Source: Candidatus Micrarchaeota archaeon
GTDB lineage: Archaea; Micrarchaeota; Micrarchaeia; Anstonellales; Bilamarchaeaceae
Length of the DNA: 64,000 nucleotides
Assembly: GCA_040758595.1 (NCBI GenBank)
Contig: JBFLVJ010000003.1
Location: 20,721-84,720 of the forward strand
Direction of reading: 5' to 3'
Part shown: piece after piece, positions 1-64,000 of the stretch
Numbering within the stretch: position 1 is the first letter of the stretch
How the letters are laid out: every line of letters starts with the position of its first letter
Program-made: the position numbers and the translations under genes
Notes under the pieces: model-generated
The model's input: the letters and a program-made list of their open reading frames with translations, nothing else
Told to the model about the DNA's origin: nothing
Databases searched by the model: none

Positions 1-1052
1 GCGCTTTAGGCCTCGCCACTCCGACCGCGATCATGGTCGGGACGGGCAAGGGCGCCGGCAACGGCATACTGATTCGGAACGGCGCGGTGCTCGAGAAGGT
101 GGAGAGCATAGGCGCCATCGCGTTCGACAAGACCGGCACGATAACAATAGGCAAGCCGGAGGTGGTCGCAGTCAACGCGTCGGCCAAGGACGCGCTCGAG
201 ATGGCTTACAGCCTGGAGAAAGGCAGCGAGCATCCTCTAGCAGAAGCGTTCGTGAGATACGCTGAAAGAAAGGGGGTGAAGAAAGCGCAGAAGGTCACTG
301 GGTTCTCAGCGGTACCTGGCAAGGGCATCACCGGAAAGATAAACGGGAAAGAATGCGCGCTCGGGAACACGAAGCTGGTGAAGGAATCTTCGGCACCGGC
401 CCAGCTCCTCGCATGGAAGAGGTCCATGGAAGAGAAAGGCAGCACCGTGATGCTGCTTTCGGTCGCCGGCAAGGCCATCGCGGGATTCGCGGTCTCGGAC
501 AGGATACGCGCTGATTCCAAAGAGGCGATAGCCCGGCTCAAGCGCATGGGCTTGAAGACCTACATGATAACCGGGGACAACGAGCGGGTGGCGGCAGCGG
601 TGGCCAAGGAGGCCGGGATCGACCGATACTTCGCGGATGTGCTCCCGGAAGAGAAGGCGCACCTGGTGGAGAAACTGAAGAAGCAAGGCACGGTGGCCAT
701 GGTGGGCGACGGCATAAACGACGCCCCGGCGCTCGCGGTATCAGACCTGGGGATAGCGATGGGCTCAGGCACCGACATCGCCATAGAGACCGGCGACATC
801 ATCCTGATGCGGAGCACGCTCACGGACGTGCCAAGGGCGATAGAGCTGTCGAAAGCCACGATGGCCAAGATAAAGCAGAACCTGTTCTGGGCGCTGATAT
901 ACAATATCGTCGGGATACCGGTCGCTGCCGGCGTGCTCTATATCCCCTTCGGGATACTGCTATCTCCGATGATTGCCGGAGGGGCGATGGCGCTCAGTTC
1001 GGTCTCGGTGGTCACGAACTCCATACTGTTAGGAAGATCGAAATTGAGGTGA
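1..1052 (+). CDS. Heavy-metal translocating P-type ATPase, C-terminal fragment (5' end lies outside the window)
   Basis: The translation contains the P-type phosphorylation motif DKTGTIT, the hinge motif MVGDGINDAPALA and C-terminal TM helices. The reading frame is open to position 1, so the gene is N-terminally truncated by the window edge. Cu versus Zn/Cd specificity cannot be decided without the N-terminal CPx region. Confidence 0.85.
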   Translation, partial: ALGLATPTAIMVGTGKGAGNGILIRNGAVLEKVESIGAIAFDKTGTITIGKPEVVAVNASAKDALEMAYSLEKGSEHPLAEAFVRYAERKGVKKAQKVTGFSAVPGKGITGKINGKECALGNTKLVKESSAPAQLLAWKRSMEEKGSTVMLLSVAGKAIAGFAVSDRIRADSKEAIARLKRMGLKTYMITGDNERVAAAVAKEAGIDRYFADVLPEEKAHLVEKLKKQGTVAMVGDGINDAPALAVSDLGIAMGSGTDIAIETGDIILMRSTLTDVPRAIELSKATMAKIKQNLFWALIYNIVGIPVAAGVLYIPFGILLSPMIAGGAMALSSVSVVTNSILLGRSKLR

Positions 1053-1053
1053 A

Positions 1054-1536
1054 ATGATGAGATTGCAATTGATATCCTTAGTGTTATTGCTGGCTCTCGG
1101 CTGCGTGGCCACTGGGCAGTCCGGAGAGGCCCCGCAAGCGGGCGCAGCGCCAATCCCGGCCGAGGAGGCGCAGGGCGGCTTGGCCGCTGCGGATTCGATA
1201 ACCATCCCGCTCTCTGAGATCGACAGCACGGTCCGGTTCTACACATTCGAGGCGGATGGGGCTACCGTGAGGTTCTTCGCTGTCATGGGCTCGGATGGGG
1301 GGGTGCGCACGGCGTTCGACGCCTGCGAGGTCTGCTATCGCGCCGGGAAGGGTTATTCCCAATCCGGAAGCGATGTGGTCTGCAACAACTGCGGGTTGAG
1401 GTTCAAGATAGACGAACTGGGCACGAAGAACCGCGGGAGCGGCTGCTGGCCCGCATACCTGCCGCACCAGCTCGAGGGCGATGCCATCGTGATAAAGAAG
1501 AGCGATCTCGAAGCCGGAGCGTACCTGTTCCCATGA
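1054..1536 (+). CDS. Putative secreted lipoprotein with a C-terminal Cys4 zinc-ribbon-like domain (DUF2318-like?)
   Basis: N-terminal signal peptide with a lipobox-like LALGC. The C-terminus carries C-x2-C ... C-x2-C (CEVCYRAG...CNNCGLRF). It starts 2 nt after the ATPase stop, which suggests co-transcription with the metal pump. Confidence 0.4.
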   Translation: MMRLQLISLVLLLALGCVATGQSGEAPQAGAAPIPAEEAQGGLAAADSITIPLSEIDSTVRFYTFEADGATVRFFAVMGSDGGVRTAFDACEVCYRAGKGYSQSGSDVVCNNCGLRFKIDELGTKNRGSGCWPAYLPHQLEGDAIVIKKSDLEAGAYLFP

Positions 1537-1596
1537 CAGCTGACCCATCATCTGGTATTATAAACCAAAAAATCGGAGTCGCAATCAGGTGATCTC

Positions 1597-2028
1597 ATGA
1601 ATGCAACAAAGCTCATGGGCATCGTGCTCGGTGTCATCGGAGTCGCTCTGATGGTCGGCGGCATCTATCTTGCGATGTCTTACATGGGAGCGATAGTCAA
1701 CGTGATGATCGGCTTCGTGGCGACAAACGGCAGCGCCATGGCGAACTGCGGAGTGACCGTCCCGGAGGAGCTAGTCCAGCTCAAGGACCAGGTCGCGACC
1801 ACGATCCTGCCTGGGGTCTATCTCGGAATCCCGCTCGCGGTGATTGTGATATCCCTGGTGATGTTCACGGGAGGGTACTTCTACGGCAAAGGCGCCCTCC
1901 AGGACCAGATGCAGCGTGAGAAACGGCATAAGGAAGAGGTGGAGCAGGAAGTCGAGAAGCGCGTGATGAAGAGGGGCGCGAAGACGCCTGCCGGACCAGA
2001 AGAGCGGGAGATGGAAGGGGAGGAATGA
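1597..2028 (+). CDS. Hypothetical small membrane protein with an acidic Glu-rich C-terminus
   Basis: Three predicted TM segments and a charged EE-rich tail. No recognisable catalytic motif. Confidence 0.3.
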   Translation: MNATKLMGIVLGVIGVALMVGGIYLAMSYMGAIVNVMIGFVATNGSAMANCGVTVPEELVQLKDQVATTILPGVYLGIPLAVIVISLVMFTGGYFYGKGALQDQMQREKRHKEEVEQEVEKRVMKRGAKTPAGPEEREMEGEE

Positions 2029-2063
2029 ACCCATTCCCATCATTTTTGTTTTTCCACGGTTTT

Positions 2064-2378
2064 TCAGATAATCCCTTGCAGCCAGCTCAAATCTATGACG
2101 AGCGCAAGGGGCAGCACGGCGAAATGGAGCAGGCCCACTAGCAGGAAGTTGCCCTTCCTTCCGAACATGCTTCCGCTGAGCTCAGGTATCGGGCCGATGC
2201 TTTGGTGATAGAAGAGCCAGAACCCTAGGTTCATCAGCCCGCCGCCTGCCAAAGGTATCATTATGCTCTGCGGGATGGGTGCTCCGGCCAATGCGCAATA
2301 AAGGAGAGCCGATGCGAGCGGGAGCGTCAAGGCGATGGTGTTGGCGACCGCCCGGCCTTTGGAGACCATCTTGACCAT
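2064..2378 (-). CDS. Hypothetical small membrane protein
   Basis: 104-aa ORF with 2-3 hydrophobic helices. Codon usage matches its neighbours. Confidence 0.3.
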   Translation of the reverse strand: MVKMVSKGRAVANTIALTLPLASALLYCALAGAPIPQSIMIPLAGGGLMNLGFWLFYHQSIGPIPELSGSMFGRKGNFLLVGLLHFAVLPLALVIDLSWLQGII

Positions 2379-2395
2379 TCGGATGCGGTCCTGCG

Positions 2396-2671
2396 CTAGA
2401 CTCCCTTGGGATCGAGGGATTGCTTTATCTCATCAAGTATGTCCATGACGCAAGTGCGGTTGGACTTGCCCTGTATCCTGTCGAAAAGGTCGCTCAGCTC
2501 CTGGACGTCCGAGGCTATCTGGTACTCGGTCAATAATTCGTTGTTTATCGTGAATTTGACGTTTTTCCCGAATTTCAAGAAGTTCACCTGGATATCTATT
2601 GTGCGGCAAAGCTTATATATGCCCCCCATTTTCCCCGATAAAAGATAACCATGATGCCCCATGGATGCCAT
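2396..2671 (-). CDS. Hypothetical protein
   Basis: 91-aa ORF. The sequence is of lower GC and carries no motif I recognise. Confidence 0.2.
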   Translation of the reverse strand: MASMGHHGYLLSGKMGGIYKLCRTIDIQVNFLKFGKNVKFTINNELLTEYQIASDVQELSDLFDRIQGKSNRTCVMDILDEIKQSLDPKGV

Positions 2672-2889
2672 ATCCAGCCCATTTAGGAGCGGCGCGTCTG
2701 TTTTATAAAACCCGGTTCAGTTATCAACCTGATGCTCACGTGGGAGCTCTGGTTCGCTATAGTGCCCGGCCTGATATCGTCCCTTTATGGGATTGAGCAC
2801 TTCAGCGCAGAGATACAGCGGGCGATACTATAAGCTGAATTCAGGGAAGGCAAGATGAGCGTGTTGGATCTGGACCAGCTGTCCAGAGA

Positions 2890-3525
2890 CTAAAACCTTA
2901 GCAGGAATGTCGTGCGATAGAGGCGCTTGCCCTCGCTGGTCCCAACCAGCTTCTTGGTTATCAGCGCTTTGATACCCAAATCGCTAAGAAGCGCCACTAC
3001 CGCCTTCGAGCTGCCGACGAATATGTCGAGGCCGCCCTCCTTCTCTTCCTCTTTGGCGATGAACGTCTTCCTGGACAGCCTCTTCACGAACATCACGGCA
3101 TGGCCCCGGACCTTCAAGGGATCCCCCCTCAGCTGGACGATGCCCTCGAAATAGCCGCCGCTCATCCTCGAGCACTGCTGGCAGATGGTCCTCTTCATCT
3201 CCAGCGATATGGTCCGCTCTACCTCCAGCCCGCTCTCCTTCATGATGAATGCGGCGCTCTGAGTGTCAGGGTCGTAAGCGCCGCTCTCGAAGGCCCCTTT
3301 GCATTTGCTTATTATGAAATCGGATATCGCCTTCTTGCCGCCTTCGATCCACTCTCCCCTGATGCGCATCTTCCCGCAGCGGACGCACTCTTCGAACTCC
3401 ATCTTCCTGGGGCACTCCAGCTTGACCGGATAGCAGTCTATGCAGAAGGCCTCGATGAACCTGACGTTGTCGCTGCTTCGCCCGCATTTGGGGCAGATGA
3501 GGGATGACATATCGTTTAAAACCAT
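2890..3525 (-). CDS. NMD3-family protein (archaeal homolog of the 60S export adaptor), N-terminal multi-CxxC zinc-binding domain
   Basis: CPKCG ... CIDC ... C...CVRCG cysteine pairs sit at the N-terminus. They are followed by a basic OB-like region, the pattern typical of short archaeal NMD3. Confidence 0.45.
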   Translation of the reverse strand: MVLNDMSSLICPKCGRSSDNVRFIEAFCIDCYPVKLECPRKMEFEECVRCGKMRIRGEWIEGGKKAISDFIISKCKGAFESGAYDPDTQSAAFIMKESGLEVERTISLEMKRTICQQCSRMSGGYFEGIVQLRGDPLKVRGHAVMFVKRLSRKTFIAKEEEKEGGLDIFVGSSKAVVALLSDLGIKALITKKLVGTSEGKRLYRTTFLLRF

Positions 3526-3546
3526 TGAGAATGATATTAAAAATCG

Positions 3547-5307
3547 ATGACCAAGAACATCAACCGGGCAGTGAATCTCACATCCTATTTCATCACGCTC
3601 CCCCCTGCCTCGTACATCCTGCTGGCTATCGTGGTCCTAGGAGCCGTTTTCGGCCTTCTCGTGAATCTAGGCTCGCTCAAACCCGGGGAGACGGCTATAG
3701 CCGACGGGCTGATGCTCCTCACCTTGCCTGCGCTGCTGTCTGCCACGGTAATCAAGCTGCTGGTGCGGAGAATGCCCTTCCGGAGGATAGCGGCTACCGC
3801 GCTGGCAGGAGAAGCGGTCTATTCCGTCGCCTACCTCCTGAGCATGCTGCTCACAGGAGTCAACGAGATCTGGGGCCAGATGGTCCTGCTCGTGGGCTCA
3901 GCCATCGTATTCGTGCTATGGTATGTCATAGCCCGCTTCGTGTTCATACTGAAATACCGTTCGGTGCTGTTCGCCATGCTCCAGCTGCTGTTCTATCTGA
4001 TATTCCTGCTGAGCAACCAGGCGCTATACGTCTCGGATGAACCGATACTGGATGTGGCCCTCAAGTTCTATCTCTCTTCATTCGTCCTGCTCGTGGCCCT
4101 GGTGCTTTTCTTCTTCATAATAAACGCGCCGATGAAGAAGAATCTTGGTCTGAGCAGCACGGATGCGCTCTCGCATGTGTTCAACCAGTGGCTCTACCAC
4201 AACAAAGACCTGGAGAAGGTGTTCGAGCAAGTGGGCGAAGACGCCAAGACCACTCTTTGCGTGGCCGGCTTCAGGATGGAGAATGGCACCGTATTCTTCG
4301 TGACCCCTAACGTGCATTTCGGCCCCTTCGGCAACCTAGGGGGCAGCGAGTTCTCGCACCTCATCGCGGAGCGGATAGACGCAAAATACGGCTCCAAGAC
4401 CTTCGTCTTCCATGGGACCGCCACCCATGACCTGAATCCGGTCTCTAGCGAGCAGATATCCAAGATCCTTGCCGGGTTCGATTCGTCTCTAGAAGAAGCC
4501 AGATTCAGGAAGGCCAAGGCGGGATTGTCGCTGGGCGCCGAGATGGAGTGCAAAGCACAGGCCCTTCTGCTGGATCGGTCCGGGATAATCTCACTGAGCC
4601 GGGCCCCTGAAGTCACCGAAGACATCAACCTGGGGCTTGGACTCTCCCTCCTAGCCGAGGCCGAGAAGAGACTGGATTCGGCCATGGTCATAGACCAGCA
4701 CAACGCCGAGACCGGCGACATCACCAGTTTCGAGCCGGGAAGCCAGATCGGCTATCGGTACATGAGGGCGATACAGGATGCGCTCTCCAAGAAGCCCGCC
4801 ATGAAACCATTGAAGCTGGGGGTTTCCTCCAGCGATTCCAAATCACCCGTCATAGGGAAAGCCGGCATCAAGGTAGCTGTATTCGGCACCGAACCGGAAT
4901 ATGTGGTGGTGCTGATAGATTCCAATGGAGTCACACCCGGATTCAAGGAGCGGATAGATGCCGAGGTCTCCGCGGTCGGCAAGAAGCTCGGCCGTGATTT
5001 CGTTGCCGGGGTGTTCACCACCGACACCCACCAGACCAACATGGTCCGGGGAGTGCTCAATCCTCTCAAGGAAGAAGGGGATACCCTCAGACTGATATCC
5101 GAAGCATGCGAGGAAGCGGCCTCATGCATGAAGGAAGCGGAATTCTTCCAAAACACCAGGTGGTTCGACATCAAGGTCCTGGGCGCCAAGCAGTCCATAG
5201 AGGTAATATCGACCGTCAATTCCATAGTGGCTGTCGCGAAGATAACCTTCCCGCTTATCCTCCTGGGCGGGGTCCTTCTGCTCATAGCATTGGCGACCCG
5301 CATCTGA
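3547..5307 (+). CDS. Large polytopic membrane protein with a C-terminal soluble domain (DUF2070-like archaeal family)
   Basis: About 6 N-terminal TM helices are followed by a ~350-aa soluble domain and a final TM segment. The size and architecture match archaeal DUF2070 proteins. The assignment is from memory only. Confidence 0.35.
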   Translation: MTKNINRAVNLTSYFITLPPASYILLAIVVLGAVFGLLVNLGSLKPGETAIADGLMLLTLPALLSATVIKLLVRRMPFRRIAATALAGEAVYSVAYLLSMLLTGVNEIWGQMVLLVGSAIVFVLWYVIARFVFILKYRSVLFAMLQLLFYLIFLLSNQALYVSDEPILDVALKFYLSSFVLLVALVLFFFIINAPMKKNLGLSSTDALSHVFNQWLYHNKDLEKVFEQVGEDAKTTLCVAGFRMENGTVFFVTPNVHFGPFGNLGGSEFSHLIAERIDAKYGSKTFVFHGTATHDLNPVSSEQISKILAGFDSSLEEARFRKAKAGLSLGAEMECKAQALLLDRSGIISLSRAPEVTEDINLGLGLSLLAEAEKRLDSAMVIDQHNAETGDITSFEPGSQIGYRYMRAIQDALSKKPAMKPLKLGVSSSDSKSPVIGKAGIKVAVFGTEPEYVVVLIDSNGVTPGFKERIDAEVSAVGKKLGRDFVAGVFTTDTHQTNMVRGVLNPLKEEGDTLRLISEACEEAASCMKEAEFFQNTRWFDIKVLGAKQSIEVISTVNSIVAVAKITFPLILLGGVLLLIALATRI

Positions 5308-5342
5308 TAGCGTTTCCATCCGCGGCTGATCCACGGCCTTAA

Positions 5343-6179
5343 TCAGGTCCCCAGCACCATCCGAAGGACATCCCGTATCCCCGGGGCGAACCCCATTATC
5401 ATCAGGGCCAGCGCGATGAATCGCATATCCTCGGCATCCAGCTCCTTCTCCGACCTGAGCACATGGACCGCCAGGAAGGCTATCCCGACCTTGACCAGGT
5501 AGAACAGAAAGAATGTCCCGAACAGCTCTCCGATGAAGCCGCCAACGACATGCTGCTCGAAGTAATGGATGCCTGTCATCTGGGAGAAGTAGTCAATGAC
5601 GAAGAAGGTGGCCGCCCCGTCCAGGGCCTGGCCGCCGACTATCCCCATCGATATATAGTCCTTATAGAGCATCCAGGCGACATAAGCCGGGATGGCGCCG
5701 AGCAGGAGAACCGGGAAAGCGTATATCGCGTACTGCATGAAAGGCAGCAGCAGGAGGAAATGCGGCAGCCATAATGCCAGGCCCACATAGGGGAGCAACT
5801 CCATCCTCTTGGCCCGCTCGAGCAGGAGCACCGAAGATAGGAACAGGCCCGCTGTGAGGATATATATCCCCGGGGAGACAGTGAGGTAGCCGTAATCCCA
5901 GAGGTGGCTATCCAGCATGAACTGATGGATGGGAGAGACCGCCTGGAAGACCCCGCCGTCTATCGAATCTGTCACCACCCTGACCGTGGAGCCGAATAAG
6001 ACGAATGAGAGCACTCCCCCCATGAACCGGTCATCGATCATGATCCGGCCTTTCATGTATCTGTATATGAGATAGACCGCAGCGATGGCGATCAACGCAT
6101 AGACGGCCGTGTTCACGATGTTGTACCCGCTCCTCTCCCATATCGGGCGGACAAAGTAATCGTATATAAATTTTTCCAT
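5343..6179 (-). CDS. Polytopic membrane protein (DUF63-like archaeal family)
   Basis: Multi-TM protein. The ORF is open to 6299, but the likely start is the internal MEKFIYDYF at 6179, because the longer form would overlap the convergent Rpp21 gene. Confidence 0.4.
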   Translation of the reverse strand: MEKFIYDYFVRPIWERSGYNIVNTAVYALIAIAAVYLIYRYMKGRIMIDDRFMGGVLSFVLFGSTVRVVTDSIDGGVFQAVSPIHQFMLDSHLWDYGYLTVSPGIYILTAGLFLSSVLLLERAKRMELLPYVGLALWLPHFLLLLPFMQYAIYAFPVLLLGAIPAYVAWMLYKDYISMGIVGGQALDGAATFFVIDYFSQMTGIHYFEQHVVGGFIGELFGTFFLFYLVKVGIAFLAVHVLRSEKELDAEDMRFIALALMIMGFAPGIRDVLRMVLGT

Positions 6180-6192
6180 CGAACCAACTTGC

Positions 6193-6489
6193 ATGCATAG
6201 TAAGCGGAAAACCATTATAAAGTCCAGCGTAATCACCTCGATACGCAAGCTCCTGGACCAGGCCCGGAAAGCCGCATCCAAGAGCCCGGCGAGGTCCAAG
6301 CGCTACGTGGACATGGCTTTCGACCTGCTCAAGAAGAACAAGGTCCGGCTCCCCAAGGAGCTTCGCAACAGCTTCTGCCGCAAATGCCATCTCATCTGGA
6401 TACCTGCCAAGACAATGACCGCCTACTATGACAAGAAGAACGACTGTCTCCGGGTCAGGTGCCGCTGCGGAGCGACAAAGCGCCTTTAG
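6193..6489 (+). CDS. rnp4: RNase P protein subunit Rpp21/Rpr2 (zinc-ribbon)
   Basis: Basic N-terminal helix, then C-x2-C ... C-x-C (FCRKCHLIWIP...CLRVRCRCG) at the C-terminus. This is the Rpr2 zinc-ribbon fold at ~100 aa. Confidence 0.55.
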   Translation: MHSKRKTIIKSSVITSIRKLLDQARKAASKSPARSKRYVDMAFDLLKKNKVRLPKELRNSFCRKCHLIWIPAKTMTAYYDKKNDCLRVRCRCGATKRL

Positions 6490-7511
6490 CTATCCTTTTT
6501 AATGAAACCGGGCAAGGTCATATCATGGAGCTATACCCACACATAATGCCTTCGCTCTCCGAGGTGGAGCGGCTGATGGAATCCGCCCTCTTGAGCGAAG
6601 ATCCGCGCATCTACGGCATGCTCCCCCCGTTCATCAAGCGGGGCGGCAAGCGCATCCGGCCCGCCATGTGCCTGCTCTCATGCGGGGCGGTCGGCGGCAA
6701 GGCACAGTCCGCCCTGGAGACCGCGGCCATCATCGAGCTGTTCCACAATTTCACCCTCATTCATGATGATATCGAGGACGGGGCGCAGTTCAGGCGGGGC
6801 GAGCCGGCGCTCCACGTCTCCTGCGGAATGCCGGTGGCGCTCAATTCCGGGGACGCGCTCTATACTCTCCTGTGGAAGCGGCTGGTGACCATGGACCTCG
6901 AGCCGAAGAGGCTGCTCAGGCTCCAAGGCATGTGCGCCGAAGCGTTCAAGCGGGTCGTGGACGGGCAGGGCGTCGAGATATCATGGATACAGGACGGCAG
7001 GTTCGATGTATCTGAAAGCGACTATCTTGGGATGATAGACGGGAAGACATCCGCCCTCATGGGCCTCTCCTGCGAAGCCGGCGCATATCTCGGCGATGCC
7101 AAGCCCGGGACCTGCAAACCGCTCCGCGATTACGGGGAGATGCTCGGAGCGGCCTTCCAGATACATGACGACGTGCTGAACCTGACCGGCGATTTCTCTA
7201 AATATCAGAAGGAGATCGGCGGGGACATCTCTGAGGGGAAGCGGACGCTGATGGTCGTGCACTGCCTGGAGAATGCGCCCGAGGCCGAGAGGAACGAGCT
7301 GAAATCCATACTCTCTTCGCACACCCAGGAGAAAAGGAAGATACAGAAGGCGATCTCCATACTTGAGAAGCATGGTTCCATAGATTTCGCGAGGGAGCGG
7401 GCATCATCGCTCATAGCAGATGCCAGATCATCCCTTTCGGGGCTGCCTTCATCGGAGGACCGCACCGCGCTGGAGCGCATAGCCGCCTATGCCGTGGCCC
7501 GCGAGAAGTGA
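6459..7511 (+). CDS. idsA: Short-chain (E)-polyprenyl diphosphate synthase, likely geranylgeranyl diphosphate synthase
   Basis: First DDxxD motif LIHDDIEDG and second motif QIHDDVLNLTGD are present, in trans-IPPS architecture. The likely true start is MELYPH at 6525, because the longer ORF overlaps the Rpp21 stop. Confidence 0.8.
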   Translation: MPLRSDKAPLAILFNETGQGHIMELYPHIMPSLSEVERLMESALLSEDPRIYGMLPPFIKRGGKRIRPAMCLLSCGAVGGKAQSALETAAIIELFHNFTLIHDDIEDGAQFRRGEPALHVSCGMPVALNSGDALYTLLWKRLVTMDLEPKRLLRLQGMCAEAFKRVVDGQGVEISWIQDGRFDVSESDYLGMIDGKTSALMGLSCEAGAYLGDAKPGTCKPLRDYGEMLGAAFQIHDDVLNLTGDFSKYQKEIGGDISEGKRTLMVVHCLENAPEAERNELKSILSSHTQEKRKIQKAISILEKHGSIDFARERASSLIADARSSLSGLPSSEDRTALERIAAYAVAREK

Positions 7512-7547
7512 GAAAAGTATTTAAACCGATGATGCAATGTATCATCG

Positions 7548-9653
7548 ATGACCTCCCAAAAATCCGTCGTAGGCCTATTGTTATTGATTGGCATGCTCTC
7601 CGCAGCATTCAATCCAGCCGATTACCTGTATCCGTCTGAGACCAATGTCACCGTCTCCTATGTGAATTTCACGGATAGCGGGCACTCATATTCCATCGTG
7701 AAGCTCAACAACGTGGACACGTTCCTGCTAGAAGACCTGGAGGTGGTGACTGAGCAGTCGCAGATAGAGGACATCCTGTACACATACTACGTGAAGGAGC
7801 ACTATCCCTCCGATGACGAGCTGGACGAGCTCATCTCATTGATCAAAAAGTTCAACGACAGCAGGAACGATGGCTACGACTTCAAGAACAAGGAGGAGTA
7901 CGTCTGCAGGAACGACGTCCTGCTATCCAACGGGAAGATAATCATATCCGGCGAGAAGGTGATATGCCGTGATGAAGCATCCTGCGAGAAGAACGCGATG
8001 CTGCTCTTCTCGGTCTATGGGGAGGGCCTGGCCCTCGGCTCCATAGACGCCATCAGCGAGCCGCTCATGGATTTCACGCCCTCGAGCCTGAAGATGGACG
8101 AGTACCTGGGCAACTACATGGAGAAGCTCAGCGACCTCAACGAGGACAACCTCGCTGACACGCTCGAATACATAAGCGACACATCGGAAGAGCTGGTGCC
8201 GCTGTCAGAGAAGATAGAATCGACTATCTTCAGGACGCCACGCCTCAACGATACCGATGACAAGGAGGAATGCTATCTGGAATGCTGGGCCATCTGCCCA
8301 TCATTCGACCTCGACCAGGATGCTGCCGAAGACCTCCATGACCTGGCAGAGGACCTCACGCAGAAAGTCGGCCCGCTGGGCGGCTATGAGTCCGCCGCCT
8401 CGGACGTATTCAGCCGGACCGCGGAGCGCCTCGATTATGTCAAGGGCGAGGACCAGGCGACATACTACACCACGACATTCAGGCCGCTGAACATCAGCGG
8501 CACCAGGGCCATCGCAGACGCAGAGGACGCCGTGCGCCATGTGAAGAACAACTCGCTATCCGCTAAACTGGACCAGCTGAAATCGCTCCACGTTACAATC
8601 CCCGAGGACATAGGCAACAGGAACTTCACCACCATCGAGGCCGACATGTCGGAATATGGAGGCCTGGTGGCCGAGGTCCAGAGCGGGGCCGACTTCCTGC
8701 TCTCGATATACAACTCCACACTGGAGGAGAAGAACCGGGCCAATGGCATGATATTCGTGCTCCAGAGCAAGGACCTGGACCCGGTATCTGTCAAGTCGCT
8801 CCACCTGGTGGAGAACAAGACCGAGGACCTGGGCATCCAGTTCCATGACGGGCTCACATTGACACAGCTCGAAGAGCTCAAAGAGAAGTATGGTCTCGTG
8901 GCCGATGAGGCGGAAGAGCTGCTCATGACCGAGAGCGAGACTCCGGCGACGCGTGTCCTGCTCCTTTTCAGGGGCTTCGCCAGAAGGATCAACACGGGAA
9001 TCGCGGAAGTGGCGGACCAGACGGACGTCATAAGCAGGTCAGAGATCCCGGAGAACCCCATGAACCTGGGCCTCTTCTCCCTTGCTGTGTTCCTTTCCCT
9101 GTCATCCATGGCCCTCTTGGCATTCCTGTTCGTGCTGGGCAACGGCCGTTTCCCGGTGCCAAAGACGACCCATATGCTGGGCGCCGCGTTCGCGGTGGTC
9201 CTGCTGATGATACTTCTGTTCAGCCTCTTCATGTATGTGTTCCTCGGGAAGACATCGACCGATGCGAGCCTCCCTGAATTCATCAATGATCTCAACGGCA
9301 GGCACTCGACTTCGATAATGCTCGATCTCAGGGACGCTTCCCTCTCCGATGCCGATGCCATGCGCGCATGCGCTTCCGAGCTGGCATCCTCTTTCGAGGA
9401 CAAGAACAAGACCTGGACCATGTACACCATAACCCCGAGCACATGCACCCAGACAGCCAGCGACGGCTACCAGGGCGCGATGAGCGCAGACGACTGCATC
9501 GGGGAAGTGGACGCTTCGGATTCTTCGTTCGTTCTGGGTTATTCTCCGACCAACGAGGAGCCGCGTTTCTCTGTCATTTACACAAACAGGGCTGAGATAA
9601 AGGCGAACACGGATTATTATGAATCCTGCCCGCTTGTGGCCCTTTTCAGCTGA
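7548..9653 (+). CDS. Large acidic secreted/surface protein with a C-terminal TM region (hypothetical)
   Basis: N-terminal signal peptide, a ~480-aa acidic ectodomain with many N-x-S/T sequons, two TM helices near residues 500-560, and a Cys-containing C-terminal domain. Confidence 0.4.
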   Translation: MTSQKSVVGLLLLIGMLSAAFNPADYLYPSETNVTVSYVNFTDSGHSYSIVKLNNVDTFLLEDLEVVTEQSQIEDILYTYYVKEHYPSDDELDELISLIKKFNDSRNDGYDFKNKEEYVCRNDVLLSNGKIIISGEKVICRDEASCEKNAMLLFSVYGEGLALGSIDAISEPLMDFTPSSLKMDEYLGNYMEKLSDLNEDNLADTLEYISDTSEELVPLSEKIESTIFRTPRLNDTDDKEECYLECWAICPSFDLDQDAAEDLHDLAEDLTQKVGPLGGYESAASDVFSRTAERLDYVKGEDQATYYTTTFRPLNISGTRAIADAEDAVRHVKNNSLSAKLDQLKSLHVTIPEDIGNRNFTTIEADMSEYGGLVAEVQSGADFLLSIYNSTLEEKNRANGMIFVLQSKDLDPVSVKSLHLVENKTEDLGIQFHDGLTLTQLEELKEKYGLVADEAEELLMTESETPATRVLLLFRGFARRINTGIAEVADQTDVISRSEIPENPMNLGLFSLAVFLSLSSMALLAFLFVLGNGRFPVPKTTHMLGAAFAVVLLMILLFSLFMYVFLGKTSTDASLPEFINDLNGRHSTSIMLDLRDASLSDADAMRACASELASSFEDKNKTWTMYTITPSTCTQTASDGYQGAMSADDCIGEVDASDSSFVLGYSPTNEEPRFSVIYTNRAEIKANTDYYESCPLVALFS

Positions 9654-9658
9654 TTACG

Positions 9659-10315
9659 ATGGCTAAAAATAAGAAGACCAAGAAGGCCGCTCTGAAGGCG
9701 CCTCCGGCAAAGCAGGCGCCCCAAGCGGCAGAGCAGGAGGAGATAGTCTTCGAGAAGGCCGAACCTTTCGGGTCGGCCACCGAGGAGCCGGCCATGCCAC
9801 AAGAGCCGCTTGAGACTCCGGCGGCACAGCTCCGGAAGAAGGATGGCAACTCGCTCATCAAGATGCTCGCTGTGGGCGCGATATTCATAATCGCCATGGC
9901 GATGGCATACCACTTCTTCGTCCTCGCGGCGCAGGCTTTCGCTCCAGGCACGAAGGTGGACAAGGCCACATTCGAAGGCATACTCGATGATGCCCAGAAG
10001 GTATATATAGTCATGGACGTGCGCGGCCTGACCGATGCGCAGATGAGCAACAACGTGATGCAGTGCGGCGTGGATTTCGCAGCCAGCACCTATCTGGGCG
10101 GCAAGGTCCGCATCCCAATATCCCTCGGGAACGAAGGCTGCGTGACGCCTGCAGGACCCACCCCGGTGGCTGACTGCTTCTCCATGCTCGCAGACGGCAC
10201 GACCCTGTACATACGCGGCGGGGAAAGCGCACCCCAGTACTACAGCAACGGCATGGTCGTCTATATCGGGAAGGATTACCAGTTGGGTAGCTGTTCGATA
10301 AAGCTAGCGCAGTGA
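9659..10315 (+). CDS. Membrane-anchored hypothetical protein (Lys/Ala/Pro-rich N-terminus, single TM, Cys-containing ectodomain)
   Basis: MAKNKKTKKAALKAPPAKQAP is a low-complexity N-terminus, followed by one TM helix. It lies 6 nt after the preceding gene. Confidence 0.35.
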   Translation: MAKNKKTKKAALKAPPAKQAPQAAEQEEIVFEKAEPFGSATEEPAMPQEPLETPAAQLRKKDGNSLIKMLAVGAIFIIAMAMAYHFFVLAAQAFAPGTKVDKATFEGILDDAQKVYIVMDVRGLTDAQMSNNVMQCGVDFAASTYLGGKVRIPISLGNEGCVTPAGPTPVADCFSMLADGTTLYIRGGESAPQYYSNGMVVYIGKDYQLGSCSIKLAQ

Positions 10316-10332
10316 GGCCAGCGCTCCTTTCT

Positions 10333-11538
10333 TCATCTCATCTTATACCTTAAGAAAGCCCCTATGCCGCCGAATCCGGTGAAGAACTGGTTCCCTTCCA
10401 CCGTGTTGGTGGAGACTATCTCCAGTGGTATCTCCGCCGCGCGGGCCAGTTCGCTCAAGTCGTCAAGGAGCAGCTCTTTCTTCTGGAGCTTCATCTGGCC
10501 GTTGCATTTCAGGCATGGGATGCTGTCGGCCGGCTCCTCCCGGGATATCTTCCTCTCTTCAGCGCCGCAGGATTGGCAGGTGTAATGGCCGCTCATGTGC
10601 TCGAGGCCCTCTGATATCAAGACCTTCTCGGCCTGGCGGCTCTCGATGGCTGATCGCACCTGCTTCTCGCCGTAGGTGGCAAGGCCGTCGCTGACGACCT
10701 CCTTGATGAACCTGTCTATCAGTATCTTTTCCTTGATGGCTTCCTGCTCAGCGAGTATGGTTTCGCTCTTGGAGAGGACCTCACGGACGCCGTACTCGTC
10801 GGTATACCCGGTGTCCACGACCCCCAGCACCTTTATCTGGTAGTTGAATGGCTTCATCTTCATGAAGAACTCCTTGGTCGGGCCCGGCCCGCCGACTATG
10901 ACCGCCTTGACGCGGTTCAGGAAGGCCTCGTCCATCGCCTCCCCGACTCTCTTGTAGTATAGCTCTATCTGCTCTTCGATGAGCCGCTCGTACCTCCTAG
11001 CCGACTGGCCTCCCTTCCTTATCTTGGCATGGGCTGTCGAGTTGAGCCTGTGGACCACCCGGATGTTGGTCCCCTTGACTATCGCCAGAGTGGCTTCCCG
11101 TCCGTCCAGGACGACCACTCCATACGTATCGGTGGCTCCGAGCATGTCCCGGAGCGGATCGAGGAAGAAGCGGCTGTCGCACCGGTATGCTCCGATGTTC
11201 AGTGGTTCCGGGGGCTCGATCGCGAAGAGCTCGATGTCGGTCTTGGCCGGATTGTCCGAGATATTCCCTGCGAAGACCGCTATGCCGTTGGCCGGGGCCT
11301 TCTTGTAGAGCTTGAAATGATTGAGTATCCTCTCCAATGCTCCAAGGACGTTGAGCTTGGTGGATTTGGATTTTATATTGCTGGCCTGGCTCATCTCCTC
11401 CCTCAGCTTGTTGCCCATCTCGTGTATGGGCGAGCCTGAAGGCACATAAACCGAAATCAGCTCGGTCCCGCTGCCTCTATATCCTTCGAGCTGGCGGAGC
11501 TGTCTCTTCAAGTGATATGTCTTCTCTGAATCGGCCAT
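10333..11538 (-). CDS. prf1: Peptide chain release factor aRF1
   Basis: GGQ motif (GGQSARRYERL), an NIKS-like region (NIKSKST) and a C-terminal Zn-ribbon CxxC...CxxC, in ~400 aa. Confidence 0.9.
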   Translation of the reverse strand: MADSEKTYHLKRQLRQLEGYRGSGTELISVYVPSGSPIHEMGNKLREEMSQASNIKSKSTKLNVLGALERILNHFKLYKKAPANGIAVFAGNISDNPAKTDIELFAIEPPEPLNIGAYRCDSRFFLDPLRDMLGATDTYGVVVLDGREATLAIVKGTNIRVVHRLNSTAHAKIRKGGQSARRYERLIEEQIELYYKRVGEAMDEAFLNRVKAVIVGGPGPTKEFFMKMKPFNYQIKVLGVVDTGYTDEYGVREVLSKSETILAEQEAIKEKILIDRFIKEVVSDGLATYGEKQVRSAIESRQAEKVLISEGLEHMSGHYTCQSCGAEERKISREEPADSIPCLKCNGQMKLQKKELLLDDLSELARAAEIPLEIVSTNTVEGNQFFTGFGGIGAFLRYKMR

Positions 11539-11542
11539 CTTC

Positions 11543-11980
11543 TCACTGCTTGAGCTTCTCTTTGAAATCCCGGAGCTTCGACGCGAGCGCCGGGTCGCTG
11601 ATGGCGAGCATCTGGACCGCCAGTAGGGCTGCGTTCTTGCCCATGCCTATCCCTACGCATGCCACGGGCACGTTCGGGGGCATCTGGGCTATCGAGAGCA
11701 GGGAATCCAGGCCGCCGACCGCAGCTTCCACAGGAACGCCGATGACCGGCTTGACGGTGTGGGATGCGATGACTCCTGGGAGGGCGGCGCTCAGGCCGGC
11801 TATCCCTATGAAAATCTCGGCGCTGCTCTCCTTGACCAGCTTCCCCACTTTCTCGGGATTGCGGTGGGCAGATGCCACCTCGTGCTTATAAGGCACGCCG
11901 AAAGCGTCCAGCACCTCGGTGACTTTGGCGACTATATCGCTGTCGCTCTTGCTTCCTGCCAGAACAAGGACTTTTTCCAT
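11543..11980 (-). CDS. purE: N5-carboxyaminoimidazole ribonucleotide mutase PurE
   Basis: The N-terminus KVLVLAGSKSD and the overall ~145-aa PurE fold signature are present. Confidence 0.85.
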   Translation of the reverse strand: MEKVLVLAGSKSDSDIVAKVTEVLDAFGVPYKHEVASAHRNPEKVGKLVKESSAEIFIGIAGLSAALPGVIASHTVKPVIGVPVEAAVGGLDSLLSIAQMPPNVPVACVGIGMGKNAALLAVQMLAISDPALASKLRDFKEKLKQ

Positions 11981-12021
11981 ATAAGATTCTCCCGCCCAAT
12001 GTTTAAATTATATTAGGGAGG

Positions 12022-12615
12022 TCACTTCAGCAGCCTGACGCTTCCGTCCGAGAAGTGGTACATCGCCCCGACGAGCTTCGTTTTGCCGCTTTCGACCGCC
12101 TTCCTTGTTATCTCGCTCTTCTCCATGATCTCAACGATTACGGCCTTGACGTTCGCCTCGGCGCATTTCATCACGTCCGCTGCCTTGTCGTCCGTCCTCT
12201 TGACGCCTGCGATCGCGGGCTCTATCTTCTCCATTATCGCCGTTATGTTACCTTCCCTATGCTTGTCATACGCTGCTGTCACCGCCCCGCACTTCTCGTG
12301 GCCGAGGACCACGACCACCGGCGTGTGCAGGTGGGCCACAGCGTACTCTATAGAGCCGATAGCTATCGCATCCACCACATTGCCTGCGCTAATCACGGTG
12401 AATATGTCCCCGAGGCCGACATCGAACGTGTACTCAGGCACCATCCTAGAGTCGGAGCAGCACACGACCGTCGCGAACGGCTTCTGACCTCCCTTCAGCT
12501 CTTCTCTCCTCGCCGCGAACGTCTTGTGCACCATCTTGTCTTCCAAGAACCTCTTGTTCCCTTCCATCAATCTGTCCATAGCCTGTTTCGGGTCCATCGA
12601 ATCAGCTCCTGACAT
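12022..12615 (-). CDS. Beta-class carbonic anhydrase
   Basis: CSDSR and HEKCGAV zinc-ligand motifs are present, at ~197 aa. Confidence 0.8.
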   Translation of the reverse strand: MSGADSMDPKQAMDRLMEGNKRFLEDKMVHKTFAARREELKGGQKPFATVVCCSDSRMVPEYTFDVGLGDIFTVISAGNVVDAIAIGSIEYAVAHLHTPVVVVLGHEKCGAVTAAYDKHREGNITAIMEKIEPAIAGVKRTDDKAADVMKCAEANVKAVIVEIMEKSEITRKAVESGKTKLVGAMYHFSDGSVRLLK

Positions 12616-12708
12616 CTCAGCAGATCAGCATCAGACAATCGGCTAGAACATTTAAAAAAACGTGGGAACTCGCTGCGTTTTTAAACAGTTCTACTCTCTT
12701 ATATCTTC

Positions 12709-13854
12709 ATGGCCAACCACACAACTCAGAAACCCCCAAAGGAAGCCATCGCTCGATCGAAGAAACCCGTTTTCCCGGCAGGTCTACTTCTTTCAACGAG
12801 CAGGCTCGTGAATCTTCGAAAGAAGCACACAGAAGGGGTCCTCTCAGCCGAGGAATCCGAGGCATTTATACTCGCCGGGAACGCAGGCCATGCAGCCGCA
12901 GTCAAGGAGGCGTCCATGAGCCCCCGCGAGAGGTTCGAGAAGATAAAGGCTGGAGAAGCAGATTACCTGATAATCCGCTGCTCTGACGCCCGCGTCCACA
13001 AGAGCGATTCCGAGACCGACTCGCTGGTCGGCATGCATGTCTATATTGCTGGCAACGTCGTGCCTGGAGGCCATACCGTCTCCCAGGAAGAGCTGGTAGA
13101 TGCGCTCTCGCTTCTCCGCCCGGGCGGGGTGGTCGTCGTCGAAGGCCACTGCCACTGCGGTGCGGTCGCAGAATGCGTGAAATGGACCGCTAACGGGAAG
13201 GGCCGCACCGGAAGCGAACCCCTGGACCACCTCCTCCAGGAGATAGTCGGAAGCACCCCTGAAAGCAACGCGATGGGGCAGCACGAGAAGCTCCGCAAGG
13301 TGGCCCAGCTGCTGGACAAACAGGTCGTCTGCATGATGTACGACTGGGACCGCGGAACCATCGATGTCCTCGACAAGGGCAGCTCGGACCTGGTGCAGCT
13401 CCTCTCGGATTCGTTCGCGCTCCAGCACAAGAAGGCCGACCCGGACGGAAAACTCGGGCAGAAGATAGCGAAGCAGAAACCCCACGCGATAGCTATCGCA
13501 TACTCCCAGCTCCCCTTCAGTGTCAGCACCATAACCAGAGCAGAGCAGAACGAGATATTCAACACCACCGGTTCCGAAGGCGGGCTGGACGACTTCGATG
13601 CCGCATCAATACTCTATGCGGTTTCCCACCTGAAGGTCAGGCACATCCCGTTCATCGCCCCCCTCACCGGAGGGAAGCCGGGCAAGGTCAGCAAGATGTT
13701 CGACAAATGGGAGGCAGACCTGCGTGCGATGACCGTGGACGGCGAACCGATGATGGCGAAAATGCTGGATTCGGGCGAACTGAAGATCAGCCGCCTGGGC
13801 TATGATCTCGACACCGGCGTCCTAAAAACCCTCGGGAAGAGCACAGGCATTTAA
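12709..13854 (+). CDS. Beta-carbonic-anhydrase-like N-terminal domain fused to a ~200-aa uncharacterised C-terminal extension
   Basis: RCSDAR and GHCHCGAV preserve the Cys/Asp/Arg and His-x-x-Cys ligand pattern. It is divergently transcribed from the canonical beta-CA. Confidence 0.5.
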   Translation: MANHTTQKPPKEAIARSKKPVFPAGLLLSTSRLVNLRKKHTEGVLSAEESEAFILAGNAGHAAAVKEASMSPRERFEKIKAGEADYLIIRCSDARVHKSDSETDSLVGMHVYIAGNVVPGGHTVSQEELVDALSLLRPGGVVVVEGHCHCGAVAECVKWTANGKGRTGSEPLDHLLQEIVGSTPESNAMGQHEKLRKVAQLLDKQVVCMMYDWDRGTIDVLDKGSSDLVQLLSDSFALQHKKADPDGKLGQKIAKQKPHAIAIAYSQLPFSVSTITRAEQNEIFNTTGSEGGLDDFDAASILYAVSHLKVRHIPFIAPLTGGKPGKVSKMFDKWEADLRAMTVDGEPMMAKMLDSGELKISRLGYDLDTGVLKTLGKSTGI

Positions 13855-13934
13855 ACTCTTTATCCCCTTCTTCTATGTGGATGTTCGGGAGAGCGGGTTT
13901 TCCGTTCTGGGTCCTGTGTCTCGGGCGTTGCGCT

Positions 13935-13961
13935 CGAAACACGGAACCCGAAACACGGAAC
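13935..13961. repeat. Tandem direct repeat CGAAACACGGAAC x2 within a motif-rich intergenic region upstream of glmS
   Basis: Read directly: cgaaacacggaacc-cgaaacacggaaca. It is flanked by ggagaccgg x2 and GGGTTTT/GGTCTCG-type motifs that recur near the tRNAs. Confidence 0.5.
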
Positions 13962-14023
13962 ACTGAACCCGGAGACCGGGGGCTGGAGACCGGAAACCGT
14001 TTTCTCGAAACAGGTGAATCCTG

Positions 14024-15760
14024 ATGTGCGGCATCATCGGCTATGTAGGCCCGGGCAAGGCCTCAGAGGTCTTGACCGAAGGGCTCAAGCGCCTCGAATA
14101 CCGGGGATACGATTCAGTGGGCATAGCCGTGCTCAATGACAGGAAACTGGAGCTCAAGAAGGACAAGGGCATGGTGGGCGAGGTCTCGGATGCCATGGGC
14201 TTCACAGCGATGGATGGGAACATCGGCCTGGGGCACACCCGTTGGGCGACCCACGGGGCGGTCTGCAAGGAGAATGCGCACCCTCATGCCGATTGCGGCG
14301 GCAATATAGTCCTGGCTCACAATGGCGTGATCGAGAATTTCTCCGTCTTGAAGGAAAGGCTGGCCGCCTCAGGGCACAGGTTCGTTTCCGACACCGATTC
14401 AGAGATAATCGCCCATCTGATAGAAGAGAACGCGAAAAGCCAGCCGCTCCTCAAAGCGTTCCTGAAATCGCTCCGCGAGCTGGAGGGCTCATATGCCATC
14501 GTCGCGGTGAGCGCCGCTGACGGAGAGGAGAAGCTCTTCGTCGCCAGGAAGAACAGCCCCCTTGTCATAGGGGTGGGCAAAGGCGAGATGCTCTGCGCAT
14601 CAGACATCCCGGCGATGCTCAGATACACCCGCACCTTCGTCCCTCTCCAGGAAGGCGATGCGGCCGTGCTGACAAGAAGCGGATATAAGGTCTATTCGCT
14701 TGAGGGCACCGAGGTGGAACGGAAACAGATCACTGTGGACTGGGACGACGATGTGGCCCAGAAGGGCGGATACCCGCATTTCATGCTCAAGGAGATAATG
14801 GACCAGAAGCATTTCATCAACGAGAGCCTGGCTGCGGATGTGGATGCGGCTAAGGCGCTCATCGACAAGCACGAGCGGATAGATATCATAGCGGCAGGGA
14901 CATCCTACCATGCCGGCCTATTGTTCTCATATCTTCTCCAGAAGATGGGGAAGGCCGCCCAGACGTTCGTGGCGAGCGACTATCCGTTCATAACCCAGCC
15001 CGACGTGAAAACGCTCATAATTGGTGTGAGCCAGAGCGGCGAGACGGCCGATGTGCTCCAGGCTTTCCGTTATGCGGATAAGAACAAGAAGATCGTCCTG
15101 GTCAACACCATGAGCTCTTCCATAACCGGTCTCTCGGACTGCGTCGTATACATGAATGCCGGGCCGGAAGTCGGCGTGGCTGCCACGAAGACATTCACCT
15201 GCACGCTGGCCGTGATGCTGAAAATCATCTTTGGGAAAGAGAGGCTCAAGGGCCTCTCGGCCCTTGTCGAAGCCATGCTGGCCCAGGAGAACGAGATAAA
15301 GAAGCTCGCCCAGGTGCTGGCACCGAAACAGGATGCATTCTTCCTGGGCCGGGGGGTGAGCTTTCCCATGGCCTACGAAGCATCGCACAAATTCAAGGAG
15401 ATAACATATGTCCATTCAGAGGCATATCCCGGCGGCGAACTCAAGCACGGGGCGCTGAGCCTGGTGGAGGATGGTTTCCCTGTCATTGTGCTTGCGCCCA
15501 GGGACGAGAGCATCCAGAAACTATTCGGCAACATCAAGGAAGTGAAAGCCCGCGGAGGGGTCATCTTCAGCGTCACCGATGATCCTGAGGTCAAGAAAGA
15601 GAGCGAGTTCCATATAAATATCCCGGAAGGGATCGATCCGATACTATATCCGATAGCCCTCATAGTCCCGCTGCACCTGCTAGCCTATCATACCAGCGTG
15701 CTGAGGGGCATAAACCCTGACCGTCCGAGGAACCTTGCGAAAACGGTCACTGTAGAATAG
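14024..15760 (+). CDS. glmS: Glutamine--fructose-6-phosphate aminotransferase (isomerising)
   Basis: MCGIIGY Ntn-glutaminase start followed by two SIS domains, ~578 aa. Confidence 0.9.
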   Translation: MCGIIGYVGPGKASEVLTEGLKRLEYRGYDSVGIAVLNDRKLELKKDKGMVGEVSDAMGFTAMDGNIGLGHTRWATHGAVCKENAHPHADCGGNIVLAHNGVIENFSVLKERLAASGHRFVSDTDSEIIAHLIEENAKSQPLLKAFLKSLRELEGSYAIVAVSAADGEEKLFVARKNSPLVIGVGKGEMLCASDIPAMLRYTRTFVPLQEGDAAVLTRSGYKVYSLEGTEVERKQITVDWDDDVAQKGGYPHFMLKEIMDQKHFINESLAADVDAAKALIDKHERIDIIAAGTSYHAGLLFSYLLQKMGKAAQTFVASDYPFITQPDVKTLIIGVSQSGETADVLQAFRYADKNKKIVLVNTMSSSITGLSDCVVYMNAGPEVGVAATKTFTCTLAVMLKIIFGKERLKGLSALVEAMLAQENEIKKLAQVLAPKQDAFFLGRGVSFPMAYEASHKFKEITYVHSEAYPGGELKHGALSLVEDGFPVIVLAPRDESIQKLFGNIKEVKARGGVIFSVTDDPEVKKESEFHINIPEGIDPILYPIALIVPLHLLAYHTSVLRGINPDRPRNLAKTVTVE

Positions 15761-17416
15761 CTACTTCTTCTTCGCGAACCTCTGCTTGAGCAGCCTGGTC
15801 CAGAGGACCCAGAAGCTCGCGAGGAGCAGGACGATGCCTATCCCCAGGTAGAGCGGGCTTATGCCGCTGGAGTTGACGGTTATGTTAACCGTCGCATCCC
15901 TGAAGCCTATCTTCTTCACGCTCACCTGATAGTTGCCGGCTTCGTTTATGGTGGTGGTGTAGTTCTTGTCGGACTGGCTGGAAACGCTGTCGAAAGAGAT
16001 GCCGAACCGGTTCACCGGAGATCCGTCATCCCCGTCGTTGACGTAGATGGTGAACGGCTGGCCTTCGACTATATCGGGCGATACGGTGACCACCAGGTCG
16101 CTGAGGGCGGCCGTCGGATTGTGCGTTATCGTCACTGTGGTATGGGTCTGGCCCATCTCGCTGCCCCCCGCATCCGCCACCTGGCATGATATGGTGTTCA
16201 ACCCGGAGACGAGGCTCTTGGATGGGTCCACATAATACACCCAGTCGACCTGGCCGGTATCGGCTTCCATCCATTCTCCGCTATTTATCCTGACCATGAT
16301 CTTGGCGCTGCCAGCCTCTGAGACGTACTTCCCGCGCACTTCGACCTCTTTGCGTCCTGCCTCATCCCCCTCCAGCGGGCTGGTGATGGAGCATGCCCTC
16401 TCTGTGCTGTAAGCGTATGCCCGGCCGTCTCCGGCTCCGAAAACGACCCTGTTCTGGTAGAAGAGCGGCGACCCTGCGGCTCCGGTTGCAGAGCCTTTCC
16501 AGACTATCTCGCCGCTGCTCTTCGACATCGCATACACATTCTGGTCGGTGCTGCCCACGAACACGACATCCCCACCACCCATGATGCCTGATTCAGGCTG
16601 TGATATGACGGCTAGCTGGGTCTGGGAGCTCCATCTGGGTTTACCGCTCCCGGCGTCAAGGGCATATGTGTTTCCGTCATTGCCTCCGAAATACACCACA
16701 CCGTCTTGCACGAGCGGGGTGCCGCCAACCCAGCTCTTCGTTCTGAAATCCCAAAGTTCGAGGCCGTTGTTGACAGAGAATGCGTGCATCCGGTCATCCA
16801 GGCCGCCCACGTAGACGACTCCGTCTTCTATGACCGGCTTCGATATCCAGAAGACGCCGTCGTAGATGCGGGCCCTCCATTGTATGGCGCCTGTCTGCGT
16901 CATCTTGACAAGTTCGTCGTCTTTGCCGAAAATGATGAAGTCCGCTCCTGCGGCCGGCGCAGTGAGCACCGAGTCGTTGAAGGACATGAGCCTGGACCTC
17001 AATGTCCCGCCTTTCTCCAGGGCATAGACTCCGTTGTTGGCCGTCACGAATATGGTGTTCGATGTTATGCCGATCCCGTATATCCTGCTGACATTCGTCT
17101 CCTTGGGCCTGAGGTCGGCCACCCACTGGACCGCTCCACCGGCGCCTATCTTTGCCACCTTGCCTTCGTCGACCGGGACATATATGGCGTTGTCCGCCAT
17201 CATCGGATCGCCGGGCGTACCGCCTACCGAGGCCTGCCATCTCTTGGCCCCGGTGGCGGGATCGAGAGCATAGACATTGCCGTCGTCTGATGCGACCACC
17301 ACCAGGTTCTGGTAGATGACCGGTTTGGCGCTTATCGGGCCGTCGGTCCCGAACTGCCAGAGAAGAGAAGCGAAAGATAAGGAGATAAGGGCCAGGAGAA
17401 AGAACGCCTTCTTCAT
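15761..17416 (-). CDS. PQQ-like beta-propeller repeat surface protein with signal peptide and C-terminal TM anchor
   Basis: It contains multiple repeats of the form 'NG.VYAL/A.D/A.SG...W' (PQQ/BamB-like blades), an N-terminal signal peptide and a C-terminal hydrophobic helix followed by a KKK tail. Confidence 0.6.
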   Translation of the reverse strand: MKKAFFLLALISLSFASLLWQFGTDGPISAKPVIYQNLVVVASDDGNVYALDPATGAKRWQASVGGTPGDPMMADNAIYVPVDEGKVAKIGAGGAVQWVADLRPKETNVSRIYGIGITSNTIFVTANNGVYALEKGGTLRSRLMSFNDSVLTAPAAGADFIIFGKDDELVKMTQTGAIQWRARIYDGVFWISKPVIEDGVVYVGGLDDRMHAFSVNNGLELWDFRTKSWVGGTPLVQDGVVYFGGNDGNTYALDAGSGKPRWSSQTQLAVISQPESGIMGGGDVVFVGSTDQNVYAMSKSSGEIVWKGSATGAAGSPLFYQNRVVFGAGDGRAYAYSTERACSITSPLEGDEAGRKEVEVRGKYVSEAGSAKIMVRINSGEWMEADTGQVDWVYYVDPSKSLVSGLNTISCQVADAGGSEMGQTHTTVTITHNPTAALSDLVVTVSPDIVEGQPFTIYVNDGDDGSPVNRFGISFDSVSSQSDKNYTTTINEAGNYQVSVKKIGFRDATVNITVNSSGISPLYLGIGIVLLLASFWVLWTRLLKQRFAKKK

Positions 17417-17420
17417 GATT

Positions 17421-17891
17421 TCAGCCTTTGAGGAGAGAGTCGTGCTTTCCCTGCTCCACTTCCTGAATCATGTCCTTCGCATTCTTGCCATCGATAGTGA
17501 TTCCCATGCTTACGCATGTCCCCATTACCTCTTTAAGCGTTTCCTTGACGTTCCTCCCTAGCGAATTCGGCTTTGATTTCGCAATGCCTACTAGCTTGGA
17601 GAGGGGGATGTTACCGGCCGGAGCCTCGCGGTTGCCGGCGCCCTTCTCGACGCCCGCCTCCTTCTTCACTATCTCGGAAGTGGGCGGAGAGCCGACTTCC
17701 ACAGTGAATGTCTTGGTTCCAGGATCCACATTGACGGTCACCGGGACCTTCATGCCTGAAAAGGCCTTGGTCATCTCGTTTATCTTGGCCACTACCTGGC
17801 CTATGTTGACTCCCATGGGTGCCAGAGCGGGCGCCAGCGGCGGCCCGGGGGTGGCTTTCCCGCCTTCCACTACGACATTTATCGTCTTCAT
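17421..17891 (-). CDS. rpl11: 50S ribosomal protein L11
   Basis: Contains PPLGPALAP-like PGPPLAPALAPMGVNI and the conserved L11 N-terminal domain, ~156 aa. Confidence 0.85.
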   Translation of the reverse strand: MKTINVVVEGGKATPGPPLAPALAPMGVNIGQVVAKINEMTKAFSGMKVPVTVNVDPGTKTFTVEVGSPPTSEIVKKEAGVEKGAGNREAPAGNIPLSKLVGIAKSKPNSLGRNVKETLKEVMGTCVSMGITIDGKNAKDMIQEVEQGKHDSLLKG

Positions 17892-17989
17892 TTAGATACC
17901 TCTCGCGCGGGTCTATGCCCCGCAGTGCTGTCACTGAATAGCGCTATTCATGATTCAGCTTCTTGTTTTTAAAGATATAGTTTCCAATT

Positions 17990-18733
17990 GTGGGCATGGA
18001 GGACGACCTTTCCAGGACATTCCGATACGCGGCCGATTTCTATCTCAAGAGGCTCAATATCATAATCATCTTCTCCATACCCTTTGTCCTGGCATTCCTC
18101 ATCCCGGTCCTTGTCCCAGCGCCTACCTATACCGCCCTGGGCGGTGTGTTCCTCAGGACCGGGAGCTTCCCGGAACTGGACATCCTGGACATCGTCATCA
18201 CCGTCGTGGCGTATGCCCTGGCTGTATTCATCATCTCGGACACGCTGGTCAATATCAACATCGTCATCCGCTCGAAGAGGACTCTCACCAGCATCAGGCA
18301 CGAAGTCATATCCGCCATGGGCACCTACGGGACCCGTATCTTCTATATCTATACTATGGCCCTCCTGCTGATGCTGATAGTGCAGCTCATGACTTACGAC
18401 AATCCGCTCCAGCCTTGGTTATACCCGATATTCACGCTCGTGGTCTCCGGCCTGCTCTTCTTCGTCCCGCCCGCCGTTGTGATAGACAACTCCGACACCC
18501 CGACCGCCATCAGGCGCTCGGCAGCTATGGCCATCAGGAACCCGCATCTTGTCCTCCTTTGGGTCCTGCTATCCCTCTTCTGCCTATCTGCGCTGAAGCT
18601 GGTGGCCGACATCATCTTCTCCAGCCCGTTCTCGGGCTACTTCGTCCTTTTGATAAACTCGTTGATACTGCTCCCGTTCCTGACCGTCCTGCAGACACAG
18701 ATGTACATGGAGAAATATCCGCTCGCAAGGTAG
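17990..18733 (+). CDS. Hypothetical polytopic membrane protein
   Basis: About 6 TM helices. The alternative 17950..18822 frame is the GC-rich shadow of this ORF. Confidence 0.4.
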   Translation: MGMEDDLSRTFRYAADFYLKRLNIIIIFSIPFVLAFLIPVLVPAPTYTALGGVFLRTGSFPELDILDIVITVVAYALAVFIISDTLVNINIVIRSKRTLTSIRHEVISAMGTYGTRIFYIYTMALLLMLIVQLMTYDNPLQPWLYPIFTLVVSGLLFFVPPAVVIDNSDTPTAIRRSAAMAIRNPHLVLLWVLLSLFCLSALKLVADIIFSSPFSGYFVLLINSLILLPFLTVLQTQMYMEKYPLAR

Positions 18734-18739
18734 GCAAAC

Positions 18740-19738
18740 ATGGCAAAGGAGCAGAACAACCAGACAGAATCACGCAAGAAAGAGCACGTCGACCTGGTGG
18801 TGTCGAAAGCGGCCCAGTATGAGCGCAGCTCTGGCCTCGAGAAGGTCAATTTCGTCCACAACGCGCTTCCGGAATTATCTCTCGAGTCCGTGGACCTCTC
18901 CTGCAAGTTCCTCGGTAAAGAGATGAGATACCCCCTCCTGATAACCGGCATGACCGGCGGCTATGCCGATGCCGAGAGCATAAACAAGTCGCTGGCCGCG
19001 GCGGCGCAGAAGCACGGTCTGGCATTCGGCGTGGGGTCCCAGAGGGCGATGATCGAGAATCCTGATCTGGCCAAGACATACGCGGTCCGGGATGTGGCGC
19101 CAGACATCCCGCTCCTGGCAAACATAGGGGCCTTCCAGCTCAAGAACTACGATTTCGAGCAGATCGAGTCGCTTGTCAGCAACATCGATGCCGATGCGCT
19201 GGCAGTCCATCTCAACTCCCTCCAGGAGGTCATACAGGCCGAGGGGGACACCGATTTCAGCGGGGTGCTGGATGCCATCAGACGCACCTGCGACAAGCTC
19301 TCGGTCCCTGTAGTCGTCAAGGAGACCGGGGCCGGCATCAGCCAGGAGGTGGCGCTCAAGCTCAAGGAAGCCGGCGCGGCATGTATAGACGTGGCCGGAG
19401 CAGGAGGGACGTCCTGGAGCCAGGTGGAATATCTGCGTTCCCAGGGGGTTCCTGGTTTCGAGAACTGGGGCATACCGACCCTCGATTGCATCATCCAGTG
19501 CAGAGGGGTGCTCCCGATAATCGCCAGCGGCGGCATCCGCGACGGCATAGAGGCCGCCAAATGCATCGCCCTCGGGGCGGACATCGCCGGGGCGGCATTC
19601 CCCTTCATAAAAGCGCTCAAGGAGGATGCCCTCGAGGACTACATCGTCCTCATAGGGAAGCAGATGAAGATATGCGCCTACCTGACGGGGTCTTCGACGA
19701 TAGCAGAGCTCAAGAAGGCCAAACTGCTTATCTCGTAG
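18740..19738 (+). CDS. fni: Isopentenyl-diphosphate delta-isomerase, type 2 (FMN-dependent)
   Basis: TIM-barrel FMN oxidoreductase-like sequence with the conserved pattern GMTGG ... VVKETGAGIS ... IASGGIRDG, typical of IDI-2. It starts 7 nt after the preceding gene. Confidence 0.75.
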   Translation: MAKEQNNQTESRKKEHVDLVVSKAAQYERSSGLEKVNFVHNALPELSLESVDLSCKFLGKEMRYPLLITGMTGGYADAESINKSLAAAAQKHGLAFGVGSQRAMIENPDLAKTYAVRDVAPDIPLLANIGAFQLKNYDFEQIESLVSNIDADALAVHLNSLQEVIQAEGDTDFSGVLDAIRRTCDKLSVPVVVKETGAGISQEVALKLKEAGAACIDVAGAGGTSWSQVEYLRSQGVPGFENWGIPTLDCIIQCRGVLPIIASGGIRDGIEAAKCIALGADIAGAAFPFIKALKEDALEDYIVLIGKQMKICAYLTGSSTIAELKKAKLLIS

Positions 19739-19863
19739 TCCGTTACACCCTTTTTTAAGCATTCTTTCCCCTAGATTAGTCTAATTCCCACCGTGCCAGC
19801 CCAACGGCTAGCCGACATAGGGAAACGGATATGTTTAAATAGTGTTTTAGACAGTGTATATGC

Positions 19864-21273
19864 ATGGTTATGATGGAGAGAACCGCCAAGAAGGACCTCC
19901 CGTCCGTTAACGCGAGCGTCCAAAGGGCAAGACTGTTCTACGGCCGCTGCAAGGCCGATGCCTATTATGACCACTCCCGCAGGGTGCTCACCAGAGCGCG
20001 CGCGGCGGGCATAGTCGAAGGCACGGTGATCCTCGATCCTAAACAGGATGAGGAGCGCAGGCGCGCCAACCACGTCCTGACCGAGCTCTGCCTCTACCAT
20101 CCGGTCTCGCCAGCCATGTTCGGTTCCCGTCCCCACCCAGAGCTTCCCCTTGCGCTTCGGGACAAGGAGATACTCAAGGAGCTGGAGATATTCGGCGGGC
20201 TGACCATGCTGGATCAGACAGGCTCTCCGACCACGTGCTATTCCAGCCTGCTCAACGGGGGCGGACGCCCGCCTCTGGCGCTTCTCGTGAAGCTGGCTGA
20301 TTATGCGGTCACGCATGATACCGAAGACATGATCGGCGGTCTCATCGACCCGGGACAGGCCTCCATATTCCGTGCGTATGCTTCCAGGGCACATGCCTAC
20401 GACTCAATGAAGAACGAGGCGCGGGCCGGAGAGGCCATCTGGGCGCCGATGGCAGAGCTTTTCGGTTATCCTTCCCTTGCAGGAAAGATCATGGGGCATG
20501 CATACCGCATAAACCACCCCGACATATACGCCCACATCACGAGCACTATGGCGGACGAGCTCTTCCAGACGCGGCTTGCATTCACTCAGGGCATGATGAA
20601 GGAGATGGCCCGCGTCATCAAGGCGAACCTCAGGGCATACGGTTTCGACGCAGACGTGACGCTAAGGCTCCAGAAGAGCGAGGGCAAGATAATGCGGAAA
20701 GTGTTCCGCATGATAAATAGCGATTTATGGCGGGGGTTCGAGGATATGGAGCGCCAGAACCGGCACGCGAGATATCTGGGCAAGGAAGAGCCGCACAAGC
20801 AGATCCCCGAGCCGACAGCAGAGCGTATATCGGAACATGTCCGCGCCTCCATCAAAGGATTCGATTTCACCCGCCTCAGCGACTGGGTCGCGGGCAGGGT
20901 CGTCCTGAAGAGGTTCAGGGGGAAAAGGCTGGAAGGCAGCGATGGTACGGAGTTCTATCTAGCAGAAACCATCATAACCCAGTCCATCGAGATGCAGAGA
21001 ATAATGCTCCAAGGCCTCGAATTCACGAAGGAGGTCCACCGCGGGAACTACAATGCCTACCACTTCGACATGTATGACGGCGCCCCGGAAAAAAGGGAGG
21101 CTGCCAAGAGACCGCTCAGGACGGAATGGCAGCTCAAGACCGAGGAATGGCACCGTGTAGCAGAGCAGGGCCAGGCCGCCCACTACTATTACCTCGGCGG
21201 CGATCGCGAGTTCATCGACCAGATAAGGCAGAGATACTACGAGATCATACACGGGCACAACGGCAGGCACTAG
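19864..21273 (+). CDS. Hypothetical protein with a possible HD-type phosphohydrolase region (RelA/SpoT-hydrolase-like?)
   Basis: Weak resemblance only: LADYAVTHDTEDMIGGLID recalls the HD..ED motif of RSH hydrolase domains. There is no confident synthetase motif. Assigned by eye. Confidence 0.3.
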   Translation: MVMMERTAKKDLPSVNASVQRARLFYGRCKADAYYDHSRRVLTRARAAGIVEGTVILDPKQDEERRRANHVLTELCLYHPVSPAMFGSRPHPELPLALRDKEILKELEIFGGLTMLDQTGSPTTCYSSLLNGGGRPPLALLVKLADYAVTHDTEDMIGGLIDPGQASIFRAYASRAHAYDSMKNEARAGEAIWAPMAELFGYPSLAGKIMGHAYRINHPDIYAHITSTMADELFQTRLAFTQGMMKEMARVIKANLRAYGFDADVTLRLQKSEGKIMRKVFRMINSDLWRGFEDMERQNRHARYLGKEEPHKQIPEPTAERISEHVRASIKGFDFTRLSDWVAGRVVLKRFRGKRLEGSDGTEFYLAETIITQSIEMQRIMLQGLEFTKEVHRGNYNAYHFDMYDGAPEKREAAKRPLRTEWQLKTEEWHRVAEQGQAAHYYYLGGDREFIDQIRQRYYEIIHGHNGRH

Positions 21274-21761
21274 ACCTCGCCGAATTCAGTCAGCCGGCTC
21301 ACCACATTGAGGACGACGTTGGTGTTGGTCCTCACAACTTCTTCCATGGCGAGTATCTTCTTGACGGTCGCGCTCAATTCGCTCCTGCTTTTGCACATGA
21401 GGATGACTAGGGCGTCGTATTCACCTGTCGTGTCCCATACCGCGCCCACGTGGGGCATCTGGGATATCCTCTTTTCGACTGTGAGCAGATCATCTCCTGA
21501 GATGCGAACCTCTACAATCGCCATGAACTCGAACCCGAGTTTGGAATAGTCGAAATTGGCGGTATATCCGCGGATGACTCCGGCGCTCTCAAGCCGCCTC
21601 GTCCTTTCGATGACGGCCGCCGGGCTGAGGCCTATCGCCTTGGCCAGTTCCCGATATGATCGTCTGGAATCTGCTTTGAGCTCCAGGAGGATGCGCCTGT
21701 CGGTCTCATCCAGGTCCATCTGTTCGGTCTTGGAAGGTTTGCGGGCCATGATTCCTGACAA
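21270..21761 (-). CDS. Lrp/AsnC family transcriptional regulator
   Basis: N-terminal HTH (DETDRRILLELKADSRRSYRELAKAIGLSPAAVIERTRRLE) plus a C-terminal RAM domain. Confidence 0.75.
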   Translation of the reverse strand: MSGIMARKPSKTEQMDLDETDRRILLELKADSRRSYRELAKAIGLSPAAVIERTRRLESAGVIRGYTANFDYSKLGFEFMAIVEVRISGDDLLTVEKRISQMPHVGAVWDTTGEYDALVILMCKSRSELSATVKKILAMEEVVRTNTNVVLNVVSRLTEFGEV

Positions 21762-21865
21762 ATGTAAAGAAAATATTTAAAGTTATCCATACTATGTTTG
21801 GAAAAATATCGAAAAACTATAAATATGATTCTGCCCCTCATCAAGACACACAGGAGGTCAGTACC

Positions 21866-23191
21866 ATGGCTGAGGAGATTTTCGAGCGGATGGAGAAGGA
21901 TGGAGTGAGGTTCGTTAGCCTGCAGTTCTCGGACCTGTTCGGGACCGTGAAGAGCGTCGTCATCCCGGCGAAGAATTTCGACACCGCCATGGAGCACGGC
22001 GCCTGGTTCGACGGCTCATCTGTCGAGGGCTTCGCGAGGATACACGAATCTGACATGTACCTAAAGCCCGACTTATCGACTTATGCGCTCGTTCCATGGC
22101 TGGATGCCGATCATGGCAAGACCGCCCGATTCATCTGCGATGTCTATGATCCGGACGGGGCGCCCTTCAAGGGGGATCCCAGGAACATACTCAAGAAGAC
22201 GCTGGAAGAGGCAAAGGCCATGGGCTTCGACTACAACACCGGTCCTGAGATGGAGTTCTTCCTGTTCTCCAAGGAGAACGGCACGCCCAAGCCGCTGCCC
22301 CACGATAAGGGAGGCTATTTCGATTTCACGTCCGACCAGGCCTACAATATCCGCAAGGAGATGAACGTCGCCCTGGAATCGTTCGGCATCAACGTTGAAG
22401 CATCGCATCATGAGGTAGCTGTCGGCCAGCACGAGATAGATTTCAAGTACGACAACGCCCTGAAGGCGGCGGACTCCGCGGCCACCCTCCGTGTCGTGCT
22501 CAAGGCCATCGCCCAGAGGCACGGCCTTCACGCCACGTTCATGGCAAAGCCCATCCCGGGCATAAACGGCAGCGGCATGCACGTCAACCAGAGCCTGTTC
22601 AGGGACGGGCAGAACGCTTTCTATGACGCATCTGACAAGTACGGACTCTCCAGGACCGCATACTCGTTCATAGCAGGGCAGCTCGCGCACATCACTGCAT
22701 TGTCCGCTATCCTTTCGCCCACCGTCAACTCATACAAGCGGCTCGTTCCGGGCTACGAGGCGCCTGTTTATATCTCATGGGCGAGGAGGAACCGCTCGGC
22801 CCTCGTCCGCATCCCCCGCATATCGGCCGGGAGGCCGAACAGCACCCGCATCGAGCTCCGCTGCCCGGACCCGACCACTAACATCTACCTCGCGTTCGCG
22901 GTGATGCTCAGGGCCGGCCTCGACGGCATCAGGAATGGCATGTCGCCTCCGGCGCCGGTGGAGGAGAACCTCTTCCATATCGACGAGAAGCGGATGGGCG
23001 AGCTCGGCATCAGGACGCTGCCGCACTCGCTCGGGGACGCTCTGAAGGAGATGCAGGGCAGCCAGCTCGTGAAGGACACCCTGGGCGAATATTCGTTCAC
23101 CAGGTATCTGGAAGCCAAGCGCAAGGAATGGGATTCGTTCAGGCTTTCGGTGTCCCAGTGGGAGCTGGACCGCTACCTGGAGAGATATTGA
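21866..23191 (+). CDS. glnA: Glutamine synthetase type I
   Basis: GS beta-grasp and catalytic domain motifs are present. Start chosen at the ATG at 21866, which is preceded by GGAGGT 7 nt upstream. The longer ORF from 21794 is unlikely. Confidence 0.9.
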   Translation: MAEEIFERMEKDGVRFVSLQFSDLFGTVKSVVIPAKNFDTAMEHGAWFDGSSVEGFARIHESDMYLKPDLSTYALVPWLDADHGKTARFICDVYDPDGAPFKGDPRNILKKTLEEAKAMGFDYNTGPEMEFFLFSKENGTPKPLPHDKGGYFDFTSDQAYNIRKEMNVALESFGINVEASHHEVAVGQHEIDFKYDNALKAADSAATLRVVLKAIAQRHGLHATFMAKPIPGINGSGMHVNQSLFRDGQNAFYDASDKYGLSRTAYSFIAGQLAHITALSAILSPTVNSYKRLVPGYEAPVYISWARRNRSALVRIPRISAGRPNSTRIELRCPDPTTNIYLAFAVMLRAGLDGIRNGMSPPAPVEENLFHIDEKRMGELGIRTLPHSLGDALKEMQGSQLVKDTLGEYSFTRYLEAKRKEWDSFRLSVSQWELDRYLERY

Positions 23192-23474
23192 GAAGAAGAA
23201 AGCCGGGTAAGGGAGATGTCCTCCCTGTTCCCGATTGTGGGTCGGGGATTTGAACCCCTCTACTCCGCTTTATGCCTTATCATCAGCCGAAGCCTCAGAA
23301 AAGCGGACTGCAGGCGGATGCATAACCGATCTGCCAACCCGGCTTTCAAAAAGCTGGGTGCTTTGAACGGAATGACGTTCAAACCGAACCCGGCTTTCAA
23401 AGAAAGCCGCGCCTCCTGGGCGAGTAGTCGTCCAAAGGAACTCGGCTTCCGTCCTTTTCAATACGGGATTGCTT

Positions 23475-23484
23475 TTTTAAACAA
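23475..23484 (+). promoter_or_regulatory. Archaeal TATA-like box (TTTTTTAAAC) about 26 nt upstream of tRNA-Lys
   Basis: An AT-rich TATA-like element at the expected archaeal distance from the mature tRNA 5' end. Confidence 0.4.
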
Positions 23485-23505
23485 TAGCAGGCAACTAAAC
23501 TCAAG

Positions 23506-23701
23506 GGCTCATAGCTCAGCTTGGTAGAGCGTCGGACTTTTACTGTCTCCGGTCTCGGGTTTCCGACAGAACGATGTATCGTTCTGTGGACCAGAGAAAT
23601 GCCCGGCATTTCTCCCGGTCCGGTTTCGTTAACGGAACCGGGAACGGGAAACTGGAAACACAAGAGATCCGCAGGTCGAGGGTTCGAATCCCTCTGAGCC
23701 C
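23506..23701 (+). tRNA. tRNA-Lys (anticodon UUU) interrupted by a 122-nt intron at canonical position 37/38 (intron 23544-23665). No encoded CCA
   Basis: 5' exon GGGCTCATAGCTCAGCTTGGTAGAGCGTCGGACTTTTA and 3' exon ATCCGCAGGTCGAGGGTTCGAATCCCTCTGAGCCCG. The acceptor stem GGGCTCA/TGAGCCC, D-stem GCTC/GAGC and T-arm GAGGG-TTCGAAT-CCCTC are all perfect. The intron contains several perfect hairpins. Confidence 0.8.
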
Positions 23702-23798
23702 GTTTTTGCTTCCGGTCTCCAGTTCCCGGTTTCGAGTTCTGGGTTTCGTGTTCCGGCTCCCGTCGTGACGCAGATTTTAAACGCTTTCCAGAGAAGAG

Positions 23799-24071
23799 AT
23801 GATTATGTCAGTAGTCCGAAGATTGGTCCTTGACGTGCTCGTCCCATTGAACATCCCATCCTCAGACATAGCCATGAAGCTCTCCAAGCTACACGGCGTG
23901 GACGGCGTCGACCTGCTCATAACCGCGGTCGAGCACACTGTCGAGAAGGCCAAGATAACCATGGAGGGCGATGACATCAACCTCGATAGCGTCAAGAAGC
24001 TCCTCGACAAATCCGGCGCATCCCTTCAGGGCATCGACCGCATCACATGCGGCAAGAGGTTAGTCGGCTGA
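23799..24071 (+). CDS. Small hypothetical protein (~90 aa)
   Basis: Its stop overlaps the downstream start (TGATG at 24069-24073), which indicates translational coupling with the membrane protein. Confidence 0.35.
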   Translation: MIMSVVRRLVLDVLVPLNIPSSDIAMKLSKLHGVDGVDLLITAVEHTVEKAKITMEGDDINLDSVKKLLDKSGASLQGIDRITCGKRLVG

Positions 24072-24655
24072 TGCTGTCATTCATCAAACCCCATGCCGAG
24101 CGCTTCGAATACTACGATACAGTCACCGGCATGAGCAAGATAATCCGGCGCTACTTCGTGATGAATTCCTTCGACGGAGCACTCACTATGTTCGGGCTTC
24201 TGCTCGGCTCTTACATCGCAGAGGTGACCGAGCCCGCCCTCATCATCTCCATCGGTATCGGCACCGCGATAGCCATGGGTTTCTCCGGGCTTACCGGTGC
24301 GCTTTTCACAGAGCGCGCCGAGCGTGTGCGGGAGCTCAAGAAGATGGAGCGCGCCCTCCAAAGGAAGCTGGACGACACCGACTACAAGAAGGCCTATGAT
24401 TTCGCCACGCTCGTGACTGCGGGCGTGAATGCGTCCTCCCCGCTCTTCACCGCGCTCATTCTGTTATCGCCATTCGTGTTCAGCGCCATGCCGGATGCAT
24501 ACTACATGTCGTTCGGCCTCTCGCTGTCGTTGTTCTTCCTGCTCGGTATCTATATAGGACATATCGCGAAAGAGCGCCTTGTGCTCACCGGGCTGAAGTT
24601 CCTCGGCGCAGGCGTTCTCTGCCTGGCGCTCATCCTTCTCCTCGGCCAGATATGA
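24071..24655 (+). CDS. Membrane protein, possibly VIT1/CCC1-like (iron/manganese transporter family)
   Basis: NSFDGALTMFGLLLG resembles the N/DG-L/V-xS/T motif of the VIT family, in a 5-TM architecture. Start taken at 24071 (coupled). The ORF is open from 24047. Confidence 0.35.
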   Translation: MLSFIKPHAERFEYYDTVTGMSKIIRRYFVMNSFDGALTMFGLLLGSYIAEVTEPALIISIGIGTAIAMGFSGLTGALFTERAERVRELKKMERALQRKLDDTDYKKAYDFATLVTAGVNASSPLFTALILLSPFVFSAMPDAYYMSFGLSLSLFFLLGIYIGHIAKERLVLTGLKFLGAGVLCLALILLLGQI

Positions 24656-24664
24656 CCGAGCATG

Positions 24665-24698
24665 TTAGACGTTTGTCTAATGTTAGACACTCGTCTAA
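24665..24698. promoter_or_regulatory. Two tandem palindromic sites TTAGAC-N4-GTCTAA (operator-like)
   Basis: ttagacgtttgtctaa (24665-24680) and ttagacactcgtctaa (24683-24698) are both perfect inverted repeats of the same half-site. A TATA-like tttataaata follows at ~24712. Confidence 0.45.
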
Positions 24699-24996
24699 CT
24701 ACTTGGTATAATCTTTATAAATAACAAAAGCCCGATATCATATGCACTCGGGTATTCTGGGTGTGTGACGGTGACCGATTCGGGTCGCAACGGTTCTTGA
24801 CTGAGGGCTTTTCCCCTGAGGGCTCGCCCCGAGACCGCTTGCCTGGACCGATCGATTGTCCGATTCAGCATTGACCTGCTGCCCTTGAAAGCGGCGGATC
24901 ACGCTGGCCCAGACCTAGATGTTCGGGGTGGCGCCGAAATGGGCGTTTCCCCGAAGCCCTGGTGCAGAAAAAATCTTCTTCTTAGTGTGAATCATA

Positions 24997-25242
24997 TCAG
25001 CCGCATCGGTATGCGATGCAGACGAGTCCCGTCTGACAGTCGTTGTCGATTTCACAGCTCTCTCCTGCTTTCCCTTTGAATGAATCAGATGTAAGCTCAT
25101 CCAAAGCCGCCGTCCTCTTCTCTATGCTCGCGCTCGTGTCCTTCGCGGTCCCCATCAGCTGGGTCGCCGCTATCCCCACTATCGCCAGCACCACTACGAC
25201 CATTATCAGCATCTCCGCTGAAAGCTGTCCCTTCATGTCCAT
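24997..25242 (-). CDS. Archaeal type IV pilin-like protein (class III signal peptide)
   Basis: MDMKGQLSAEMLIMVVVVLAIVGIAAT has K-G-Q followed by a hydrophobic stretch, the prepilin peptidase (PibD/FlaK)-type motif. The small mature domain has a C-terminal Cys cluster (CEIDNDCQTGLVCIAYRCG). Confidence 0.6.
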   Translation of the reverse strand: MDMKGQLSAEMLIMVVVVLAIVGIAATQLMGTAKDTSASIEKRTAALDELTSDSFKGKAGESCEIDNDCQTGLVCIAYRCG

Positions 25243-25597
25243 TCACCTCGTAATCAGGAATCTCGGGTTCAGGGAGCCCCATCTCCCTCCTTCTGGCCCG
25301 CGCTCGCAGATATTCTGCAAGCCTCTCTTCTGGCTCCGGCTCCCGATCCCTTTCGAAAAGAGGGAAATGGGCAAGCATGGCCGAGAGCTTCTCATGGTGC
25401 GGGGACAGCCTTATGAAGAACTGCCGGAAACTTCCCAAGCCAAGCCTGCTCATTTCATCCCCCGTCATTGCATGGTTTTTGCTGGCTATATATAATTTAT
25501 GAAAAATTCACTGTGGCTAGCCATAACTTAGCTCGTCAATTCTGTGCGCTCTCGGCATTGGAAAACCGTTTAATGCTGATGTTATAGATTATCATCC

Positions 25598-26890
25598 ATG
25601 GCGGGGAGACAAGCTCGATTGAAGGGTGAACTGAAGCAGCAGAGGGCGAGAGGACGTGCCGATAGCTTTCAGGAGGCGAAAGGGCTCCAAGAAGGGCTCT
25701 CCAGGAGGAGCGGCGCTTTCGCTCTGGGGCGTGACGAGAACGGCAATCCACAAGAGAGCCGTCTGCCGGGTTCTTTCAAGATGGTCTTGGACCGTTGGTA
25801 CGTGAGCATGCCCTTCAAGCGCGAGGACCGCTCGATTTTGGATAGGCCCTGGCCGGATGCCGAAGCGGCCATCAAGAAGGGCGATGTCCCCCGCTCGAAG
25901 CTGCGCGTGGAGACGCACATCATACTCGCGGTCAGGATGCTAAAGCATGTGCGCCAGGGCTACCAGGAAGAGCTCGAGCGCACCGATGATCTGATCGAGA
26001 GGCTGGAGCGCGCGGATCTCGCTCTCACCATATCTGATACGAAATACTCTGATCCCACCATCCGCTCGGCCATATCGGCTTTGAAGGAAGCCGATGCCGA
26101 ACTCGCCAGGAAGCAGGTCGCGATAAAGAAGCTGGTCTCCCGAGGAAGGATGGCGAAGATGGTCTCGATGCTTGAGGGGGCCCTCAAACTCCCAGAGGAG
26201 AGCAGGGCTATGGAGGTCGGGCGAGCATGCGCGGTCCTCGTCTCGGTCATAAACCGCCTCGGCCAATGGCGCGACAAGCAGGTGGGGAACCTCATGGAAT
26301 ACAACCTCCAGAAGGAGTGCTCCTTGCGGGTGGAAAGGGACAGATGGCTTTTCGGCTATCTCACCCGGCTGGCCGAGGATACCGCGCAGATGCACTGGTA
26401 CTGGGCGATGGACGGGGACAAGGTCTCGGTTCTTGACGAGATAGATCGCATGCTAAGATCCAACGTCCCGAAAGAGCAGATTCTTTCGTTCATGACCGAG
26501 AACCACCACCTCTTCCGGGTCGCGGGAAGGAAGAGGGATGCGGCCGAGCGATATGTCGCCATCTGCGAAGAGGGCATCCAGCCGACCGTGGGCATAAACA
26601 TCGATTACATGATAGGCCACTATGCATGGCTCTACCGCTATGTCCGGGACGATGAGATGCCCAAGGCCGCGAGTAAGATATCCCACCTCAGGCTTTTCGT
26701 GAACGCCAACAAGCCCACATATGTGATGGATGAGCTCTCCAAGAATCCCGATGGCTATCTGGGAGATGTCATCAGGCCGATGCGCGAAGGGGTGGATGCG
26801 TTCGAATCCGGCGTCATACCGGTGGCCCGGGAATGGTTCAAGGACGCCGTGGATTCCCTCAGGCAGTTCGTCTACCCGTCCAGGCGATGA
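25598..26890 (+). CDS. Hypothetical soluble protein (~370-430 aa), no recognisable domain
   Basis: Long ORF with consistent codon usage. The start is uncertain; the internal MVLDRWYV is plausible. Confidence 0.4.
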
Positions 26891-27306
26891 TGATGAAATC
26901 CAAGACAGAGTACCTCCACCTGAGGACCGAGAAGAAGATAGATATCGTACGCATCACCGACGAGGTGGAGCGGGTGGTGCGCGAGAGCGGGGTCAAGGAA
27001 GGCCTGGTGCTGGTCAATCCTATGCACATCACCGCTGCTGTCGTGGTGAATGACAACGAATCCGGCCTCCACATCGATTACCTGCGCATCCTCGACAAGC
27101 TCGTCCCCTACAAGGCGGACTACCGGCACAACGACACCGGCGAGGACAATGCGGCTGCGCATATCTGGAGGCAGCTCATGGGCCACCAGGTGGTGCTTCC
27201 CATCACGAAAGGGGAGCTGGATTTCGGCACCTGGGAGCAGATATTCTATTTCGAGTTCGACGGCCAGAGGGACAAGCGGATACTCGTCAAAGTGATAGGT
27301 GAATAA
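26887..27306 (+). CDS. YjbQ/UPF0047 family protein (secondary thiamine-phosphate synthase-like)
   Basis: The [15 protein letters not shown] ... [13 protein letters not shown] pattern is characteristic of YjbQ. Its start overlaps the upstream stop (ATGATGATGA). Confidence 0.65.
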
Positions 27307-28062
27307 TCAGCACTCGAAGAAATCAGATATCCTCTGCTGGCCCTCTTTTTTCGTCTGCGTCTGCCAGCCCTTCTCACGAAGCCATCTCCTCCTCTCTTTA
27401 TGGTCCGGGATGGCTTTCTCGACAAGCCCCCAGAACCTCGGGCCGTGGCTGCGGTACCTGGTATGGGCCAATTCATGCACGATGACGTAATCCAGTATCT
27501 CGTTCGGGAGCATGAGCAGCCTGAAACTGAGGCTGATGTCGTTCCTCGGGGAGCAGCTCCCCCACCTGGAGGTGTTGTCCCGCATGCTTATCTTCCCTAG
27601 CGATGCTTGGAAATGCCTCTCGTTGAGCGTTTTCACGCGCTCCTCCAGTTCAGGCATCACGGCTTCCACGATGCGTCTTTTCGCATGCGCGGATGCGAGT
27701 TTTGCTTTATCAGGGTGCCTTTCCTCTACCCTGATTTCAACGACCCCGTCCTTGGACACCCTGCTTCCGAAAGCGTCCGAAGGGACGAATCTTATGGCGA
27801 ACCGCCTGCCAAGTGCATGCACCATCTGGCCGTGTGAGAGCTCGATCTTGCTGTTGTTGCCTGGCTTCCATCTGCCCTTCTCGATGGAGCGGACCGCTCT
27901 CTTCAGCAGGTCCTCGGCAGATCTTTTCCTCTCGGAGACGGGCCATCTTGAGGGGATGCTTATCGCGATCCTATCCCCCCTAAGCCTCGCCCAGGCGTTC
28001 CTGTTCTTGCTGAGGCTCAGGATTATCGAGAACGTCCTGCCGTTTATCTCCATTTGGTCCAC
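27307..28062 (-). CDS. YgjP/DUF45-type metal-dependent hydrolase (M48-like zincin)
   Basis: VIVHELAHTRYRSHGPRFW is the HExxH plus downstream H/F-W signature of YgjP-like proteins. Confidence 0.65.
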   Translation of the reverse strand: MDQMEINGRTFSIILSLSKNRNAWARLRGDRIAISIPSRWPVSERKRSAEDLLKRAVRSIEKGRWKPGNNSKIELSHGQMVHALGRRFAIRFVPSDAFGSRVSKDGVVEIRVEERHPDKAKLASAHAKRRIVEAVMPELEERVKTLNERHFQASLGKISMRDNTSRWGSCSPRNDISLSFRLLMLPNEILDYVIVHELAHTRYRSHGPRFWGLVEKAIPDHKERRRWLREKGWQTQTKKEGQQRISDFFEC

Positions 28063-28106
28063 AGCTGGATTGGAGCGTGAGATATTTTAATCCCTGATAC
28101 GGAATC

Positions 28107-29309
28107 TTGTTGCCTCCTAGGCAGGATATCATGAAAACCAAACACTCAGAATCAGAGCGGAAAGAGCTTCTGGCGACACATCTGCTTTATTCATTCATAG
28201 CTGCAGCCCTGGCGCTCATCGTCCCCCTTTACCTACTCCAGATGGAGGTAGATATCGCGATGGTCGGGCTCATCCTCTCGGTCGGACCCTTGACTTTCAT
28301 GACCGTGAGGATTTTCTTCGCTGCGATAGCCGATGATGTCGGAACGAAAGCGATAACCATGGTCTATTCGGTATCCAACATCCTGGCCGTCCTCCTCTAT
28401 CTTCTCGTTCTATCCCCGCTAGGATTCGCATCGGCTACGCTGGCTGAGGGCGTGAGGACATCGGGATTCTGGGCGGTTGCCAGGACGCAGACGATGGAAT
28501 TCAACGGTCGCCACCGCCGCGCCGATGAGCTCGCGATGTATTCCAACGTACGCCAGCTCGGGGACGGCCTCGGGCGGCTCCTGGCAGGCGTCCTGCTCGC
28601 CTACTTCGCATTCCAGGGCTCGTTCCTGCTGGTGCTCGCGCTATCCGCCGCCCTTTTGGGGCTTGCCCTGCTGTCGAGGGAATCGAACAGCGGCCCCATG
28701 AGGCTGGATGGCCATCTGCTCAAAAGGATATTCAAGCGCCGGGATGCCAGCTTCTGGCAGGCCGCATTGCTCCAGCTCTCTGTCTGGGTGCCGTTCAACA
28801 TGCTGATGGCATTCCTGCTTCCGCTTTATCTGGTGAGCGCTCTAGGCATGGACTACCTTGAGGTCGGTGCCATACTAGCCCTGCTCTCCATATGCACCGC
28901 AGCGGTCACATTCATCATGATGCGGCTCAGGTTCAGCAAGAAGGCCCTTCTTGTCCTGACCGCTCTCAATGCCCCCATCCTGATGATAATCCCGTTCACG
29001 CATGTCCTCACTATCCCGATGATGGCCATGCTCGCGATAGGTATGGGTTGCGGCAACATAATCGGGGAATACCTCCTGACGGACCAGATGGTTCGCCATA
29101 AAGGCATGTCGACCAATATCGGAGTGATATATGTCCCGAGCAAGATAGCGGAATTCCTCTTCCTGTCGCTGGGGGGCCTGACAATCGCCGGCTTCGGGTT
29201 CACCCCGCTTTTCTTCGTCTTGGCCGGGCTTCTCATCCTTTTCGCATTGCTGGGCATGAAGTTCATATCCCATCACCCAGTACGCACGCTCCCGCCCCGT
29301 GTCAGATAG
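28107..29309 (+). CDS. MFS transporter (12 TM)
   Basis: Two 6-TM halves with an R/K-rich central loop (MEFNGRHRRADE). Confidence 0.6.
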   Translation: MLPPRQDIMKTKHSESERKELLATHLLYSFIAAALALIVPLYLLQMEVDIAMVGLILSVGPLTFMTVRIFFAAIADDVGTKAITMVYSVSNILAVLLYLLVLSPLGFASATLAEGVRTSGFWAVARTQTMEFNGRHRRADELAMYSNVRQLGDGLGRLLAGVLLAYFAFQGSFLLVLALSAALLGLALLSRESNSGPMRLDGHLLKRIFKRRDASFWQAALLQLSVWVPFNMLMAFLLPLYLVSALGMDYLEVGAILALLSICTAAVTFIMMRLRFSKKALLVLTALNAPILMIIPFTHVLTIPMMAMLAIGMGCGNIIGEYLLTDQMVRHKGMSTNIGVIYVPSKIAEFLFLSLGGLTIAGFGFTPLFFVLAGLLILFALLGMKFISHHPVRTLPPRVR

Positions 29310-29344
29310 CTCGGTAATATAATTTTTTCCGGCGCAATCTCATC

Positions 29345-29617
29345 ATGAGATTCGAGGAGAAGATAGCCGGGGGGAAGCTTGTCTGCATCGAAATCTCCGC
29401 CACGGGGGGCCGGGTGGTCTCGGCATCCATCACCGGGGATTTCTTTCTCCATCCAGAGGAACGGATAAACGCGATGGAATCGGCCCTCATAGGGGTGCAG
29501 CTCGAGGAGAGCGAGGATTCGGTGGCGGTCATTCTGGAGCATGCGCTCGGGGATGGGCAGCTGATAGGTGCGAGCGTGCGAGATCTGGCGAGGATATTCA
29601 GGAGGGCGGTATCATGA
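29345..29617 (+). CDS. lplB: Lipoate-protein ligase accessory subunit LplB (stand-alone LplA C-terminal domain)
   Basis: A 90-aa protein immediately upstream of the LplA catalytic subunit and overlapping it by 4 nt. This split arrangement is known in Thermoplasma. Confidence 0.5.
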   Translation: MRFEEKIAGGKLVCIEISATGGRVVSASITGDFFLHPEERINAMESALIGVQLEESEDSVAVILEHALGDGQLIGASVRDLARIFRRAVS

Positions 29618-30357
29618 GATGGCGCGTCATAGCCTTCTCGGAGAACGACGCTTTCATGAACATGGCCATAGACGAGGCGGTGAGCGAATCGGTCAGGGCG
29701 GGCGGCCCGCCGACAATCAGGTTCTACGGCTGGAACCCCAGCGCCGTATCGATAGGTTATTTCCAGTGCCTCAACAAGGAGGCCGATTCCGAGCGGTGCG
29801 CACTGGAAGGCGTGGACATAGTCCGCAGGCGGACCGGCGGCGGGGCGGTCTATCACGACCGGATGGGCGAAGTCACATACAGCGTCATCGGGAAGGAAGA
29901 GTTATTCCCCAAAGACATAATCGCTTCCTACAAGCTGATATGCGGGTGGGTGATGGATTCGCTCGCCCTCATCGAGATCAAATCAGAGTTCAAGCCGATC
30001 AATGATATCCTAGTCGGCGGGAAGAAGATCTCGGGCAACGCGCAGACGAGGCGGGGCGGGGTCCTGCTCCAGCACGGAACCATCCTCTACGAGGTCGATG
30101 CCGAGCGGATGTTCTCATTGCTCAAGGTCCCGGATGAGAAGATAAAGGACAAGATGATAGCCACCGTGAAAGAGCGCGTGACCTCGGTCAGCCAGCAGAG
30201 GATAGTCCCGCGGGAGCTGCTATCGGAGGCCCTCCTAGCAGGTTTCACGCGTAACAAAGAATTCTTCGAGGGAGAGCTGAACGCCGAAGAGCTCTCCATG
30301 GCGAAATCACTGGTGGAGAGCCGCTACCGCCATCCGGACTGGAACCTCATGCGCTGA
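29614..30357 (+). CDS. lplA: Lipoate-protein ligase A, catalytic subunit
   Basis: The BPL/LPL catalytic motif RRTGGGAVYHD and the lipoyl-AMP binding lysine region KKISGNAQ are present. Confidence 0.75.
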   Translation: MRWRVIAFSENDAFMNMAIDEAVSESVRAGGPPTIRFYGWNPSAVSIGYFQCLNKEADSERCALEGVDIVRRRTGGGAVYHDRMGEVTYSVIGKEELFPKDIIASYKLICGWVMDSLALIEIKSEFKPINDILVGGKKISGNAQTRRGGVLLQHGTILYEVDAERMFSLLKVPDEKIKDKMIATVKERVTSVSQQRIVPRELLSEALLAGFTRNKEFFEGELNAEELSMAKSLVESRYRHPDWNLMR

Positions 30358-30399
30358 AGCCCGCGTTCATTTTTTAAAACCCCTGCCTGAAACCTCATC

Positions 30400-32646
30400 A
30401 TGAAGACGCTAAGATTCCTCATCATGCTCCTCGCAGCGGTTTCCATGGCTTTCGCGGCCACCGATGACGAAAGGGCCATCAAGGTCCTCAAGAGCGCGGC
30501 CGGGCAGCTCGGCTGGTCCGATGCCATATCCACAGACGAGGACGACAACCTCGGCTCCGGCATAACATACACCATCTCGCCCATGGGGACCGGCAGCGAC
30601 GAGGATTTCCACGGCTCGATAACCGTTTTCTCGACCGATCAGGAGCCCGGGTTCTGGATCGGTTTCCTGGACGAGCAGCTGGACATGGATCGCAGCAGCT
30701 ATCAGGGCAGGGACGCGGTCATCAGCCGCTATGGCGAGAACTGCAATCCGACAGGACTGGTGAAGGTCATCAATGATATGGTGGTCGGCATATTCGAGAG
30801 CATGTTCGGCGAGTCCGATGAGGAGAACTGCGTTACCATGCACGGCGCGGTGATCTGGTCATGCGGCAAATACATGTTCGCCTCCAACGATGCCCGCTCT
30901 GACGAGGGCGGGGAGGAGGATGCCATCGCGGCCGCCCTTTACGCAGCGGCGCAGGAGGAAGGCCTTTGCGAATACGGGGACACGCTGGTCGTCATGGTGC
31001 AGACGCCTGACTCGGCAGGCTCGGACAGGCTCACCGAGCAGGTCACGCTCGCCCAGAAGGTCAACGAATATTACGGCGTCGTCTCATACGGCCAGTACCC
31101 GCCGTTCAAGTTCAGCTTCAAGGACGCGGACGGCACTAGAGGCCAGAACGACTGGCATACCCTCCAGACCACTATGGCCACGTTCAGGGGGGACGGGAAC
31201 AAGTTCGGGAACTTCGAGGAGGAGGCGGTCAAGGCCGTGTTCGACGGCACCGATGTGCCACAGGACCTCTATTTCGAGAGGATAGTGTTCGTCTATTCCG
31301 GGGCTCCATGGCAGACCGACCGCTCCAAGCCGTTCTATGACGCCTGCGATTGGAAGAAGGACAGCGACTATATCGAGGCGGACGCAACCCAGGGGAAGCG
31401 CAAGATATACTCCAAGAACTTCATCTTTTTGAGCGAGCAGAGCGCGCTCGGCCAGTGGGCCCACGAGTTCGGCCACTCGCTCCCCTCCAGATATACCGCC
31501 AGCGCTCCCAGGGATTTCGGCAGGATAGACGACCGCTACAGCTATGCTCCTTACCAGTATGGCGAGATATCCGACTGGGGGCTGATGGGCTATGGGGTGT
31601 GGTGGCCCAACGACGCCACTTCGCCGGTCCACATGTCGTCCTTCTCCAAGCAATCCGCGAAGTGGCTGGAATACGCATCCGCGTCCATCAATCAGACCTA
31701 TGTCATAACATCGCTAGAAGACATGCAGAAGGGCGACACCATACTCAGACTGGACGATCCACTCTCCGCTGACGCGGAGCACTATTATATCATCGAGGCG
31801 CGGGACCCGACGGCTTTCTTCGGAGCGCCGGAATCCGGCGTGGTAATATACAAAGTCGGCAAGAATGCCGGCTACCATACGGTCAACGCCCTCGCTCCCC
31901 AGACCGCGAGGACGAGCGCCACGAACGCGAAAGGCCGGAGCTACCAGCTTCCAACCCTCTATGATTCCGCAGGGGTAGGTTCTGTATACATAGATGTGCC
32001 GGCCAACTTCAAGGTCACCCTGCTGAGAGAAGGGGACAAATCATCCACTGTCAAGATAGAGGAGTTCTCCCCGGTGAATCTCGTAGGTGCGACCATCGGT
32101 GCCATCGGCGCCGGACTCGGAGCGCTCCCGGGCGTGAGCCCGGGCGTGAACGCCCCGCCTCCTGATTCCAAAGGGCCGAAGCCCGACATCGATCTCCATG
32201 CCTATGACTCGGCAGGCAACCATGTCGGTATGGACTACCAGATCGGAGAATATGAGATAGACATCCCGGGCGCCATAGCCTCTGGGGACCTTGCGGACGA
32301 TTCCGAGTGGATATTCGTCCCTGAGGGCACCGATGTGAGGTATGAAGTGTCGGCCTATGACATGCAGCGGTTCCTCGCAGAGAACCCTGCGTTCGTTTCT
32401 GTGGCGAAACCGCAGGAATACACCGCCACTGCCGTGAAGTTCGATTCCAAGGGCGAGCGCTACGAAGCCGACCTCGGCACCGGCTCTGCCGCTGCCGGCC
32501 AGACGGTCCAGGTCAGGAGCCCTGCCGATCCATCGCTCCAGTACGTCCAGAGAGATGTTTCCGGTTTCGGGAACAACAGCATCTGTCCGCTGGTGCCTGC
32601 ATCGGTGCTGGGCATCCTGCTGCTGGCCGCCCGGAAAAAATCGTGA
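30400..32646 (+). CDS. Secreted zinc metalloprotease (HExxH; M6/InhA-like) with a C-terminal membrane anchor
   Basis: Signal peptide. WAHEFGHSLPSRY resembles the InhA HEFGH..P..Y motif. A Gly-rich linker is followed by the C-terminal SGFGNNSICPLVPASVLGILLLAARKKS, which is a PGF-CTERM-like TM plus basic tail. Confidence 0.5.
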   Translation: MKTLRFLIMLLAAVSMAFAATDDERAIKVLKSAAGQLGWSDAISTDEDDNLGSGITYTISPMGTGSDEDFHGSITVFSTDQEPGFWIGFLDEQLDMDRSSYQGRDAVISRYGENCNPTGLVKVINDMVVGIFESMFGESDEENCVTMHGAVIWSCGKYMFASNDARSDEGGEEDAIAAALYAAAQEEGLCEYGDTLVVMVQTPDSAGSDRLTEQVTLAQKVNEYYGVVSYGQYPPFKFSFKDADGTRGQNDWHTLQTTMATFRGDGNKFGNFEEEAVKAVFDGTDVPQDLYFERIVFVYSGAPWQTDRSKPFYDACDWKKDSDYIEADATQGKRKIYSKNFIFLSEQSALGQWAHEFGHSLPSRYTASAPRDFGRIDDRYSYAPYQYGEISDWGLMGYGVWWPNDATSPVHMSSFSKQSAKWLEYASASINQTYVITSLEDMQKGDTILRLDDPLSADAEHYYIIEARDPTAFFGAPESGVVIYKVGKNAGYHTVNALAPQTARTSATNAKGRSYQLPTLYDSAGVGSVYIDVPANFKVTLLREGDKSSTVKIEEFSPVNLVGATIGAIGAGLGALPGVSPGVNAPPPDSKGPKPDIDLHAYDSAGNHVGMDYQIGEYEIDIPGAIASGDLADDSEWIFVPEGTDVRYEVSAYDMQRFLAENPAFVSVAKPQEYTATAVKFDSKGERYEADLGTGSAAAGQTVQVRSPADPSLQYVQRDVSGFGNNSICPLVPASVLGILLLAARKKS

Positions 32647-32667
32647 TGCGACGGGGCCGGCTCTTTG

Positions 32668-33783
32668 TCAGAGCCTCTTCACTCCGTCTTTGCTGAGGAC
32701 CAGTTCTATCCTCTCCAGCCTGATGCCAGCATCCTTTCCTATCTGCGCTATCCGTCCGGCGAGTTGCCCTTCATCGGCGCCCCTCTTGACAATGAAAGCC
32801 AGGCTGTCATAGCCGCCAGCTCCCGGGCATCTTCCGGCGACGATCCCGTCCAGCTTCTCGGCTTCGTCTATGGTGATGGTGAGCTCTTTCGGCTCTATGG
32901 GGTCGAAATCAGCGAGCTTCTCCACTTCGGCGCTGAGGCGCCGTTGGATCTCTCTCGCCTTGCGCATCCCCTTCCGGACCATCCCTCCATCTCCTGCTAA
33001 GATGCCATCGAACACCAGCTCCTCCGCCTCGGCCTGCCTGGAAACCATCCGCGCGTAATCGCCGGGCTTCGCTTCCTTGAACCTGCCCATCGCCTTGATG
33101 GCTCCGATGGTCCTGGTGCGGGAGCCTCTTATGTTGAATGCGAGGATGCCGTAATCGCCCATGGAGAACGGCTCCACTTCCATGCCCGGCCAGTCGCTTT
33201 CGACGAGCGAGACGATATGCCTGTCGAAAGCATCCCCTCCCGCCCTATTGAGCGATATCGCTCTCTCACCGAATCTCCGGTATCTGATGGTGCCGAAGAC
33301 AGAGCAGGCGACATCGAATCCGGCCCCGGTCTTTTTGGTGGAGAGGTAGTTAGCTATCTGCGAGACCTTATGCACAACATTCATGTCTTCGATGCCGTGC
33401 CAGCCGAGGACAGCAGCTACGATGGCGACGGTGGAGGCTGCCGAGCTGCCAAGGCCGCTCTTCTCCCTCCTGTTCCCGAAGATGAGGCTGTTCCTGGTCT
33501 CTATCGTGACCGGCTTGAGCACGACACATTTCCCTCTCAGATAGGATAGCGCGGCCATGAAGGCGCATGATGAGCTGTCCCTGCAGTCCGCGAGCCTGCC
33601 CTCAGGATCGATATTCCTGTCGATGGAGAATTGCCTGGAGACCACCCTGAAGCCGCCCTCTCTGCACTCGGCGCTGACGCCCAACCCCATGCGGTCCTCA
33701 ACCGCGATGCTGAGCGCGGGATAATCATCAAGAACCGAATAGCCACCAAGAAGGAGTATCTTCCCTGGCGCGCTGAATCTCAT
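32668..33783 (-). CDS. GHMP kinase, phosphomevalonate-kinase-like (candidate mevalonate-3-phosphate 5-kinase of the Thermoplasma-type pathway)
   Basis: The N-terminus SAPGKILLLGGYSVLD matches the ERG8-type PMK motif. The GHMP ATP-binding loop is SGLGSSAAS. Confidence 0.55.
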   Translation of the reverse strand: MRFSAPGKILLLGGYSVLDDYPALSIAVEDRMGLGVSAECREGGFRVVSRQFSIDRNIDPEGRLADCRDSSSCAFMAALSYLRGKCVVLKPVTIETRNSLIFGNRREKSGLGSSAASTVAIVAAVLGWHGIEDMNVVHKVSQIANYLSTKKTGAGFDVACSVFGTIRYRRFGERAISLNRAGGDAFDRHIVSLVESDWPGMEVEPFSMGDYGILAFNIRGSRTRTIGAIKAMGRFKEAKPGDYARMVSRQAEAEELVFDGILAGDGGMVRKGMRKAREIQRRLSAEVEKLADFDPIEPKELTITIDEAEKLDGIVAGRCPGAGGYDSLAFIVKRGADEGQLAGRIAQIGKDAGIRLERIELVLSKDGVKRL

Positions 33784-33791
33784 AGGAAACC

Positions 33792-34862
33792 TCAGATGAG
33801 CCTGGCTCCGGGTCCGAGCGTGGTCGCTATCAGGGCATCAGGGCCCAGCAGCTCCCCGAGCGTTTCTGACACCTCTTTCCCGTGCTTATTGAGCGTGAAC
33901 ACGACCGCGTTCGGTCCTGCATCGAATGTGTATGCCGCCTTAGCCTCGCCATCATTCATCGAGCGCACGGCCCGGATTATCTTACGGCTGGTCTCATCCA
34001 GGTAATGGAGCGGAGGCTTCGTGCTCTCGCATATCCTGTGCAGGCTGTCGCTGGACTCCATTATCAGCGGGGCGAGGGCTTCGAAGTCCTTCTCCCGGAC
34101 GGCTTCTATCATCCGCCTCCTGGTTTCGCCTTCCTCACGCTCCACCCACGATGCGTAGTTTGGCGAGCTCTCCACGCTGCTCTTCATCCCGCCCCTGCTC
34201 TTGACCTTCTTCTCCTCTTCCTTCACCTTGCAGTATATCAGTGTGAAATCCCGCCAGTGGCGGTATCCGAAGAGGCTTTTCGCGCTGCTGCTGAAGACGG
34301 CCTCTTCCAGCTCGCTCTCCGAGAGCGATGCAGGGCTCCTTCTGTCATCGAAATCCAGCCCGCGTCTCCACTCCACGAACCCGCCATCAGAAGGCATGCT
34401 CCTGGCGGCAGAGCCCGAGCCAAGCCTCGCAAGTACCGAGAGCCGTCCGTCATCGTCCTTTATCGGGGCGAACTCATCGAGTTCCCCGGCCATGGCTTTG
34501 GCCAGCGCCGCGAAGCCGCTGGCAGAACTGGCGAACCCGGCCGCGGTCGGGAAATTGTTGGAGCTCTCTATCTCATAGTCGTAATCCAGCACGAACGGGT
34601 AGAACCTCCCCACCCTGGCCAAGAAATCCAGTAGGTAGCTGTGCTCCGGCCTCCCGGCAGGCATACCCTTCCCGTTGAGGGAGAACGCTATCGCGCTGCT
34701 ATCGCCCTTCTTCCTCTCTGCCAGGACCTCTGTCCTGGTCTCAAGGCCCTTCGGGGTGAACGAGAGGCTGCTCTTGGTGGGGATGAAGTACTCTTCCCAC
34801 GCCGGATTCTTCCCCCAATATTTCAGTATGGCGATATTGGTGGGCGCTATGGCGATTGTCAT
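33792..34862 (-). CDS. Diphosphomevalonate decarboxylase family protein (mevalonate 3-kinase or bisphosphomevalonate decarboxylase type)
   Basis: NIAILKYWGK and the GFASSASGFAAL motif identify the MVD family. It is adjacent to the PMK-like kinase. Confidence 0.65.
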   Translation of the reverse strand: MTIAIAPTNIAILKYWGKNPAWEEYFIPTKSSLSFTPKGLETRTEVLAERKKGDSSAIAFSLNGKGMPAGRPEHSYLLDFLARVGRFYPFVLDYDYEIESSNNFPTAAGFASSASGFAALAKAMAGELDEFAPIKDDDGRLSVLARLGSGSAARSMPSDGGFVEWRRGLDFDDRRSPASLSESELEEAVFSSSAKSLFGYRHWRDFTLIYCKVKEEEKKVKSRGGMKSSVESSPNYASWVEREEGETRRRMIEAVREKDFEALAPLIMESSDSLHRICESTKPPLHYLDETSRKIIRAVRSMNDGEAKAAYTFDAGPNAVVFTLNKHGKEVSETLGELLGPDALIATTLGPGARLI

Positions 34863-36055
34863 TTGATTATCCCAAGCTCCTTGCCGACCTTCTCTATCTT
34901 ATCGATGGCGGTATCAAGATCCTCCATCGAATGCTCGGCGGTTATCATGGTCCTTATCCTGGCCTTGTCCTTGGCCACCATCGGGAACACGATGGGCAGG
35001 GCATAGACGCCTTCCTCGAAGAGCCTGATGCTCATCTGCCTGGCCTTGCCGGCGTCATAGGTCATCACAGGGGTTATCGGCGTCTCGCTGTTCCCGGTGT
35101 CGAATCCTAGCTCCTTGAGCCTCTTCTTGTAGTATCTCGTGTTCTCCCAGAGCTTCTTGACGAGCGCGTCGCTCTCTGAGAGGAGCTCCAGCGAGGCGAT
35201 GGATGCGGCAACTGTGGCCGGTCCGTGCGAGCCTGTCAATAGCCATGTCCTGGACTTGTTGAGCAGGAACTCCTTGTTGGTCTTCGATGTGGCTATCAGG
35301 CCGCCCATGGTGCCGAACGCTTTCGAGAAGGTGCCCATCTCGAAATCCACCCTGCCTTCGAGCTTGAAGTGGTTGACTATCCCGCGTCCGTGCGAACCGA
35401 GCACTCCATCCCCGTGCGCGTCATCCACGTAGGTGACCGCATCGTACCGCTCTGCCAGCTCCACTATCCTGTCCAACGGAGCGATGTCCCCGTCCATCGA
35501 GAACACGCCGTCGGTAACGATGAGGGTGCGGCCCGGCTTCTCGGCCCTGGCCGCTATCTCCTTCAGCCTCGCTTCCAGGTCGCCGGTGTCGTTGTGCTTG
35601 TAAATCAGCCTCTCGGCCTTGCTCAGCCTCAGGCCGTCTATTATGGAGCCGTGGTTGAGCTCATCGGATATCACCACATCGCCCGCCCTGAGCAATGCCG
35701 GCAGCGCCCCGCTGTTGGCTGTGAAGCCCGTATTATAGTAAAGAGCGTCTTCTGTGTGCTTGAACTTCGCTATGAGCTCCTCCAGCCTGATGTGGAGGTC
35801 CATGGTGCCTGCTATCGGCCTGACCGACCCGCTTCCGGCCCCGTACTTCTCTACAGCCGCTATGGCCGCCTTTTTCAGCCTCTCGTGGTTCGCGAGCCCC
35901 AGGTAGTTGTTGGAGCAGAGCATTATCACCTTCTTGTGATCTATGCTCGTCCTGGCGGCAGATGCGCCATTGAGCGTCTTCGGCTTCCAGAGCAGGTTCT
36001 GCTGGTCCAATGCTTCGAGCTCCTGCTTCAGCTCTGCCTCTAGCTTCCTGTTCAT
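34859..36055 (-). CDS. kbl: Glycine C-acetyltransferase (2-amino-3-ketobutyrate CoA ligase) / 8-amino-7-oxononanoate synthase family, PLP-dependent
   Basis: Class-II aminotransferase fold with a conserved Lys region (FSKAFG). It is divergently paired with threonine dehydrogenase. Confidence 0.7.
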   Translation of the reverse strand: MNRKLEAELKQELEALDQQNLLWKPKTLNGASAARTSIDHKKVIMLCSNNYLGLANHERLKKAAIAAVEKYGAGSGSVRPIAGTMDLHIRLEELIAKFKHTEDALYYNTGFTANSGALPALLRAGDVVISDELNHGSIIDGLRLSKAERLIYKHNDTGDLEARLKEIAARAEKPGRTLIVTDGVFSMDGDIAPLDRIVELAERYDAVTYVDDAHGDGVLGSHGRGIVNHFKLEGRVDFEMGTFSKAFGTMGGLIATSKTNKEFLLNKSRTWLLTGSHGPATVAASIASLELLSESDALVKKLWENTRYYKKRLKELGFDTGNSETPITPVMTYDAGKARQMSIRLFEEGVYALPIVFPMVAKDKARIRTMITAEHSMEDLDTAIDKIEKVGKELGIIK

Positions 36056-36169
36056 GCAAAATCACCTGTAAAATCTTCATTCTGCCGGTTTTAAACCCTG
36101 TCTTTTCTCTCGTGGGATTCCGTCTAATGTCGTAATAGTTAGTGGGGATTAGCGCATTTTAAAATCCCT

Positions 36170-37228
36170 TTGCCGCTTTTGATTGGCATGGAAAAGATGC
36201 AGTCAGTCTGGAAGACCACTTCAGGGGAGGGGCTCGAGATAAAGGAGGCCCCGGTACCCAAGATAAAAGACAACGAGGTCCTCATCAAGGTCAAGGCGAC
36301 CTCCATCTGCGGCACCGACATCCACATCTACAAGTGGGATGCCTGGGCCCAGCAGAGGATCGGCAAGAACATACCGTATATCTTCGGCCATGAGGTCTCT
36401 GGAGAGATCGTCGAGATGGGAAAGGACGTGAAAGGGCTCTCTATCGGCGACCATGTCTCTGCCGAGACGCACATATCCTGCGGCTACTGCCAGCAGTGCA
36501 AGACCGGCCAGGAGCACATCTGCCAGAACGTCAAGATACTGGGCGTGGACACCAACGGCACCTTCGCGGAATATCTCGCCCTGCCATACAGGAACGCCTG
36601 GGTCAACGACAAGAAGATCCCCCACTGGGTGGCAACGGCCCAGGAGCCTTTGGGCAATGCCGTCCACACCGTCTTCGACGGCGAAGTGGCCGGCAAGACC
36701 GTGACGGTCTTCGGCATGGGCCCTATCGGCGTCTGCGCGGTGAAGCTCTGCAAGCTCGCAGGGGCCGACAAGGTCATCGCGGTGGATCACCATGAAGGCA
36801 GGCTCAGGTTCGGCAAGGATTTCGGCGCCGACATCACTATACAGAGCGGCGACGGGAAAGATGTGCGCAAACAGATACTGGACGCCACCGATGGCTTCGG
36901 GGCCGACGTGTTCCTTGAGATGGCCGGAGCGCCTGCGGCGATGCAGGACGGCCTGGCGACACTCAAGGCCGGTGGAAGGGCGTCTATACTGGGCGTATTC
37001 CCGAAGCCGTTCGAAGTGGACGTCACCAACGACATCGTGTTCAAGGGCATAAGACTGGGCGGCATCAACGGAAGGAAGATGTTCGACACCTGGTACAAGG
37101 CCAAATCGTTCCTGCCAAAGATGGGCCTGGAGAAGCTGGTCACCCACAGGATGAAGCTCAGCGAGATCGAGAAAGGGTTCGACGTCCTGTTGAGGCGCGA
37201 AGGGATGAAGGTCGTCCTGGAGCCATAG
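36170..37228 (+). CDS. tdh: L-threonine 3-dehydrogenase (Zn-dependent MDR family)
   Basis: The GHEVSGEIVEMG catalytic zinc motif, the structural zinc Cys cluster CGYCQQC and the Rossmann motif GMGPIG are present. Confidence 0.75.
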   Translation: MPLLIGMEKMQSVWKTTSGEGLEIKEAPVPKIKDNEVLIKVKATSICGTDIHIYKWDAWAQQRIGKNIPYIFGHEVSGEIVEMGKDVKGLSIGDHVSAETHISCGYCQQCKTGQEHICQNVKILGVDTNGTFAEYLALPYRNAWVNDKKIPHWVATAQEPLGNAVHTVFDGEVAGKTVTVFGMGPIGVCAVKLCKLAGADKVIAVDHHEGRLRFGKDFGADITIQSGDGKDVRKQILDATDGFGADVFLEMAGAPAAMQDGLATLKAGGRASILGVFPKPFEVDVTNDIVFKGIRLGGINGRKMFDTWYKAKSFLPKMGLEKLVTHRMKLSEIEKGFDVLLRREGMKVVLEP

Positions 37229-38264
37229 AGTGGTAGGTGCCTCTTTTCCCTCGCTTTACTGGCGGCAAGGGCTCTCCCTCGCTCAGAATGTCCTTCTTTT
37301 TGTGAAATGCTACCGATTCGGCCATCTGCCGATAGAACCTAGCCGCCTCCTTCTTGCGCTGCTTTGCCTCGTTTTTATCATCTGCCTCGGCCACGAACCG
37401 GCGCAGCGTTCCCTCGATATCATCCATGGGTATCTCGCTGTTCGAAGCCAGGTTCCGCAATGTCACCTGCGCCATGTATCTCTTCTGGAGCGATGGGGAT
37501 AGGAGCGCTTCCATCACTGGAGGCACCGCCTTCGGGCCTAATCTCGGCAAGGATCTGGATGCTTCATCAACTACCCTGTTCTCAGGGTCATCGAGCATCC
37601 CTATCAGCGCATCTATGGCCCGTTCATCATCGAATGTGCCCAGCTCCCTCGCGATGTTCGCCTTGGCCCACATCATCTGTCCTGGGATGGACGCGATTAT
37701 CGCCGGGAGCGGGTCGCAGCGGAGCTTCTTCAACGCCGCGAAAGCGGCGTCCACCACGCAGCTCCTCCCCGCGCTGCCGTCATTGGTGTCACCGATCCGT
37801 TTTATCAGCGCATCCATGGCGGCAGGGTCTCCGATTTTACCCAGTAGCGTCACCGCTATCTCGCGTATGTTGCTGTGGATGCTGTCCGTGGATTCCATCA
37901 AAGGCCCGACCGCCCCCTTGCCCATCGCCAGGATGTCATCATCGCGTTTCAGCATGAGCAGGCAGAGCACCCGGTCATTATCATCCAGGCCATCGAACTC
38001 CCTGTTGAAGAAATGCTTCGCTGAAGCTTCTCCTATGAAGTAATGCGGGTCTCTCAGGAGCGGCCTGAACTTGCCGGATGCCTTCGGGTCATCTATCCTT
38101 GAGAGGATGTCTATGCAGTCTATGTTTCCCCTCCTTATCTGTTCGACCAGCGGAGAGAGCGCTGATGCCCCGAGCGCGGCGAGCCTGTCTTTGGTTTCCT
38201 GGCTGACAAACGGCTCCAGCTTCTTTATCAGCCTCTTCGCTCTCCACTCCCCGAACCAGCTCAT
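37158..38264 (-). CDS. HEAT-repeat protein A (PBS-lyase-type HEAT repeats) with a basic C-terminal tail
   Basis: Repeated AIDALIxxLxDxxxxVRxxA units. The C-terminus is ...ILSEGEPLPPVKRGKRGTY.... It is the last gene of the HEAT/AAA/vWA operon. Confidence 0.6.
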   Translation of the reverse strand: MSWFGEWRAKRLIKKLEPFVSQETKDRLAALGASALSPLVEQIRRGNIDCIDILSRIDDPKASGKFRPLLRDPHYFIGEASAKHFFNREFDGLDDNDRVLCLLMLKRDDDILAMGKGAVGPLMESTDSIHSNIREIAVTLLGKIGDPAAMDALIKRIGDTNDGSAGRSCVVDAAFAALKKLRCDPLPAIIASIPGQMMWAKANIARELGTFDDERAIDALIGMLDDPENRVVDEASRSLPRLGPKAVPPVMEALLSPSLQKRYMAQVTLRNLASNSEIPMDDIEGTLRRFVAEADDKNEAKQRKKEAARFYRQMAESVAFHKKKDILSEGEPLPPVKRGKRGTYHSMAPGRPSSLRASTGRRTLSRSR

Positions 38265-38704
38265 CTGACTACCTTCCTGTATATATCCGGCCAGTTCTTT
38301 CCGGTCTTTCTGGGCGCCTTCACGGTACCTTCGGCAAGCATGCCATCCACCGGCATCAATGGCCTTTTCGAGCCGCTAAAAACCTTCGCTATCTTCATAT
38401 AAGTCAGCGTCGCCCAGCCTATCGCATCCTGAACCTCATTCCCAGTCCCCGAACCCTTCACTTCGCTACAGTATCCTCTCAGCGTTTCTGCAATCCTTGG
38501 AAGGTCGATATCAGAAGATTCGGCTAGTCTGATTAGCAGCCAAGCAGCCGTGACCGCGACCCCTTCATCGTTATCCCTCAAGGTTTCTATCAAGGCAGGC
38601 ACAACCCTGGCGCCCTCCATCCCGGCGAGCCTCCTGGCAGCATCTCTTCTTTCTGCGGCATCCTGGCTTTTCAGCTGTGCTATCAGCCGCTCGACGTTAT
38701 CCAT
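38261..38704 (-). CDS. HEAT-repeat protein B with the conserved C-terminal tail motif
   Basis: Contains ERRDAARRLAGMEGARVVPALIETLRDNDEGV HEAT units. The tail is DGMLAEGTVKAPRKTGK. It overlaps neighbours by 4 and 8 nt. Confidence 0.6.
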   Translation of the reverse strand: MDNVERLIAQLKSQDAAERRDAARRLAGMEGARVVPALIETLRDNDEGVAVTAAWLLIRLAESSDIDLPRIAETLRGYCSEVKGSGTGNEVQDAIGWATLTYMKIAKVFSGSKRPLMPVDGMLAEGTVKAPRKTGKNWPDIYRKVVR

Positions 38705-39428
38705 AAACGACCCTCAATACCCTGTACGTCCGTGGCTTCCGGGGCGCCTTCACGGTTCCTTCGGACAGGACTCCACCCCTAGAGAGCCGCTTCTTCCTCT
38801 CAGCGACCTTGGCCGCGATGTCCCGATATATCTCTCCGATTGACATGCGCACCTCCTCACGCTCGTCTTTAGATGCATCCGAAGCCCACCCATTCAGAGC
38901 TTCCCCAACATCATCAAGCGGGATATCGTGCTTTTGCGCCAGCGTCATGAGCGCCCTGGAGGCTATCCAGGGGAGCGCGTTCTTTCCGTTGCCCAGAGCC
39001 TCTATGAACACCGGCACGGCCCTGGCCCCGAACTTCAGCAGGCCCTCCTTGGCTTCGTTCTGGACATCCATGCTCTCATCGCCCATCGCCTCTGCCAGCG
39101 CCGGGATGGCTTTCTCGTCTTTCATGGCGCCCAGTGCCTTGACCAAGGCTATTTTGACTTCACTATCCTCCTCCTTTTCCAGCGCCGCTATCAATCCCGG
39201 GACAGCGCTCTTGTCGCGCATAGTCCGCAAGGCGTTGGCGGCGGTGCTCCTGACATCGAAAGACGGATCCGATAGCGCGGCTACAAGGTCCGGTATGGTC
39301 TCCGGATCGCATATCTGGCCCAAGCGCCGGGCAGCGCTCCGTCTCGCCTTCGGGTTCGGATGCGTTCTAATATCCATCACATGGGCACGTGTCTCATCAT
39401 CCATTGCGTACCCTCCTTCTTCCGGCAT
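38697..39428 (-). CDS. HEAT-repeat protein C with the conserved C-terminal tail motif
   Basis: About 5 HEAT units. The tail is RGGVLSEGTVKAPRKPRTYRVLRVVYG. Confidence 0.6.
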   Translation of the reverse strand: MPEEGGYAMDDETRAHVMDIRTHPNPKARRSAARRLGQICDPETIPDLVAALSDPSFDVRSTAANALRTMRDKSAVPGLIAALEKEEDSEVKIALVKALGAMKDEKAIPALAEAMGDESMDVQNEAKEGLLKFGARAVPVFIEALGNGKNALPWIASRALMTLAQKHDIPLDDVGEALNGWASDASKDEREEVRMSIGEIYRDIAAKVAERKKRLSRGGVLSEGTVKAPRKPRTYRVLRVVYG

Positions 39429-39936
39429 GATACATGGCCGGTTTCTTCGGCGGCTTCACGGTCCCTTTGGAAAGGAGCCCGCCCTTCGGCATGCCCGCTT
39501 TCCTGGTATTTGCTGCCCTCAAGTATATCTCAAGAGCGAATTCGTGCGCGAGTTTGGCGGTCTCAGCACCCTCCTCTCGTCTCACCACATCGACGAATCT
39601 TTTCAGCGGCCCAGCAATCTTTGCCGGATCGATATCGCCGTTTCCGGCGAGCGTTGAAACGATATCCATGATGACCACCCTGGATTCCTTCTCGCAGTCT
39701 TGCAAGGCATCTATTAGGGATGGCAAGGCTTCGCTGCTTCCGAGATTCCTCAGCACCTGTATGGCGCTGTCCCTCACTTCCCGGTCCGGGTCCTTCAGAA
39801 GAGCCGCTATGGCAAGCACTACCTCTTTATCCTCCCTGCTCCCGAGTCTCTCCAATGCCCGGATGGCGAAAATCCTCACATGTTTATCAGGATCGTTCAG
39901 GACTTTGAAATTGATGTCTTCATCCATGCATCTCAC
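39397..39936 (-). CDS. HEAT-repeat protein D with the conserved C-terminal tail motif
   Basis: HEAT units. The tail is KGGLLSKGTVKPPKKPAMYHAGRRRVRNG. Its start overlaps the vWA gene stop by 4 nt. Confidence 0.6.
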   Translation of the reverse strand: MRCMDEDINFKVLNDPDKHVRIFAIRALERLGSREDKEVVLAIAALLKDPDREVRDSAIQVLRNLGSSEALPSLIDALQDCEKESRVVIMDIVSTLAGNGDIDPAKIAGPLKRFVDVVRREEGAETAKLAHEFALEIYLRAANTRKAGMPKGGLLSKGTVKPPKKPAMYHAGRRRVRNG

Positions 39937-42212
39937 CTCAGCTTGTTCGCCATCCTCCGGTAATATCTCTCGAAGAAATGGTGCAGCCTGCCGTCCGCCA
40001 CATCCCTCTTGGAGACTATCAGATAGTTGCCTATCCCGAAAATCCGGTCGAAATACGGCATCATCTTCGTTTCCGGGAACTCCGGGCTGGTTATCCCGAT
40101 GCCGAACACCTTTACCCGGTCGCGCTTCCAGGCTTCGTCCACTGCCCGGGCGGCATCCTCAAGAGGGGACTTCCCCACGTTGGCCTCTCCATCGGTTATC
40201 AGGAACACCTGCTTGTGGCCCTTGTGCCTGATCCCCCGCTCCTTCATCCTGAAGCACATGTGGCGCAGCGGCCCTCCTACGGGTGTGCCTCCGCCGGCAT
40301 CGCTGCCCCGTATCTCATTATCCTGCGCCCCTTTCATGAGTATGAACTCTTCGGTATCCCCGGATGTGAATCCAGCCACGATAAGAGGGTCCTTGAGCGT
40401 CATGCTGGCGAGCCCCAGGATGCCGCAAGCCTGGAGTATCTCCCCTCGCATGTCTAGGGTGGAGTCGCTCAGGTCGATGAGCACTCCGGTGGCGACATCC
40501 CTCTCTTCATAGATGACGCGCGAATGGTAATCCCTGCCCGGGTTCCTCCCGTTCCGCACTTCTCTCATATACTCATCGAAGAGCTCGGGATCGACATCTC
40601 CGTCCTCAAGCCCTCTCACCAACATACCCTCTTTCGGGGCGAATTTCTTGAATATGGTCCTGATGCGCAAGGCCTCGGCCTCATCTATGAGGATGGGTTC
40701 TCCCTCTGCCTTGTTCTCTATTATCACATGCTCGGCTTTGGTCAGCTTCTCCCCGTCCCAGCCGTCGTAGCTGAACCTCTCGCCGCCCGGCTTGGTCTCA
40801 TCGCCGGTTCCATCCTTGGGCTCGCCTTGCTTCGGCTCCTGCTTCTTCGGTTTCGAGAAGATGCTCGGCCGGCCGGTCCTCGGTTCGGTATCGGATTCGC
40901 GGATGGAGAGCGGGAGGGAGGAGAGCGATCTTTTGAGTCCTTCGCCCTCCTTCCTGGCCCTCCGTTCGATCACAGTGTACGCCTTTATCGCGGCGTTCAT
41001 GGACGCGGTTCCGTCGGTATCCATCCCCCTTTCCATGGCATCGACATGTCCCGAGATGGAGGTGAAATCCTCTCTTATCCCTTCAGGCACTTCGTTCCTG
41101 GTCCTTCCTGCTATCGAGTACTGGAGGGTCGCTTCCAGCAGGCATCCGATGTCCTCTCCCTCGAGCGCCGCCCTCCTCTCGAAAAGCATGTCCGAGTTTC
41201 TTGCGTATGTGTTCCGCAATCCGGAAAGGTATTCCATGTTGTTCTGGTCCACCCTCCCGTCATCGATCCAGTTGTGCAGGCGGTAGAGCAGTTCGGGGAA
41301 CTCCACGAGCCTGCCGATATCCTCGAAATTGCGTATCTCTAAAGTCTCACCGCCTTTGGCTACCCGGATCACCACTCCGTCGTCATATCGCCTGCATCCC
41401 TGGTACTGCGCACCGAACGATCCGTAATCGAACACGTCCGGATGCATGTTGATGTCGAATGTCCTCCATTTGTGGTGGCCAACTTCGTGCCAGAAAGAGA
41501 CCAGGTAATCCTCCATGTTGGTCTCCCTCTCTTCCCAGGTGCCCACGTACGGGGCGATTGTCACCACGCCCTCCCTGTTGGTGGAGAAACTCCTGTCACT
41601 ACCTATCTCCACGACAGCATCGCCGCCTATCTCCATCTTGGCAAGCGCCCCGAAACCGAACTTTATCATGGCTTCCTCTGCCATCACGACCGAGGCATCC
41701 CATTCCTTGAGGTAGGTCTCGAACATGTCGTCGAAAATCAAAGCGGCTATCATCGATTCTTCGTCGTATTCGTTGAGCTCGTCGACGAACGGCTTCCAGA
41801 ATATGTTCTTGCCCATCACCGGAAGGTACTTGGATAGGAACAGGTCGCATGCGATATCGGAATGGAAATCCTCCACGGCCCTGCGCAGCTGGAACGCCCT
41901 CCAGTTGTCGTGCGAAAGCACCTGGGCCGCGTGCTTGAGCAGTTTCTCGGTGGTGAGCACCATGCCTGAAGAAGAAGCGTGCTGGAGCGCGGCCAGGTAT
42001 TCACGCAGGGTGGCCGAAGAATCGGTCGGGCTCCTGGAAGCGAGCTTCTCAAGGTCGGAGGCTGAGAGCTTCAGCTTCGGCACGGCGGCGCTGAGCATGG
42101 CCAGCAGGCCTTCTGCGCTCCGAGGTATCTCGTCCGGCTCCAGCTTCAGCCTGGCCGGTGGAGCCTTGCCGCCTAGTTCGGAGGGCTTCTTCGTCTTCCT
42201 CCGTGTCCCCAT
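39933..42212 (-). CDS. von Willebrand factor A domain protein, CbbO/NorD-like partner of the AAA+ ATPase (759 aa)
   Basis: The C-terminal vWA/MIDAS region is VFLITDGEANVG ... VKVFGIGI. The size matches CbbO. It sits directly downstream of the MoxR-class ATPase. An internal HEVGHHKW (HExxH) motif is noted. Confidence 0.6.
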   Translation of the reverse strand: MGTRRKTKKPSELGGKAPPARLKLEPDEIPRSAEGLLAMLSAAVPKLKLSASDLEKLASRSPTDSSATLREYLAALQHASSSGMVLTTEKLLKHAAQVLSHDNWRAFQLRRAVEDFHSDIACDLFLSKYLPVMGKNIFWKPFVDELNEYDEESMIAALIFDDMFETYLKEWDASVVMAEEAMIKFGFGALAKMEIGGDAVVEIGSDRSFSTNREGVVTIAPYVGTWEERETNMEDYLVSFWHEVGHHKWRTFDINMHPDVFDYGSFGAQYQGCRRYDDGVVIRVAKGGETLEIRNFEDIGRLVEFPELLYRLHNWIDDGRVDQNNMEYLSGLRNTYARNSDMLFERRAALEGEDIGCLLEATLQYSIAGRTRNEVPEGIREDFTSISGHVDAMERGMDTDGTASMNAAIKAYTVIERRARKEGEGLKRSLSSLPLSIRESDTEPRTGRPSIFSKPKKQEPKQGEPKDGTGDETKPGGERFSYDGWDGEKLTKAEHVIIENKAEGEPILIDEAEALRIRTIFKKFAPKEGMLVRGLEDGDVDPELFDEYMREVRNGRNPGRDYHSRVIYEERDVATGVLIDLSDSTLDMRGEILQACGILGLASMTLKDPLIVAGFTSGDTEEFILMKGAQDNEIRGSDAGGGTPVGGPLRHMCFRMKERGIRHKGHKQVFLITDGEANVGKSPLEDAARAVDEAWKRDRVKVFGIGITSPEFPETKMMPYFDRIFGIGNYLIVSKRDVADGRLHHFFERYYRRMANKLR

Positions 42213-42216
42213 CGCG

Positions 42217-43260
42217 CTAACCCCTTATGCCGTAGACGTCTGATGCCATCGTGGAAAGGGCGTTGACGGTCTCTCCGAAATCGGTCGTCATGGCGTTGAA
42301 GATGACCTGCCTTGCCGCATCTCCCGGGGAGAGCCCGGCGTTTATCGCCCTGACCGCGTTCACCAGCACCCTCGGAGAAGGCGCTTCGCTCAGATTGAGG
42401 AGCATGTTGCGCAGCCTGGCCTTTATCTGGACGGCATCGCTGTCGGTGGCCGGGATGGAGCTCCTTCTCTGCTGCTCCAGGAACACCCTGCAGAGTGATG
42501 CGCACATGGTGCATATCTTCTCCGCGCTCTTTGCGTCATTGACATCCCCCACATTCGCTCTCACGATGTCGAGGAGCCTTCCGGCATCGGTCACCATCTC
42601 CAGCTCTATGGTCGCGAGCCTCTGCCTCATGGCCGGGGATATCCTGTCGATGCCTCCGTCATAATACGGGTTGAGCGCGAACACCACCACCGTCTCTGGG
42701 TTCAGCCTATATACCTCGCCCACACCCAGGTGGTCGCTGAGGTTGACCTCCCTTTCGTTGACAAGCGGGTAGAACAGGCCGTCCATGTCTCTCCTGAGCT
42801 TGTGCAGCTCATCGATGAAAAGCACCACTGGTTCCCCGGACAGCCCGGCGACTGAGATGTTCGAGGGCCTGAACTGCTGGAAATGCGATGTGGTCGCTTC
42901 TCCCTCCTCCTTCAGCGTGACCACGAACATGTCGGTGCGGCCCATCATCTTGGTCTCGGTCTTGTCCGGATCGCAGGTGGTATAAAGGAAGGGCAGCCCC
43001 CACTTCTGGGCCATCCTTCGCACCAGCATGCTCTTGCCCACGCCTGTCGGCCCGACCAGCAGAACGGCGTTCCTGGTCTTGCGATAGACCTCCATGGCGG
43101 ACTCCTCGTTCTTCTGCTGGATGTAATCGATTTTCGGTTCCGGCTGGATTATCCTATCCTTGAGGCTCTCCACGAGGCTCTCTTTCCTCGGTATATATAT
43201 CCCGTTCTTCCCCCTCACATGGCCGTTTATCCGCTTCGGCGCTACTACTGTCGCTGGCAT
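42217..43260 (-). CDS. MoxR/CbbQ/NorQ-class AAA+ ATPase (AAA_5)
   Basis: Walker A is LLVGPTGVGKS and Walker B is VVLFIDELHK. It is a single AAA module of ~347 aa in the typical pairing with a vWA protein. Confidence 0.7.
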   Translation of the reverse strand: MPATVVAPKRINGHVRGKNGIYIPRKESLVESLKDRIIQPEPKIDYIQQKNEESAMEVYRKTRNAVLLVGPTGVGKSMLVRRMAQKWGLPFLYTTCDPDKTETKMMGRTDMFVVTLKEEGEATTSHFQQFRPSNISVAGLSGEPVVLFIDELHKLRRDMDGLFYPLVNEREVNLSDHLGVGEVYRLNPETVVVFALNPYYDGGIDRISPAMRQRLATIELEMVTDAGRLLDIVRANVGDVNDAKSAEKICTMCASLCRVFLEQQRRSSIPATDSDAVQIKARLRNMLLNLSEAPSPRVLVNAVRAINAGLSPGDAARQVIFNAMTTDFGETVNALSTMASDVYGIRG

Positions 43261-43275
43261 GGATTGTTCACCAGG

Positions 43276-43304
43276 ATAAAGAGTGTTTGGAAGTGTTTAT
43301 AAAT
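43276..43304 (-). promoter_or_regulatory. Promoter element copy 2 (ATAAAGAGTGTTTGGAAGTGTTTATAAAT, contains a TATA box) upstream of the AAA+ ATPase gene
   Basis: 27/29 identical to the element at 44711-44739. A TTTATAAA TATA-like box lies ~35 nt upstream of the ATG at 43260 on the minus strand. Confidence 0.55.
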
Positions 43305-43318
43305 GTGATTATTGACGG

Positions 43319-44035
43319 TTATTGGCGTGCTACTCTAAGGGCCCCCTTCGCGCTCCTGTAAATCACCTTCTTCGGTGGTTTTATCCTGCCTTCGAGCAGC
43401 ACCCCGTCCATCTGCTTGGATTTGGCGATACTATTCGCTATCGTCATATACGAAAACATGGCATCGCCCTTAAGCTCCCCCTTTTTTGCCAGATCTTTTT
43501 CTGCTTCATAGGCTGCCTTGAGCCGTCTTCGGGCTACGGAGAGGTCGACTTCAATGCCATCCTCGGCCATCGATCCAAGCACGCAGGCGATCGGGAACTG
43601 GATATCAGGGTAACGGAGAGCCTCCAATGAAGCATCCACAGCGAGCTCTCCGAGTTCCTTAAGTGCAGAAATCAAATATGCTTCTTGAAAGTCGCGATCG
43701 CTCTCCCGCAACAGCTGGATTATGCGCGGAATCAGGCTACTGTCGCCGGATTTTTTTATCATTTTCACAGCAATGGTGCGTACTTCCCATTCTGGATCTA
43801 TCAATGCCAGCACAAACTCAGGCAATATCCTGGGATCGGATAATTTTGACAACGCTATGGCCGAATTCGCCCTGACCCAAGGGTCGATATCCCGTAGATT
43901 TTTGATGAGCTGTTCCACTGCACGGGGACCTCCAATTTTTCCCAATCTGACGGCCGCGCGTACTTTTACAGCACGTTCGGTCTCGGATAATGGCATGGTG
44001 TTGAGCTGATTGATACAATAGTCTATTTCATCCAT
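43319..44035 (-). CDS. HEAT-repeat protein E with the conserved C-terminal tail motif
   Basis: HEAT units. The tail is MDGVLLEGRIKPPKKVIYRSAKGALRVARQ. Confidence 0.6.
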   Translation of the reverse strand: MDEIDYCINQLNTMPLSETERAVKVRAAVRLGKIGGPRAVEQLIKNLRDIDPWVRANSAIALSKLSDPRILPEFVLALIDPEWEVRTIAVKMIKKSGDSSLIPRIIQLLRESDRDFQEAYLISALKELGELAVDASLEALRYPDIQFPIACVLGSMAEDGIEVDLSVARRRLKAAYEAEKDLAKKGELKGDAMFSYMTIANSIAKSKQMDGVLLEGRIKPPKKVIYRSAKGALRVARQ

Positions 44036-44047
44036 GGAAAGCCCTCA

Positions 44048-44698
44048 TCATCTTCTGAGTCGCCTCCTTTCCTTGGCCTTCCCGTCATATCCGCGCGGCT
44101 TGGGCACGGTCCCGCCAGACAGGACCCCGCCATTCTGCATTTTCTGAGATACTGCTTTCGCTATCTTGAGATACGCCTCTTTTGCATCTTCCCTGGCCGA
44201 TGCATATTCCTCGCTGGTGCCGCTCATCTTCACGGAGAACGCACGCTTCCCGAGTGAATCCTCGACCGCGGAAAGGTCGATTTCAGCTATCTGAGCGAGT
44301 TTGAAGAGAGCTTCAGCAGCGTGCCATCGCACCCCGTCATCCTCATCTCTGAGGGCGCCGATAAGCGCAGGGACGGGACGGCTATCCTTCATCTCGCCGA
44401 GCGACTCCGCAGCCGCACTCCTGAAACCTGCTTCCCTGTCCCCGAGCATCTCGATCAGCGCCGGCACCGCTCTGGAGAACAGCTCGTTCTCTCCGCTCTT
44501 CTCAGCGATCCATCCTATGGCTATGGCGGCCTTCCACCTAGCATCCGGATTGTCGCTTTCCAACGCATCCAAAAGGCGGGGCACTGCCGGCACGCCTATA
44601 TCTGCCAAATCGCTGACGGCCACCCGCCATCCGTTCTTGCATGATTTGGATATAATCCTCCTCACCCTGAGGTCGGCCAGCCATTCGGTGATGCTCAT
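44048..44698 (-). CDS. HEAT-repeat protein F with the conserved C-terminal tail motif
   Basis: HEAT units (PALIEMLGDREAGFRSAAAESLGEM ...). The tail is NGGVLSGGTVPKPRGYDGKAKERRRLRR. Confidence 0.6.
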   Translation of the reverse strand: MSITEWLADLRVRRIISKSCKNGWRVAVSDLADIGVPAVPRLLDALESDNPDARWKAAIAIGWIAEKSGENELFSRAVPALIEMLGDREAGFRSAAAESLGEMKDSRPVPALIGALRDEDDGVRWHAAEALFKLAQIAEIDLSAVEDSLGKRAFSVKMSGTSEEYASAREDAKEAYLKIAKAVSQKMQNGGVLSGGTVPKPRGYDGKAKERRRLRR

Positions 44699-44710
44699 AC
44701 AATCTCGATT

Positions 44711-44739
44711 ATAAAGAGTGTTTAGAAGTGATTATAAAT
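44711..44739 (-). promoter_or_regulatory. Promoter element copy 1 (ATAAAGAGTGTTTAGAAGTGATTATAAAT) upstream of HEAT-repeat gene F
   Basis: It has the same 29-nt element as at 43276-43304, with the TATA box ~37 nt upstream of the ATG at 44698. Confidence 0.55.
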
Positions 44740-44758
44740 AAATTTATTAGGAGCCAAG

Positions 44759-45214
44759 TCAGGGACTCTTGAAGATGCCGCCCTCGACCTCTTCCACGCC
44801 CACGACTTCCTTGAATTCCAGCGGGTGGAAGCTGTTGCCCTCCCATATCACGAGCACTTTGTTCCTGGACACCTTGGCGGCGAATATCACTTCCTCTCGC
44901 GAAGATAGGCGTTTCCCCAGCTCCTCCATCGCCCTCTCGCCCATCCCGGATAGCAGGTAATCCTTGACGCTGAGGAATGCGGTCTTGAGCTCCCCCGTCC
45001 GCTCTTTCCCTAGGACAAGGTTGAATCCCTTGATCACGCCCTCCTTCTTCATCTTGTTGAACCTGAGGTATGCGGTCGGCTTGGGGATGCCTATCATATC
45101 TGCCACTGTGGAGAGCGGGGTGCTGGCATCCTTCTTGAGTATCTCGATTATCTGTCTGTCTATCTCGTCCATCTGATTACCCTTTCCTGGAGGGGGCATA
45201 CGATAGTCTTTCAA
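44759..45214 (-). CDS. Lrp/AsnC-family transcriptional regulator (HTH + RAM domain)
   Basis: EIDRQIIEILKKDASTPLSTVADMIGIPKPTAYLRFNKMKKEGVIKG is an Lrp-type HTH. It lies directly upstream of, and co-directional with, the HEAT/AAA/vWA operon. Confidence 0.65.
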   Translation of the reverse strand: MKDYRMPPPGKGNQMDEIDRQIIEILKKDASTPLSTVADMIGIPKPTAYLRFNKMKKEGVIKGFNLVLGKERTGELKTAFLSVKDYLLSGMGERAMEELGKRLSSREEVIFAAKVSRNKVLVIWEGNSFHPLEFKEVVGVEEVEGGIFKSP

Positions 45215-45289
45215 TTTGATAACATTTATAACAATAATGAAATAATTACAAAAAAACTAGAATATCTATATCTGATTTGAGGTGGGAAG

Positions 45290-46018
45290 ATGAAAGCGGT
45301 CCAGTTCCAGTCTCTGGAACCTATCCTGAAAGGCGGGATACCCGAGGGCGACCAGATACTGGTCTCAGGGCCTCCGGGTTCCGGTAAGAGCATACTCAGC
45401 ATGCAGTTCATACATGAGGGCGTCAAGAAAGGGGAGAGCGGCGTCTTCTTCACCCTGGACAGCGAGCGGCAGTATCTCATCGACCAGATGAAGAACGCCG
45501 GCATACCTGTCGATAAGCTCATCGAGCAGGGAAAGATGGATATCATCGAACTCGACCCCACGGATATCTACGTGCTCCTGGACGAGATGAAAAAGCACAT
45601 AGAGAGGCTCGGGGCGAAGAGGATGGCCCTGGACTCGCTCTCTATACTATACGTCTATTGCGGTTCCTACCGCAACCTCCCGGAGGACCTCATCGCGTTC
45701 CTGGAGAAGACCGACTACCGGCCGCCCATAACGCTCGGCGATTCGGTGAAGAAGCAGATGCTCTACAGCATCATGACGCAGATAAGGCATCTCGGATGCA
45801 CAACGCTGCTCATCTCAGAGCTGCAGAGGGAATCCCAATGGTTCTCCAGGGATACCATCAGCGAGTTCGCCTGCGACGGCATAATCCTGCTCGATTACCA
45901 CGCGCTCGGTCCCGCGGTCACGCGCACCATGACCATAGTCAAGATGAGGCGCAGCGACTACAGCGAGGGCGTCCACGAATTCAAGATAACGAAGAACGGC
46001 ATCGAGCTCTCAGCCTAG
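45290..46018 (+). CDS. KaiC-like RecA-superfamily ATPase (single-domain)
   Basis: Walker A is SGPPGSGKS. The KaiC/RadA-paralog architecture is present at ~240 aa. Confidence 0.7.
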   Translation: MKAVQFQSLEPILKGGIPEGDQILVSGPPGSGKSILSMQFIHEGVKKGESGVFFTLDSERQYLIDQMKNAGIPVDKLIEQGKMDIIELDPTDIYVLLDEMKKHIERLGAKRMALDSLSILYVYCGSYRNLPEDLIAFLEKTDYRPPITLGDSVKKQMLYSIMTQIRHLGCTTLLISELQRESQWFSRDTISEFACDGIILLDYHALGPAVTRTMTIVKMRRSDYSEGVHEFKITKNGIELSA

Positions 46019-46593
46019 GGTCTCTCGACGAATTCGAAGATGCAGGCATCGGTCAGCCCGGTGGCCTTGCAGCTTTTCTCCACTGACGAGTATCGCTTCT
46101 TATAGAATGATTCCAGCACGCCCTCCATGACCCCGCGGACATAGTGGCATGCCGGCTTGCCGCACTTTCCGCGCGTCTTGAGCATCTCGAGCGCGATGGG
46201 AGAGTTGGCGGTGCTCAACACCACCTTCTTCCCGTTGTCCACCATCTCCACTATCTTTATGTCTCCCATACCGGTGAATTTCAGTATCTCCCTTCCCATC
46301 TCGAGCGACGGGTCTCCGGTAGTGGAGAGCCGCTGGAAGACCGTTCTCAGTTCAGCTTTCCGCGCCATGTATCTTTGGGAGCCGGTGGCGGTCTGATATA
46401 TCCCCATCTCGTGCATCACCCGCCCCGCGGCTTCCTCACCCATATCCTCGCTCAGCCTTTCGTGGAACCTGATGAGGACCTCTGCGGGCATGATGACCAT
46501 CGTACGGTCCAGTATGCTTATGGTCCCGTTCTCCATCCTCAGCATCTTGGTCGCGACGAGTTTCGACAGCATCTCTATGCTCAAGACAAACAC
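46015..46593 (-). CDS. V4R (4-vinyl reductase) domain protein
   Basis: GKPACHYVRGVMEGVLESF matches the conserved Cys-His...G..G V4R core, in ~190 aa. Confidence 0.45.
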   Translation of the reverse strand: MFVLSIEMLSKLVATKMLRMENGTISILDRTMVIMPAEVLIRFHERLSEDMGEEAAGRVMHEMGIYQTATGSQRYMARKAELRTVFQRLSTTGDPSLEMGREILKFTGMGDIKIVEMVDNGKKVVLSTANSPIALEMLKTRGKCGKPACHYVRGVMEGVLESFYKKRYSSVEKSCKATGLTDACIFEFVERP

Positions 46594-47432
46594 CAGCCTA
46601 TCATCTGGAGCAGCAATATGTATCTAAAGTTCTTAAGGATGAGCGATGCGGTCGCAGGGAGCGGGCTTGAGAGCAGTTTGGATGCGAAATGGTACCTGAG
46701 CGCTCCGGCCACAAGGTAGATGGCCAGGAAGAGCGTCGATAAACCGAGGAAATACCAGGGCACCCAGACGAGAAGCAGGGGCAGGCAGAACCCGATGAAG
46801 GTTATCCGCGCCGCCTTCTCCGGCGTGAAGACTATGGGGAGCGTCCTCATGCCCATCTCCCGGTCTCCTTGCACGTCTTTGTAGTCCTTTATCGAGAACG
46901 CTGGGATCTCGGTCAGGTACATGAACGCGGCTATGAGCACTATCTTCAGGCCGAGCCCCTGGAAGAGCAGGTACCCGGATACCAGAGGTATCACTATGTG
47001 GGTGGTCACCAGCGTGGCATAAGAGAGGTACCACCTGGATTTGGTCTGGGTGGAATACACTACCCCCAGTATGATGTAGAGAATATTCACGGCAATAAGC
47101 ATCGGGGAAGCGAGGGCGGCGAACACGAATCCAAGCGCTATCAGGAACAGCATGAGGGCCCAGGCGGAACGCACTTTGATGGAGCCGCAGGCCAGAGGCC
47201 GCTCCGGCGCGTTTGTCCTGTCGCCTTCGATGTCCTGGAGATTATTGACGATGGCCTGGGACATATAGGTGCAGAGTATCATGGGCGCCCCGAGAAGCGC
47301 CACCCTAAGATCGAATGTCCCGCTAAGGAGGACCCCTGCGGTGAAAGACACACAGGAGGCGAACGCTCGATTAGGCATGGTTATCTCTAATATGTCCCGG
47401 ATGGTCCGCTGGATAGAGGCAGTGTCCCCCAT
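46581..47432 (-). CDS. UbiA-family prenyltransferase (candidate digeranylgeranylglyceryl phosphate synthase)
   Basis: Polytopic TM protein with Asp-rich motifs NNLQDIEGD and DYKDVQGD. Confidence 0.6.
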   Translation of the reverse strand: MGDTASIQRTIRDILEITMPNRAFASCVSFTAGVLLSGTFDLRVALLGAPMILCTYMSQAIVNNLQDIEGDRTNAPERPLACGSIKVRSAWALMLFLIALGFVFAALASPMLIAVNILYIILGVVYSTQTKSRWYLSYATLVTTHIVIPLVSGYLLFQGLGLKIVLIAAFMYLTEIPAFSIKDYKDVQGDREMGMRTLPIVFTPEKAARITFIGFCLPLLLVWVPWYFLGLSTLFLAIYLVAGALRYHFASKLLSSPLPATASLILKNFRYILLLQMIGWCLS

Positions 47433-47441
47433 GCCATCACC

Positions 47442-48197
47442 TCACCTGGGCTTGTGGGCGTAATCCACCTTCTCGAAGCCGGGATAGACCATCTTCAGGG
47501 CGCTGAAAGGCTTGTTCTGATACTCCTCGATGATGTGGGCCGTCATGGCGAGCGACCTGCTCATGAGGAAGAAGGCCGGCCCGAAGGACGGGTCCTTGAA
47601 CCCGAGGTCCAGGAGTATGGCGCCGTTTATCCCATCGATATTCCCGTAGATGCCTTTCTCCTTGTTGAGTATGGACTCTATCCTCTCGAATTTCTTCATC
47701 GCATCGCCCCGGAGGCCGAGCGAATGGTATATCTCTTTGAGGATCGGCGGCCTCGGGTCCTTTCTGAGGATGGGGTGGCCGAAGCCGGGTATCTTCCCGG
47801 AGGTTTTGAGTTTTTCGAGGACATGCCCCTCCAGCTCCTCGAGCCCCACGCTCGAATAGAGCTCCATGATGCTCTGTATGGCCGATGTGTGGGCCGGGCC
47901 GCCCGAGCAGAATCCGGCCGAGAGGCATTGCGCCATCGGCGCCCGGGTGGTTGCGGCGAGCCTCGCCGAGAATATCGTCGGGACAGTGATGTTCCAGCCG
48001 CCGCAGAAGCTTACCAGGACAGCGTTCAGCATCTTCTTCTCGTTCTTCGACGGCTTCTTATGGATCCAGGCATGGAATATGGTCTCCACAAAATCAGAGT
48101 TCTTGACTAATTCTAGAAGATTCTTATCCCGGATGTATAAAATTTCTTTATCTATGTCAACCCAATCCACCGCACTCTCTAGTGCCCCTGAATCCAT
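47442..48197 (-). CDS. Citrate synthase-like protein, short form (citryl-CoA lyase-like)
   Basis: GFGHPILRKDPR resembles the citrate synthase catalytic His motif GFGHRVY. At ~250 aa it is too short for a full CS but matches the CCL-type size. Confidence 0.45.
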   Translation of the reverse strand: MDSGALESAVDWVDIDKEILYIRDKNLLELVKNSDFVETIFHAWIHKKPSKNEKKMLNAVLVSFCGGWNITVPTIFSARLAATTRAPMAQCLSAGFCSGGPAHTSAIQSIMELYSSVGLEELEGHVLEKLKTSGKIPGFGHPILRKDPRPPILKEIYHSLGLRGDAMKKFERIESILNKEKGIYGNIDGINGAILLDLGFKDPSFGPAFFLMSRSLAMTAHIIEEYQNKPFSALKMVYPGFEKVDYAHKPR

Positions 48198-48371
48198 CGC
48201 TATCCCCCCGCACCGCCGTTATCTAAAGAAAAAATCCCCCTATTCAGCAGCCGGATACACATTATACTTTTTTAAGTCTTTCGGCTATTTTCATATAATT
48301 TATATAAATTGATGATAAAAAATCTATAGAAATGGCATATTCTTTAAAACTCTCTCCGGCACATCCAGTCC

Positions 48372-49286
48372 ATGGGCGGTTTCAGGACTCGGGATCAACA
48401 TCGATGTTCTGCATCGGATGGGGGCAGATCCCCTGGACTGGCCGCCCTCCCTAATCAACCGCGCAGGAGGGGCCGGCCGCCCTCTTCTTTCGAGAAGCGT
48501 ATCCTGCTGGAGCCATATTCCTGCCCGGCATGCGGCTTCGGGAACAATCCATCCGAAGCAGAGCCCCAATCCGCAGGACAGCTCGCCCATCTGTCCAAAG
48601 CTCGCATCATCGCCTCCCTCTCCCTGGGTACGGTGCATGACGTAAAAAACTCTCTGACCGCCGTCATAGGCAACCTTCATCTGATGGATGTGATCCTCTC
48701 AAAGCTGGAATTGTCGCCCGAGATAAGGGCTGAATTGGATGCTATGCTCGGGGATATGGAGGTGAGCTCCCGATCCGCACTGGACACCTGCGGAAGGCTC
48801 GAGAGGCTCGGATCAGGGAAAAAGACGAAACTGCGTGTCTGGCTTCGGGAGCTGGTGGATTCAACATTCGAGCTGGCAAAACACCCGATCCGCCAATCCG
48901 AGGCGCTTGAGAAGAAGAGGGTCGTGGTGGTCAACCGCGTCCCCCCTCAAATCGCATTAGAGACAGTTCCGCAGGAGCTTCAGATGGCCATGCTCAATAT
49001 AGTGCTCAACTCGGTCAAACACGGCATCCCTCCAGGTTCCAGGGGGACCGTCAGCGCGGATGCCTCCCGGGAAGACGGCCATGTGGACATCAGCATATCC
49101 AATGACGGCGTGCCCATACCACCGAGGCTTCTTCCATCTCTTTTCAAATCTCCATTGTCATCGGATTGCGAGAGCGGCCTCGGATTATACATCTCGGCGA
49201 TGAGCATAGCCGAGCTGGGCGGCACGATATCCTGCATCAGCGATGCTAAGGGCACCGAATTCAAGATAAGGATGCCTGCGCACTAA
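48372..49286 (+). CDS. Sensor histidine kinase (HisKA + HATPase_c), no adjacent response regulator
   Basis: H-box HDVKNSLTAVIGNL, an N-box around NSVKHG and a G-box GLGLYIS are present. The true start is uncertain; the ORF is open from 48372. Confidence 0.6.
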   Translation: MGGFRTRDQHRCSASDGGRSPGLAALPNQPRRRGRPPSSFEKRILLEPYSCPACGFGNNPSEAEPQSAGQLAHLSKARIIASLSLGTVHDVKNSLTAVIGNLHLMDVILSKLELSPEIRAELDAMLGDMEVSSRSALDTCGRLERLGSGKKTKLRVWLRELVDSTFELAKHPIRQSEALEKKRVVVVNRVPPQIALETVPQELQMAMLNIVLNSVKHGIPPGSRGTVSADASREDGHVDISISNDGVPIPPRLLPSLFKSPLSSDCESGLGLYISAMSIAELGGTISCISDAKGTEFKIRMPAH

Positions 49287-50704
49287 CCCTTCTTCTGCTT
49301 GTAGATATGTATCGCCCTTCCCAGGGCCTCTTCGCATGCCTCGGCTACCGATTCCGGGAGGGTGGGGTGCGCGTGTATCGTGATCGCCAGATCCTCGAGC
49401 ATGGCGCCCATCTCGAGCGCCAATGCGCCTTCTGCTATGAGGTCCTCGGCTCCAGGGCCTATGATATGCATCCCGAGCAGCAGGCCGCTCTTATCCGCAA
49501 CGACCTTGACGAACCCTTCGGTCTCGCCGAGAATCCTTGCTTTCCCTGAGGCAGAGAACGGCATCTTCCCGATCACGATGTCATGCCCGCCGGCCTTGGC
49601 CTGCTCCTCGGTCATGCCTACGCTCGCCATCGTCGGATTGGAGAATACCACCATCGGCACAGCCACATTGTCGAATGCGCTCTTCTGCCCTGCGATTGTC
49701 TCGGCGGCCACTTTGCCCTCACGGAATGCCTTGTGGGCCAGCTGGGGTCCAGGGACCGCGTCGCCGACCGCGAATATGTCCGGCTCCGAAGTCCTCATCT
49801 GATGATCGACCGCGATGCGGCCGTCCTTGAGCGCAATCCTTGTGTTCTGCAGGCCGAGCCCTTCGAAAGACACCTCTCGCCCTATAGCTATGAGCAGCCT
49901 GTCGAATCCAACTGCGCTCTCTCCATCAGGACCCTTCACTATCGCCTTCCCTTCCTTGGCGCTCACCACATCGCTCTTGAATAGCACCTGCCCGCCCATA
50001 TCATTTATCCTCTTGGCGAGCAGCGCGCTCATCTCAGGCTCCAGGCTCTTCACCAGCCTCTCTCCGCGGTATATTATCGTGACCTTGGAGCCCAGGCCCA
50101 GGAACATGCAGGCCATCTCCACCGCTATGTACCCCCCACCCACTATGGCGATGCGCTTTGGTACCTCTCTGAGAGATAGCGCGTCATCCGAGTCTATAAT
50201 CTGGTCGTGGTCGAACGGGATTGTGGGGTGCGCTTTCACCACCGTGCCGGTGGCGATGACCGCCTTGTTGAACTCGAAAGCGCGGCCGCCGCTGTCGCTA
50301 TGGACGCCGATCCTGCGTGCGGATTCGAAAGAGGCGTCGCCTTTCACCACCTCGACCCCGTTCATCCTCAGGAGCATCTTGACCCCGTCTCGCATCCTCT
50401 CCACGATGCCCTCTTTCCACTGCTGGGTCTTGCTGAAATCCAGCTTCACCTCGGCTTCCAGGCCCATGGCCTTGGCGATCCCCATCTGCCTCCTCATCTC
50501 GGATGCGTGGATGAGCGCCTTGGTCGGTATGCAGCCCACGTTGGTGCATACGCCGCCCAGCTCGCCCTTCTCGACGAGCACGACCTGCATGCCCAGCTTC
50601 GCCGCCCGGATGGCCGCGGTGTATCCGCCCGGCCCGCCGCCGATGACGACGACGTCGGTCTTTGTCGCGAGTTCTCCCATTACCATGCAACTTTCCCCCA
50701 GCAA
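49283..50704 (-). CDS. lpdA: Dihydrolipoyl dehydrogenase (E3)
   Basis: The FAD motif VVVIGGGPGGY and the redox disulfide GGVCTNVGCIPTK are present. The probable start is MGELATK near 50680. Confidence 0.85.
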   Translation of the reverse strand: MLGESCMVMGELATKTDVVVIGGGPGGYTAAIRAAKLGMQVVLVEKGELGGVCTNVGCIPTKALIHASEMRRQMGIAKAMGLEAEVKLDFSKTQQWKEGIVERMRDGVKMLLRMNGVEVVKGDASFESARRIGVHSDSGGRAFEFNKAVIATGTVVKAHPTIPFDHDQIIDSDDALSLREVPKRIAIVGGGYIAVEMACMFLGLGSKVTIIYRGERLVKSLEPEMSALLAKRINDMGGQVLFKSDVVSAKEGKAIVKGPDGESAVGFDRLLIAIGREVSFEGLGLQNTRIALKDGRIAVDHQMRTSEPDIFAVGDAVPGPQLAHKAFREGKVAAETIAGQKSAFDNVAVPMVVFSNPTMASVGMTEEQAKAGGHDIVIGKMPFSASGKARILGETEGFVKVVADKSGLLLGMHIIGPGAEDLIAEGALALEMGAMLEDLAITIHAHPTLPESVAEACEEALGRAIHIYKQKKG

Positions 50705-50755
50705 TCCTCATGATAAAGTTTCATCAAACTTCCTGAGTCCATACTCCAGCCTCTT

Positions 50756-52486
50756 TCACTTCCTTTTCGCGAGCTCCCTCTCGATCCTATCGACCGGATA
50801 AGTATTAAGAATGTCCCTGGCCTCCAGCCAGCCCCTCCTCGCCTGGTCCACGGCATACCTCATGTAGCGCAGGTGGCTCCTGTCATGCGCGTCGGTGGAC
50901 ACCGTGAACCGGCATCCGGCTTCCTTGGCCGCCTTTATGTGCGCGTCCTTCAGATCCAGCCTCGTCGGGAATCCGTCTATCTCGAGGAAGGTGCCCGTGC
51001 TCTTGCACACATCGAACAGCTTCTCCATGTCGAGCTTGTATGGCTCCCTCTGGTTTATCACCCGCCCTGTCGGGTGGGCCAGCGCGTGTATCGGATAGCC
51101 TTCTATCGCATCGCATATCCGTTTGGTCATCTCATTCTCCGGGCTGTTGAATCCGCTGTGGACCGCCGCGAGCACGAAGTCGAGCCCCTCCAGCGTTTTC
51201 CTTGAAAGCGCGAGCTTCCCGTCCTTGGTGATGTCCACCTCGGTCCCCTTGAATATCCGTATGCCGTGCTTCTCGTTCAGGCGCTCTATCTCCTTGCCCT
51301 GCTCTGCCAGCCTTTTCTCATTGAGCGCGTTCGCCACCGGAAGCGCGCTCCCTCCGTGGTCTGTTATGGCCACGAAACAATATCCCATATCGCTCGCCGC
51401 TTTGGCCATCTCCTCGACAGAGCCGTTGCCGTCGCTCCATGCGGTCTGGGTCTGGAGATCCCCTCTGACATCCTTCAGCTCCACCAGGTGCGGCAGCTTC
51501 CTTTTGGCCGCGGCTTCTATCTCGCCGGTATTCTCCCTCAGCTCGGGTTCGATGTGCTGCAGTCCCAGCCTCCCGTAGATCTCCTCCTCGCTCTTTCCCG
51601 CCACCAGCTTCTTGCCTTTGATGGTGAAGAGGCCGTACTCGCTGAGCGTCAGGCCCTTCTTGTTGGCGAGCCTTCTTAGCACCACGTTGTGCTCCTTGCT
51701 ACCGCTGAAATACTGGAGCGCGCTGCCGAACTCCCTCTCCTCCAGCACCCGGAAATCCACATGCATGCCGTTGTCCAGCGTCACCGCAGACCTCGTCTTC
51801 CCATGGGCGAGCATGTCCTTCACTTCCGGCATCCCGGCCACGAGGCGCATGACCTCTTCCGGCCGTGAGGATATTATCAGGAAGTCCAGGTCGCCGACGG
51901 TCTCCTTCCTCCTCCGGTAGCTGCCGGCTATCTCCACCTTCCTGACCGACTTCATCTCGGCTATCCGGGATTTTATCTCCTCTGCGAGAGGCTCCACGCT
52001 GCCGAGGAGGAACCTCGCCTCTCCTTTCCTGGCGAGGGCGACACCCTTCAGCATGCTCTTCTCCACGGCCTTCCCCAGACCCTTGACCTTGCTTATCTTT
52101 CCGGCCTTGGCGGCATTTTCTAGCCCCTTGAGGTCCTTGATGCCGAGCTTGTCATAGAGCAGTTTGATGCGTTTCGGGCCGAGCCCCTGGACGGCCATCA
52201 GCTCCTCTATCTTGAGCGGGAACTCTTTCTTGAGCCTCTCGTAGTACTCCAGCCTGCCGGTCTTGATGAGCTCTTCTATCTTCAGTGCTATGTGCTTGCC
52301 GATGCCCGGAAGCTCTTCAAGCCCCTTGACGCCGTCCCGGGCATACAGCCCGGATACCTCTTCGGAAAGCGTCTCCACGGTCCTGGCCGCCTTCTCATAG
52401 GCCCTGGGCTTGAACCGCACCTCCTGCATCTCCAGCAGCTGCGCGACTGCATACAGCACCTTCGCTATGTCGGCGTTCCGCATCAT
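50756..52486 (-). CDS. polX: DNA polymerase X family protein with C-terminal PHP phosphoesterase domain
   Basis: Pol-beta-like N-terminus (HhH, GIGK.IA.KI) and C-terminal PHP histidine motifs (HTHS-type: DLHVHS-like HAHPTGR, DAHD). Confidence 0.75.
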   Translation of the reverse strand: MMRNADIAKVLYAVAQLLEMQEVRFKPRAYEKAARTVETLSEEVSGLYARDGVKGLEELPGIGKHIALKIEELIKTGRLEYYERLKKEFPLKIEELMAVQGLGPKRIKLLYDKLGIKDLKGLENAAKAGKISKVKGLGKAVEKSMLKGVALARKGEARFLLGSVEPLAEEIKSRIAEMKSVRKVEIAGSYRRRKETVGDLDFLIISSRPEEVMRLVAGMPEVKDMLAHGKTRSAVTLDNGMHVDFRVLEEREFGSALQYFSGSKEHNVVLRRLANKKGLTLSEYGLFTIKGKKLVAGKSEEEIYGRLGLQHIEPELRENTGEIEAAAKRKLPHLVELKDVRGDLQTQTAWSDGNGSVEEMAKAASDMGYCFVAITDHGGSALPVANALNEKRLAEQGKEIERLNEKHGIRIFKGTEVDITKDGKLALSRKTLEGLDFVLAAVHSGFNSPENEMTKRICDAIEGYPIHALAHPTGRVINQREPYKLDMEKLFDVCKSTGTFLEIDGFPTRLDLKDAHIKAAKEAGCRFTVSTDAHDRSHLRYMRYAVDQARRGWLEARDILNTYPVDRIERELAKRK

Positions 52487-53835
52487 ATCATATCAACGAG
52501 CATCAGATCCGGGTCCTCGAGGTGTCTCATCACCGTGTTCATGAATTCGGTGGCCTCGGCCCCGTCAGCCACGCGGTGGTCGAAGCAGAGCGAGATGCCC
52601 ATTATCTTCCTCGGCTTGACCTTCCCGCCGACCATCGTCGGCATCTCCTTTATCCTGTGGACCCCCATTATCGCTATCTCGGGCGGGTTGATTATGGGCG
52701 TGGAGTACATGCCCCCGACGCTTCCGACATTGGTTATGCTGAAGGTGCCGCCCCGTATCTCGTCAAGGGTAAGCTTCCTCTCCTTGGCCTTTGCGGCCAG
52801 GTGCTCTATCTCTTGGGCGATCTCGATTATCGAGCGCCGGTCCACATCCTTGATGACCGGGACCATGAGGCCTTCGGGTGTGTTGACCGCGATGCCGATA
52901 TTGTGCTTCGCCCTTATCACGAGCTCGCCCGCGCCCTCATCGAAGTTCGCGTTGAACCTCGGGAACTCCTTCAAGGCTATGGCGCACGCCTTCACGATGA
53001 AGGAGAGATATGTCAGCTTCACGCCTTTGGAGGCGAAGTTCTTCTTCTCCTTCTCCCGGACTATCGATAGCTTCGTGATATCCACGAAGTCCATGCCGCA
53101 TGCGTGCGGGATGTGCGTCTTGGAATAGGTCATCCTCTCTGCGATGACCTTTCTTAGCCTGGTGAGGGGGACGTGCTTGTCGCCCTCTTCGGATGCGACC
53201 GGCATCGGAGGGCTTGCAGTCCGGCCGGAGATGACCGCCCCTGCACCGGCAGTCTCGGTCCCTGAGGTCCCCGGTCCCGGGGTTTCGGGTTTTGCGGTTC
53301 CGGGGCCTGCGCCCTTCGCTCTGGCAAGATCCCCCTCGGTTATCCTGCCCCCGGGCCCGGTTCCCTCCACCTTTGTGATGTCCATGCCCATCTCGCGGGC
53401 GTGCTTCCTCGTGGCCGGTGTCGCGAGCACGCGGCCGGCAGGCAAAGGCGTTCTGGGTCCCGGGGTCTCGGGTTTCGTTGTTCCGGGTTGCGCGGCAAGC
53501 GGAGCTGGTCTGGCGGCTCCGGGTTCCGGAGTTTTGGGTTTTGTTGTTTTAGGTCTAGGTGTTGCGGGTTCAGCAGCTGCCGCGCTCTCTCCGGCAGCGC
53601 CTATGACCACGAGCACCTCGCCGACCTTGACCACGTCGCCTTCCTTGAATCCGACCTTGAGTACCGTGCCCGAAGAGGGCGATGGCATCTCCACGATCGC
53701 CTTGTCGGTCTCTATCTCGGCCAGCACCTGGTCGGCCTTGACCGGATCTCCCTCTTTCACATGCCATTTCACTATGGTGCCTTCGTTGATACCTTCGCCC
53801 ACATCCGGAAACCTGAATTCTGTCGCGATATCCAT
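52483..53835 (-). CDS. Dihydrolipoamide acyltransferase (E2) with N-terminal lipoyl domain and Pro/Thr-rich repeated linkers
   Basis: Lipoyl-lysine motif EIETDKA, then repeated linkers (TTKPETPGPRTP / TAKPETPGPGTSGTE). The E3-binding domain and the catalytic DHRVADG are present. Confidence 0.85.
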   Translation of the reverse strand: MDIATEFRFPDVGEGINEGTIVKWHVKEGDPVKADQVLAEIETDKAIVEMPSPSSGTVLKVGFKEGDVVKVGEVLVVIGAAGESAAAAEPATPRPKTTKPKTPEPGAARPAPLAAQPGTTKPETPGPRTPLPAGRVLATPATRKHAREMGMDITKVEGTGPGGRITEGDLARAKGAGPGTAKPETPGPGTSGTETAGAGAVISGRTASPPMPVASEEGDKHVPLTRLRKVIAERMTYSKTHIPHACGMDFVDITKLSIVREKEKKNFASKGVKLTYLSFIVKACAIALKEFPRFNANFDEGAGELVIRAKHNIGIAVNTPEGLMVPVIKDVDRRSIIEIAQEIEHLAAKAKERKLTLDEIRGGTFSITNVGSVGGMYSTPIINPPEIAIMGVHRIKEMPTMVGGKVKPRKIMGISLCFDHRVADGAEATEFMNTVMRHLEDPDLMLVDMI

Positions 53836-53841
53836 TCCCCC

Positions 53842-54816
53842 CTAGAAGCGGGCAGTCTCGATGATGCCCTGCAGTATCCTCCTTTTATCCGGGAAATAAT
53901 GATCCTCGGTCTTCGGGTACGGGATGTTGATGTCCCAGCCTGTGACCCTCTTTATCGGAGCCTCGAGGCTCAGCAAGGCCTTCTCGGCTATCCTCGCCGA
54001 TATCTCAGCCCCGAACCCAAGCGTCTTGGGCGCCTCGTGCACGATGACGCACCTGCCGGTCTTCTCCACCGAACCGAGCACGGTCTCCCAGTCGCACGGG
54101 GAGAGCGTCCTCAGGTCCACATGCTCCACAGAGATGCCCTGCTGCCCTGCCTCTACGACCGCGTCCTTGCTGACGTGCGTCATCGCTCCCCATGATATGA
54201 GCGTTATGTCTCCCCCTTCCTTGAGCACATTCGCCTTCCCGATGGGGACCGTGTATCTCTCTTCCGGCACCTCCTCCTTGAATGCGCGATAGAGCCTCTT
54301 GGGCTCGAAGTAGAGCACCGGGTCCTCTTCCTCCAGCGCTGATGCGAGGAGGCCTTTCGCATCATAAGGTGATGAGGGGTAGACGAGCTTCAGGCCGGGC
54401 ATGTGGAGGTATATGCTCTCCGCGCTCTCGCCATGGTGCTCGAGCGCTCGTATCCCCCCGCTGCAAGGCAGACGGAGGACCATGGGCACCGTGAAAGCGC
54501 CCCTCGTCCGGTAGCGCAGCCTCGAGGCGTGCTGGATCACCTGGTGGTAGGCCTGGTAATCGAAACCCTGGAACTGTATCTCAGGGACCGCGCGGACGCC
54601 CATGGCCGCCATGCCTATGGCAGTCCCCACGATGCCGTTCTCGGATAGCGGGGTGTCGATCACACGTTCGCCGCCGAACTTCGCGAACAGGCCTTCGGTC
54701 ACCCTGAATACCCCGCCGTCCACGCCGACATCCTCTCCGAGCACCACTATGGAAGCATCGCGCTCCATCTCCTGCTTGAGGCAGGCGTTTATGGCCTCGA
54801 CCATGTTCATCTTCAT
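53842..54816 (-). CDS. 2-oxoacid dehydrogenase E1 component beta subunit
   Basis: Transketolase-like C-terminal fold. It sits directly between the E1 alpha and E2 genes. Confidence 0.85.
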   Translation of the reverse strand: MKMNMVEAINACLKQEMERDASIVVLGEDVGVDGGVFRVTEGLFAKFGGERVIDTPLSENGIVGTAIGMAAMGVRAVPEIQFQGFDYQAYHQVIQHASRLRYRTRGAFTVPMVLRLPCSGGIRALEHHGESAESIYLHMPGLKLVYPSSPYDAKGLLASALEEEDPVLYFEPKRLYRAFKEEVPEERYTVPIGKANVLKEGGDITLISWGAMTHVSKDAVVEAGQQGISVEHVDLRTLSPCDWETVLGSVEKTGRCVIVHEAPKTLGFGAEISARIAEKALLSLEAPIKRVTGWDINIPYPKTEDHYFPDKRRILQGIIETARF

Positions 54817-54868
54817 TGAAAACCCTCTCTGCTCTTCTCAGTGGGGTTTTCCATCCCCATCATCTGCT

Positions 54869-55927
54869 TCACTTGAAACATTCCTCCATCTGCTCTTCAT
54901 GGTCCTTGGTCATGGATGCGAAGTTGTATCTGAACATGTCTCTAGGATCGGGCTTGAAGGCCTCGGCCTTGGCGATGGCGTCATCTATCTTCTTGAGCGC
55001 TCCATCCGCGACCTCTTTCTCGTAATCCTCGCTCCAGATCCCCTTGCCCTTCAGGTAAATCTTGAAACGTTCGATGGGGTCGCGCTCGGTCCAGTATGCC
55101 AGCTCCTTCTCGGTCCGGTATTTCTTCGGGTCGTCCGCCGTGGTGTGGGGCCCCATCCTGTAGGTGATGCACTCCACCACCCGCGGGCCTTTGCCGGCGC
55201 GCGCCTCATCGGCGGCCTCCTTGACCGCCTTGTAGACCGCGAGCACATCGTTGCCGTCCACCTGGACGCCTGTGAATCCGTAGGCGAGGGCCTTCTGCGC
55301 CAGCGTCTTGGATGCGGTCTGGTCTTTCCTGGGCACAGATATCGCCCAGCCGTTATTGGAGATTATGAAAACACAGGGGGCGTTCCACACTCCGGCGAAA
55401 TTCATCGCGTCGTGGAAATCGCCCTCGCTTGTGGCCCCGTCTCCGCAGAACGCGATGAACGCATTCTTCCCCCCTCTCAGCCTCGACGCGTATGCCGCCC
55501 CGACCGCATGGGGGAGGTGGCTCGCTATCGGCACGGCATATGGGAATACCCTCGCCTGTTTGTCCAGCTTGAGCCCTTCCTCCACGCCCATCCAGTTGAG
55601 GTTGACCTGCTCAAGCGGGCCTCCCCTCAGATGGTATACCCAGTACTCTCTGTAGGTGGGGAACAGCCAATCCTCTTTGATGGATGCGAATGCCGCGCCC
55701 ACCCCGACGGCTTCCTGGCCCTGAAGGGGGGCATATGTGTACATCCTTCCGGTCCTTTGGAGCACGAGATTCTTCTTGTCCCAGTGCCTGGCCAGGACCA
55801 TGCTCCGGTACATCCTGTCGAGCGTCTCTTTCTTGAGCTTGGGCTCCAGCTTCTCGTCCACGTTGCCGTCCTTGTCGAGGACCTGCATATAATCGACTTT
55901 CCCCTCGAAAGCTGTCGTTATCGGCAT
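54869..55927 (-). CDS. 2-oxoacid dehydrogenase E1 component alpha subunit (TPP-binding)
   Basis: The TPP motif GDGATSEGDFHDAMNFAG and the phosphorylation-loop-like YRMGPHTTADD are present. Confidence 0.85.
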   Translation of the reverse strand: MPITTAFEGKVDYMQVLDKDGNVDEKLEPKLKKETLDRMYRSMVLARHWDKKNLVLQRTGRMYTYAPLQGQEAVGVGAAFASIKEDWLFPTYREYWVYHLRGGPLEQVNLNWMGVEEGLKLDKQARVFPYAVPIASHLPHAVGAAYASRLRGGKNAFIAFCGDGATSEGDFHDAMNFAGVWNAPCVFIISNNGWAISVPRKDQTASKTLAQKALAYGFTGVQVDGNDVLAVYKAVKEAADEARAGKGPRVVECITYRMGPHTTADDPKKYRTEKELAYWTERDPIERFKIYLKGKGIWSEDYEKEVADGALKKIDDAIAKAEAFKPDPRDMFRYNFASMTKDHEEQMEECFK

Positions 55928-56224
55928 AAGGCTCGATAACGATACTTAGAGTAATATTATAAGAGTTAGGGCAAGCCACCCCTCGACTTCTTCTGGCATA
56001 CCGGGAATGCGTGATGGTTTCCTGTTTCCAGTCTCCGGTTGTTGCGCACCACTCCCTCTCTTCCCACCCAGCAGTTTCAGGCATCCGACCAAGGCTTCCG
56101 TCGCTCAGCATCCTGGAGAGGTGCGTCCTCGCCTTCCGCCGAATCTCCGGATCAGGACAGCGTTCAAGCATCCCCAGCTTCTCCCCGGCCGGGTTTTGTT
56201 TATCTCTGCCCGGTATTTATAAAG

Positions 56225-56306
56225 GCTGAAAGTATATTTTCATAGTATTTAAATGAAATGCCAAATTCATATATCTATTTAAATATGCTGAAAGTATACT
56301 TTCATA
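56225..56306 (+). promoter_or_regulatory. Duplicated palindrome GCTGAAAGTATAYTTTCATA (x2), each paired with TATTTAAAT. Copy 2 abuts the ATG of the downstream ATPase gene
   Basis: Copies lie at 56225-56244 and 56287-56306. The core TGAAAGTATACTTTCA is a perfect 16-nt palindrome. TATA-like TATTTAAAT boxes lie at 56246-56254 and 56276-56284. Confidence 0.55.
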
Positions 56307-57418
56307 TGTATCTCACGCGCGAAGAAGAGCACGACCTGATGGGGCTTCTGGACTGGAAAGAGGCTATCGCTCTCATAGGGCCGAGGCGGGCCGGCAAGAC
56401 GACGCTGGCGCTCCGCATGCTGGATATCTGGAAGTCCAGGGGTGGGGAAGGCCGTTATCTGGATCTGGAGGCTATCGGGAGCCCTTCCACCCCTGCCGAT
56501 CTGCTCAAAGAGATGACCTCTCTTCCTGAGGGCGGTCTCATGGTCCTGGACGAGGTGCAGGTCGTGCCTGGCTGGGTGAAAGCGGTTCGCCAGGAAGCAG
56601 AGCGCAAGAAAAGGCGCCTCATGATAACCGGCTCAAGCGCATCCATGCTTTCCAAGGAGATATCCTCTTCATTGGGCGGAAGGGCGATACCGGAACGGGT
56701 GCTGACGCTCTCCTACCGCGATGCGAGGGCATGGGGGCTGAAGTCCCTGAAGCAGTATATGGATGTCGGCGGATATCCTGAGTGCGTGCTGAGGCCTGAT
56801 GACGCCTCCAGGCTCCACAAGCTCTATCTGGAGCTGACGGTACTGCGGGATGTGGCGGCCAGGAAAGGGATACGGGAAACCAAACCGCTTTCAGACCTGG
56901 CGCTGCTCGCTCTATCTGAACCCGGCAAGATGCTGGCATCAAAGAAGACCTCCTCCATGCTGGGCATAAGCCAGCCCACGTTTCGCTCGTTTCTGGATGC
57001 GCTCAATGACGCATATCTGATATTGTCAGTGCCCCCTTTTATGCGGTCTCCGCGGCAGAGGCTGGTATCGGAGGCCAAGCATTACGCCTATGACACCGGA
57101 TTGCAGAAATCTGTGAGCATCTCCACCGAGGATGACGCCGGACGCAGGCTCGAGAATGTGGTGGCTATAGAGCTCGTCAGGCGGGGGTATTCCTTGTCTT
57201 ATCTGAAGGCCGATGGCGCTGAATGCGATTTCATAGCACAGAAGGCAGGCGCAGAGACGCTCGCCGTCCAGGTGTGGGGCGGAGAAGGCGGGATCCCTGA
57301 GAGGGAATCAGCCGGGCTGAAGGCCGGGATGGAAGCCGCCAGGGCCAAAGGCCTGGTCCTCGGATTGGAAAATGCCGCCGGTGTGAAGAAGATAGACGAT
57401 TGGCTGCTGGAGCGGTAA
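56306..57418 (+). CDS. AAA-domain ATPase of the archaeal COG1373/DUF4143-like family
   Basis: Walker A is GPRRAGKTT and Walker B is LMVLDEVQ. The C-terminal domain is typical of this family. Start chosen at the ATG at 56306 (leaderless position after TATA); the ORF is open from 56258. Confidence 0.55.
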   Translation: MYLTREEEHDLMGLLDWKEAIALIGPRRAGKTTLALRMLDIWKSRGGEGRYLDLEAIGSPSTPADLLKEMTSLPEGGLMVLDEVQVVPGWVKAVRQEAERKKRRLMITGSSASMLSKEISSSLGGRAIPERVLTLSYRDARAWGLKSLKQYMDVGGYPECVLRPDDASRLHKLYLELTVLRDVAARKGIRETKPLSDLALLALSEPGKMLASKKTSSMLGISQPTFRSFLDALNDAYLILSVPPFMRSPRQRLVSEAKHYAYDTGLQKSVSISTEDDAGRRLENVVAIELVRRGYSLSYLKADGAECDFIAQKAGAETLAVQVWGGEGGIPERESAGLKAGMEAARAKGLVLGLENAAGVKKIDDWLLER

Positions 57419-57434
57419 ACCTGGCTACTCTATT

Positions 57435-58301
57435 CTATCGCAGTTGTCCTTTCATGAACGGCTCAGCGGCCTTGTAGGAGCTCCTCACGAGCGGGCCGGA
57501 AGCCACATGCGTGAATCCCAGCGAATAGGCGAGCGTTTCGTATTCCTTGAAGCGTTCCGGCCTCACATATTCGGCCACCGGGAAATGGGCCTTGCTGGGA
57601 GCCAGGTATTGCCCCATCGTGACAAGCTCCACGCCGGCTTCACGCAGATCCCGGAGCGTCTGCTCCACTTCCTCTGCGCTCTCGCCCATGCCGACCATCA
57701 ATCCGGATTTCACGACCGCCTTGCCCCCAGACAGTTTCCCGAACATCCGCAGGACAGCCAGCGACTGCCTGTAGCCCGCCCGCGTATCCCTCACGGCAGG
57801 CGTCAGTCTTTCCACGGTCTCGACATTGTGCGACAGCACATCCGCTCCGGACATCGCCACAATCCCCACGGCCTTCCCGTCGCCCTGGAAATCCGGCACC
57901 AGTATCTCCACAATCAGATTAGGCATCTTTTCCTTGAGCGCCTTCACGCAAGAAGCGATGTGTCCAGCCCCGCCATCGGGCAGGTCATCCCGCGTGACCG
58001 ATGTCACCACGACGTACCTGAGGCCGAGCGTCGAGACCGCATCGGCTAGTTTCGCAGGTTCATCAGGATCGAGAGGGGGCGGCTTGGACATGGTCTTGAC
58101 CGCGCAGAATCTGCATCCTCGTGTGCAGCGCTCCCCCATCACCATGAAGGTGGCTGTGCCGGCAGCCCAGCATTCGCTCCGGTTCGGGCAGTGGGCGCTC
58201 TGGCAGACCGAATGCAGCTTGAGTCTTTTCATCATGGCGGCGATGGCGCTGGACTTGTCGTTCTCGATGTGCCTTATCTTCAGCCAGTCCGGCAGTGCCA
58301 T
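57435..58301 (-). CDS. lipA: Lipoyl synthase (radical SAM)
   Basis: The auxiliary cluster motif is CPNRSECW and the radical-SAM cluster motif is CTRGCRFC. Confidence 0.85.
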   Translation of the reverse strand: MALPDWLKIRHIENDKSSAIAAMMKRLKLHSVCQSAHCPNRSECWAAGTATFMVMGERCTRGCRFCAVKTMSKPPPLDPDEPAKLADAVSTLGLRYVVVTSVTRDDLPDGGAGHIASCVKALKEKMPNLIVEILVPDFQGDGKAVGIVAMSGADVLSHNVETVERLTPAVRDTRAGYRQSLAVLRMFGKLSGGKAVVKSGLMVGMGESAEEVEQTLRDLREAGVELVTMGQYLAPSKAHFPVAEYVRPERFKEYETLAYSLGFTHVASGPLVRSSYKAAEPFMKGQLR

Positions 58302-58326
58302 GAGGATAAGAAAGAAAAGAATGTTT

Positions 58327-59016
58327 TTAGGCCCTTCTGGATGGCTGAGGGGTCTGCGGGCGCCTCATGGACGGCAACTGGATGACATCAGCCATCTTCA
58401 TCGGCGCCTTGATGCTGGCGGCCATCTCCAGAGGCATCATCTTGGCCATGGTTTCCTTGGCGGCTTTCCTCGCTTTCGGGACGCCCTCTTTTTCCAGCAG
58501 CCTCAGGAAGTCCATATGGCTAGGGGTGTCTTGCATCTGCTTGAGCAGGCTGCGGAAACCCTTGCAGTCATATGTTGACATCTCGGCCATGAATATCTTG
58601 GCCCCCTGGTCTGTGAAATTGCCTCTGCACAGCAGCGTTGCGGCATCATCTACCAGTCTCTGGATGGAGACCATATCCTCGGTCTTGCCGAACGCCTGGA
58701 GCACGATGACCGCGACCTTCTTCATGTTGCTCTCCCAGCTCTCGCCGACATCCACGCCCCTCCTCTTGAGCAGGGAGCTGAGTATCGAAATCCGGTGCTC
58801 TACCTTATCGTATAGAAGCAGCCTAACATCATCAGGCGGAGCCATCCTCTCGGCGATCTCTCCGAGGACATAGTCCATCCTGTCGTAGGCGGCCACGAGG
58901 CCCTTCTCGTCCCGGGCATTGAGCAACATCTCGCGTGTGCCTTTGGCAAGCACCGCATTGGCCTCCCTCCAGAAGGCCCGTTCATCGAAGCCGGCAAGCG
59001 GCATATTCCCGTCCAT
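58327..59016 (-). CDS. Hypothetical protein
   Basis: 229-aa ORF with coherent codon usage and no recognisable motif. Confidence 0.35.
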   Translation of the reverse strand: MDGNMPLAGFDERAFWREANAVLAKGTREMLLNARDEKGLVAAYDRMDYVLGEIAERMAPPDDVRLLLYDKVEHRISILSSLLKRRGVDVGESWESNMKKVAVIVLQAFGKTEDMVSIQRLVDDAATLLCRGNFTDQGAKIFMAEMSTYDCKGFRSLLKQMQDTPSHMDFLRLLEKEGVPKARKAAKETMAKMMPLEMAASIKAPMKMADVIQLPSMRRPQTPQPSRRA

Positions 59017-59207
59017 TCGTCCACCCCCGATATCGGACGGATATCAGCGTTTTTGGGACTACATCTAACAGGGTCGATTTTATATACGTTTCGAAAAAGT
59101 GTGGTGAAAAATGCATGGATTTCGGCTTTTAACGACACGGAAACACACAATTCTCTCGGCAAGGCGTCATTTTCACGACGAAAACCTGGAAAAACAGTGG
59201 AAAACCA

Positions 59208-59417
59208 CTAAGCGCTCTTCCCGGACATAATGTCCGGTTCCTTCCCGGCCCAGACCTCGTAGAGGTTCATCCCGCCCTGGGAGCGCTTGATTATCGTCGT
59301 CGTATATCCCTTCATCTCGTACTGCTGGGCCACCCGCTCGGCTTCCTCGATGCTCTGGGTCCTGGCGACGAGGGCCATGGCGGGCGTCTTCCCTATCGTC
59401 CGGTCCGGCCTTTCCAT
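59208..59417 (-). CDS. Small hypothetical protein (69 aa)
   Basis: Short ORF in an otherwise empty ~450-nt gap. Weak. Confidence 0.2.
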   Translation of the reverse strand: MERPDRTIGKTPAMALVARTQSIEEAERVAQQYEMKGYTTTIIKRSQGGMNLYEVWAGKEPDIMSGKSA

Positions 59418-59476
59418 GCTATCGTCTTTCCTGCTATTGATGTATTTTTTCTAATCGGGGCGCAACTTTTTATGCC

Positions 59477-60553
59477 TTGTCAGGAAATGATTGGTTTATG
59501 AATGGTGCAGCGACGGCTAAAAAACGCATAACTCCCAGGGAACTGAGATCGATAAGGGCACCTCCTGGTGTCCGCGACTTACAGCCAATCCTTGCGATGG
59601 CCCCGTTGCTCGAGGAGATGATGGGGGTGGGCGTCGGCCTGTCCATCAGGCAGGGGGCGGCAGGACAGAGCGATCAGGTCTACCTCTCCCCTAGATATCA
59701 GGAGCTCATGGGTGAGCCGACAATCCCTCTCCTGGAGGATACCATATCCATGCAGATCGGCGATTCGGTGCTGAACCTGAGGCTGCTGAGCCCCGATGAC
59801 CAGCCTGAGAAGCTTGATCGGCTGGCCAAGATGGCCATGGTCGGTGAAGTATCCGTCGGGCTGGCCCACGACATAAGGAATGTACTGACCATCATCATGG
59901 GCAACCTGGACCTCATCAGGAGAAGCGTGCCTGATGCAAAGGGCATATCCTATGGCAATCGGAATGCGGCTGATTTCATCGCAGACATGGATGATGCCAT
60001 CGCGATGGGCATGAGCATGTGCCGTAGGATAGAGGAGCTCGGGTCGACGAGGCGGGAACTGTCTACCGAGGATCTCTCGGCAATCGTGCAGTCGGTCGTC
60101 AACACGGTCAACAATCGCATAAAGAACGCGCCTGGGGGCGAGGGCGCCCTCAAGATAACCAATCTGGCCACAGATACTATCTTCGTAAGAGTGGTTTCGG
60201 CCGAAGTGCAGATGGCGATGCTCAACATACTGTTCAACGCTATCCGCTACTGCGGGACCCCTGACGGGAAGGGGCACATCATCATAGCTTCGGAGTCGTA
60301 TGCTTCACATTCGGTGCTCTCCATCTGGAACAACGGCCCGCCCATACCTCCGCAGGTTCAGGAGGGGCTGCTCAAGAGACCTCTCGCATCCGCGACCGTC
60401 CATGGCTATGGGCTCTACACCGCGGCATCGAACCTCGAGAGCTTCGGGGTCGAGCTGAGCTTCACGTCGGGCGAAGATGGCACCGAATTCCGGATGAGAT
60501 TCCCGAGGCCAGAGCGGCGGAAGCCAGAAGGGCCGGCTCCTGCTTCTGAATGA
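59477..60553 (+). CDS. Sensor histidine kinase (paralog of 48372-49286), no adjacent response regulator
   Basis: H-box HDIRNVLTIIMGNLDL, an N-box near NAIRYCG and a G-box YGLYTAA. The C-terminal layout is similar to the other kinase. Confidence 0.55.
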   Translation: MSGNDWFMNGAATAKKRITPRELRSIRAPPGVRDLQPILAMAPLLEEMMGVGVGLSIRQGAAGQSDQVYLSPRYQELMGEPTIPLLEDTISMQIGDSVLNLRLLSPDDQPEKLDRLAKMAMVGEVSVGLAHDIRNVLTIIMGNLDLIRRSVPDAKGISYGNRNAADFIADMDDAIAMGMSMCRRIEELGSTRRELSTEDLSAIVQSVVNTVNNRIKNAPGGEGALKITNLATDTIFVRVVSAEVQMAMLNILFNAIRYCGTPDGKGHIIIASESYASHSVLSIWNNGPPIPPQVQEGLLKRPLASATVHGYGLYTAASNLESFGVELSFTSGEDGTEFRMRFPRPERRKPEGPAPASE

Positions 60554-60681
60554 ACCCATGACACAAAACCCAGAACTCGAAACAAATGGAAAGTGGTGCT
60601 GTCGTGGCATCGCTGCGCTCGCTCCTTCCCTATCTTTCCTGAGCCCAAACCCAAGACTGGAAACTGGAGACGAATGAAAGA

Positions 60682-60905
60682 TGGGGCCGCCGAGATTTGA
60701 ACTCAGATCAAGGCCTTTTCCTGAAACCGATGGCTTTTACTGCCTCAGGGCTTTCCATGAAAGCTTTGCCCTTGGCTATGCAGAAGTCAAAGGTTTCACC
60801 CGAAGGCCCCAGTCTACCAGGGAAGCTGCGTTCCGGGTTTTCTGTTTTGGGTTCTGAAATCAAAACCCGAAACTCGAGACCCGAGACGCTTTAGCCCACG
60901 GCCCC
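60682..60905 (-). tRNA. Intron-containing tRNA on the minus strand (tentatively tRNA-Pro, anticodon CGG), probably with two introns
   Basis: On the minus strand, 5' GGGGCCG pairs perfectly with 3' CGGCCCC followed by discriminator A, 224 nt apart. The T-arm CTGAG-TTCAAAT-CTCGG is perfect. A candidate anticodon stem-loop GGGCC-TTCGGG|intron|A-GGCCT places an ~84-nt intron at 37/38. About 70 extra nt in the D-arm region imply a second intron that I could not resolve by eye. Confidence 0.5.
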
Positions 60906-61031
60906 TTGAAAATCGCAAAACTATCTCCACACAGTCTCCCCATGCTTCGATGAGAACCACTAGCACAGCAGTCCCCATTGTCTTGCGTTTCTTAGATATT
61001 GGATAACGATTCTCATTTTAAATGATGGCTC

Positions 61032-61826
61032 TCAGCCACTTGGCCTCAGAATTTCAGGGTCTACACTACAGACAATCGTTATCTCAGTGTTTTTCAAGAG
61101 ATCGTTCTCCCTAACAATTTGTCTAATCGCCCCCTTCACCCGTTTTTGCTGTTTACGATTGAGGGATGACCATTTGACAGGATATTCCTTTTTGCCATCA
61201 CCCGGGAAAATGATGTGATCCACAGAAAGAAGTCGGTCCATCCTGCTCGCATTTCTATGATACACATTCAAAATGGGCAGTAACATGTCCATGTTCCTCT
61301 TTAAGTAATTCTTTACTCTTGCCCCCAGTCCGCGTTTACCCATGGCTCGCTCGTAGCTTTCCCGCACCCTCCTGCTTATATGCGCTCTTTGTAGCCGGTG
61401 CAGCTCGTTCAAGGCTCTATGGATGTTGACATACGCTTTACTCATCAATAGCTCATAAGCTTCTCTCGTGGTTTTGTTTCCCTCCGGAGCAAAAACCTCC
61501 CTCTCGAGCCCATAGATAACCATGTTTTCCCTCTCGATGCTGTAGTCTCTCGAGTATCTATTTATCAGACTGAAGTTCTGGATTACGCGACTAGGTACGC
61601 CACTCTGGGCTCTCTTAGTTAGCTTGTACTCCTTCTCCTCCTTCCTGACGAACCCTTTCTCCTGTAGCTTCTTCAATTTCCTGTGGAGTTCAGATACCGA
61701 AATCCTATAACCATGAACCCCCTTTATATATCGGATAATCCCGGGCCAATCCTTCTCCCCGCTCATAAGTGCATCGAGAATCTGGGGCATATTCCTCGTT
61801 CTAAGAAGTCCTGCTATCTCTTCCAT
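61032..61826 (-). CDS. Hypothetical protein with N-terminal winged-helix-like region, in the low-GC island
   Basis: 264-aa ORF. The N-terminus (ILDALMSGEKDWPGIIRYIKGVHGYRISVSELHRKLKKLQEKGFVRKEE) looks like a wHTH (PadR/MarR-like). GC is ~43% against the ~60% background. Confidence 0.35.
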   Translation of the reverse strand: MEEIAGLLRTRNMPQILDALMSGEKDWPGIIRYIKGVHGYRISVSELHRKLKKLQEKGFVRKEEKEYKLTKRAQSGVPSRVIQNFSLINRYSRDYSIERENMVIYGLEREVFAPEGNKTTREAYELLMSKAYVNIHRALNELHRLQRAHISRRVRESYERAMGKRGLGARVKNYLKRNMDMLLPILNVYHRNASRMDRLLSVDHIIFPGDGKKEYPVKWSSLNRKQQKRVKGAIRQIVRENDLLKNTEITIVCSVDPEILRPSG

Positions 61827-61896
61827 CTTATATCTCCACTTCCATTTTGGTAGTATAATTTATGAAGAGAAAATCCTTAAAAGGTTATATACGGCT

Positions 61897-62346
61897 GTGG
61901 CCGGAGGTAATGTTATGGGGTGTGAAAAGGTTACGTCCATCTTGCCAAAAAATTTCTTGGCGGTCGCTTTCGCTCACTGTTATAAACTCACACACACATC
62001 ACATATCTCAACGGAGAGTGTTATGCGTTTATACGTGGTTTGCCGGAAGTGTAATACAAAGATTTACTTCAGGAGCGAAGCAAAGACGCGTCACGAGCTG
62101 CCCCATCATTTTGAGTTGAGCTGTAATGTCCTCCTCTGCAGGCACAAGGAAATCTACACTCCTGGGGATGTAATCGCAGAGCCGAATCTATCTGCCTCTT
62201 CTGGAGCACTTCTTGGCGGTCTCATAGGCTTGGTGGGCGGACCCGAGGGTGCCATCATCTGTGGGATTCTAGGGGCAGGGATAGGGGAAAAGATAGAACG
62301 GGATGAACACGAAGCTGTCAGACGCTTCAATGAGGTGCAAGCCTGA
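61897..62346 (+). CDS. Hypothetical protein with CxxC...C..C zinc-ribbon-like N-terminus and a Gly-zipper C-terminus (low-GC island)
   Basis: CRKCNTKIYF ... CNVLLCRH, then GALLGGLIGLVGGPEGAIICGILGAGIG. Confidence 0.3.
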   Translation: MAGGNVMGCEKVTSILPKNFLAVAFAHCYKLTHTSHISTESVMRLYVVCRKCNTKIYFRSEAKTRHELPHHFELSCNVLLCRHKEIYTPGDVIAEPNLSASSGALLGGLIGLVGGPEGAIICGILGAGIGEKIERDEHEAVRRFNEVQA

Positions 62347-62681
62347 TGGGACTTCCGGTTATAGACCCCCTCGTTTTTTTCCCATTCCTTCTCCCGTTAT
62401 TCTACTCTGTATGGCGACTTTATGGAGCTGGTTTTAGACTTACTGCACAGCTCGCGATAGATGTTCTTGCCCGGAGCATCGCCGTTGCCACTGCGATTTC
62501 GTACTCGTTTGTCATTATTTCAAGTAACCTCCCGGCGGAAATAAACCTGGATGTGTGGCTCACACCACTTCCTCTAACCATCGTGGGCAGTGTTCTCCTT
62601 GTGGCATATGTCTGCAGGGATTTGAAGAACACACTTGATGTTCACCTCAAAGAGCCAAAAGAGGTCAAAACACAGAAATGA
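62346..62681 (+). CDS. Small hypothetical membrane protein (low-GC island)
   Basis: Three hydrophobic helices. Start and stop overlap the upstream gene (ATGA at 62343-62349). Confidence 0.3.
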   Translation: MGLPVIDPLVFFPFLLPLFYSVWRLYGAGFRLTAQLAIDVLARSIAVATAISYSFVIISSNLPAEINLDVWLTPLPLTIVGSVLLVAYVCRDLKNTLDVHLKEPKEVKTQK

Positions 62682-62723
62682 ACTGGCGATGGCGGGCGCC
62701 ACCTAACTACGGGACCCGTCAGT

Positions 62724-64000
62724 TTAGCCCCTCGATCTCCAGAATGCCAAACCTACAACCATGGCAAATGCTGTGGCCAAAGCAACTCTAAATATAGCCT
62801 CAAAGCTCATTAGGTCTATTCGTATCGTTTTCAAGCCGGCAAACTCCTGCCCCGCCTCATCTGCCATTGATTTAGCTGAGATGTATCGTTGCTCTCGAAA
62901 TAGTTGGTCGGCCTCATCAAGATTTTCGGCAGCTTCTCTTTGTTTTAGCTCGTATTCTTGGGAGAGCAGGATATTAACCCACTGTTGTTCGTACCTGGCG
63001 CTTGCGTTTTGAAGGGCATCTTCCGCATTTTTCCGATGTGCCATGAGGTATACGTTCGTGTTCTTTGCATCCATTGCCGCCCATTGCCTTTTGTCCCGGA
63101 GATACTCTGTTCCGGCCTCGAGTGTGCTGAATATGTTCCCCCGTCTCCTTGAAAATCCGCTACAGTCACCCTCCTTTAGACCATCCTTGAAGAGGCTGAC
63201 TGTTGTCGTTATCATGTCATCCTTGCCCGCGGCATTCACCAATTCTTCATTTATGCTGGCCCAGACCAGAGACATGTTGCTAAAGGTCCTTCTGTCTTTG
63301 GTTACAGCAGTTCCGATTTCGGAACCTGCTGACGCATACTCATAGTATGCCGCTCCAGCACTATCACCGACAACACAGGCCGCTAATTCAGCGACCTCTA
63401 GAACTGGCTGTGCTTCGTTCAGGATATTTATGCCAGTTACATACCCTCGCACTGTCTTTGTAGCCTGCCGGCTCCAGCCATAGGGTTCAAGCTTTTCCAG
63501 CAATGGGGGCAAGACAGAACCATGTTCTTCAACCTGTCTGTTGGCCTCGTGGTTAAGGAAAGAATCCAAGGTATCGGTTATGCCCGAGAGCATGCCGCAG
63601 CTCTCGCTTGCAATCTTTTCTAGGTCATAGCACTCGTACATCAAGAGGTACTGGTCTGAAATACGGCTGACTTCTAAATCCGAAACAAGACCATGTCCCT
63701 CAAACAGGTCGGTTAGTAGGTTCTCATCCTCAATAATCCTGCAATCTGACGCGACAATAAGCCTATGATCCCCACCATCGTCAGTGGGCATTATGACACT
63801 GTATTTCTTCTCGTTGAAATAGAATTGCTCCGGTCTATATCCCCAATGATACTCCGTTGTGTCGTACTCCACGTACAAATCCTTGAGACTTGTGCAATCT
63901 GTCAAGAGGGTGGCTGCAGGCCGATCTGCACGTTCCTTGTCAGATCCCACTCCCAGACCTGCTATTACGAAGATGGCCAGTACAATGAGAACCCCTATCG
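62724..64000 (-). CDS. Hypothetical membrane-anchored protein, N-terminus outside the window (low-GC island)
   Basis: The frame stays open upstream of the annotated start through a hydrophobic helix (...IGVLIVLAIFVIAGLGVGSD) to the window edge. There is a C-terminal TM (FRVALATAFAMVVGLAFW). Confidence 0.35.
   Translation of the reverse strand, partial: IGVLIVLAIFVIAGLGVGSDKERADRPAATLLTDCTSLKDLYVEYDTTEYHWGYRPEQFYFNEKKYSVIMPTDDGGDHRLIVASDCRIIEDENLLTDLFEGHGLVSDLEVSRISDQYLLMYECYDLEKIASESCGMLSGITDTLDSFLNHEANRQVEEHGSVLPPLLEKLEPYGWSRQATKTVRGYVTGINILNEAQPVLEVAELAACVVGDSAGAAYYEYASAGSEIGTAVTKDRRTFSNMSLVWASINEELVNAAGKDDMITTTVSLFKDGLKEGDCSGFSRRRGNIFSTLEAGTEYLRDKRQWAAMDAKNTNVYLMAHRKNAEDALQNASARYEQQWVNILLSQEYELKQREAAENLDEADQLFREQRYISAKSMADEAGQEFAGLKTIRIDLMSFEAIFRVALATAFAMVVGLAFWRSRG

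Follow-up and report, generated by a model that had tools for sequence, protein, structure and literature searches.

Archaeal tRNA introns are usually 12–25 nt long, within a published range of 11–129 nt (PMC4090602). Among the described systems, the closest to the locus presented here is that of Micrarchaeum (ARMAN-2), in which 56% of the tRNA genes are disrupted and whose epsilon2 EndA cleaves both strict and relaxed bulge-helix-bulge (BHB) motifs in vitro (Fujishima et al., 2011; PMC3239211). Archaeal BHB introns at the canonical position 37/38 are cut out by EndA, and RtcB joins the exons. Two further cases, as reported in PMC4090602, concern introns with additional properties. In Haloferax and Pyrococcus, a box C/D guide RNA lies within the tRNA-Trp(CCA) intron (Omer 2000; Clouet d'Orval 2001; Singh 2004), and introns of the Thermoproteales have transposed, with sequence shared across positions and tRNAs and with turnover at fixed sites (Fujishima et al., 2010, Mol Biol Evol 27:2233). 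Circular forms of excised archaeal tRNA introns are reported as well (PMC3326292). Group I introns are also inserted in the anticodon loop of tRNA genes, both in bacteria (tRNA-Leu, tRNA-fMet) and in archaea (PMC6125680).

The DNA that we analysed is a 64-kb stretch (64,000 nucleotides, hereafter the window). We regard the locus described here as probably being a functional tRNA-Lys(UUU) gene of Candidatus Micrarchaeota with one single, ordinary endonuclease-spliced intron, the body of which is most likely non-functional cargo. Positions 23505–23702 of the plus strand match the Rfam tRNA model RF00005 with 52.1 bits (gathering score, 29), and the alignment requires a single insertion, of 125 nt, in the anticodon loop. 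The 5′ exon (23505–23542, +) includes the acceptor stem, the D arm, the 5′ strand of the anticodon stem and the loop nucleotides C32 U33 U34 U35 U36 A37. The 3′ exon (23667–23702, +) begins with A38 (23667) and includes the 3′ strand of the anticodon stem, a 5-nt variable loop, the T arm, the acceptor stem and the discriminator G73 at 23702; CCA is not encoded. The intron, located at the canonical position 37/38, is 124 nt long (23543–23666). Joining both exons in silico restores a canonical 74-nt tRNA, recognized by ARAGORN as tRNA-Lys(ttt) with a normal cloverleaf, as is expected of a tRNA interrupted by a BHB intron.

Relatives of the gene were recovered by scanning metagenomes with a 20-mer of the 5′ exon. 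The matches listed corresponded mostly to intron-less tRNA-Lys genes of other lineages, and only about a dozen loci among them were informative. Four intron-less homologues (L104, L130, L192 and L122) share both the anticodon stem and the exact loop sequence, CUUUUAA. A preliminary description of this DNA had proposed a tRNA-Lys(UUU) with a long, highly structured archaeal intron, and the Rfam match, the ARAGORN result on the spliced 74-mer and the homologues all agree with it. It had placed the gene at 23506–23701 and a 122-nt intron at 23544–23665; the locus is the correct one, but both boundaries are displaced by one base on each side, and splicing at them would give a 9-nt anticodon loop. 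The mismatch that it pointed out in the anticodon stem is real: U27 (23532) faces C43 (23672). As this mismatch is common to all close homologues, including those that have no intron, U27·C43 is, on the sequences compared, a lineage trait rather than a defect.

The intron is not an assembly artefact, because the same sequence is present both in the Logan assembly L001, where it is identical, and in a second NCBI metagenome-assembled genome (MAG), GCA_049322935.1 (L213), which differs from the window by 1 mismatch in 4287 nt and has identical tRNA and intron. The genome is also represented in the dataset SRR32167786. As to the host, the glutamine synthetase encoded next to the tRNA gene has 100% identity to a protein that NCBI lists under 'Candidatus Micrarchaeota archaeon'. 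As to the identity of the tRNA, ARAGORN in intron mode reports a tRNA-Leu(AAG) with a 122-nt intron that starts at gene position 36, a reading to which we assign practically no probability. The anticodon loop that it implies is abnormal, the Rfam alignment places CUUUUA at loop positions 32–37, and the homologues, both intron-less and differently interrupted, all read CUUUUA|A, which refutes it. G73 is furthermore the usual discriminator of archaeal tRNA-Lys.

The gene is flanked by a putative promoter and a putative terminator. A TATA-box-like element, TTTTTTAAA (23473–23481, +), precedes the 5′ end of the tRNA by 23 nt, is kept at equal distance in the syntenic relative L165 and has a similar counterpart in L209; we predict it to be an archaeal promoter. 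Directly after G73, a run of five T (TTTTT, 23703–23707, +) would act as transcription terminator. Folding predicts that transcription reading through into the 3′ trailer would misfold the precursor. The trailer (23708–23756, +) consists of G/T-rich heptads (CCGGTCT CCAGTTC CCGGTTT CGAGTTC TGGGTTT CGTGTTC); the intron 5′ arm is a direct repeat of it, and the intron 3′ arm is complementary to it at 81% across 31 nt.

To define the splice sites, the register was assigned by hand, by applying the A-I pair rule (nucleotide 32 pairs with the intron nucleotide at position −3) and by comparing homologues. The 5′ half of the BHB (23537–23543, +) consists of the 5′ strand of helix H, C32 U33 U34 U35 (23537–23540), and a 5′ bulge formed by U36, A37 and the C that follows them (23541–23543). 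The 3′ half (23661–23667, +) consists of the 3′ strand of helix H, C A A G (23661–23664), and a 3′ bulge formed by A, G and A38 (23665–23667). The splice sites are thus located after 23542 and after 23666. Three of the four pairs of helix H can be formed (C32-G23664, U33-A23663 and U34-A23662), and U35 faces C23661. This mismatch at the fourth pair places the junctions outside the strict hBHBh′ definition, which calls for two 3-nt bulges and a 4-bp helix; as a 3-(3 bp + mismatch)-3 structure they fall within the relaxed definition, with bulges of 1–4 nt or with one bulge missing, which (alpha-beta)2 and epsilon2 endonucleases accept (PMC3239211). The minimum free energy (MFE) fold pairs CUUUU with AAGAG and gives a 1-5-2 relaxed BHB that has both cut sites at bulges, and the conformer constrained to 3-4-3 lies about 3.9 kcal/mol above it. 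The same register is found in the tRNA-Pro gene and in the shorter introns of relatives (type A, see below). The 37/38 intron of tRNA-Pro(CGG), in the same window, is likewise mismatched at position 35, and the 37/38 intron of relative L101 has an identical CAAGAG|A end. A custom BHB-finding script proved too permissive, as it ignored whether bulges are unpaired, and its top matches at tRNA-Lys were artefacts of the repeat arms. The best of them paired the intron 3′ arm with the trailer in a BHB whose cleavage would remove the 3′ exon. It was rejected as non-productive: offset heptads account for it, and transcription should already have stopped at the T5 run.

Splicing of this intron can be proposed by analogy. 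The precursor would be transcribed from the TATA-like box at 23473–23481 and would end at the T5 run after G73. It would present to EndA, in this order, the anticodon stem, the 3-nt 3′ bulge A-G-A38, the central helix (C32-G, U33-A, U34-A, U35 x C), the 3-nt 5′ bulge U36-A37-C and the long intron stem. EndA would cut after A37 (23542) and after 23666, thus removing the 124-nt intron; an RtcB-type ligase would then join the exons and presumably circularize the intron, which would be discarded. We infer the roles of both enzymes from the phylum assignment and from ARMAN-2 biochemistry (PMC3239211). What the locus shares with archaeal 37/38 BHB introns, of which the closest case is ARMAN-2, is the position 37/38, the 32:(−3) pair, the 3-nt bulges in canonical register, an intron that closes into a stem, and a host phylum with many disrupted tRNA genes and an enzyme that accepts relaxed motifs. 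The resemblance extends to the neighbouring tRNA-Cys(GCA), which has a T-loop intron at 58/59, that of ARMAN-2 tRNA-Cys(GCA) being at 59/60. In contrast to those introns, the tRNA-Lys intron has the U·C mismatch in the central helix, arms built of 7-nt tandem repeats and a core of two perfect palindromes.

The imperfect BHB, with three of four central pairs and an MFE fold other than 3-4-3, could also mean that the insertion is not spliced at all, in which case the gene would be a disrupted pseudogene and the cell would rely on a second copy of tRNA-Lys(UUU); that standard tRNA finders miss or mis-call the gene would fit this as well. We consider such a situation highly improbable. The insertion is exactly at 37/38 and has the 32:(−3) pair, the tRNA-Pro of the window shows the same relaxed geometry, and both the TATA-like box and the T5 run are at the expected positions. 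Moreover, the exons are 100% identical to those of a relative whose proteins differ by 15–30%. In small DPANN genomes, tRNA genes are usually single-copy. A functional tRNA-Lys gene is also what comparison with that syntenic relative, L165, points to: all 74 of the 74 exon nucleotides are the same despite a glutamine synthetase that is only 76% identical and an intron that is wholly different, a pattern that marks the gene as one under selection.

The preliminary description had called the intron long for an archaeal tRNA. This holds when it is compared to the usual 12–25 nt; as an exceptional length it does not stand, since 124 nt lies within the published 11–129 nt and long introns occur elsewhere in the window, the other two tRNA genes having introns of 38 and 34 nt and of about 68 and 82 nt, respectively. 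The intron is a long but essentially ordinary example of the archaeal protein-spliced kind. The 5′ arm (23543–23565, +) was identified in a heptad scan as a series of G/T-rich units with 7-nt periodicity, CTGTCTC CGGTCTC GGGTTTC CG. Three hairpins then follow, all of which had been recognized in the preliminary description. Hairpin 1, ACAGAACGAT-GT-ATCGTTCTGT (23566–23587, +), is a perfect 10-bp inverted repeat with a 2-nt spacer. Hairpin 2, GGACC-A-GAGAAATGCC-C-GGCATTTCTC-CC-GGTCC (23588–23621, +), combines a 5-bp stem, an A/CC internal loop and another perfect 10-bp inverted repeat (23594–23614). Hairpin 3, CCGGTTTCG-TTAA-CGGAACCGG (23620–23641, +), is a GTTAAC-centred palindrome that forms the apex of an underlying 70-nt heptad hairpin. 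The 3′ arm (23633–23662, +), a GAAAC-rich heptad array with a period of 7 according to TRF and detected as an inverted repeat, shows complementarity to the 5′ arm and a still closer one to the 3′ trailer.

The whole intron folds with −59.5 kcal/mol, compared to −38.8 ± 3.5 for shuffled sequences (z = −5.9; none of 200 shuffles as good). Hairpins 1 and 2 are the sole perfect inverted repeats in the 64 kb when arms of at least 9 nt and spacers of at most 4 nt are considered. When 23566–23619 is deleted in silico, what is left folds into a simple hairpin of 70 nt with −27.6 kcal/mol, similar to the introns of L101 (76 and 84 nt) and to the D-loop intron of tRNA-Pro, of about 70 nt. The intron reads, from its sequence, as a heptad-arm hairpin of roughly 70 nt that has gained an insert of 54 nt made up of the two perfect palindromes. 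Neither palindrome has an exact match in viral contigs, and a BLAST comparison of the intron, the trailer and the leader with the window and with the loci that had been collected by then gave no second copy of the intron core. We also considered an embedded tRNA-like cloverleaf and rejected it: the fold does have a four-way junction, but the sizes of the arms do not fit and no tRNA model matches inside the intron.

Does the excised intron, which would probably be a 124-nt circle, have a role of its own as a stable RNA (a modification guide, a protein-binding scaffold or a regulatory RNA) with the three hairpins as functional core? A very stable, branched fold (z about −6) and two palindromes unique in 64 kb speak for it, and so do, as precedents, the guide-encoding tRNA-Trp intron (PMC4090602) and the occurrence of excised introns as circles (PMC3326292). 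The tRNA-Trp(CCA) intron, 65–105 nt long in that account, is likewise long for an archaeal tRNA and located at 37/38; the tRNA-Lys intron interrupts a different tRNA and differs from it in having neither C/D nor C′/D′ boxes, K-turn, guide complementarity or conservation between relatives. The preliminary description had seen no box C, and indeed there is no UGAUGA, UGANGA or CUGA within 23543–23666. No K-turn was detected in the intron, the fold lacking any 3-nt bulge with tandem G·A pairs. H/ACA guides were searched for as well: the trinucleotide ACA is present at intron positions 24 and 116, with no K-turn or pocket, and the internal loops are of just 1–2 nt. A scan of the intron with Rfam models, which the preliminary description had suggested as a check, gave no credible family up to an E-value of 10, and the snoRNA and sRNA models were not matched. 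The best permissive match, MIR1094, with 25 bits against a threshold of 80 bits, was discarded as a reflection of the complementarity between intron and trailer; the remaining ones were weak microRNA-like and miscellaneous matches. A group I intron does not fit either, as 124 nt is too short (these usually exceed 200 nt), there is no P1–P9 architecture and the intron is not matched by Rfam RF00028.

Conservation points in the same direction. The core of the intron is missing from every relative recovered, including L165, whose exons are identical, and the Watson-Crick-perfect palindromes, devoid of G·U pairs, would suggest recent events at the DNA level rather than selection on an RNA. The idea of a box C/D guide or some other stable RNA inside the long intron is hence left unsupported by boxes, K-turn, Rfam match or conservation, and we judge a functional intron RNA to be very unlikely. 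The intron of this tRNA-Lys gene is lineage-specific and probably without a function of its own.

Comparison with the relatives recovered, whose glutamine synthetases are 62–80% identical (80% being the nearest among the matches listed), shows how variable the site is. Five of them (L165, L209, L202, L084 and L152) have alignable introns of 43–56 nt (type A) that are unrelated to the 124-nt intron, and the four intron-less homologues mentioned above have no intron at 37/38. The intron is therefore absent or unrelated in every relative recovered, the pattern that the preliminary description had named as counting against its own suggestion. In L165, the tRNA-Cys gene that adjoins tRNA-Lys is about 90% identical to that of the window, both of its introns included. 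We propose that, in this lineage, the 124-nt intron may have replaced at the same site the type A intron of the relatives. Beyond the matches listed, there may be a closer relative whose intron is homologous. A scan of genome contigs with glutamine synthetase gave mostly bacterial homologues, the best with 66% identity, and no close genome.

The arms of the intron resemble those of other introns. The 5′ arm is identical in 17 of 19 nt to its counterpart in the D-loop intron of tRNA-Pro, and the 3′ arm in 18 of 19 nt to part of the T-loop intron in L101 tRNA-Lys. The same type of arm recurs in the 3′ trailer and in the tRNA-Pro intron, and the module is present in other introns and tRNA trailers of the clade. 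The heptad scan of the window gave 8 arrays where 0.22 are expected (36-fold), 6 of the 8 being in or near tRNA genes. Two perfect 10-bp palindromes within a fast-evolving intron, and a single heptad motif present in introns, trailers and an mRNA leader, could hint at a function or at a mechanism of mobility.

These similarities raise the question of the origin of the intron. It may be a copy of a mobile, BHB-delimited heptad hairpin whose copies spread as DNA to tRNA positions, to trailers and to other Micrarchaeota transcripts, and that here displaced the ancestral type A intron. Such an origin is compatible with the splicing proposed above and differs from our preferred reading as to where the intron comes from and why it has its present form. 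Besides the arm identities, the clustering of enriched arrays at tRNA loci, the shared CAAGAG|A end of the L101 37/38 intron, the replacement of the tRNA-Lys intron while the neighbouring introns were kept, and the precedent reported in PMC4090602 for the Thermoproteales (Fujishima 2010) all argue for it. As in the Thermoproteales, sequence is shared across positions and tRNAs (here Lys 37/38, Pro D loop and L101 T loop, by way of the arms) and an intron is turned over at a fixed site; the phylum, however, is another one, and the likeness is limited to repeat-built arms, which does not demonstrate common descent. Arrays built from a common 7-nt unit resemble one another even when they do not share an origin, an effect for which the shuffle-based z-scores are not corrected. 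In addition, apexes and cores differ among the copies, there is no known target-site signature or enzyme, and the single-arm arrays of the trailers are not explained by a transposing hairpin. We hold a mobile origin to be possible, though unlikely. More tentatively, and with low probability, the heptad arrays (NNRGTYY repeated) and their GAAAC-rich complements might constitute an undescribed family of Micrarchaeota hairpin elements, present in tRNA introns (37/38, D loop and T loop), in 3′ trailers and in at least 1 mRNA leader (glmS). They might move as BHB-bounded units that replace older introns, or mark RNA for removal, and the two palindromes might be a nested recent insertion.

With regard to our preferred reading, that of a functional tRNA-Lys(UUU) gene with an ordinary spliced intron, the main use of the case lies in annotation and in the evolutionary snapshot that it provides. 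All three tRNA genes in the 64-kb window are interrupted, tRNA-Lys(UUU) and two multi-intron genes that standard finders miss. With default settings ARAGORN detects none of the three, and Rfam at its gathering threshold detects one. Relaxing the thresholds of ARAGORN is no solution, as it then reports 60 'genes', mostly spurious and within coding sequence. The T-loop intron of tRNA-Cys was resolved by one match of the BHB script, and the exact boundaries of the tRNA-Pro D-loop intron are ambiguous, many alternatives being accepted by ARAGORN. Three of three genes interrupted, with such detection rates, indicate therefore that the tRNA complements of Micrarchaeota MAGs are badly under-called unless intron-aware tools are used. 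As an evolutionary case, the locus is one of clean intron turnover at a single site: the exons are identical and the introns of the neighbouring tRNA-Cys are about 90% kept, yet in tRNA-Lys the intron has been exchanged for one that is unrelated and 2.2 times longer. This is relevant to the way in which archaeal tRNA genes acquire introns. If the heptad hairpins were a mobile or functional family, they would, speculatively, offer a tractable system in which to study the spread of BHB introns.

The tRNA-Lys locus spans positions 23505-23702 (+) and matches the Rfam tRNA model with 52.1 bits (gathering score, 29), the alignment containing one 125-nt insertion placed in the anticodon loop. On the forward strand, the sequence divides into a 5′ exon (23505-23542) that ends in ...UCGGA-CUUUUA, the last base being A37 (23542), an intron of 124 nt (23543-23666), and a 3′ exon (23667-23702) that runs from A38 (23667) to the discriminator G73 and is followed by a TTTTT run (23703-23707). 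Joining 23542 to 23667 yields a 74-nt RNA for which ARAGORN draws a normal tRNA-Lys(ttt) cloverleaf. The preliminary description had correctly recognised a tRNA-Lys(UUU) gene with a long intron, but its boundaries (23506-23701 for the gene and 23544-23665 for an intron of 122 nt) each lie one base away from those given here and, if taken literally, give an anticodon loop of 9 nt. With default settings, ARAGORN calls no tRNA anywhere in the window. In intron mode it reports a tRNA-Leu(aag) with a 122-nt intron, a mis-call of the tRNA-Lys gene to which we give virtually no credence.

As had also been pointed out, U27 (23532) stands opposite C43 (23672). All close homologues share this pair, even those lacking an intron; it is a lineage trait rather than damage. 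Assembly error can be set aside as well, since the tRNA-Lys gene and its intron are identical in a Logan assembly (L001) and in a second NCBI metagenome-assembled genome (GCA_049322935.1), which shows one mismatch over 4287 nt.

In canonical bulge-helix-bulge (BHB) introns, the third-last intron base is the partner of nt 32, the central helix of 4 bp involves positions 32-35, and the bulges comprise 36, 37 and the first intron base on one side and the last two intron bases and 38 on the other. In the tRNA-Lys precursor, C32-G23664, U33-A23663 and U34-A23662 are paired and U35 is mismatched with C23661; the bulges are U36-A37-C23543 and A23665-G23666-A38, and the inner helix runs from UGU/ACA into UCCGGU/ACUGGA. 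Although the central helix lacks one of its four pairs, the register is correct and is supported by two other introns that fit likewise: the 82-nt intron at 37/38 of the tRNA-Pro(CGG) gene of the window (U32-A, U33·G, C34-G and G35 x A, with an inner helix of 6 bp next to them), and the aligned intron conserved among relatives, whose 12-bp inner helix begins exactly at intron base 2 and base -7. The minimum-free-energy fold of tRNA-Lys pairs CUUUU with AAGAG instead and forms a 1-5-2 relaxed BHB in which A38 is a 1-nt bulge and A37-C a 2-nt bulge; forcing the six bulge bases of the precursor to remain unpaired costs 3.9 kcal/mol. That the gene is an unspliced pseudogene we regard as highly improbable. 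Relaxed motifs with bulges of 1-4 nt are described as what (alpha-beta)2 and epsilon2 enzymes cleave, and the epsilon2 splicing endonuclease of ARMAN-2, a member of the Micrarchaeota with 56% of its tRNA genes disrupted, cuts both strict and relaxed BHB motifs in vitro (PMC3239211).

The three hairpins attributed to the intron are present, at 23566-23587, 23588-23621 and 23620-23641. Its fold reaches -59.5 kcal/mol, compared to -38.8 ± 3.5 in dinucleotide shuffles (z = -5.9), and the entire precursor gives z = -6.2. Two perfect 10-bp inverted repeats within it are the sole ones of such quality (arms of at least 9 nt, spacer of at most 4 nt) in the 64-kb window searched. The outer arms have a 7-nt periodicity, the 5′ arm reading CTGTCTC CGGTCTC GGGTTTC and the 3′ arm GGAACCG GGAACGG GAAACTG GAAACAC (TRF period 7). 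When nucleotides 23566-23619 (54 nt, the two palindromes) are deleted, a plain 70-nt hairpin of -27.6 kcal/mol is left, matching in size and shape the introns of the metagenomic relative L101 (76 and 84 nt) and the D-loop intron of tRNA-Pro (about 70 nt). Because of this likeness, we interpret the 124 nt of the intron as a heptad hairpin of the standard kind that would carry a 54-nt double-palindrome insert.

Six further G/T-rich heptads, a direct repeat of the intron 5′ arm, occupy the 3′ trailer at 23712-23753, and the trailer segment 23704-23734 and the intron 3′ arm (23633-23663) show 81% complementarity over 31 nt, the arm complementing the trailer better than it does the intron's own 5′ arm. 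If the transcript is extended to 23745, the predicted fold pairs the intron 3′ arm with the trailer and the cloverleaf is lost (-105.3 vs. -93.5 kcal/mol). Since such a transcript would lose the predicted cloverleaf, the T5 run after G73, the putative terminator, probably matters in stopping read-through into the misfolding trailer. The TTTTTTAAA element at 23473-23481, 23 nt upstream of the gene and kept in the syntenic relative L165, is the candidate promoter.

It had been suggested that the intron might encode a guide RNA or another stable RNA, with the remark that no box C is seen. UGAUGA is indeed absent, and a scan of the intron detects neither CUGA nor UGANGA; its fold contains no K-turn and no pocket-sized internal loop, ACA being present twice. 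A permissive Rfam scan of the intron returned nothing but weak microRNA-like hairpin matches, which arise because intron and trailer are complementary. A BLAST search with the intron in the window and in part of the compared loci detects no further copy of its core, and an exact search of viral contigs with both palindromes gave 0 matches. That the intron is a stable functional circular RNA, as the strength of its fold might invite one to think, is in our view improbable.

A 20-mer of the tRNA-Lys 5′ exon retrieved at least 120 metagenomic loci, and more were added by protein-guided look-ups. The syntenic locus L165 (glutamine synthetase, GS, 76% identical to that of the window; Lrp, 70%; DUF211, 85%) has the same divergent tRNA-Cys/tRNA-Lys pair and tRNA-Lys exons identical at 74/74 positions; an unrelated 56-nt intron occupies its 37/38 site. 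This intron can be aligned with those at 37/38 in L209 (GS 75%; 56 nt), L202 (GS 80%, the closest relative among those compared, in which the contig end falls inside the gene and tRNA-Lys has the opposite orientation), L084 (43 nt) and L152. This "type A" family (43-56 nt; 80% mean column identity) has a long helix joining the intron 5′ end to the region near its 3′ end. Four further relatives (L104, L130, L192 and L122; tRNA-Lys 65-66/74 identical, GS of L104 and L192 about 73% identical) have no intron at 37/38. Among the matches listed, only L101 has a 37/38 intron resembling that of the window (76 nt, heptad arms and a shared ...CAAGAG|A end); its tRNA-Lys contains three introns. The tRNA-Cys gene, which lies 160 nt from tRNA-Lys, serves as an internal control: including both introns, its copies in the window and in L165 share about 90% identity (87% mean column identity when end gaps are counted). 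From the unrelated L165 intron on the one hand and the conserved exons and tRNA-Cys introns on the other, we infer that the tRNA-Lys intron was replaced in the lineage of the window with its surroundings unchanged, the nearest relative compared being at 80% GS identity. The preliminary description had named an absent or unconserved intron as the outcome that would speak against its suggestion, and this is what the relatives compared (nearest, 80% GS identity) display.

Several other features accompany these genes. The type A terminal motif CCRCYUUUU-YCY-AAAARGYGG can either fold into a hairpin by itself or base-pair with the 5′ end of the intron. L084 and L209 carry a similar motif, CCUUUU...AAAAGG, in their tRNA-Cys introns, and D-loop introns have it too. 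The tRNA-Lys genes of L084, L152, L191, L101, L209, L189 and L170 also have a D-loop intron, before CTTGGTAGAGC, the third intron of L101 being in the T loop; of these seven genes, Rfam calls only that of L209 (31 bits) at gathering threshold. In L165, L101, L104, L192 and L202, the last 9-16 nt of the tRNA-Lys 3′ end are repeated 100-170 nt downstream, and the stretch between the two copies, which holds heptad arrays, folds back onto the tRNA 3′ end. This module, which the tRNA-Lys gene of the window lacks, could represent introns located in the 3′ strand of the acceptor stem, or scars left by an integrating element.

Arrays of at least three consecutive NNRGTYY units, searched by regular expression, number 8 in the 64-kb window, compared to 0.22 expected and a shuffle maximum of 2. 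Six of the eight lie inside or within about 120 nt of its three tRNA genes, including 60566-60586 and 60647-60667 (-), in and just past the tRNA-Pro 3′ trailer; another at 56014-56034 (+) is in an intergenic stretch of 318 nt where no gene is recognised, and one at 13937-13971 is in the glmS leader. They also occur in tRNA-Lys trailers and introns of relatives (L084, L101, L165, L191). The 5′ arm of the tRNA-Lys intron is identical at 17/19 nt to that of the tRNA-Pro D-loop intron, and its 3′ arm at 18/19 nt to part of the L101 T-loop intron. These similarities would fit a mobile family of heptad-hairpin introns to which the tRNA-Lys intron belongs, but as all are arrays of one unit, such sequence likeness does not prove common descent; we hold this membership, compatible with ordinary splicing of the intron, to be rather unlikely. 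The same G/T-rich and GAAAC-rich heptads build a hairpin at 13884-14010 (+), presumably in the glmS 5′ leader, flanked by a TTTAAA element (about 13850) and by the start codon of glmS (14024). The region 13870-14023 folds as a long hairpin (-67.5 kcal/mol), and its apex GGGCGTTGCGCTC resembles that of the L101 37/38 intron, GAGCGCAAG.

Two further tRNA genes of the window are missed by standard tools. The tRNA-Cys(GCA) gene (23343..23201, -; Rfam just 20 bits, missed by default ARAGORN) contains two introns: one of 38 nt at 37/38 (23307..23270, -), and one of 34 nt (23249..23216, -) for which the T loop is the best placement, at 58/59 and with a strict BHB; the latter echoes the 59/60 intron of ARMAN-2 tRNA-Cys (PMC3239211). 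With both removed, the remaining 71 nt form a cloverleaf that has U73 and a perfect acceptor stem of 7 bp. Inside the tRNA-Cys 37/38 intron, CUGA-GGCUUCGGC-UGAUGA (23298..23280, -) forms a D′/C′-like K-loop motif around a UUCG hairpin, kept in L165 with a G·U to G-C stem change (GGCUUCGGCC). Since no C and D boxes are seen on either side, the motif may bind an L7Ae-type protein without being a complete guide RNA. The 15-nt sequence AACCCGGCTTTCAAA occurs as a perfect direct repeat (23336-23350 and 23387-23401) and consists of the tRNA-Cys 5′ end plus 7 upstream bases, duplicated 51 nt further upstream. An 8-bp hairpin separates both copies, an arrangement kept in L165 with compensatory hairpin changes and a TATA-like box at promoter distance from the upstream copy; the duplication could mean that tRNA-Cys has a third intron close to its 5′ end, or that its leader is structured. 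The tRNA-Pro(CGG) gene (60906..60683, -), called as Pro(cgg) by ARAGORN after removal of both introns, has a heptad-repeat hairpin of about 68 nt in the D loop (approximate boundaries, 60890..60823, -) and its 82-nt intron at 37/38 (-). It has an irregular D arm, a trait also reported for ARMAN-2 tRNA-Pro.

The tRNA-Lys gene lies between GS (21794-23191, +) and a DUF211 gene (23799-24071, +). An NCBI protein from "Candidatus Micrarchaeota archaeon" matches the GS at 100% identity, the next relatives being 80, 78 and 77% identical and several likewise labelled Micrarchaeota; a class III signal-peptide protein (24997-25242, -) and the DUF211 "ArCR" family are likewise consistent with an archaeal host. 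Archaeal tRNA introns range from 11 to 129 nt (PMC4090602). The length that had been singled out as long for an archaeal tRNA intron is real, yet 124 nt falls within that range and is not exceptional in this genome, in which long and multiple introns are the rule, as tRNA-Cys and tRNA-Pro carry two each; the verdict on the tRNA-Lys intron is unaffected by these two genes. The gene belongs to a phylum rich in such introns, with a permissive splicing enzyme; the splicing endonuclease EndA would cut the precursor at both bulges, and the ligase RtcB would join the exons, the intron then being thrown away. We consider it probable that the intron, located at the canonical site, is of the ordinary archaeal type spliced by an endonuclease, that it owes its length to a lineage-specific repeat hairpin and a recent palindromic insert, and that it embeds no functional RNA.

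Follow-up and report, generated by a model that had tools for sequence, protein, structure and literature searches.

An AAA+ ATPase and a vWA protein encoded together with an array of tailed HEAT proteins form a rare and previously undescribed arrangement of DPANN archaea, which are tiny symbionts. The cluster lies in a 64-kb window (the whole stretch of DNA that was analyzed) of a MAG labelled Micrarchaeota (DPANN), rather than in the Thermoplasmata setting in which it had been framed, and the data are metagenomic throughout. The preliminary description had proposed a functional unit coupling the ATPase and the vWA protein to the HEAT array, and this proposal is supported, having survived both of its refutation tests: the genes do not belong to a characterized cassette (the GvpN model failed, and RuBisCO, nor, cox, and gvp genes are absent from all 11 loci on contigs long enough to judge), and the linkage of HEAT genes to the AAA+/vWA pair in related genomes, set beforehand as a test, holds in each of these loci. 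The cluster is a directly testable case of partner recognition by NorQ/NorD-type remodeling motors.

Organization of the Cluster

An ORF check of the window confirmed nine minus-strand ORFs, in the order Lrp, two HEAT, MoxR-class AAA+, 759-aa vWA protein, and four further HEAT genes (Table 1). The co-directional gene set is thus real in its coordinates and in its Pfam domains, with HTH_AsnC in the first gene, HEAT_2 above the gathering score in all six HEAT genes, and AAA_5 plus CbbQ_C in the ATPase. The junctions are looser than the 4–8 nt overlaps that had been ascribed to most of them: only three to four of the eight overlap (D/C and C/B by 8 nt, B/A by 4 nt and, given a GTG start only, vWA/D by 4 nt), the remainder being gaps of 60, 12, 58, and 4 nt. 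The AAA+ and vWA genes are adjacent across the 4-nt gap, ATPase first, as in the NorQ/NorD and CbbQ/CbbO pairs.

Both larger gaps within the cassette contain one copy of a 38-nt promoter-like element (AATAA..TTTATAA..CACTTCTAAACACTCTTTAT), and the window contains exactly two copies of its 20-mer core vs. 0.01 expected by chance. With the element placed ahead of both HEAT-F and the AAA+ gene, the cluster probably yields two co-regulated transcripts instead of one; of the single functional unit proposed earlier, the coupling of the parts stands and the single transcript probably does not. The Lrp gene, for which gene callers place the start at 45172 (137 aa), had been counted in the unit but is a neighbor of the system outside the conserved part, with no Lrp gene beside the cassette in L003, L005, L007, L009, L011, L014, L016, or L019.

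Table 1. Features of the AAA+/vWA/HEAT cluster, with positions in the 64-kb window.
Feature	Position	Strand	Description
Lrp/AsnC-family regulator	44759-45214	-	Pfam HTH_AsnC-type 1.3e-10
Promoter-like element, copy 1	44711-44748	-	ends 12 nt upstream of HEAT-F ATG
HEAT-F	44048-44698	-	216-aa solenoid + conserved C-terminal tail; HEAT_2 3.9e-19; tail HMM 1e-15
HEAT-E	43319-44035	-	238-aa solenoid + conserved tail; HEAT_2 1.7e-14; tail HMM 4.5e-16
Promoter-like element, copy 2	43276-43313	-	ends 15 nt upstream of AAA+ ATG
AAA+ ATPase	42217-43260	-	347 aa, MoxR-class, NorQ/CbbQ type; AAA_5 3e-16; CbbQ_C 7.8e-6
vWA protein	39933-42212	-	759 aa, NorD-like adaptor
Zincin-like region of vWA protein	41178-41627	-	aa 196-345
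HEVGH motif of vWA protein	41475-41489	-	aa 242-246
Beta-hairpin finger	40710-40781	-	aa 478-501, precedes VWA domain; model strands 478-485, 490-501
VWA domain	39936-40628	-	aa 529-759 of vWA protein
HEAT-D	39397-39936	-	176-179 aa + tail; HEAT_2 3.3e-15; tail HMM 7e-15
HEAT-C	38697-39428	-	235-243 aa + tail; HEAT_2 1.7e-27
HEAT-C tail	38700-38774	-	aa 219-243
HEAT-B	38261-38704	-	147 aa + tail; HEAT_2 6.9e-7; tail HMM 5e-18
HEAT-A	37158-38264	-	368 aa, tail then longer basic extension; HEAT_2 2e-15; tail HMM 2e-16

The ATPase and Its Adaptor

Judged by its sequence, the ATPase is a NorQ/CbbQ-type MoxR AAA+ protein, in agreement with the MoxR/CbbQ class first assigned to it: it matches AAA_5 at 60 bits (against a cut-off of 22) and CbbQ_C at 26.4 bits (against 20.6), CbbQ and NorQ lead its PDB matches (E 4e-13 to 6e-11; e.g., CbbQ 6l1q, 3.9e-13, and NorQ 9qh4, 4.8e-12), and its translation contains a Walker A motif (GPTGVGKS) and a Walker B motif (LFIDE). 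GvpN identity was rejected (43 bits vs. a model cut-off of 267). The AAA_5 plus CbbQ_C architecture is shared with NorQ/NorD, the MoxR AAA+/VWA pair for iron insertion into cNOR (PMC13036017), and with CbbQ/CbbO, the corresponding pair that serves as RuBisCO activase; unlike NorQ and CbbQ, however, the ATPase carries an extra, conserved N-terminal segment of ~50 aa, and unlike theirs the cluster is without nor or cbb client genes.

From its N-terminus, the vWA protein consists of a helical domain and a zincin-like HExxH domain, joined by a disordered charged linker to a beta-hairpin finger and then a VWA domain. The Pfam VWA match is sub-threshold, and it is the structure model that confirms the VWA domain, in which the MIDAS is complete (D580-x-S582-x-S584, T643, D674). 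The best fold match is NorD, followed by the MIDAS of MDN1, and the finger region aligns with that of NorD. By sequence and model, then, the protein is a NorD-type adaptor with finger, intact MIDAS VWA domain, and conserved C-terminus (FFERYYRRMANKLR), which bears out the CbbO/NorD-like label given to it; linker, finger, DxSxS-T-D MIDAS, and conserved C-terminus all have counterparts in NorQ/NorD and CbbQ/CbbO.

By contrast, the adaptor's N-terminal half shows no sequence relationship to NorD and CbbO. Its HEVGH motif is followed by a second conserved motif (N314-x3-D318-x-R320-x-D322), and H242, E243, H246, N314, D318, R320, and D322 are invariant across 22 vWA sequences, down to 20% identity. 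In the model, three strands forming a beta-sheet precede the HExxH helix, and Pfam MPTase-PolyVal gives a weak match in 4 of 20 vWA members (best E 0.047). Because the HExxH domain has no significant sequence match in Pfam or the PDB and none to a peptidase family, and because whole-chain fold searches with the vWA protein are dominated by the VWA domain, we only infer a zincin peptidase, a metal-handling site being the alternative.

HEAT Solenoids and Their Conserved Tail

The six HEAT genes are, as had been claimed, true paralogs and form one family with a common C-terminal module rather than a set of generic HEAT proteins. An AF2 model of HEAT-C (pLDDT 87.1) is a 12-helix solenoid with a tail of pLDDT <50, and a basic, conserved, predicted-disordered tail of this kind is found in all six window HEAT proteins and about 48 solenoid neighbors elsewhere. 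The window tail reads GGVLSEGTVKPPKK..Y/F-R, and its core is 51% identical among the six paralogs vs. 27.5% for the solenoid. A tail HMM matches 32 solenoid-neighbor ORFs from the window and six loci, the six window HEAT proteins included, and no other tail-bearing ORF was found in the window. The tail consensus differs by clade (in L011, L014, L016, and L019 every solenoid neighbor bears a clade-specific variant), and nearly all flanking solenoid proteins end in the tail. Tail co-evolution with the locus beyond that of the solenoid bodies was not seen with a crude within- vs. between-locus score. The majority of tails hold an acidic residue between hydrophobic residues, absent from the tail core of HEAT-D and HEAT-F, and the sequence of most tails would in this respect suit a MIDAS ligand. 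Neither the invariant HExxH domain nor the disordered tail had been remarked on in the preliminary description; these are the features that say most about mechanism.

Distribution of the Cassette

The cassette is rare, occurring in 2 of 185,579 GTDB species representatives, with some 20 AAA+ homologs and 24 vWA clusters. Solenoid/HEAT neighbors accompany the pair in 11/11 independent loci on contigs long enough to judge, these loci occupy different genomic surroundings, and the linkage persists where vWA identity is just 20–22%; because the arrangement recurs in every examinable locus, it is not due to chance. Each locus encodes 1 to 11 tail-bearing solenoids of 147 to 891 aa, proteins for which NorQD and CbbQO offer no equivalent. 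The solenoids diverge fast (at most 25–40% identical, without one-to-one orthology, the best match often lying inside the same locus), while in the same comparisons the AAA+ proteins are 41–66% and the vWA proteins 35–58% identical.

Proposed Mechanism and Alternatives

From sequence and structure models we infer, tentatively and as something a little short of probable, a motor/adaptor hub in which interchangeable solenoids dock by their tails for guided remodeling or cleavage. The cluster would thus encode both a self-contained MoxR-vWA machine and the proteins that partner it. Each tail may act as a short linear docking motif that plugs its solenoid into the hub at the peptide-binding face of the adaptor MIDAS and/or the zincin cleft or, less likely, at the extra N-terminal segment of the ATPase. 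The NorQD finger sits as a plug in the hexamer pore, and the adaptor C-terminus touches the ATPase (PMC13036017); ATP hydrolysis would, as there, twist the finger/VWA unit, which may remodel solenoid-held targets or the solenoids themselves, and the HExxH site would probably cleave them. Expression could be coordinated through the shared promoter element 5′ of HEAT-F and of the AAA+ gene.

Midasin/Rea1 of eukaryotic pre-60S maturation offers a parallel in its AAA_5-type motor, its charged low-complexity linker ahead of the MIDAS, and its MIDAS domain, the loop of which sits in the ring pore and which captures partners via an acidic residue. It is, however, a single 5000-aa chain without a peptidase domain, and its partners use UBL domains rather than C-terminal tails. 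In this comparison the neighborhood of the L003 and L005 cassettes to ribosomal protein operons counts as a positional observation only. The variable solenoid bodies may be interchangeable binding modules (“conserved dock plus variable repeat receptor”) that resemble F-box/SCF-type families in logic only, as many fast-evolving paralogs in which a variable repeat is joined to a small conserved hub-docking module; the two are not homologous, the dock in this case being a disordered peptide at the C-terminus and the hub an AAA+/vWA/zincin complex.

It is also possible, if rather unlikely, that the solenoids are clients, and that the MoxR-vWA-peptidase is an assembly or maturation chaperone that captures their tails, folds them or builds them into a larger scaffold, and trims the tail. 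Such a chaperone would have parallels in the tail-assembly MoxR/vWA of Acidianus two-tailed virus and in the pair of MoxR and metallopeptidase-vWA that Iyer et al. (2021, PMC7824862) predicted for group 2.2 jumbo phages, with a proposed role in processing structural proteins. In that pair a MoxR ATPase likewise stands beside a vWA co-chaperone with an HExxH domain fused at its N-terminus, but the jumbo-phage systems are without a HEAT array. The DUF2201_N/DUF2201 architecture in Pfam follows the same domain logic; no DUF2201 model matched. The conserved disordered tail carried by every partner would suit a common recognition or cleavage tag, the catalytic Glu of the HExxH motif never varies, and Kaur et al. 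(PMC7159879) describe repeat proteins building superstructures in MoxR-vWA systems. Against this, known MoxR-vWA chaperone clients are conserved enzymes, and partners so variable in number and length, without orthology, would be unusual as stoichiometric parts of one structure; moreover, phage relatives were not found either by tblastn against 50,697 phage records or in PHROGs.

Less probable again is a biological-conflict system (defense or symbiont-host) of the “ternary” MoxR-vWA type (Kaur, Burroughs, Iyer and Aravind, 2020, PMC7159879), in which the diversifying HEAT paralogs would detect proteins of an invader or host and the ATPase would activate the peptidase as effector. Those systems are likewise reported to join a MoxR-vWA core to repeat proteins (TPR, HEAT, beta-propeller), diversifying components, and occasional metallopeptidases, and the fast-diverging solenoids, with their lineage-specific expansion and variable copy number beside a conserved core, the patchy and rare distribution, and the integrase fragment and ParE toxin gene directly after the L019 and L007 cassettes, respectively, speak for such a role. 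However, the repeats of the present cluster are separate genes with a putative docking tail instead of vWA fusions, Pfam detected no VMAP component and no EAD, caspase, or trypsin effectors, PADLOC gave only generic HEAT and P-loop matches, and the “ternary” systems are tied to multicellular bacteria rather than DPANN archaea. The L003 and L005 cassettes adjoin a ribosomal protein operon, a core-genome context that speaks against conflict.

An improbable reading is that of a metal or cofactor insertion chaperone (NorQD-, CoxDEF-, or chelatase-like), with the HExxH and Asp residues holding metal for the HEAT proteins. Its appeal is that the nearest solved relatives, NorQ and NorD, insert iron (PMC13036017), that the HExxH domain lacks a significant peptidase-family match, and that the HEAT proteins match phycobilin-lyase-type repeats and so resemble cofactor-handling proteins of the PBS-lyase type; yet their scores against CpcE/F fall far under the family cut-offs, the HEAT paralogs have no metal site of His, Cys, or Glu conserved among them (invariant positions being structural or in the tail), metalloenzyme and cofactor biosynthesis genes are absent from every locus, and a beta-sheet followed by HExxH with invariant Glu is the classic zincin protease signature.

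Fortuitous adjacency of ordinary, stand-alone HEAT genes unrelated to the ATPase/vWA pair, which might be entertained given that HEAT_2 and HEAT_PBS proteins are common in archaea and that Pfam sees generic repeats only, is effectively refuted by the neighborhood survey, with linkage in all 11 loci despite deep divergence and different surroundings, and is further opposed by the family-specific tail common to all partners, the 4–8 nt gene overlaps, and the promoter element duplicated 5′ of two parts of the cluster.

Gene Organization of the Cassette

An ORF listing bears out the nine co-directional minus-strand genes (45214 to 37158) of the preliminary description, which encode, in order, an Lrp regulator, HEAT-F, HEAT-E, a MoxR-class ATPase (AAA+), the vWA protein, and HEAT-D, -C, -B, and -A; public gene calls on identical contigs match these ORFs, except that Lrp, HEAT-D, and HEAT-C begin slightly further downstream. 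The claim that most junctions overlap holds for the downstream half of the cassette and fails for the upstream half, where the genes are separated by gaps (see table). The source MAG carries the label Candidatus Micrarchaeota archaeon instead of belonging to the Thermoplasmata setting assumed before.

A 38-nt element, AATAA..TTTATAA.CACTTC(T/C)AAACACTCTTTAT, ends 12 nt 5' of the HEAT-F ATG and, in a second copy, 15 nt 5' of the AAA+ ATG; within it, a 20-nt core is found at exactly these two sites in the window (0.01 expected), and each copy holds a TATA-like archaeal box (TTTATAA) about 35 nt from the start codon. Because the element precedes both HEAT-F and AAA+, the genes probably form two co-regulated units, F-E and AAA+-vWA-D-C-B-A. 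Of the single functional unit proposed earlier, the linkage of the three components therefore stands, and the single nine-gene transcript gives way to these two probable units. The element could serve as operator for the neighboring Lrp regulator, which is seen beside the cassette in the window alone and is thus no longer counted as a cassette member.

Positions of the cassette features, predicted segments of the vWA protein, and gene order at homologous loci (L numbers) on other contigs
Feature	Position	Strand	Description
Lrp/AsnC gene	44759-45214	-	AsnC/Lrp HTH (Pfam)
AAA+ gene	42217-43260	-	347-aa MoxR-class ATPase
vWA protein gene	39933-42212	-	759-aa adaptor
Promoter-like element, copies 1 and 2	44711-44748 and 43276-43313	-	repeated 38-nt sequence
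Junction Lrp / HEAT-F			gap 60 nt
Junction HEAT-F / HEAT-E			gap 12 nt
Junction HEAT-E / AAA+			gap 58 nt
Junction AAA+ / vWA			gap 4 nt
Junction vWA / HEAT-D			gap 5 nt; 4-nt overlap if GTG start
Junction HEAT-D / HEAT-C			overlap 8 nt
Junction HEAT-C / HEAT-B			overlap 8 nt
Junction HEAT-B / HEAT-A			overlap 4 nt
vWA model	aa 33-195		helical N-domain
vWA model	aa 200-219, 229-248		three-stranded sheet, then helix
vWA model	up to residue 430		more strands and helices; includes helix 306-328
vWA model	aa 445-475		charged disordered linker
vWA model	aa 478-501		long beta-hairpin (finger)
vWA model	aa 529-759		VWA fold
L003			two solenoids, AAA+, vWA, three solenoids
L004			vWA, solenoid
L005			ten solenoids, AAA+, vWA, one solenoid
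L007			AAA+, vWA, four solenoids
L009			AAA+, two solenoids, vWA, two solenoids
L011			solenoid, AAA+, vWA, two solenoids
L014			AAA+, vWA, four solenoids
L015			AAA+, vWA, 891-aa solenoid
L016			vWA ~20% identical; architecture kept
L019			vWA ~22% identical; architecture kept

The AAA+ Motor and the vWA Adaptor

Profile searches of the ORFs (Pfam) placed AAA_5 (60.1 bits, cut-off 22) and CbbQ_C (26.4 bits, cut-off 20.6) on the ATPase and HEAT_2 above its gathering score on all six HEAT genes, as the preliminary description had anticipated; the VWA match of the vWA protein is sub-threshold. The ATPase thus combines an AAA_5-type P-loop module with the CbbQ/NirQ/NorQ C-terminal domain of the NorQ/CbbQ subgroup of MoxR AAA+ proteins, and its closest PDB sequences are CbbQ (6l1q, 3.9e-13; 5c3c) and NorQ (9qh4, 4.8e-12). 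A gas-vesicle GvpN identity was rejected (43.2 bits against the TIGR02640 equivalog cut-off of 266.8; no gvp genes in the loci).

A profile of the vWA protein family aligns with NorD (9qhd_G, 4.5e-8) over the last ~270 residues, at profile positions 473-735 only. An AlphaFold2 model built from 22 family members is confident (mean pLDDT 84.3) and places a beta-hairpin finger directly before a C-terminal VWA domain with a DxSxS-T-D MIDAS, the arrangement of NorD/CbbO-type adaptors; D580, S582, S584, and D674 of the MIDAS are invariant in the family, and the C-terminus (FFExYYRK..NKLR) is strongly conserved. Residues 1-470 are covered by no family in Pfam or NCBIfam, and homology to the N-terminal part of NorD/CbbO was not found.

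This N-terminal half holds an HExxH motif that the preliminary description missed: helix 229-248 bears W-H-E-V-G-H-H-K-W, and H242, E243, and H246 are invariant in the 22-member alignment, down to 20% identity to the window protein, as are N314, D318, R320, and D322 on the next long helix. A sheet, then an HExxH helix, then a second helix with acidic ligands is the minimal zincin topology, and a zincin-like peptidase is a well-motivated reading of the alignment and model of this region. The isolated domains gave a weak match to Pfam MPTase-PolyVal in 4 of 20 cases (best E 0.047), and a profile search of the PDB returned His-tag artefacts only.

HEAT-Repeat Proteins and Their C-Terminal Tail

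Alignment of the six HEAT proteins confirms that they are paralogs, a single family with a common C-terminal module. They are 20-40% identical across the solenoid, and the module comprises a last long helix with ...Y..IA..., a basic patch, GG(V/L)LSEGTVK(A/P)P(R/K)K..(Y/F)(R/H), and a short basic end; identity in the tail core is 51%, vs 27.5% for the solenoid. The AF2 model of HEAT-C, with the alignment of the six paralogs as input, is a confident 12-helix solenoid (pLDDT 87.1) in which the tail (219-243) has pLDDT <50 and is predicted to be disordered. Conservation combined with disorder in one segment is what marks a short linear motif used for docking or recognition.

A tail HMM matched exactly the six HEAT ORFs and nothing else in the 64-kb window, and 32 solenoid-neighbor ORFs across the window and six loci. 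Each locus has one tail consensus common to all its otherwise very different solenoids: tails of L011 and L014 end in ...(V/M/I)FR plus 8-14 residues, those of L016 read NGVVxESxKPxD(I/V)... on 5/5 partners, and those of L019 read FGVRD...RFERTAFPAR... on 7/7. Such a pattern is the expected one should all partners have to fit a single receptor encoded by the locus; a normalized local-score comparison, run on tails and bodies both inside loci and between them, could not tell co-evolution of the tails apart from recent duplication. Most tails, though not all, hold an acidic residue between hydrophobic ones, which would suit the MIDAS-mediated capture of an extended peptide proposed as a general mode for MoxR-vWA systems (PMC7159879). 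Two solenoid neighbors, at L005 7819-8598 and L009 7626-9071, have tails that do not reach the final (F/Y)R box (last residues ...KLIIPGKKKRN and ...IEIKIDGAELP, respectively); they may be either copies in decay or tail-less variants that occur naturally. When the 5.8-billion-protein set was searched with a profile of the tail alone, 0 proteins came back, the window's own included; this search is uninformative about absence.

Other identities for these proteins were rejected: an HbYX proteasome-docking motif (the V-Y-G end occurs in HEAT-C only), a secretion or sorting signal (the proteins lack signal peptides and TM segments, and the tail is basic, not hydrophobic), and a PBS lyase operon (CpcE/F, NblB; best 52 bits vs a cut-off of 330, with only the generic HEAT_PBS repeat in common).

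Distribution and Conservation of the Locus

The HExxH-vWA family is rare. A word search of 5.8 billion proteins found only two other homologs of the vWA protein and 18 of the ATPase (19 matches including itself), each of the latter a singleton from a metagenome or MAG with the label Micrarchaeota, Micrarchaeia, or Aenigmatarchaeota. When 1.84 billion cluster representatives were searched exhaustively with the vWA protein (HMMER), 24 proteins fell below 1e-30 and 460 below 1e-3, the distant relatives being unnamed VWA or CobT_C-like proteins. In contig scans, a broader vWA alignment was positive in 2 of 185,579 GTDB species representatives (both Micrarchaeia MAGs), a 3-sequence alignment found nothing in genomes, and a metagenome scan added two more short contigs.

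The triad of solenoid, MoxR ATPase, and HExxH-vWA protein is present in every contig long enough to judge, and tail-bearing solenoids co-occur with the other two components in the window and 10 further loci; this neighborhood survey upholds the linkage of HEAT genes to the ATPase/vWA pair in related genomes, and fortuitous adjacency is effectively excluded. The still more distant L017, with a CbbQ-like ATPase, a 1132-aa VWA protein, and no visible HEAT gene, marks the edge of the family. Across loci, identity is 41-66% for the ATPase and 35-58% for the vWA protein; the solenoids (147-891 aa, 1-11 copies per locus) rarely exceed 35-40% identity, in partial alignments, and are without one-to-one orthologs, their best matches often lying inside their own locus.

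Comparison with Known Systems and Proposed Function

The cassette belongs to a known kind, the MoxR AAA+/vWA remodeling systems, and is set apart by three connected features: its NorD-type adaptor has a zincin-like domain, its operon encodes a variable array of solenoids, and these share a putative C-terminal docking tail. The motor and the finger/VWA/MIDAS features of the adaptor are shared with NorQD and CbbQO, and from these and the PDB matches the pair is therefore predicted to work like them. It is not NorQD or CbbQO proper: the N-terminal half of the adaptor is unrelated, and the client genes norCB, cbbLS/cbbM, and coxLMS are absent from the window, L003, L005, L007, L009, L011, L014, L015, L016, and L019. 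The pair accordingly falls outside the GvpN, NorQD, CbbQO, and CoxDEF cassettes, as had been supposed. A pairing of MoxR with a metallopeptidase-vWA protein was earlier predicted in jumbo phages (PMC7824862); the vWA protein has no PHROG match, phage tblastn match, or viral relatives, and DUF2201 (metallopeptidase_N + VWA-like) has no Pfam match at E<=1 in the 22 family members. Full-text literature searches found no description of this gene arrangement.

In the mechanism we propose, the solenoids would dock by their tail on the adaptor (MIDAS and/or HExxH cleft) or, alternatively, on the conserved N-extension of the ATPase. The motor would then twist the VWA/finger unit and thereby remodel the bound partner, much as ATP hydrolysis is proposed to twist this unit against the N-domain in NorQD (PMC13036017), and the HExxH site would probably cleave either the tail or the protein that a solenoid holds.

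Two roles for the solenoids were weighed. They could be clients undergoing maturation or assembly, or exchangeable receptors. A conserved hub (ATPase and vWA protein), a conserved dock, and fast-changing repeat bodies resemble adaptor/receptor families more closely than the conserved clients of known MoxR chaperones, and because of this evolutionary pattern we tentatively favor the receptor role. A role in biological conflict was also considered: a phage-integrase-family fragment (161 aa) lies directly after the L019 cassette (9108-9593) and a ParE toxin gene after that of L007 (19649-19930), a hint that variable or mobile stretches of the genome may harbor the cassette, whereas PADLOC gave no specific relatives of the cassette proteins. 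With respect to the MoxR-vWA ternary conflict systems (Kaur et al., 2020), no VMAP, effector, or EAD domains were found on the nine proteins (Pfam, PADLOC). Metal insertion was considered as well.

With the solenoids as receptors, one possible, though on balance doubtful, extension is a hitherto unknown archaeal system for targeted protein remodeling or proteolysis, in which an AAA+/vWA hub with a built-in zincin is programmed by fast-evolving solenoid receptors that dock via a C-terminal short linear motif; it would be a prokaryotic analogue of SCF/F-box or p97/UBX, which DPANN symbionts might turn on viral or host proteins or employ in quality control as part of a reduced proteostasis network.

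The chief open question for this large branch of AAA+ proteins is how MoxR-vWA machines select their targets and act upon them. To our knowledge, only a few of these systems have known clients, and inspection of a genome does not usually reveal which proteins the clients are. Here the presumptive partners are encoded by the operon itself and share a short conserved disordered tail, so that partner recognition is directly testable with peptides, ATPase assays, and point mutation of MIDAS D580 or HExxH E243. The system also brings a peptidase-like module to a NorD-type adaptor. The ~8 kb spent on the cassette by organisms with very small genomes suggests importance for DPANN biology.

Genomic Surroundings

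The surroundings vary by locus (ribosomal protein operon, sugar kinase, fibrillarin, and others). In the Micrarchaeia loci L003 (9253-14689) and L005 (14670-19608) the cassette directly adjoins SUI1 and the S3-L22-S19-L2-L23-L4-L3 ribosomal protein cluster, a position that is worth noting given the likeness of the VWA fold to the Midasin MIDAS domain but that may equally be inherited synteny. In the window, a KaiC/RecA-like ATPase gene (Pfam PF06745; 45290-46018, +) adjoins the cassette, divergent from Lrp, and a second PF06745 ATPase lies ~3.4 kb upstream of the cassette in L016 (3473-4576, -); this may be coincidence. At the other end, the 3' end of HEAT-A overlaps that of a convergent zinc-type alcohol dehydrogenase gene (36170-37228, +) by 71 nt (37158-37228). 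Farther away, a 748-aa protein with no Pfam match recorded is encoded at ~30400-32646 (+), equivalent to 15169-17415 of the matching public contig L001, downstream of mevalonate-pathway genes (MVD-like, GHMP kinase). Rfam places a tRNA spanning 198 nt at 23505-23702 (+; 52 bits), ARAGORN reporting none in the window; it is probably an intron-containing archaeal tRNA.

Follow-up and report, generated by a model that had tools for sequence, protein, structure and literature searches.

The six HEAT-repeat proteins encoded in the operon described here share a conserved C-terminal module ending in a flexible basic tail of about 25–30 residues, and this tail most likely serves as a shared handle by which the varied HEAT proteins are attached to one partner. 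The window analyzed is 64,000 nt long and covers positions 20,721 to 84,720 of contig JBFLVJ010000003.1 from Candidatus Micrarchaeota archaeon. The operon, which is of a rare archaeal type, occupies the minus strand (44698..37158), with six HEAT paralogs accompanying a NorQ/NorD-like pair of an AAA+ ATPase and a vWA protein (Table 1). Junctions between the operon genes either overlap or leave gaps of 4–12 nt, and the flanking genes are metabolic.

Table 1. Genes and promoter-like elements of the operon, in order of transcription within each group (window coordinates).
Feature	Position	Strand	Details
HEAT paralog F, 216 aa, operon's first gene	44048..44698	-	module 44051-44284; tail core 44051-44131 (GGVLSGGTVPKPRGYDGKAKERRRLRR)
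HEAT paralog E, 238 aa	43319..44035	-	module 43322-43552; tail 43322-43408 (DGVLLEGRIKPPKKVIYRSAKGALRVARQ)
MoxR-class AAA+ ATPase, CbbQ/NorQ type, 347 aa	42217..43260	-	
NorD/CbbO-like vWA protein, 759 aa	39933..42212	-	
HEAT paralog D, 179 aa	39397..39936	-	module 39400-39636; tail 39400-39483 (GGLLSKGTVKPPKKPAMYHAGRRRVRNG)
HEAT paralog C, ORF 243 aa, annotated 235 aa	38697..39428	-	module 38700-38927; tail 38700-38777 (GGVLSEGTVKAPRKPRTYRVLRVVYG)
HEAT paralog B, 147 aa	38261..38704	-	module 38264-38512; tail 38264-38347 (DGMLAEGTVKAPRKTGKNWPDIYRKVVR)
HEAT paralog A, 368 aa, operon's last gene	37158..38264	-	module 37161-37436; tail 37161-37295 (DILSEGEPLPPVKRGKRGTYH + 22-residue extension)
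AT-rich promoter-like element (TTTATAATCACTTCTAAACACTCTTTAT)	44711..44748	-	TATA-like box ~40 nt upstream of F start codon
Identical promoter-like element, second copy (TTTATAAACACTTCCAAACACTCTTTAT)	43276..43313	-	upstream of AAA+ start codon, spacing as at F

Conserved C-terminal Module

The original prediction that all six HEAT paralogs carry a common C-terminal motif was confirmed, with each ORF found on the minus strand where it had been placed. The C-terminal parts of the six proteins align with invariant L, G, P, and Y, and the motif G-x-[ILM]-L-x-E-G-x-x-K-P-P-K-x(0-5)-[MI]-[YF]-R-x(2-4)-R is present in 6/6. The peptides that had been quoted as termini are too short; every ORF runs on for 4–24 residues to its stop codon, adding NWPDIYRKVVR in B, VLRVVYG in C, VRNG in D, SAKGALRVARQ in E, DGKAKERRRLRR in F, and HSMAPGRPSSLRASTGRRTLSRSR in A. 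Similarly, the proposal that the last ~20–30 residues are conserved holds for the tail itself and not for the extent of the conserved unit, which is a C-terminal module of ~80 residues, comprising a two-helix cap ([ED][IV]DL..V...L..[FY]V, then A...Y..IA.AV..K) followed by the tail.

Across 36 aligned modules, the best conserved tail positions are G (31/36), [LIM] (34/36), K/R (34/36), PP (30/36 and 35/36), [MIT] (35/36), [YF] (34/36), R (32/36), and a distal R/K (35/36). An acidic residue, which a ligand of the MIDAS would require, occupies the motif's E position in just 19/36 tails, and paralogs D and F have no acidic residue anywhere in the core motif. The extreme C-termini in the window (VVYG, VRNG, VARQ, RLRR, KVVR) are unlike the A-x-A ends that are common elsewhere in the family.

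The bodies preceding the module are far more variable, being 24–44% identical or unalignable among tail-bearing proteins. All six paralogs score above the Pfam cut-offs for HEAT_2/HEAT_PBS, a likeness to alphaRep and PBS-lyase-type proteins (CpcE/F, NblB) that extends to structure, with alphaRep proteins (Foldseek E about 1e-8) and CpcE/F being the closest folds to the body. They differ from these proteins in scoring below the NCBIfam equivalog cut-offs for lyases, and the cap-plus-tail module is absent from all 25 generic HEAT homologs retrieved. In the AlphaFold model of paralog C, the solenoid is predicted with pLDDT above 90 to residue ~210, whereas the tail forms a coil with pLDDT 55–59, in keeping with a motif that becomes folded only once bound.

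Recent tandem duplication does not account for the tail likeness, given the synonymous codon change and low DNA identity. Within the 14-codon tail core, DNA identity between paralogs is 26–79%, and each pair writes 2–6 identical core residues with different codons. The DNA repeats spanning the tails are 60–78% identical, and for tails with a protein identity of 20/24 the DNA identity is 55/72. The motif is also kept in orthologous operons whose vWA proteins are 46–58% identical. This conservation of the module points to selection on the peptide.

Homologs and Genomic Context

The six modules were combined into a profile and used to search 1.84 billion protein representatives (E<=1e-3), returning 34 proteins, of which six were self-hits and 27 were new; the remaining match, P0045, was excluded as a tail-bearing homolog, having neither a scoring stretch nor a tail. 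The module lies at the extreme C-terminus in every real match, and within the window it is matched by the six HEAT ORFs only; the tail likeness is thus more than chance. All 27 new homologs are singletons on archaeal metagenome contigs (short ones, for those examined), and wherever gene context was read they sit in tandem HEAT arrays.

An orthologous operon (L003), with a vWA protein 46% identical to the one in the window, contains at least six tail-bearing genes, one of which (6340-7068) retains the tail on a body without detectable HEAT similarity. The same MAG carries two more tail-bearing HEAT genes at a second locus (L012), apart from the AAA+/vWA machine. In L004, a tail-bearing HEAT gene comes directly after the vWA gene. 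On both contigs with enough context, namely the window and L003, tail-bearing genes surround a co-oriented AAA+ and vWA pair; genomic linkage is based on two full operons plus fragments.

The AAA+ ATPase and vWA Protein

The ATPase possesses Walker A (GPTGVGKS) and Walker B (VLFIDELH) motifs, a CbbQ_C domain scoring above the Pfam cut-off, and a conserved N-terminal extension of ~55 residues. It matches CbbQ and NorQ at E 4e-13 to 6e-11. The C-terminal ~270 residues of the vWA protein match NorD over its finger and vWA regions (E 1.3e-6), with an intact MIDAS (DLSDST, GGTP, TDGEAN) in which DxSxS, T, and D are kept. Both proteins fall far below the NCBIfam cut-offs. The N-terminal ~480 residues of the vWA protein are acidic, accounting for most of its net charge of -23, and contain an HE[VI]GHH motif at 242–247 that is invariant in all three vWA orthologs. 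This N-domain gave no match to metallopeptidase families even at E<=10, and the structural model of the vWA protein (pLDDT 42) is unusable.

Proposed Docking of the Tail and Alternative Explanations

A docking or targeting role for the peptide on these divergent paralogs, as originally predicted, is supported by its retention in orthologous operons, on a body lacking detectable HEAT similarity and under synonymous change, and by its predicted coil state. Each HEAT paralog may be regarded as a variable alphaRep-like solenoid, offering a protein-binding surface, joined to the conserved two-helix cap and the flexible basic peptide. The tail would bind a protein, and one common receptor would tether every paralog. 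The likeliest receptor would be the operon's own remodelling machine, the AAA+/vWA complex, and we consider the chance that the tail docks there to be about even. By analogy with CbbQ6O1 and NorQD, this machine would consist of a hexameric CbbQ/NorQ-like MoxR ATPase and one NorD/CbbO-like vWA subunit. The HEAT proteins could be its interchangeable clients or adaptors, with the tail as the handle through which ATP-driven movement acts on them. If true, substrate recognition by MoxR-type ATPases could become testable.

Candidate docking sites include the C-terminal face of the AAA+ ring, where the NorD C-terminus binds, the MIDAS, which the Glu common in the tails could reach, and the vWA protein's N-domain, which is acidic and lineage-specific. 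MIDAS ligation cannot be universal, because the tail has no invariant acidic residue, and should the AAA+ pore be plugged by a NorD-like finger, as it is in NorQD, the tail is unlikely to be threaded through it. Docking on the machine is favored by the conservation, terminal position, and predicted coil state of the tail, by the operon linkage with its tight gene junctions and two identical promoter-like elements, by the complementary charges of tail and N-domain, by the membership of both partners in a class that uses C-terminal peptides, and by the two genes at the separate locus, which fit an address tag read in trans. Counted against it are the non-uniform extreme C-termini, the position of those same two genes away from the machine, and the small number of operons on which linkage is based.

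With net charges of +4 to +9 and a richness in K, R, P, and G, the tails could instead bind nucleic acid or the ribosome in the way of basic ribosomal-protein extensions. We regard this as unlikely and do not favor it; nucleic-acid binding was already raised in the original prediction. The HEAT proteins would then be anchored to rRNA, pre-ribosomes, or DNA, and the AAA+/vWA pair would act on the particle as Midasin/Rea1 does. Midasin/Rea1 is a single 5000-residue chain that works with Rix1-Ipi1 HEAT/ARM cofactors, and a UBL domain supplies the Glu that its MIDAS binds. The present system resembles it in combining an AAA+ motor and a MIDAS domain with helical-repeat proteins, and the ATPase does match Midasin AAA domains weakly; however, UBL proteins were not seen here, and only gene neighborhood connects the system with ribosomes. 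Ribosome-related neighbors occur at 3/4 other loci, with L003 adjoining SUI1 and S3-L22-S19-L2-L23-L4-L3 genes, L007 a Nop-domain gene, and L012 a 16S rRNA gene, but those of the window operon are metabolic, and the source genomes are presumably small archaeal ones so rich in translation genes that such neighbors can arise by chance. The conserved positions (G, L, E, G, PP, [MI][YF]R) also form no plain basic run, being more typical of a protein-protein motif, and the tails contain neither an AT-hook (RGRP) nor an S/T-P-K-K core. A head-to-tail assembly, in which each tail binds either the groove of another paralog, like a nuclear localisation signal in importin-alpha, or its cap, and the ATPase assembles or dismantles the resulting hetero-oligomer chain, seems rather improbable. 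Among the structural neighbors of the body are alphaRep binders as well as designed armadillo proteins with (KR)n peptides in the groove, the cap is kept together with the tail in every member, and each operon has at least six paralogs. Yet AlphaFold leaves the tail undocked from its own body, and the bodies share only a generic HEAT consensus, or none in one case, which makes a conserved groove receptor unlikely, although the cap alone could serve.

A processing site is a further alternative. Cleavage after [MI][YF]R by the vWA protein's N-domain, with its HExxH, would expose an HbYX-like end for the 20S proteasome or another ring; PAN ends in LYR, and among HEAT proteins Blm10/PA200 has an HbYX terminus. 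Such processing is highly improbable, despite the invariance of HE[VI]GHH and the strong conservation of the hydrophobic-aromatic-Arg triplet. The triplet lies 4–24 residues before the stop codon in 36/36 members and is never terminal, so that the HbYX reading fails its defining test; the residues past it are conserved too, the N-domain resembles no metallopeptidase family in the search above, and no proteasome link was seen. The suggestion of an encapsulin-type cargo-loading peptide, by which the HEAT proteins would enter a shell, was not supported and is barely credible, the resemblance being only the general one that varied proteins carry a conserved peptide at the C-terminus. None of the loci read has a shell gene within or next to it, 0/20 other window ORFs scanned match an encapsulin family, the motif is unlike the GSL-type cargo-peptide consensus, and the consistent partners are the AAA+ ATPase and vWA protein.

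Comparison with Known Systems

Docking of the tail on the AAA+/vWA machine would have a precedent in the CbbQO Rubisco activase of Acidithiobacillus, a MoxR AAA+ hexamer with one vWA adaptor bearing a C-terminal MIDAS domain (Tsai et al., 2015, as reviewed in PMC5437159). A basic H/K-R motif at the C-terminus is common to the Rubiscos of cbbQ-cbbO clusters despite ~30% identity, the motif is required for activation, and an acidic residue in those Rubiscos is implicated in MIDAS interaction (PMC5437159). Both systems place clients, putative ones in the present case, in the same cluster and have a basic C-terminal motif on them, and the ATPase here matches CbbQ (E 4e-13). In contrast to the single client enzyme of CbbQO, the clients here would be six or more HEAT-repeat proteins in each operon, with a motif of ~25 residues that is proline-rich and internally structured rather than a dipeptide. 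The vWA N-domain here, with its HExxH, is also unrelated, and neither the operon nor its flanks contain a Rubisco gene.

In structure, both the ATPase (E 5e-12) and the vWA domain (E 1.3e-6, finger region aligned) are closest to NorQ and NorD (PDB 9qh4-9qhg). [quoted passage not shown] Many family tails end in R-A-[IFVM]-A, similar to ...LVA; however, the docking C-terminus is on the vWA subunit itself in NorQD and on separate proteins here, where the vWA protein ends in ...YYRRMANKLR and nitric oxide reductase genes are absent. A body, linker, and tethering peptide to an AAA+ machine, as proposed here, would resemble SspB in mechanism only, the AAA+ clade being another and there being no sequence relationship. 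SspB tethers to ClpX through a short C-terminal peptide behind a flexible linker and a folded substrate-binding body. ClpX is an unfoldase, whereas MoxR proteins are remodellers that are not known to thread.

Gene Overlaps and Promoter-like Elements

The 22-residue extension of paralog A overlaps by 71 nt with the 3' end of a convergent dehydrogenase gene (36170-37228). The final codons of paralog D overlap the signals that start paralog C, namely its Shine-Dalgarno sequence and start codon, and distal conservation in D-type paralogs may therefore be partly at the nucleotide level, as the codons for their last residues (RRVxNG) also form these signals of the next gene. The promoter-like element occurs in exactly two copies within the window, before F and before the AAA+ gene.

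Operon organization

The eight genes between 44698 and 37158 form a single minus-strand block in which all genes are co-oriented, and the operon is assigned to the metagenome-assembled genome (MAG) GCA_049322935.1, labeled Candidatus Micrarchaeota. Neighboring genes overlap by 4–32 nt or are spaced by 4–12 nt, with the sole exception of a 58-nt gap preceding the AAA+ gene. This gap holds the second of two copies of an AT-rich 28-nt element, TTTATAAWCACTTCYAAACACTCTTTAT, the first of which precedes paralog F, and both copies are equally far from the start codons of the respective genes. No further copy occurs elsewhere in the window, nor in 100 shuffles, and the two look like archaeal TATA-box promoters, probably duplicated, from which the block would be transcribed as two co-regulated units.

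Genes and AT-rich elements of the operon, in 5' to 3' order along the minus strand
Feature	Position (nt)	Strand	Remark
AT-rich 28-nt element TTTATAAWCACTTCYAAACACTCTTTAT, copy 1	44711-44748	-	upstream of F
HEAT F	44048-44698	-	operon ORF
HEAT E	43319-44035	-	operon ORF
AT-rich 28-nt element TTTATAAWCACTTCYAAACACTCTTTAT, copy 2	43276-43313	-	58-nt gap upstream of AAA+ gene
AAA+ ATPase	42217-43260	-	operon ORF
vWA protein, 759 residues	39933-42212	-	operon ORF
HEAT D	39397-39936	-	operon ORF
HEAT C	38697-39428	-	operon ORF
HEAT B	38261-38704	-	operon ORF
HEAT A	37158-38264	-	operon ORF

Conserved C-terminal module

The original prediction that all six HEAT-repeat paralogs of the operon share a C-terminal motif was confirmed, as their C-terminal parts align and the motif extends to a defined protein family. 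The tail of 20–30 residues that had been described is real, but the conserved unit is larger, comprising a module of ~80 residues in which the tail follows a two-helix cap; similarly, the peptides quoted for the tails were correct in sequence, but they are not the true termini, since the ORFs continue for 4–24 residues. Within the module, [ED][IV]DL..V...L..[FY]V is followed by A...Y..IA.AV..K and then by the tail, for which the family consensus is G.LLEG..KPPK...MYR..R. In an alignment of 36 modules, the tail positions are occupied by G (31/36), [LIM] (34/36), E (19/36), a second G (28/36), K/R (34/36), two prolines (30/36 and 35/36), [MIT] (35/36), [YF] (34/36), R (32/36) and a distal R/K (35/36).

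Recent tandem duplication or gene conversion does not account for this likeness, because the 14 codons of the tail core are only 26–79% identical in DNA between paralogs, identical tail-core residues differ by two to six synonymous codons per paralog pair, and DNA repeat detection recovers the tails merely as 60–78% copies. Two genes from one sample have tails that are identical at 20 of 24 positions in protein and 55 of 72 in DNA, with bodies only 32% identical. Between genomes, the paralog bodies are too divergent for one-to-one orthology to be resolved.

The basic end is retained also in genes that are last in their locus. In D-type paralogs, the final codons AGG AGG GTN NNN AAT GGA TGA (RRVxNG*) are dual-coded with the Shine-Dalgarno sequence and ATG of the next gene, both in the window (39397-39430) and in the equivalents at three other loci (L004, L009 and L012). 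Paralog A runs 71 nt (37158-37228) into the 3' end of a convergent zinc-dehydrogenase gene (36170-37228), a read-through that adds a 22-residue extension past the TYH triplet, and the homolog P0059, the last gene of the second locus, likewise has a long extension into its convergent neighbor.

Predicted structure of the HEAT proteins

Tandem HEAT-like repeats of the PBS-lyase/alphaRep type, helical hairpins of ~31 residues, are indicated by the Pfam scores of the paralogs, all six of which exceed the cut-off for HEAT_2, and by the AlphaFold2 model of paralog C, which was built with a 33-member family alignment. The model is an all-helical solenoid with a mean pLDDT of 92.6 (>90 to about residue 210), of which the terminal long helix (182–210) bears the conserved Y..IA..V..K, and its nearest counterparts among solved structures are alphaRep binders, CpcE/F and designed armadillo proteins. 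Since residues 211–235 are modeled as coil at a pLDDT of 55–59 behind this confident solenoid, the conserved cap is predicted to be followed by a tail that behaves as a disordered linear motif. Docking of the tail onto its own solenoid was considered as well, and the model does not predict such a fold-back.

Distribution of the family

A profile built on the modules of the six paralogs, searched for other bearers of the tail among 1.84 billion representative proteins, returned 34 matches at E<=1e-3, comprising the six paralogs themselves, 27 further proteins and one spurious match without a scoring stretch. The module lies at the C-terminal end in every real match, and HEAT body, cap and tail together define a new protein family of ~30 clusters among these representatives. 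Each of the homologs examined is encoded on a metagenome contig and forms a cluster of one. A word-indexed homolog search with paralog C found solely generic HEAT proteins without the tail, the same kind of search with the 36-sequence module alignment returned no matches, and scans against NCBIfam and PADLOC assigned no family or defense-system membership.

A search of 5.8 billion clusters yielded just two relatives of the vWA protein, 58% and 46% identical to it. The gene for the latter lies on L003, a contig of 18.8 kb, where the order HEAT, HEAT, AAA+ and vWA recurs and is followed by three further genes; the five genes flanking AAA+/vWA all end in DGEILS....KPPKG...GGMFR..., as does a sixth that is truncated at the edge of the contig, and for one of these tail-bearing proteins neither Pfam nor BLAST detects similarity to HEAT proteins. 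Immediately downstream of the gene for the 58% relative is a HEAT gene ending in MPGEMLPARIKPPKKGIYRMRRVPNG, and other members occur on short contigs, where two to four tail-bearing HEAT genes stand in tandem. The objection that the motif might be lost in orthologs from related genomes therefore fails, as the tail is kept at the loci of both vWA relatives and in the other arrays.

Scans of 185,579 species-representative genomes with vWA and AAA+ alignments detected no ortholog of either protein, the only matches being two distant bacterial MoxR genes with 27–30% identity. A metagenome scan added solely a second contig, on which the AAA+ and vWA genes of L003 recur, and viral contigs contained no relatives of the vWA protein.

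Partner ATPase and vWA protein

The AAA+ ATPase scores 60.1 bits against AAA_5 (cut-off 22) and 26.4 bits against CbbQ_C (cut-off 20.6), possesses Walker A (GPTGVGKS) and Walker B (VLFIDELH) motifs, and has as its best PDB matches CbbQ (6l1q, 5c3c) and NorQ (9qh4, 9qhd), with E values of 4e-13 to 6e-11. Sequence comparison places it in the MoxR class, as an enzyme of CbbQ/NorQ type. It belongs to none of the NCBIfam equivalogs (NorQ, CbbQ, GvpN and others), the best being GvpN with 43 bits vs. a cut-off of 267, and on these scores it represents a separate, unnamed subfamily.

The vWA gene lies directly downstream of the MoxR gene and is co-oriented with it, with a gap of 4 nt in the window and 6 nt in L003. 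Its product scores 19.5 against Pfam VWA, under the cut-off of 23.8, and its profile matches NorD (9qhd_G) with an E value of 1.3e-6 over the C-terminal ~270 residues, which include the segment of the pore-inserting finger. The MIDAS elements DLSDST, GGTP and TDGEAN (DxSxS, T, D) are invariant in the three orthologs. The remaining ~480 residues, at the N-terminus, are acidic. No homology of this domain to NorD/CbbO was found, the PDB profile match beginning only at profile position 485, and residues 1–480 match no Pfam family, even at E<=10. An HExxH-like HE[VI]GHH at residues 242–247 is also invariant in the three orthologs, as are HNW[IV]DDGRVD and TDGTAS, and from its sequence the first of these may be a metal site or peptidase. 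With three sequences as input, AlphaFold gave no usable model of the vWA protein (mean pLDDT 41.9).

Possible role of the tail

MoxR ATPases with vWA partners are described as widespread, with target recognition understood for very few of them (PMC13036017). NorD attaches to NorQ in the NorQD complex through its extreme C-terminus (...LVA), which docks on the NorQ post-sensor-1 loop and outweighs the finger in the stability of the complex (PMC13036017). [quoted passage not shown] Like these clients of CbbQO, the cluster-encoded HEAT proteins have in common a basic C-terminal peptide ([YF]R in 32–34 and distal R/K in 35 of the 36 modules), often with Glu. Because of this likeness and the two precedents, docking is the favored model, and by analogy there is about an even chance that the tail is a common handle tethering each HEAT protein to the AAA+/vWA machine. 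The tail would attach every HEAT protein to this machine, and the variable solenoids would supply differing binding surfaces. The docking or targeting peptide proposed in the original prediction is thus supported in its general form rather than for any particular receptor. Threading of the tail into the AAA+ pore would be improbable should the finger plug it, and ligation of the MIDAS cannot hold for all tails, because paralogs D and F have no acidic residue in the core motif. The acidic, lineage-specific N-domain of the vWA protein is an attractive candidate receptor.

Other functions of the tail are less probable. Binding to RNA or the ribosome is unlikely but is retained, because three of the four other loci adjoin ribosome-related genes; against nucleic-acid binding, the AT-hook R-G-R-P or S/T-P-K/R-K/R core is absent from the six tails of the window and from the family consensus. 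Assembly between HEAT proteins through the tail is given a lower probability again. A proteasome-docking HbYX motif, in which hydrophobic-Tyr-X are the final three residues and the carboxylate is free, was rejected for the tail as encoded, since [MI][YF]R is followed by 4–24 residues in 36/36 members, and it is very improbable that cleavage exposes an HbYX-like end. The suggestion of an encapsulin cargo-loading peptide was discarded on two counts: no gene for an HK97-fold encapsulin shell was present in the operon, at six other loci (L003, L004, L007–L009 and L012) or among 20 other ORFs scanned in the window, and the family consensus does not fit the encapsulin cargo type, for which the consensus is GSLxIGSLK or LTVGSL.

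Returning to docking, the system belongs to the MoxR-vWA kind and is distinguished by having many clients or adaptors, which share a defined motif of recruitment type. More tentatively, the operon might encode an archaeal multi-adaptor remodeling machine, in which six to eight interchangeable HEAT-repeat receptors plug into a NorQ/NorD-like MoxR-vWA motor through the same C-terminal peptide, possibly acting on ribosomal particles. Analogues of such an arrangement are the adaptors that plug into the Clp or p97 machines and the Rix1/Ipi1 cofactors of Midasin. No specific description of a HEAT, MoxR and vWA system in archaea was found in the literature searched. If the multi-adaptor reading is true, the MoxR family would gain in the tail its first defined recruitment motif, and with it a direct handle on target choice. 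The likely clients or adaptors encoded beside the motor are many, with differing bodies and one well-defined peptide in common, and with a single peptide, a single candidate receptor complex and six naturally occurring variants in each genome, the system offers a clear experimental setup in a family from a poorly understood archaeal lineage.

Second locus and genomic neighborhoods

The homolog P0049 shares its locus-tag prefix with the genome of the window and lies on a separate contig of the MAG. Two tandem tail-bearing HEAT genes are located at 5395-7012 of contig JBMOPV010000087.1 (L012); adding the six paralogs of the operon brings the genome to at least eight tail-bearing proteins, encoded at two loci. 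The pair has no AAA+ or vWA gene in its vicinity and is flanked on one side by a 16S rRNA gene (3688-5243, minus strand) and on the other by genes for two giant proteins, of 1274 and 1185 aa. These are convergent with the pair and without a Pfam match, and the nearer (1274 aa) has a hydrophobic, signal-peptide-like N-terminal segment. L009 is syntenic with this locus.

In other genomes, tail-bearing HEAT arrays adjoin translation genes, namely SUI1 and an S3-L22-S19-L2-L23-L4-L3 block in L003 (9253-14689) and a Nop-domain gene in another contig, L007 (3072-3911). These neighbors may reflect chance in small genomes or may point to a function linked to ribosomes.

Immediately upstream, and co-oriented with the operon, is a gene for an AsnC-type HTH regulator (44759-45214), beyond which are a KaiC/RadA-like ATPase (PF06745, 45290-46018) and then a V4R-domain gene, within 44759-46593; in L007 (5160-6161), too, a PF06745 ATPase is near the HEAT pair. 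Four large ORFs of the window have no Pfam match at E<=1e-5 (7548-9653, 19864-21273, 25598-26890 and 30400-32646, with 701, 469, 430 and 748 aa, respectively). Otherwise, the scanned part of the window encodes housekeeping functions, including the mevalonate pathway, glutamine synthetase, aRF1, a PolX-like polymerase and a 2-oxoacid dehydrogenase E2 subunit, the gene for which is flanked by an ORF that is E3-like in appearance.
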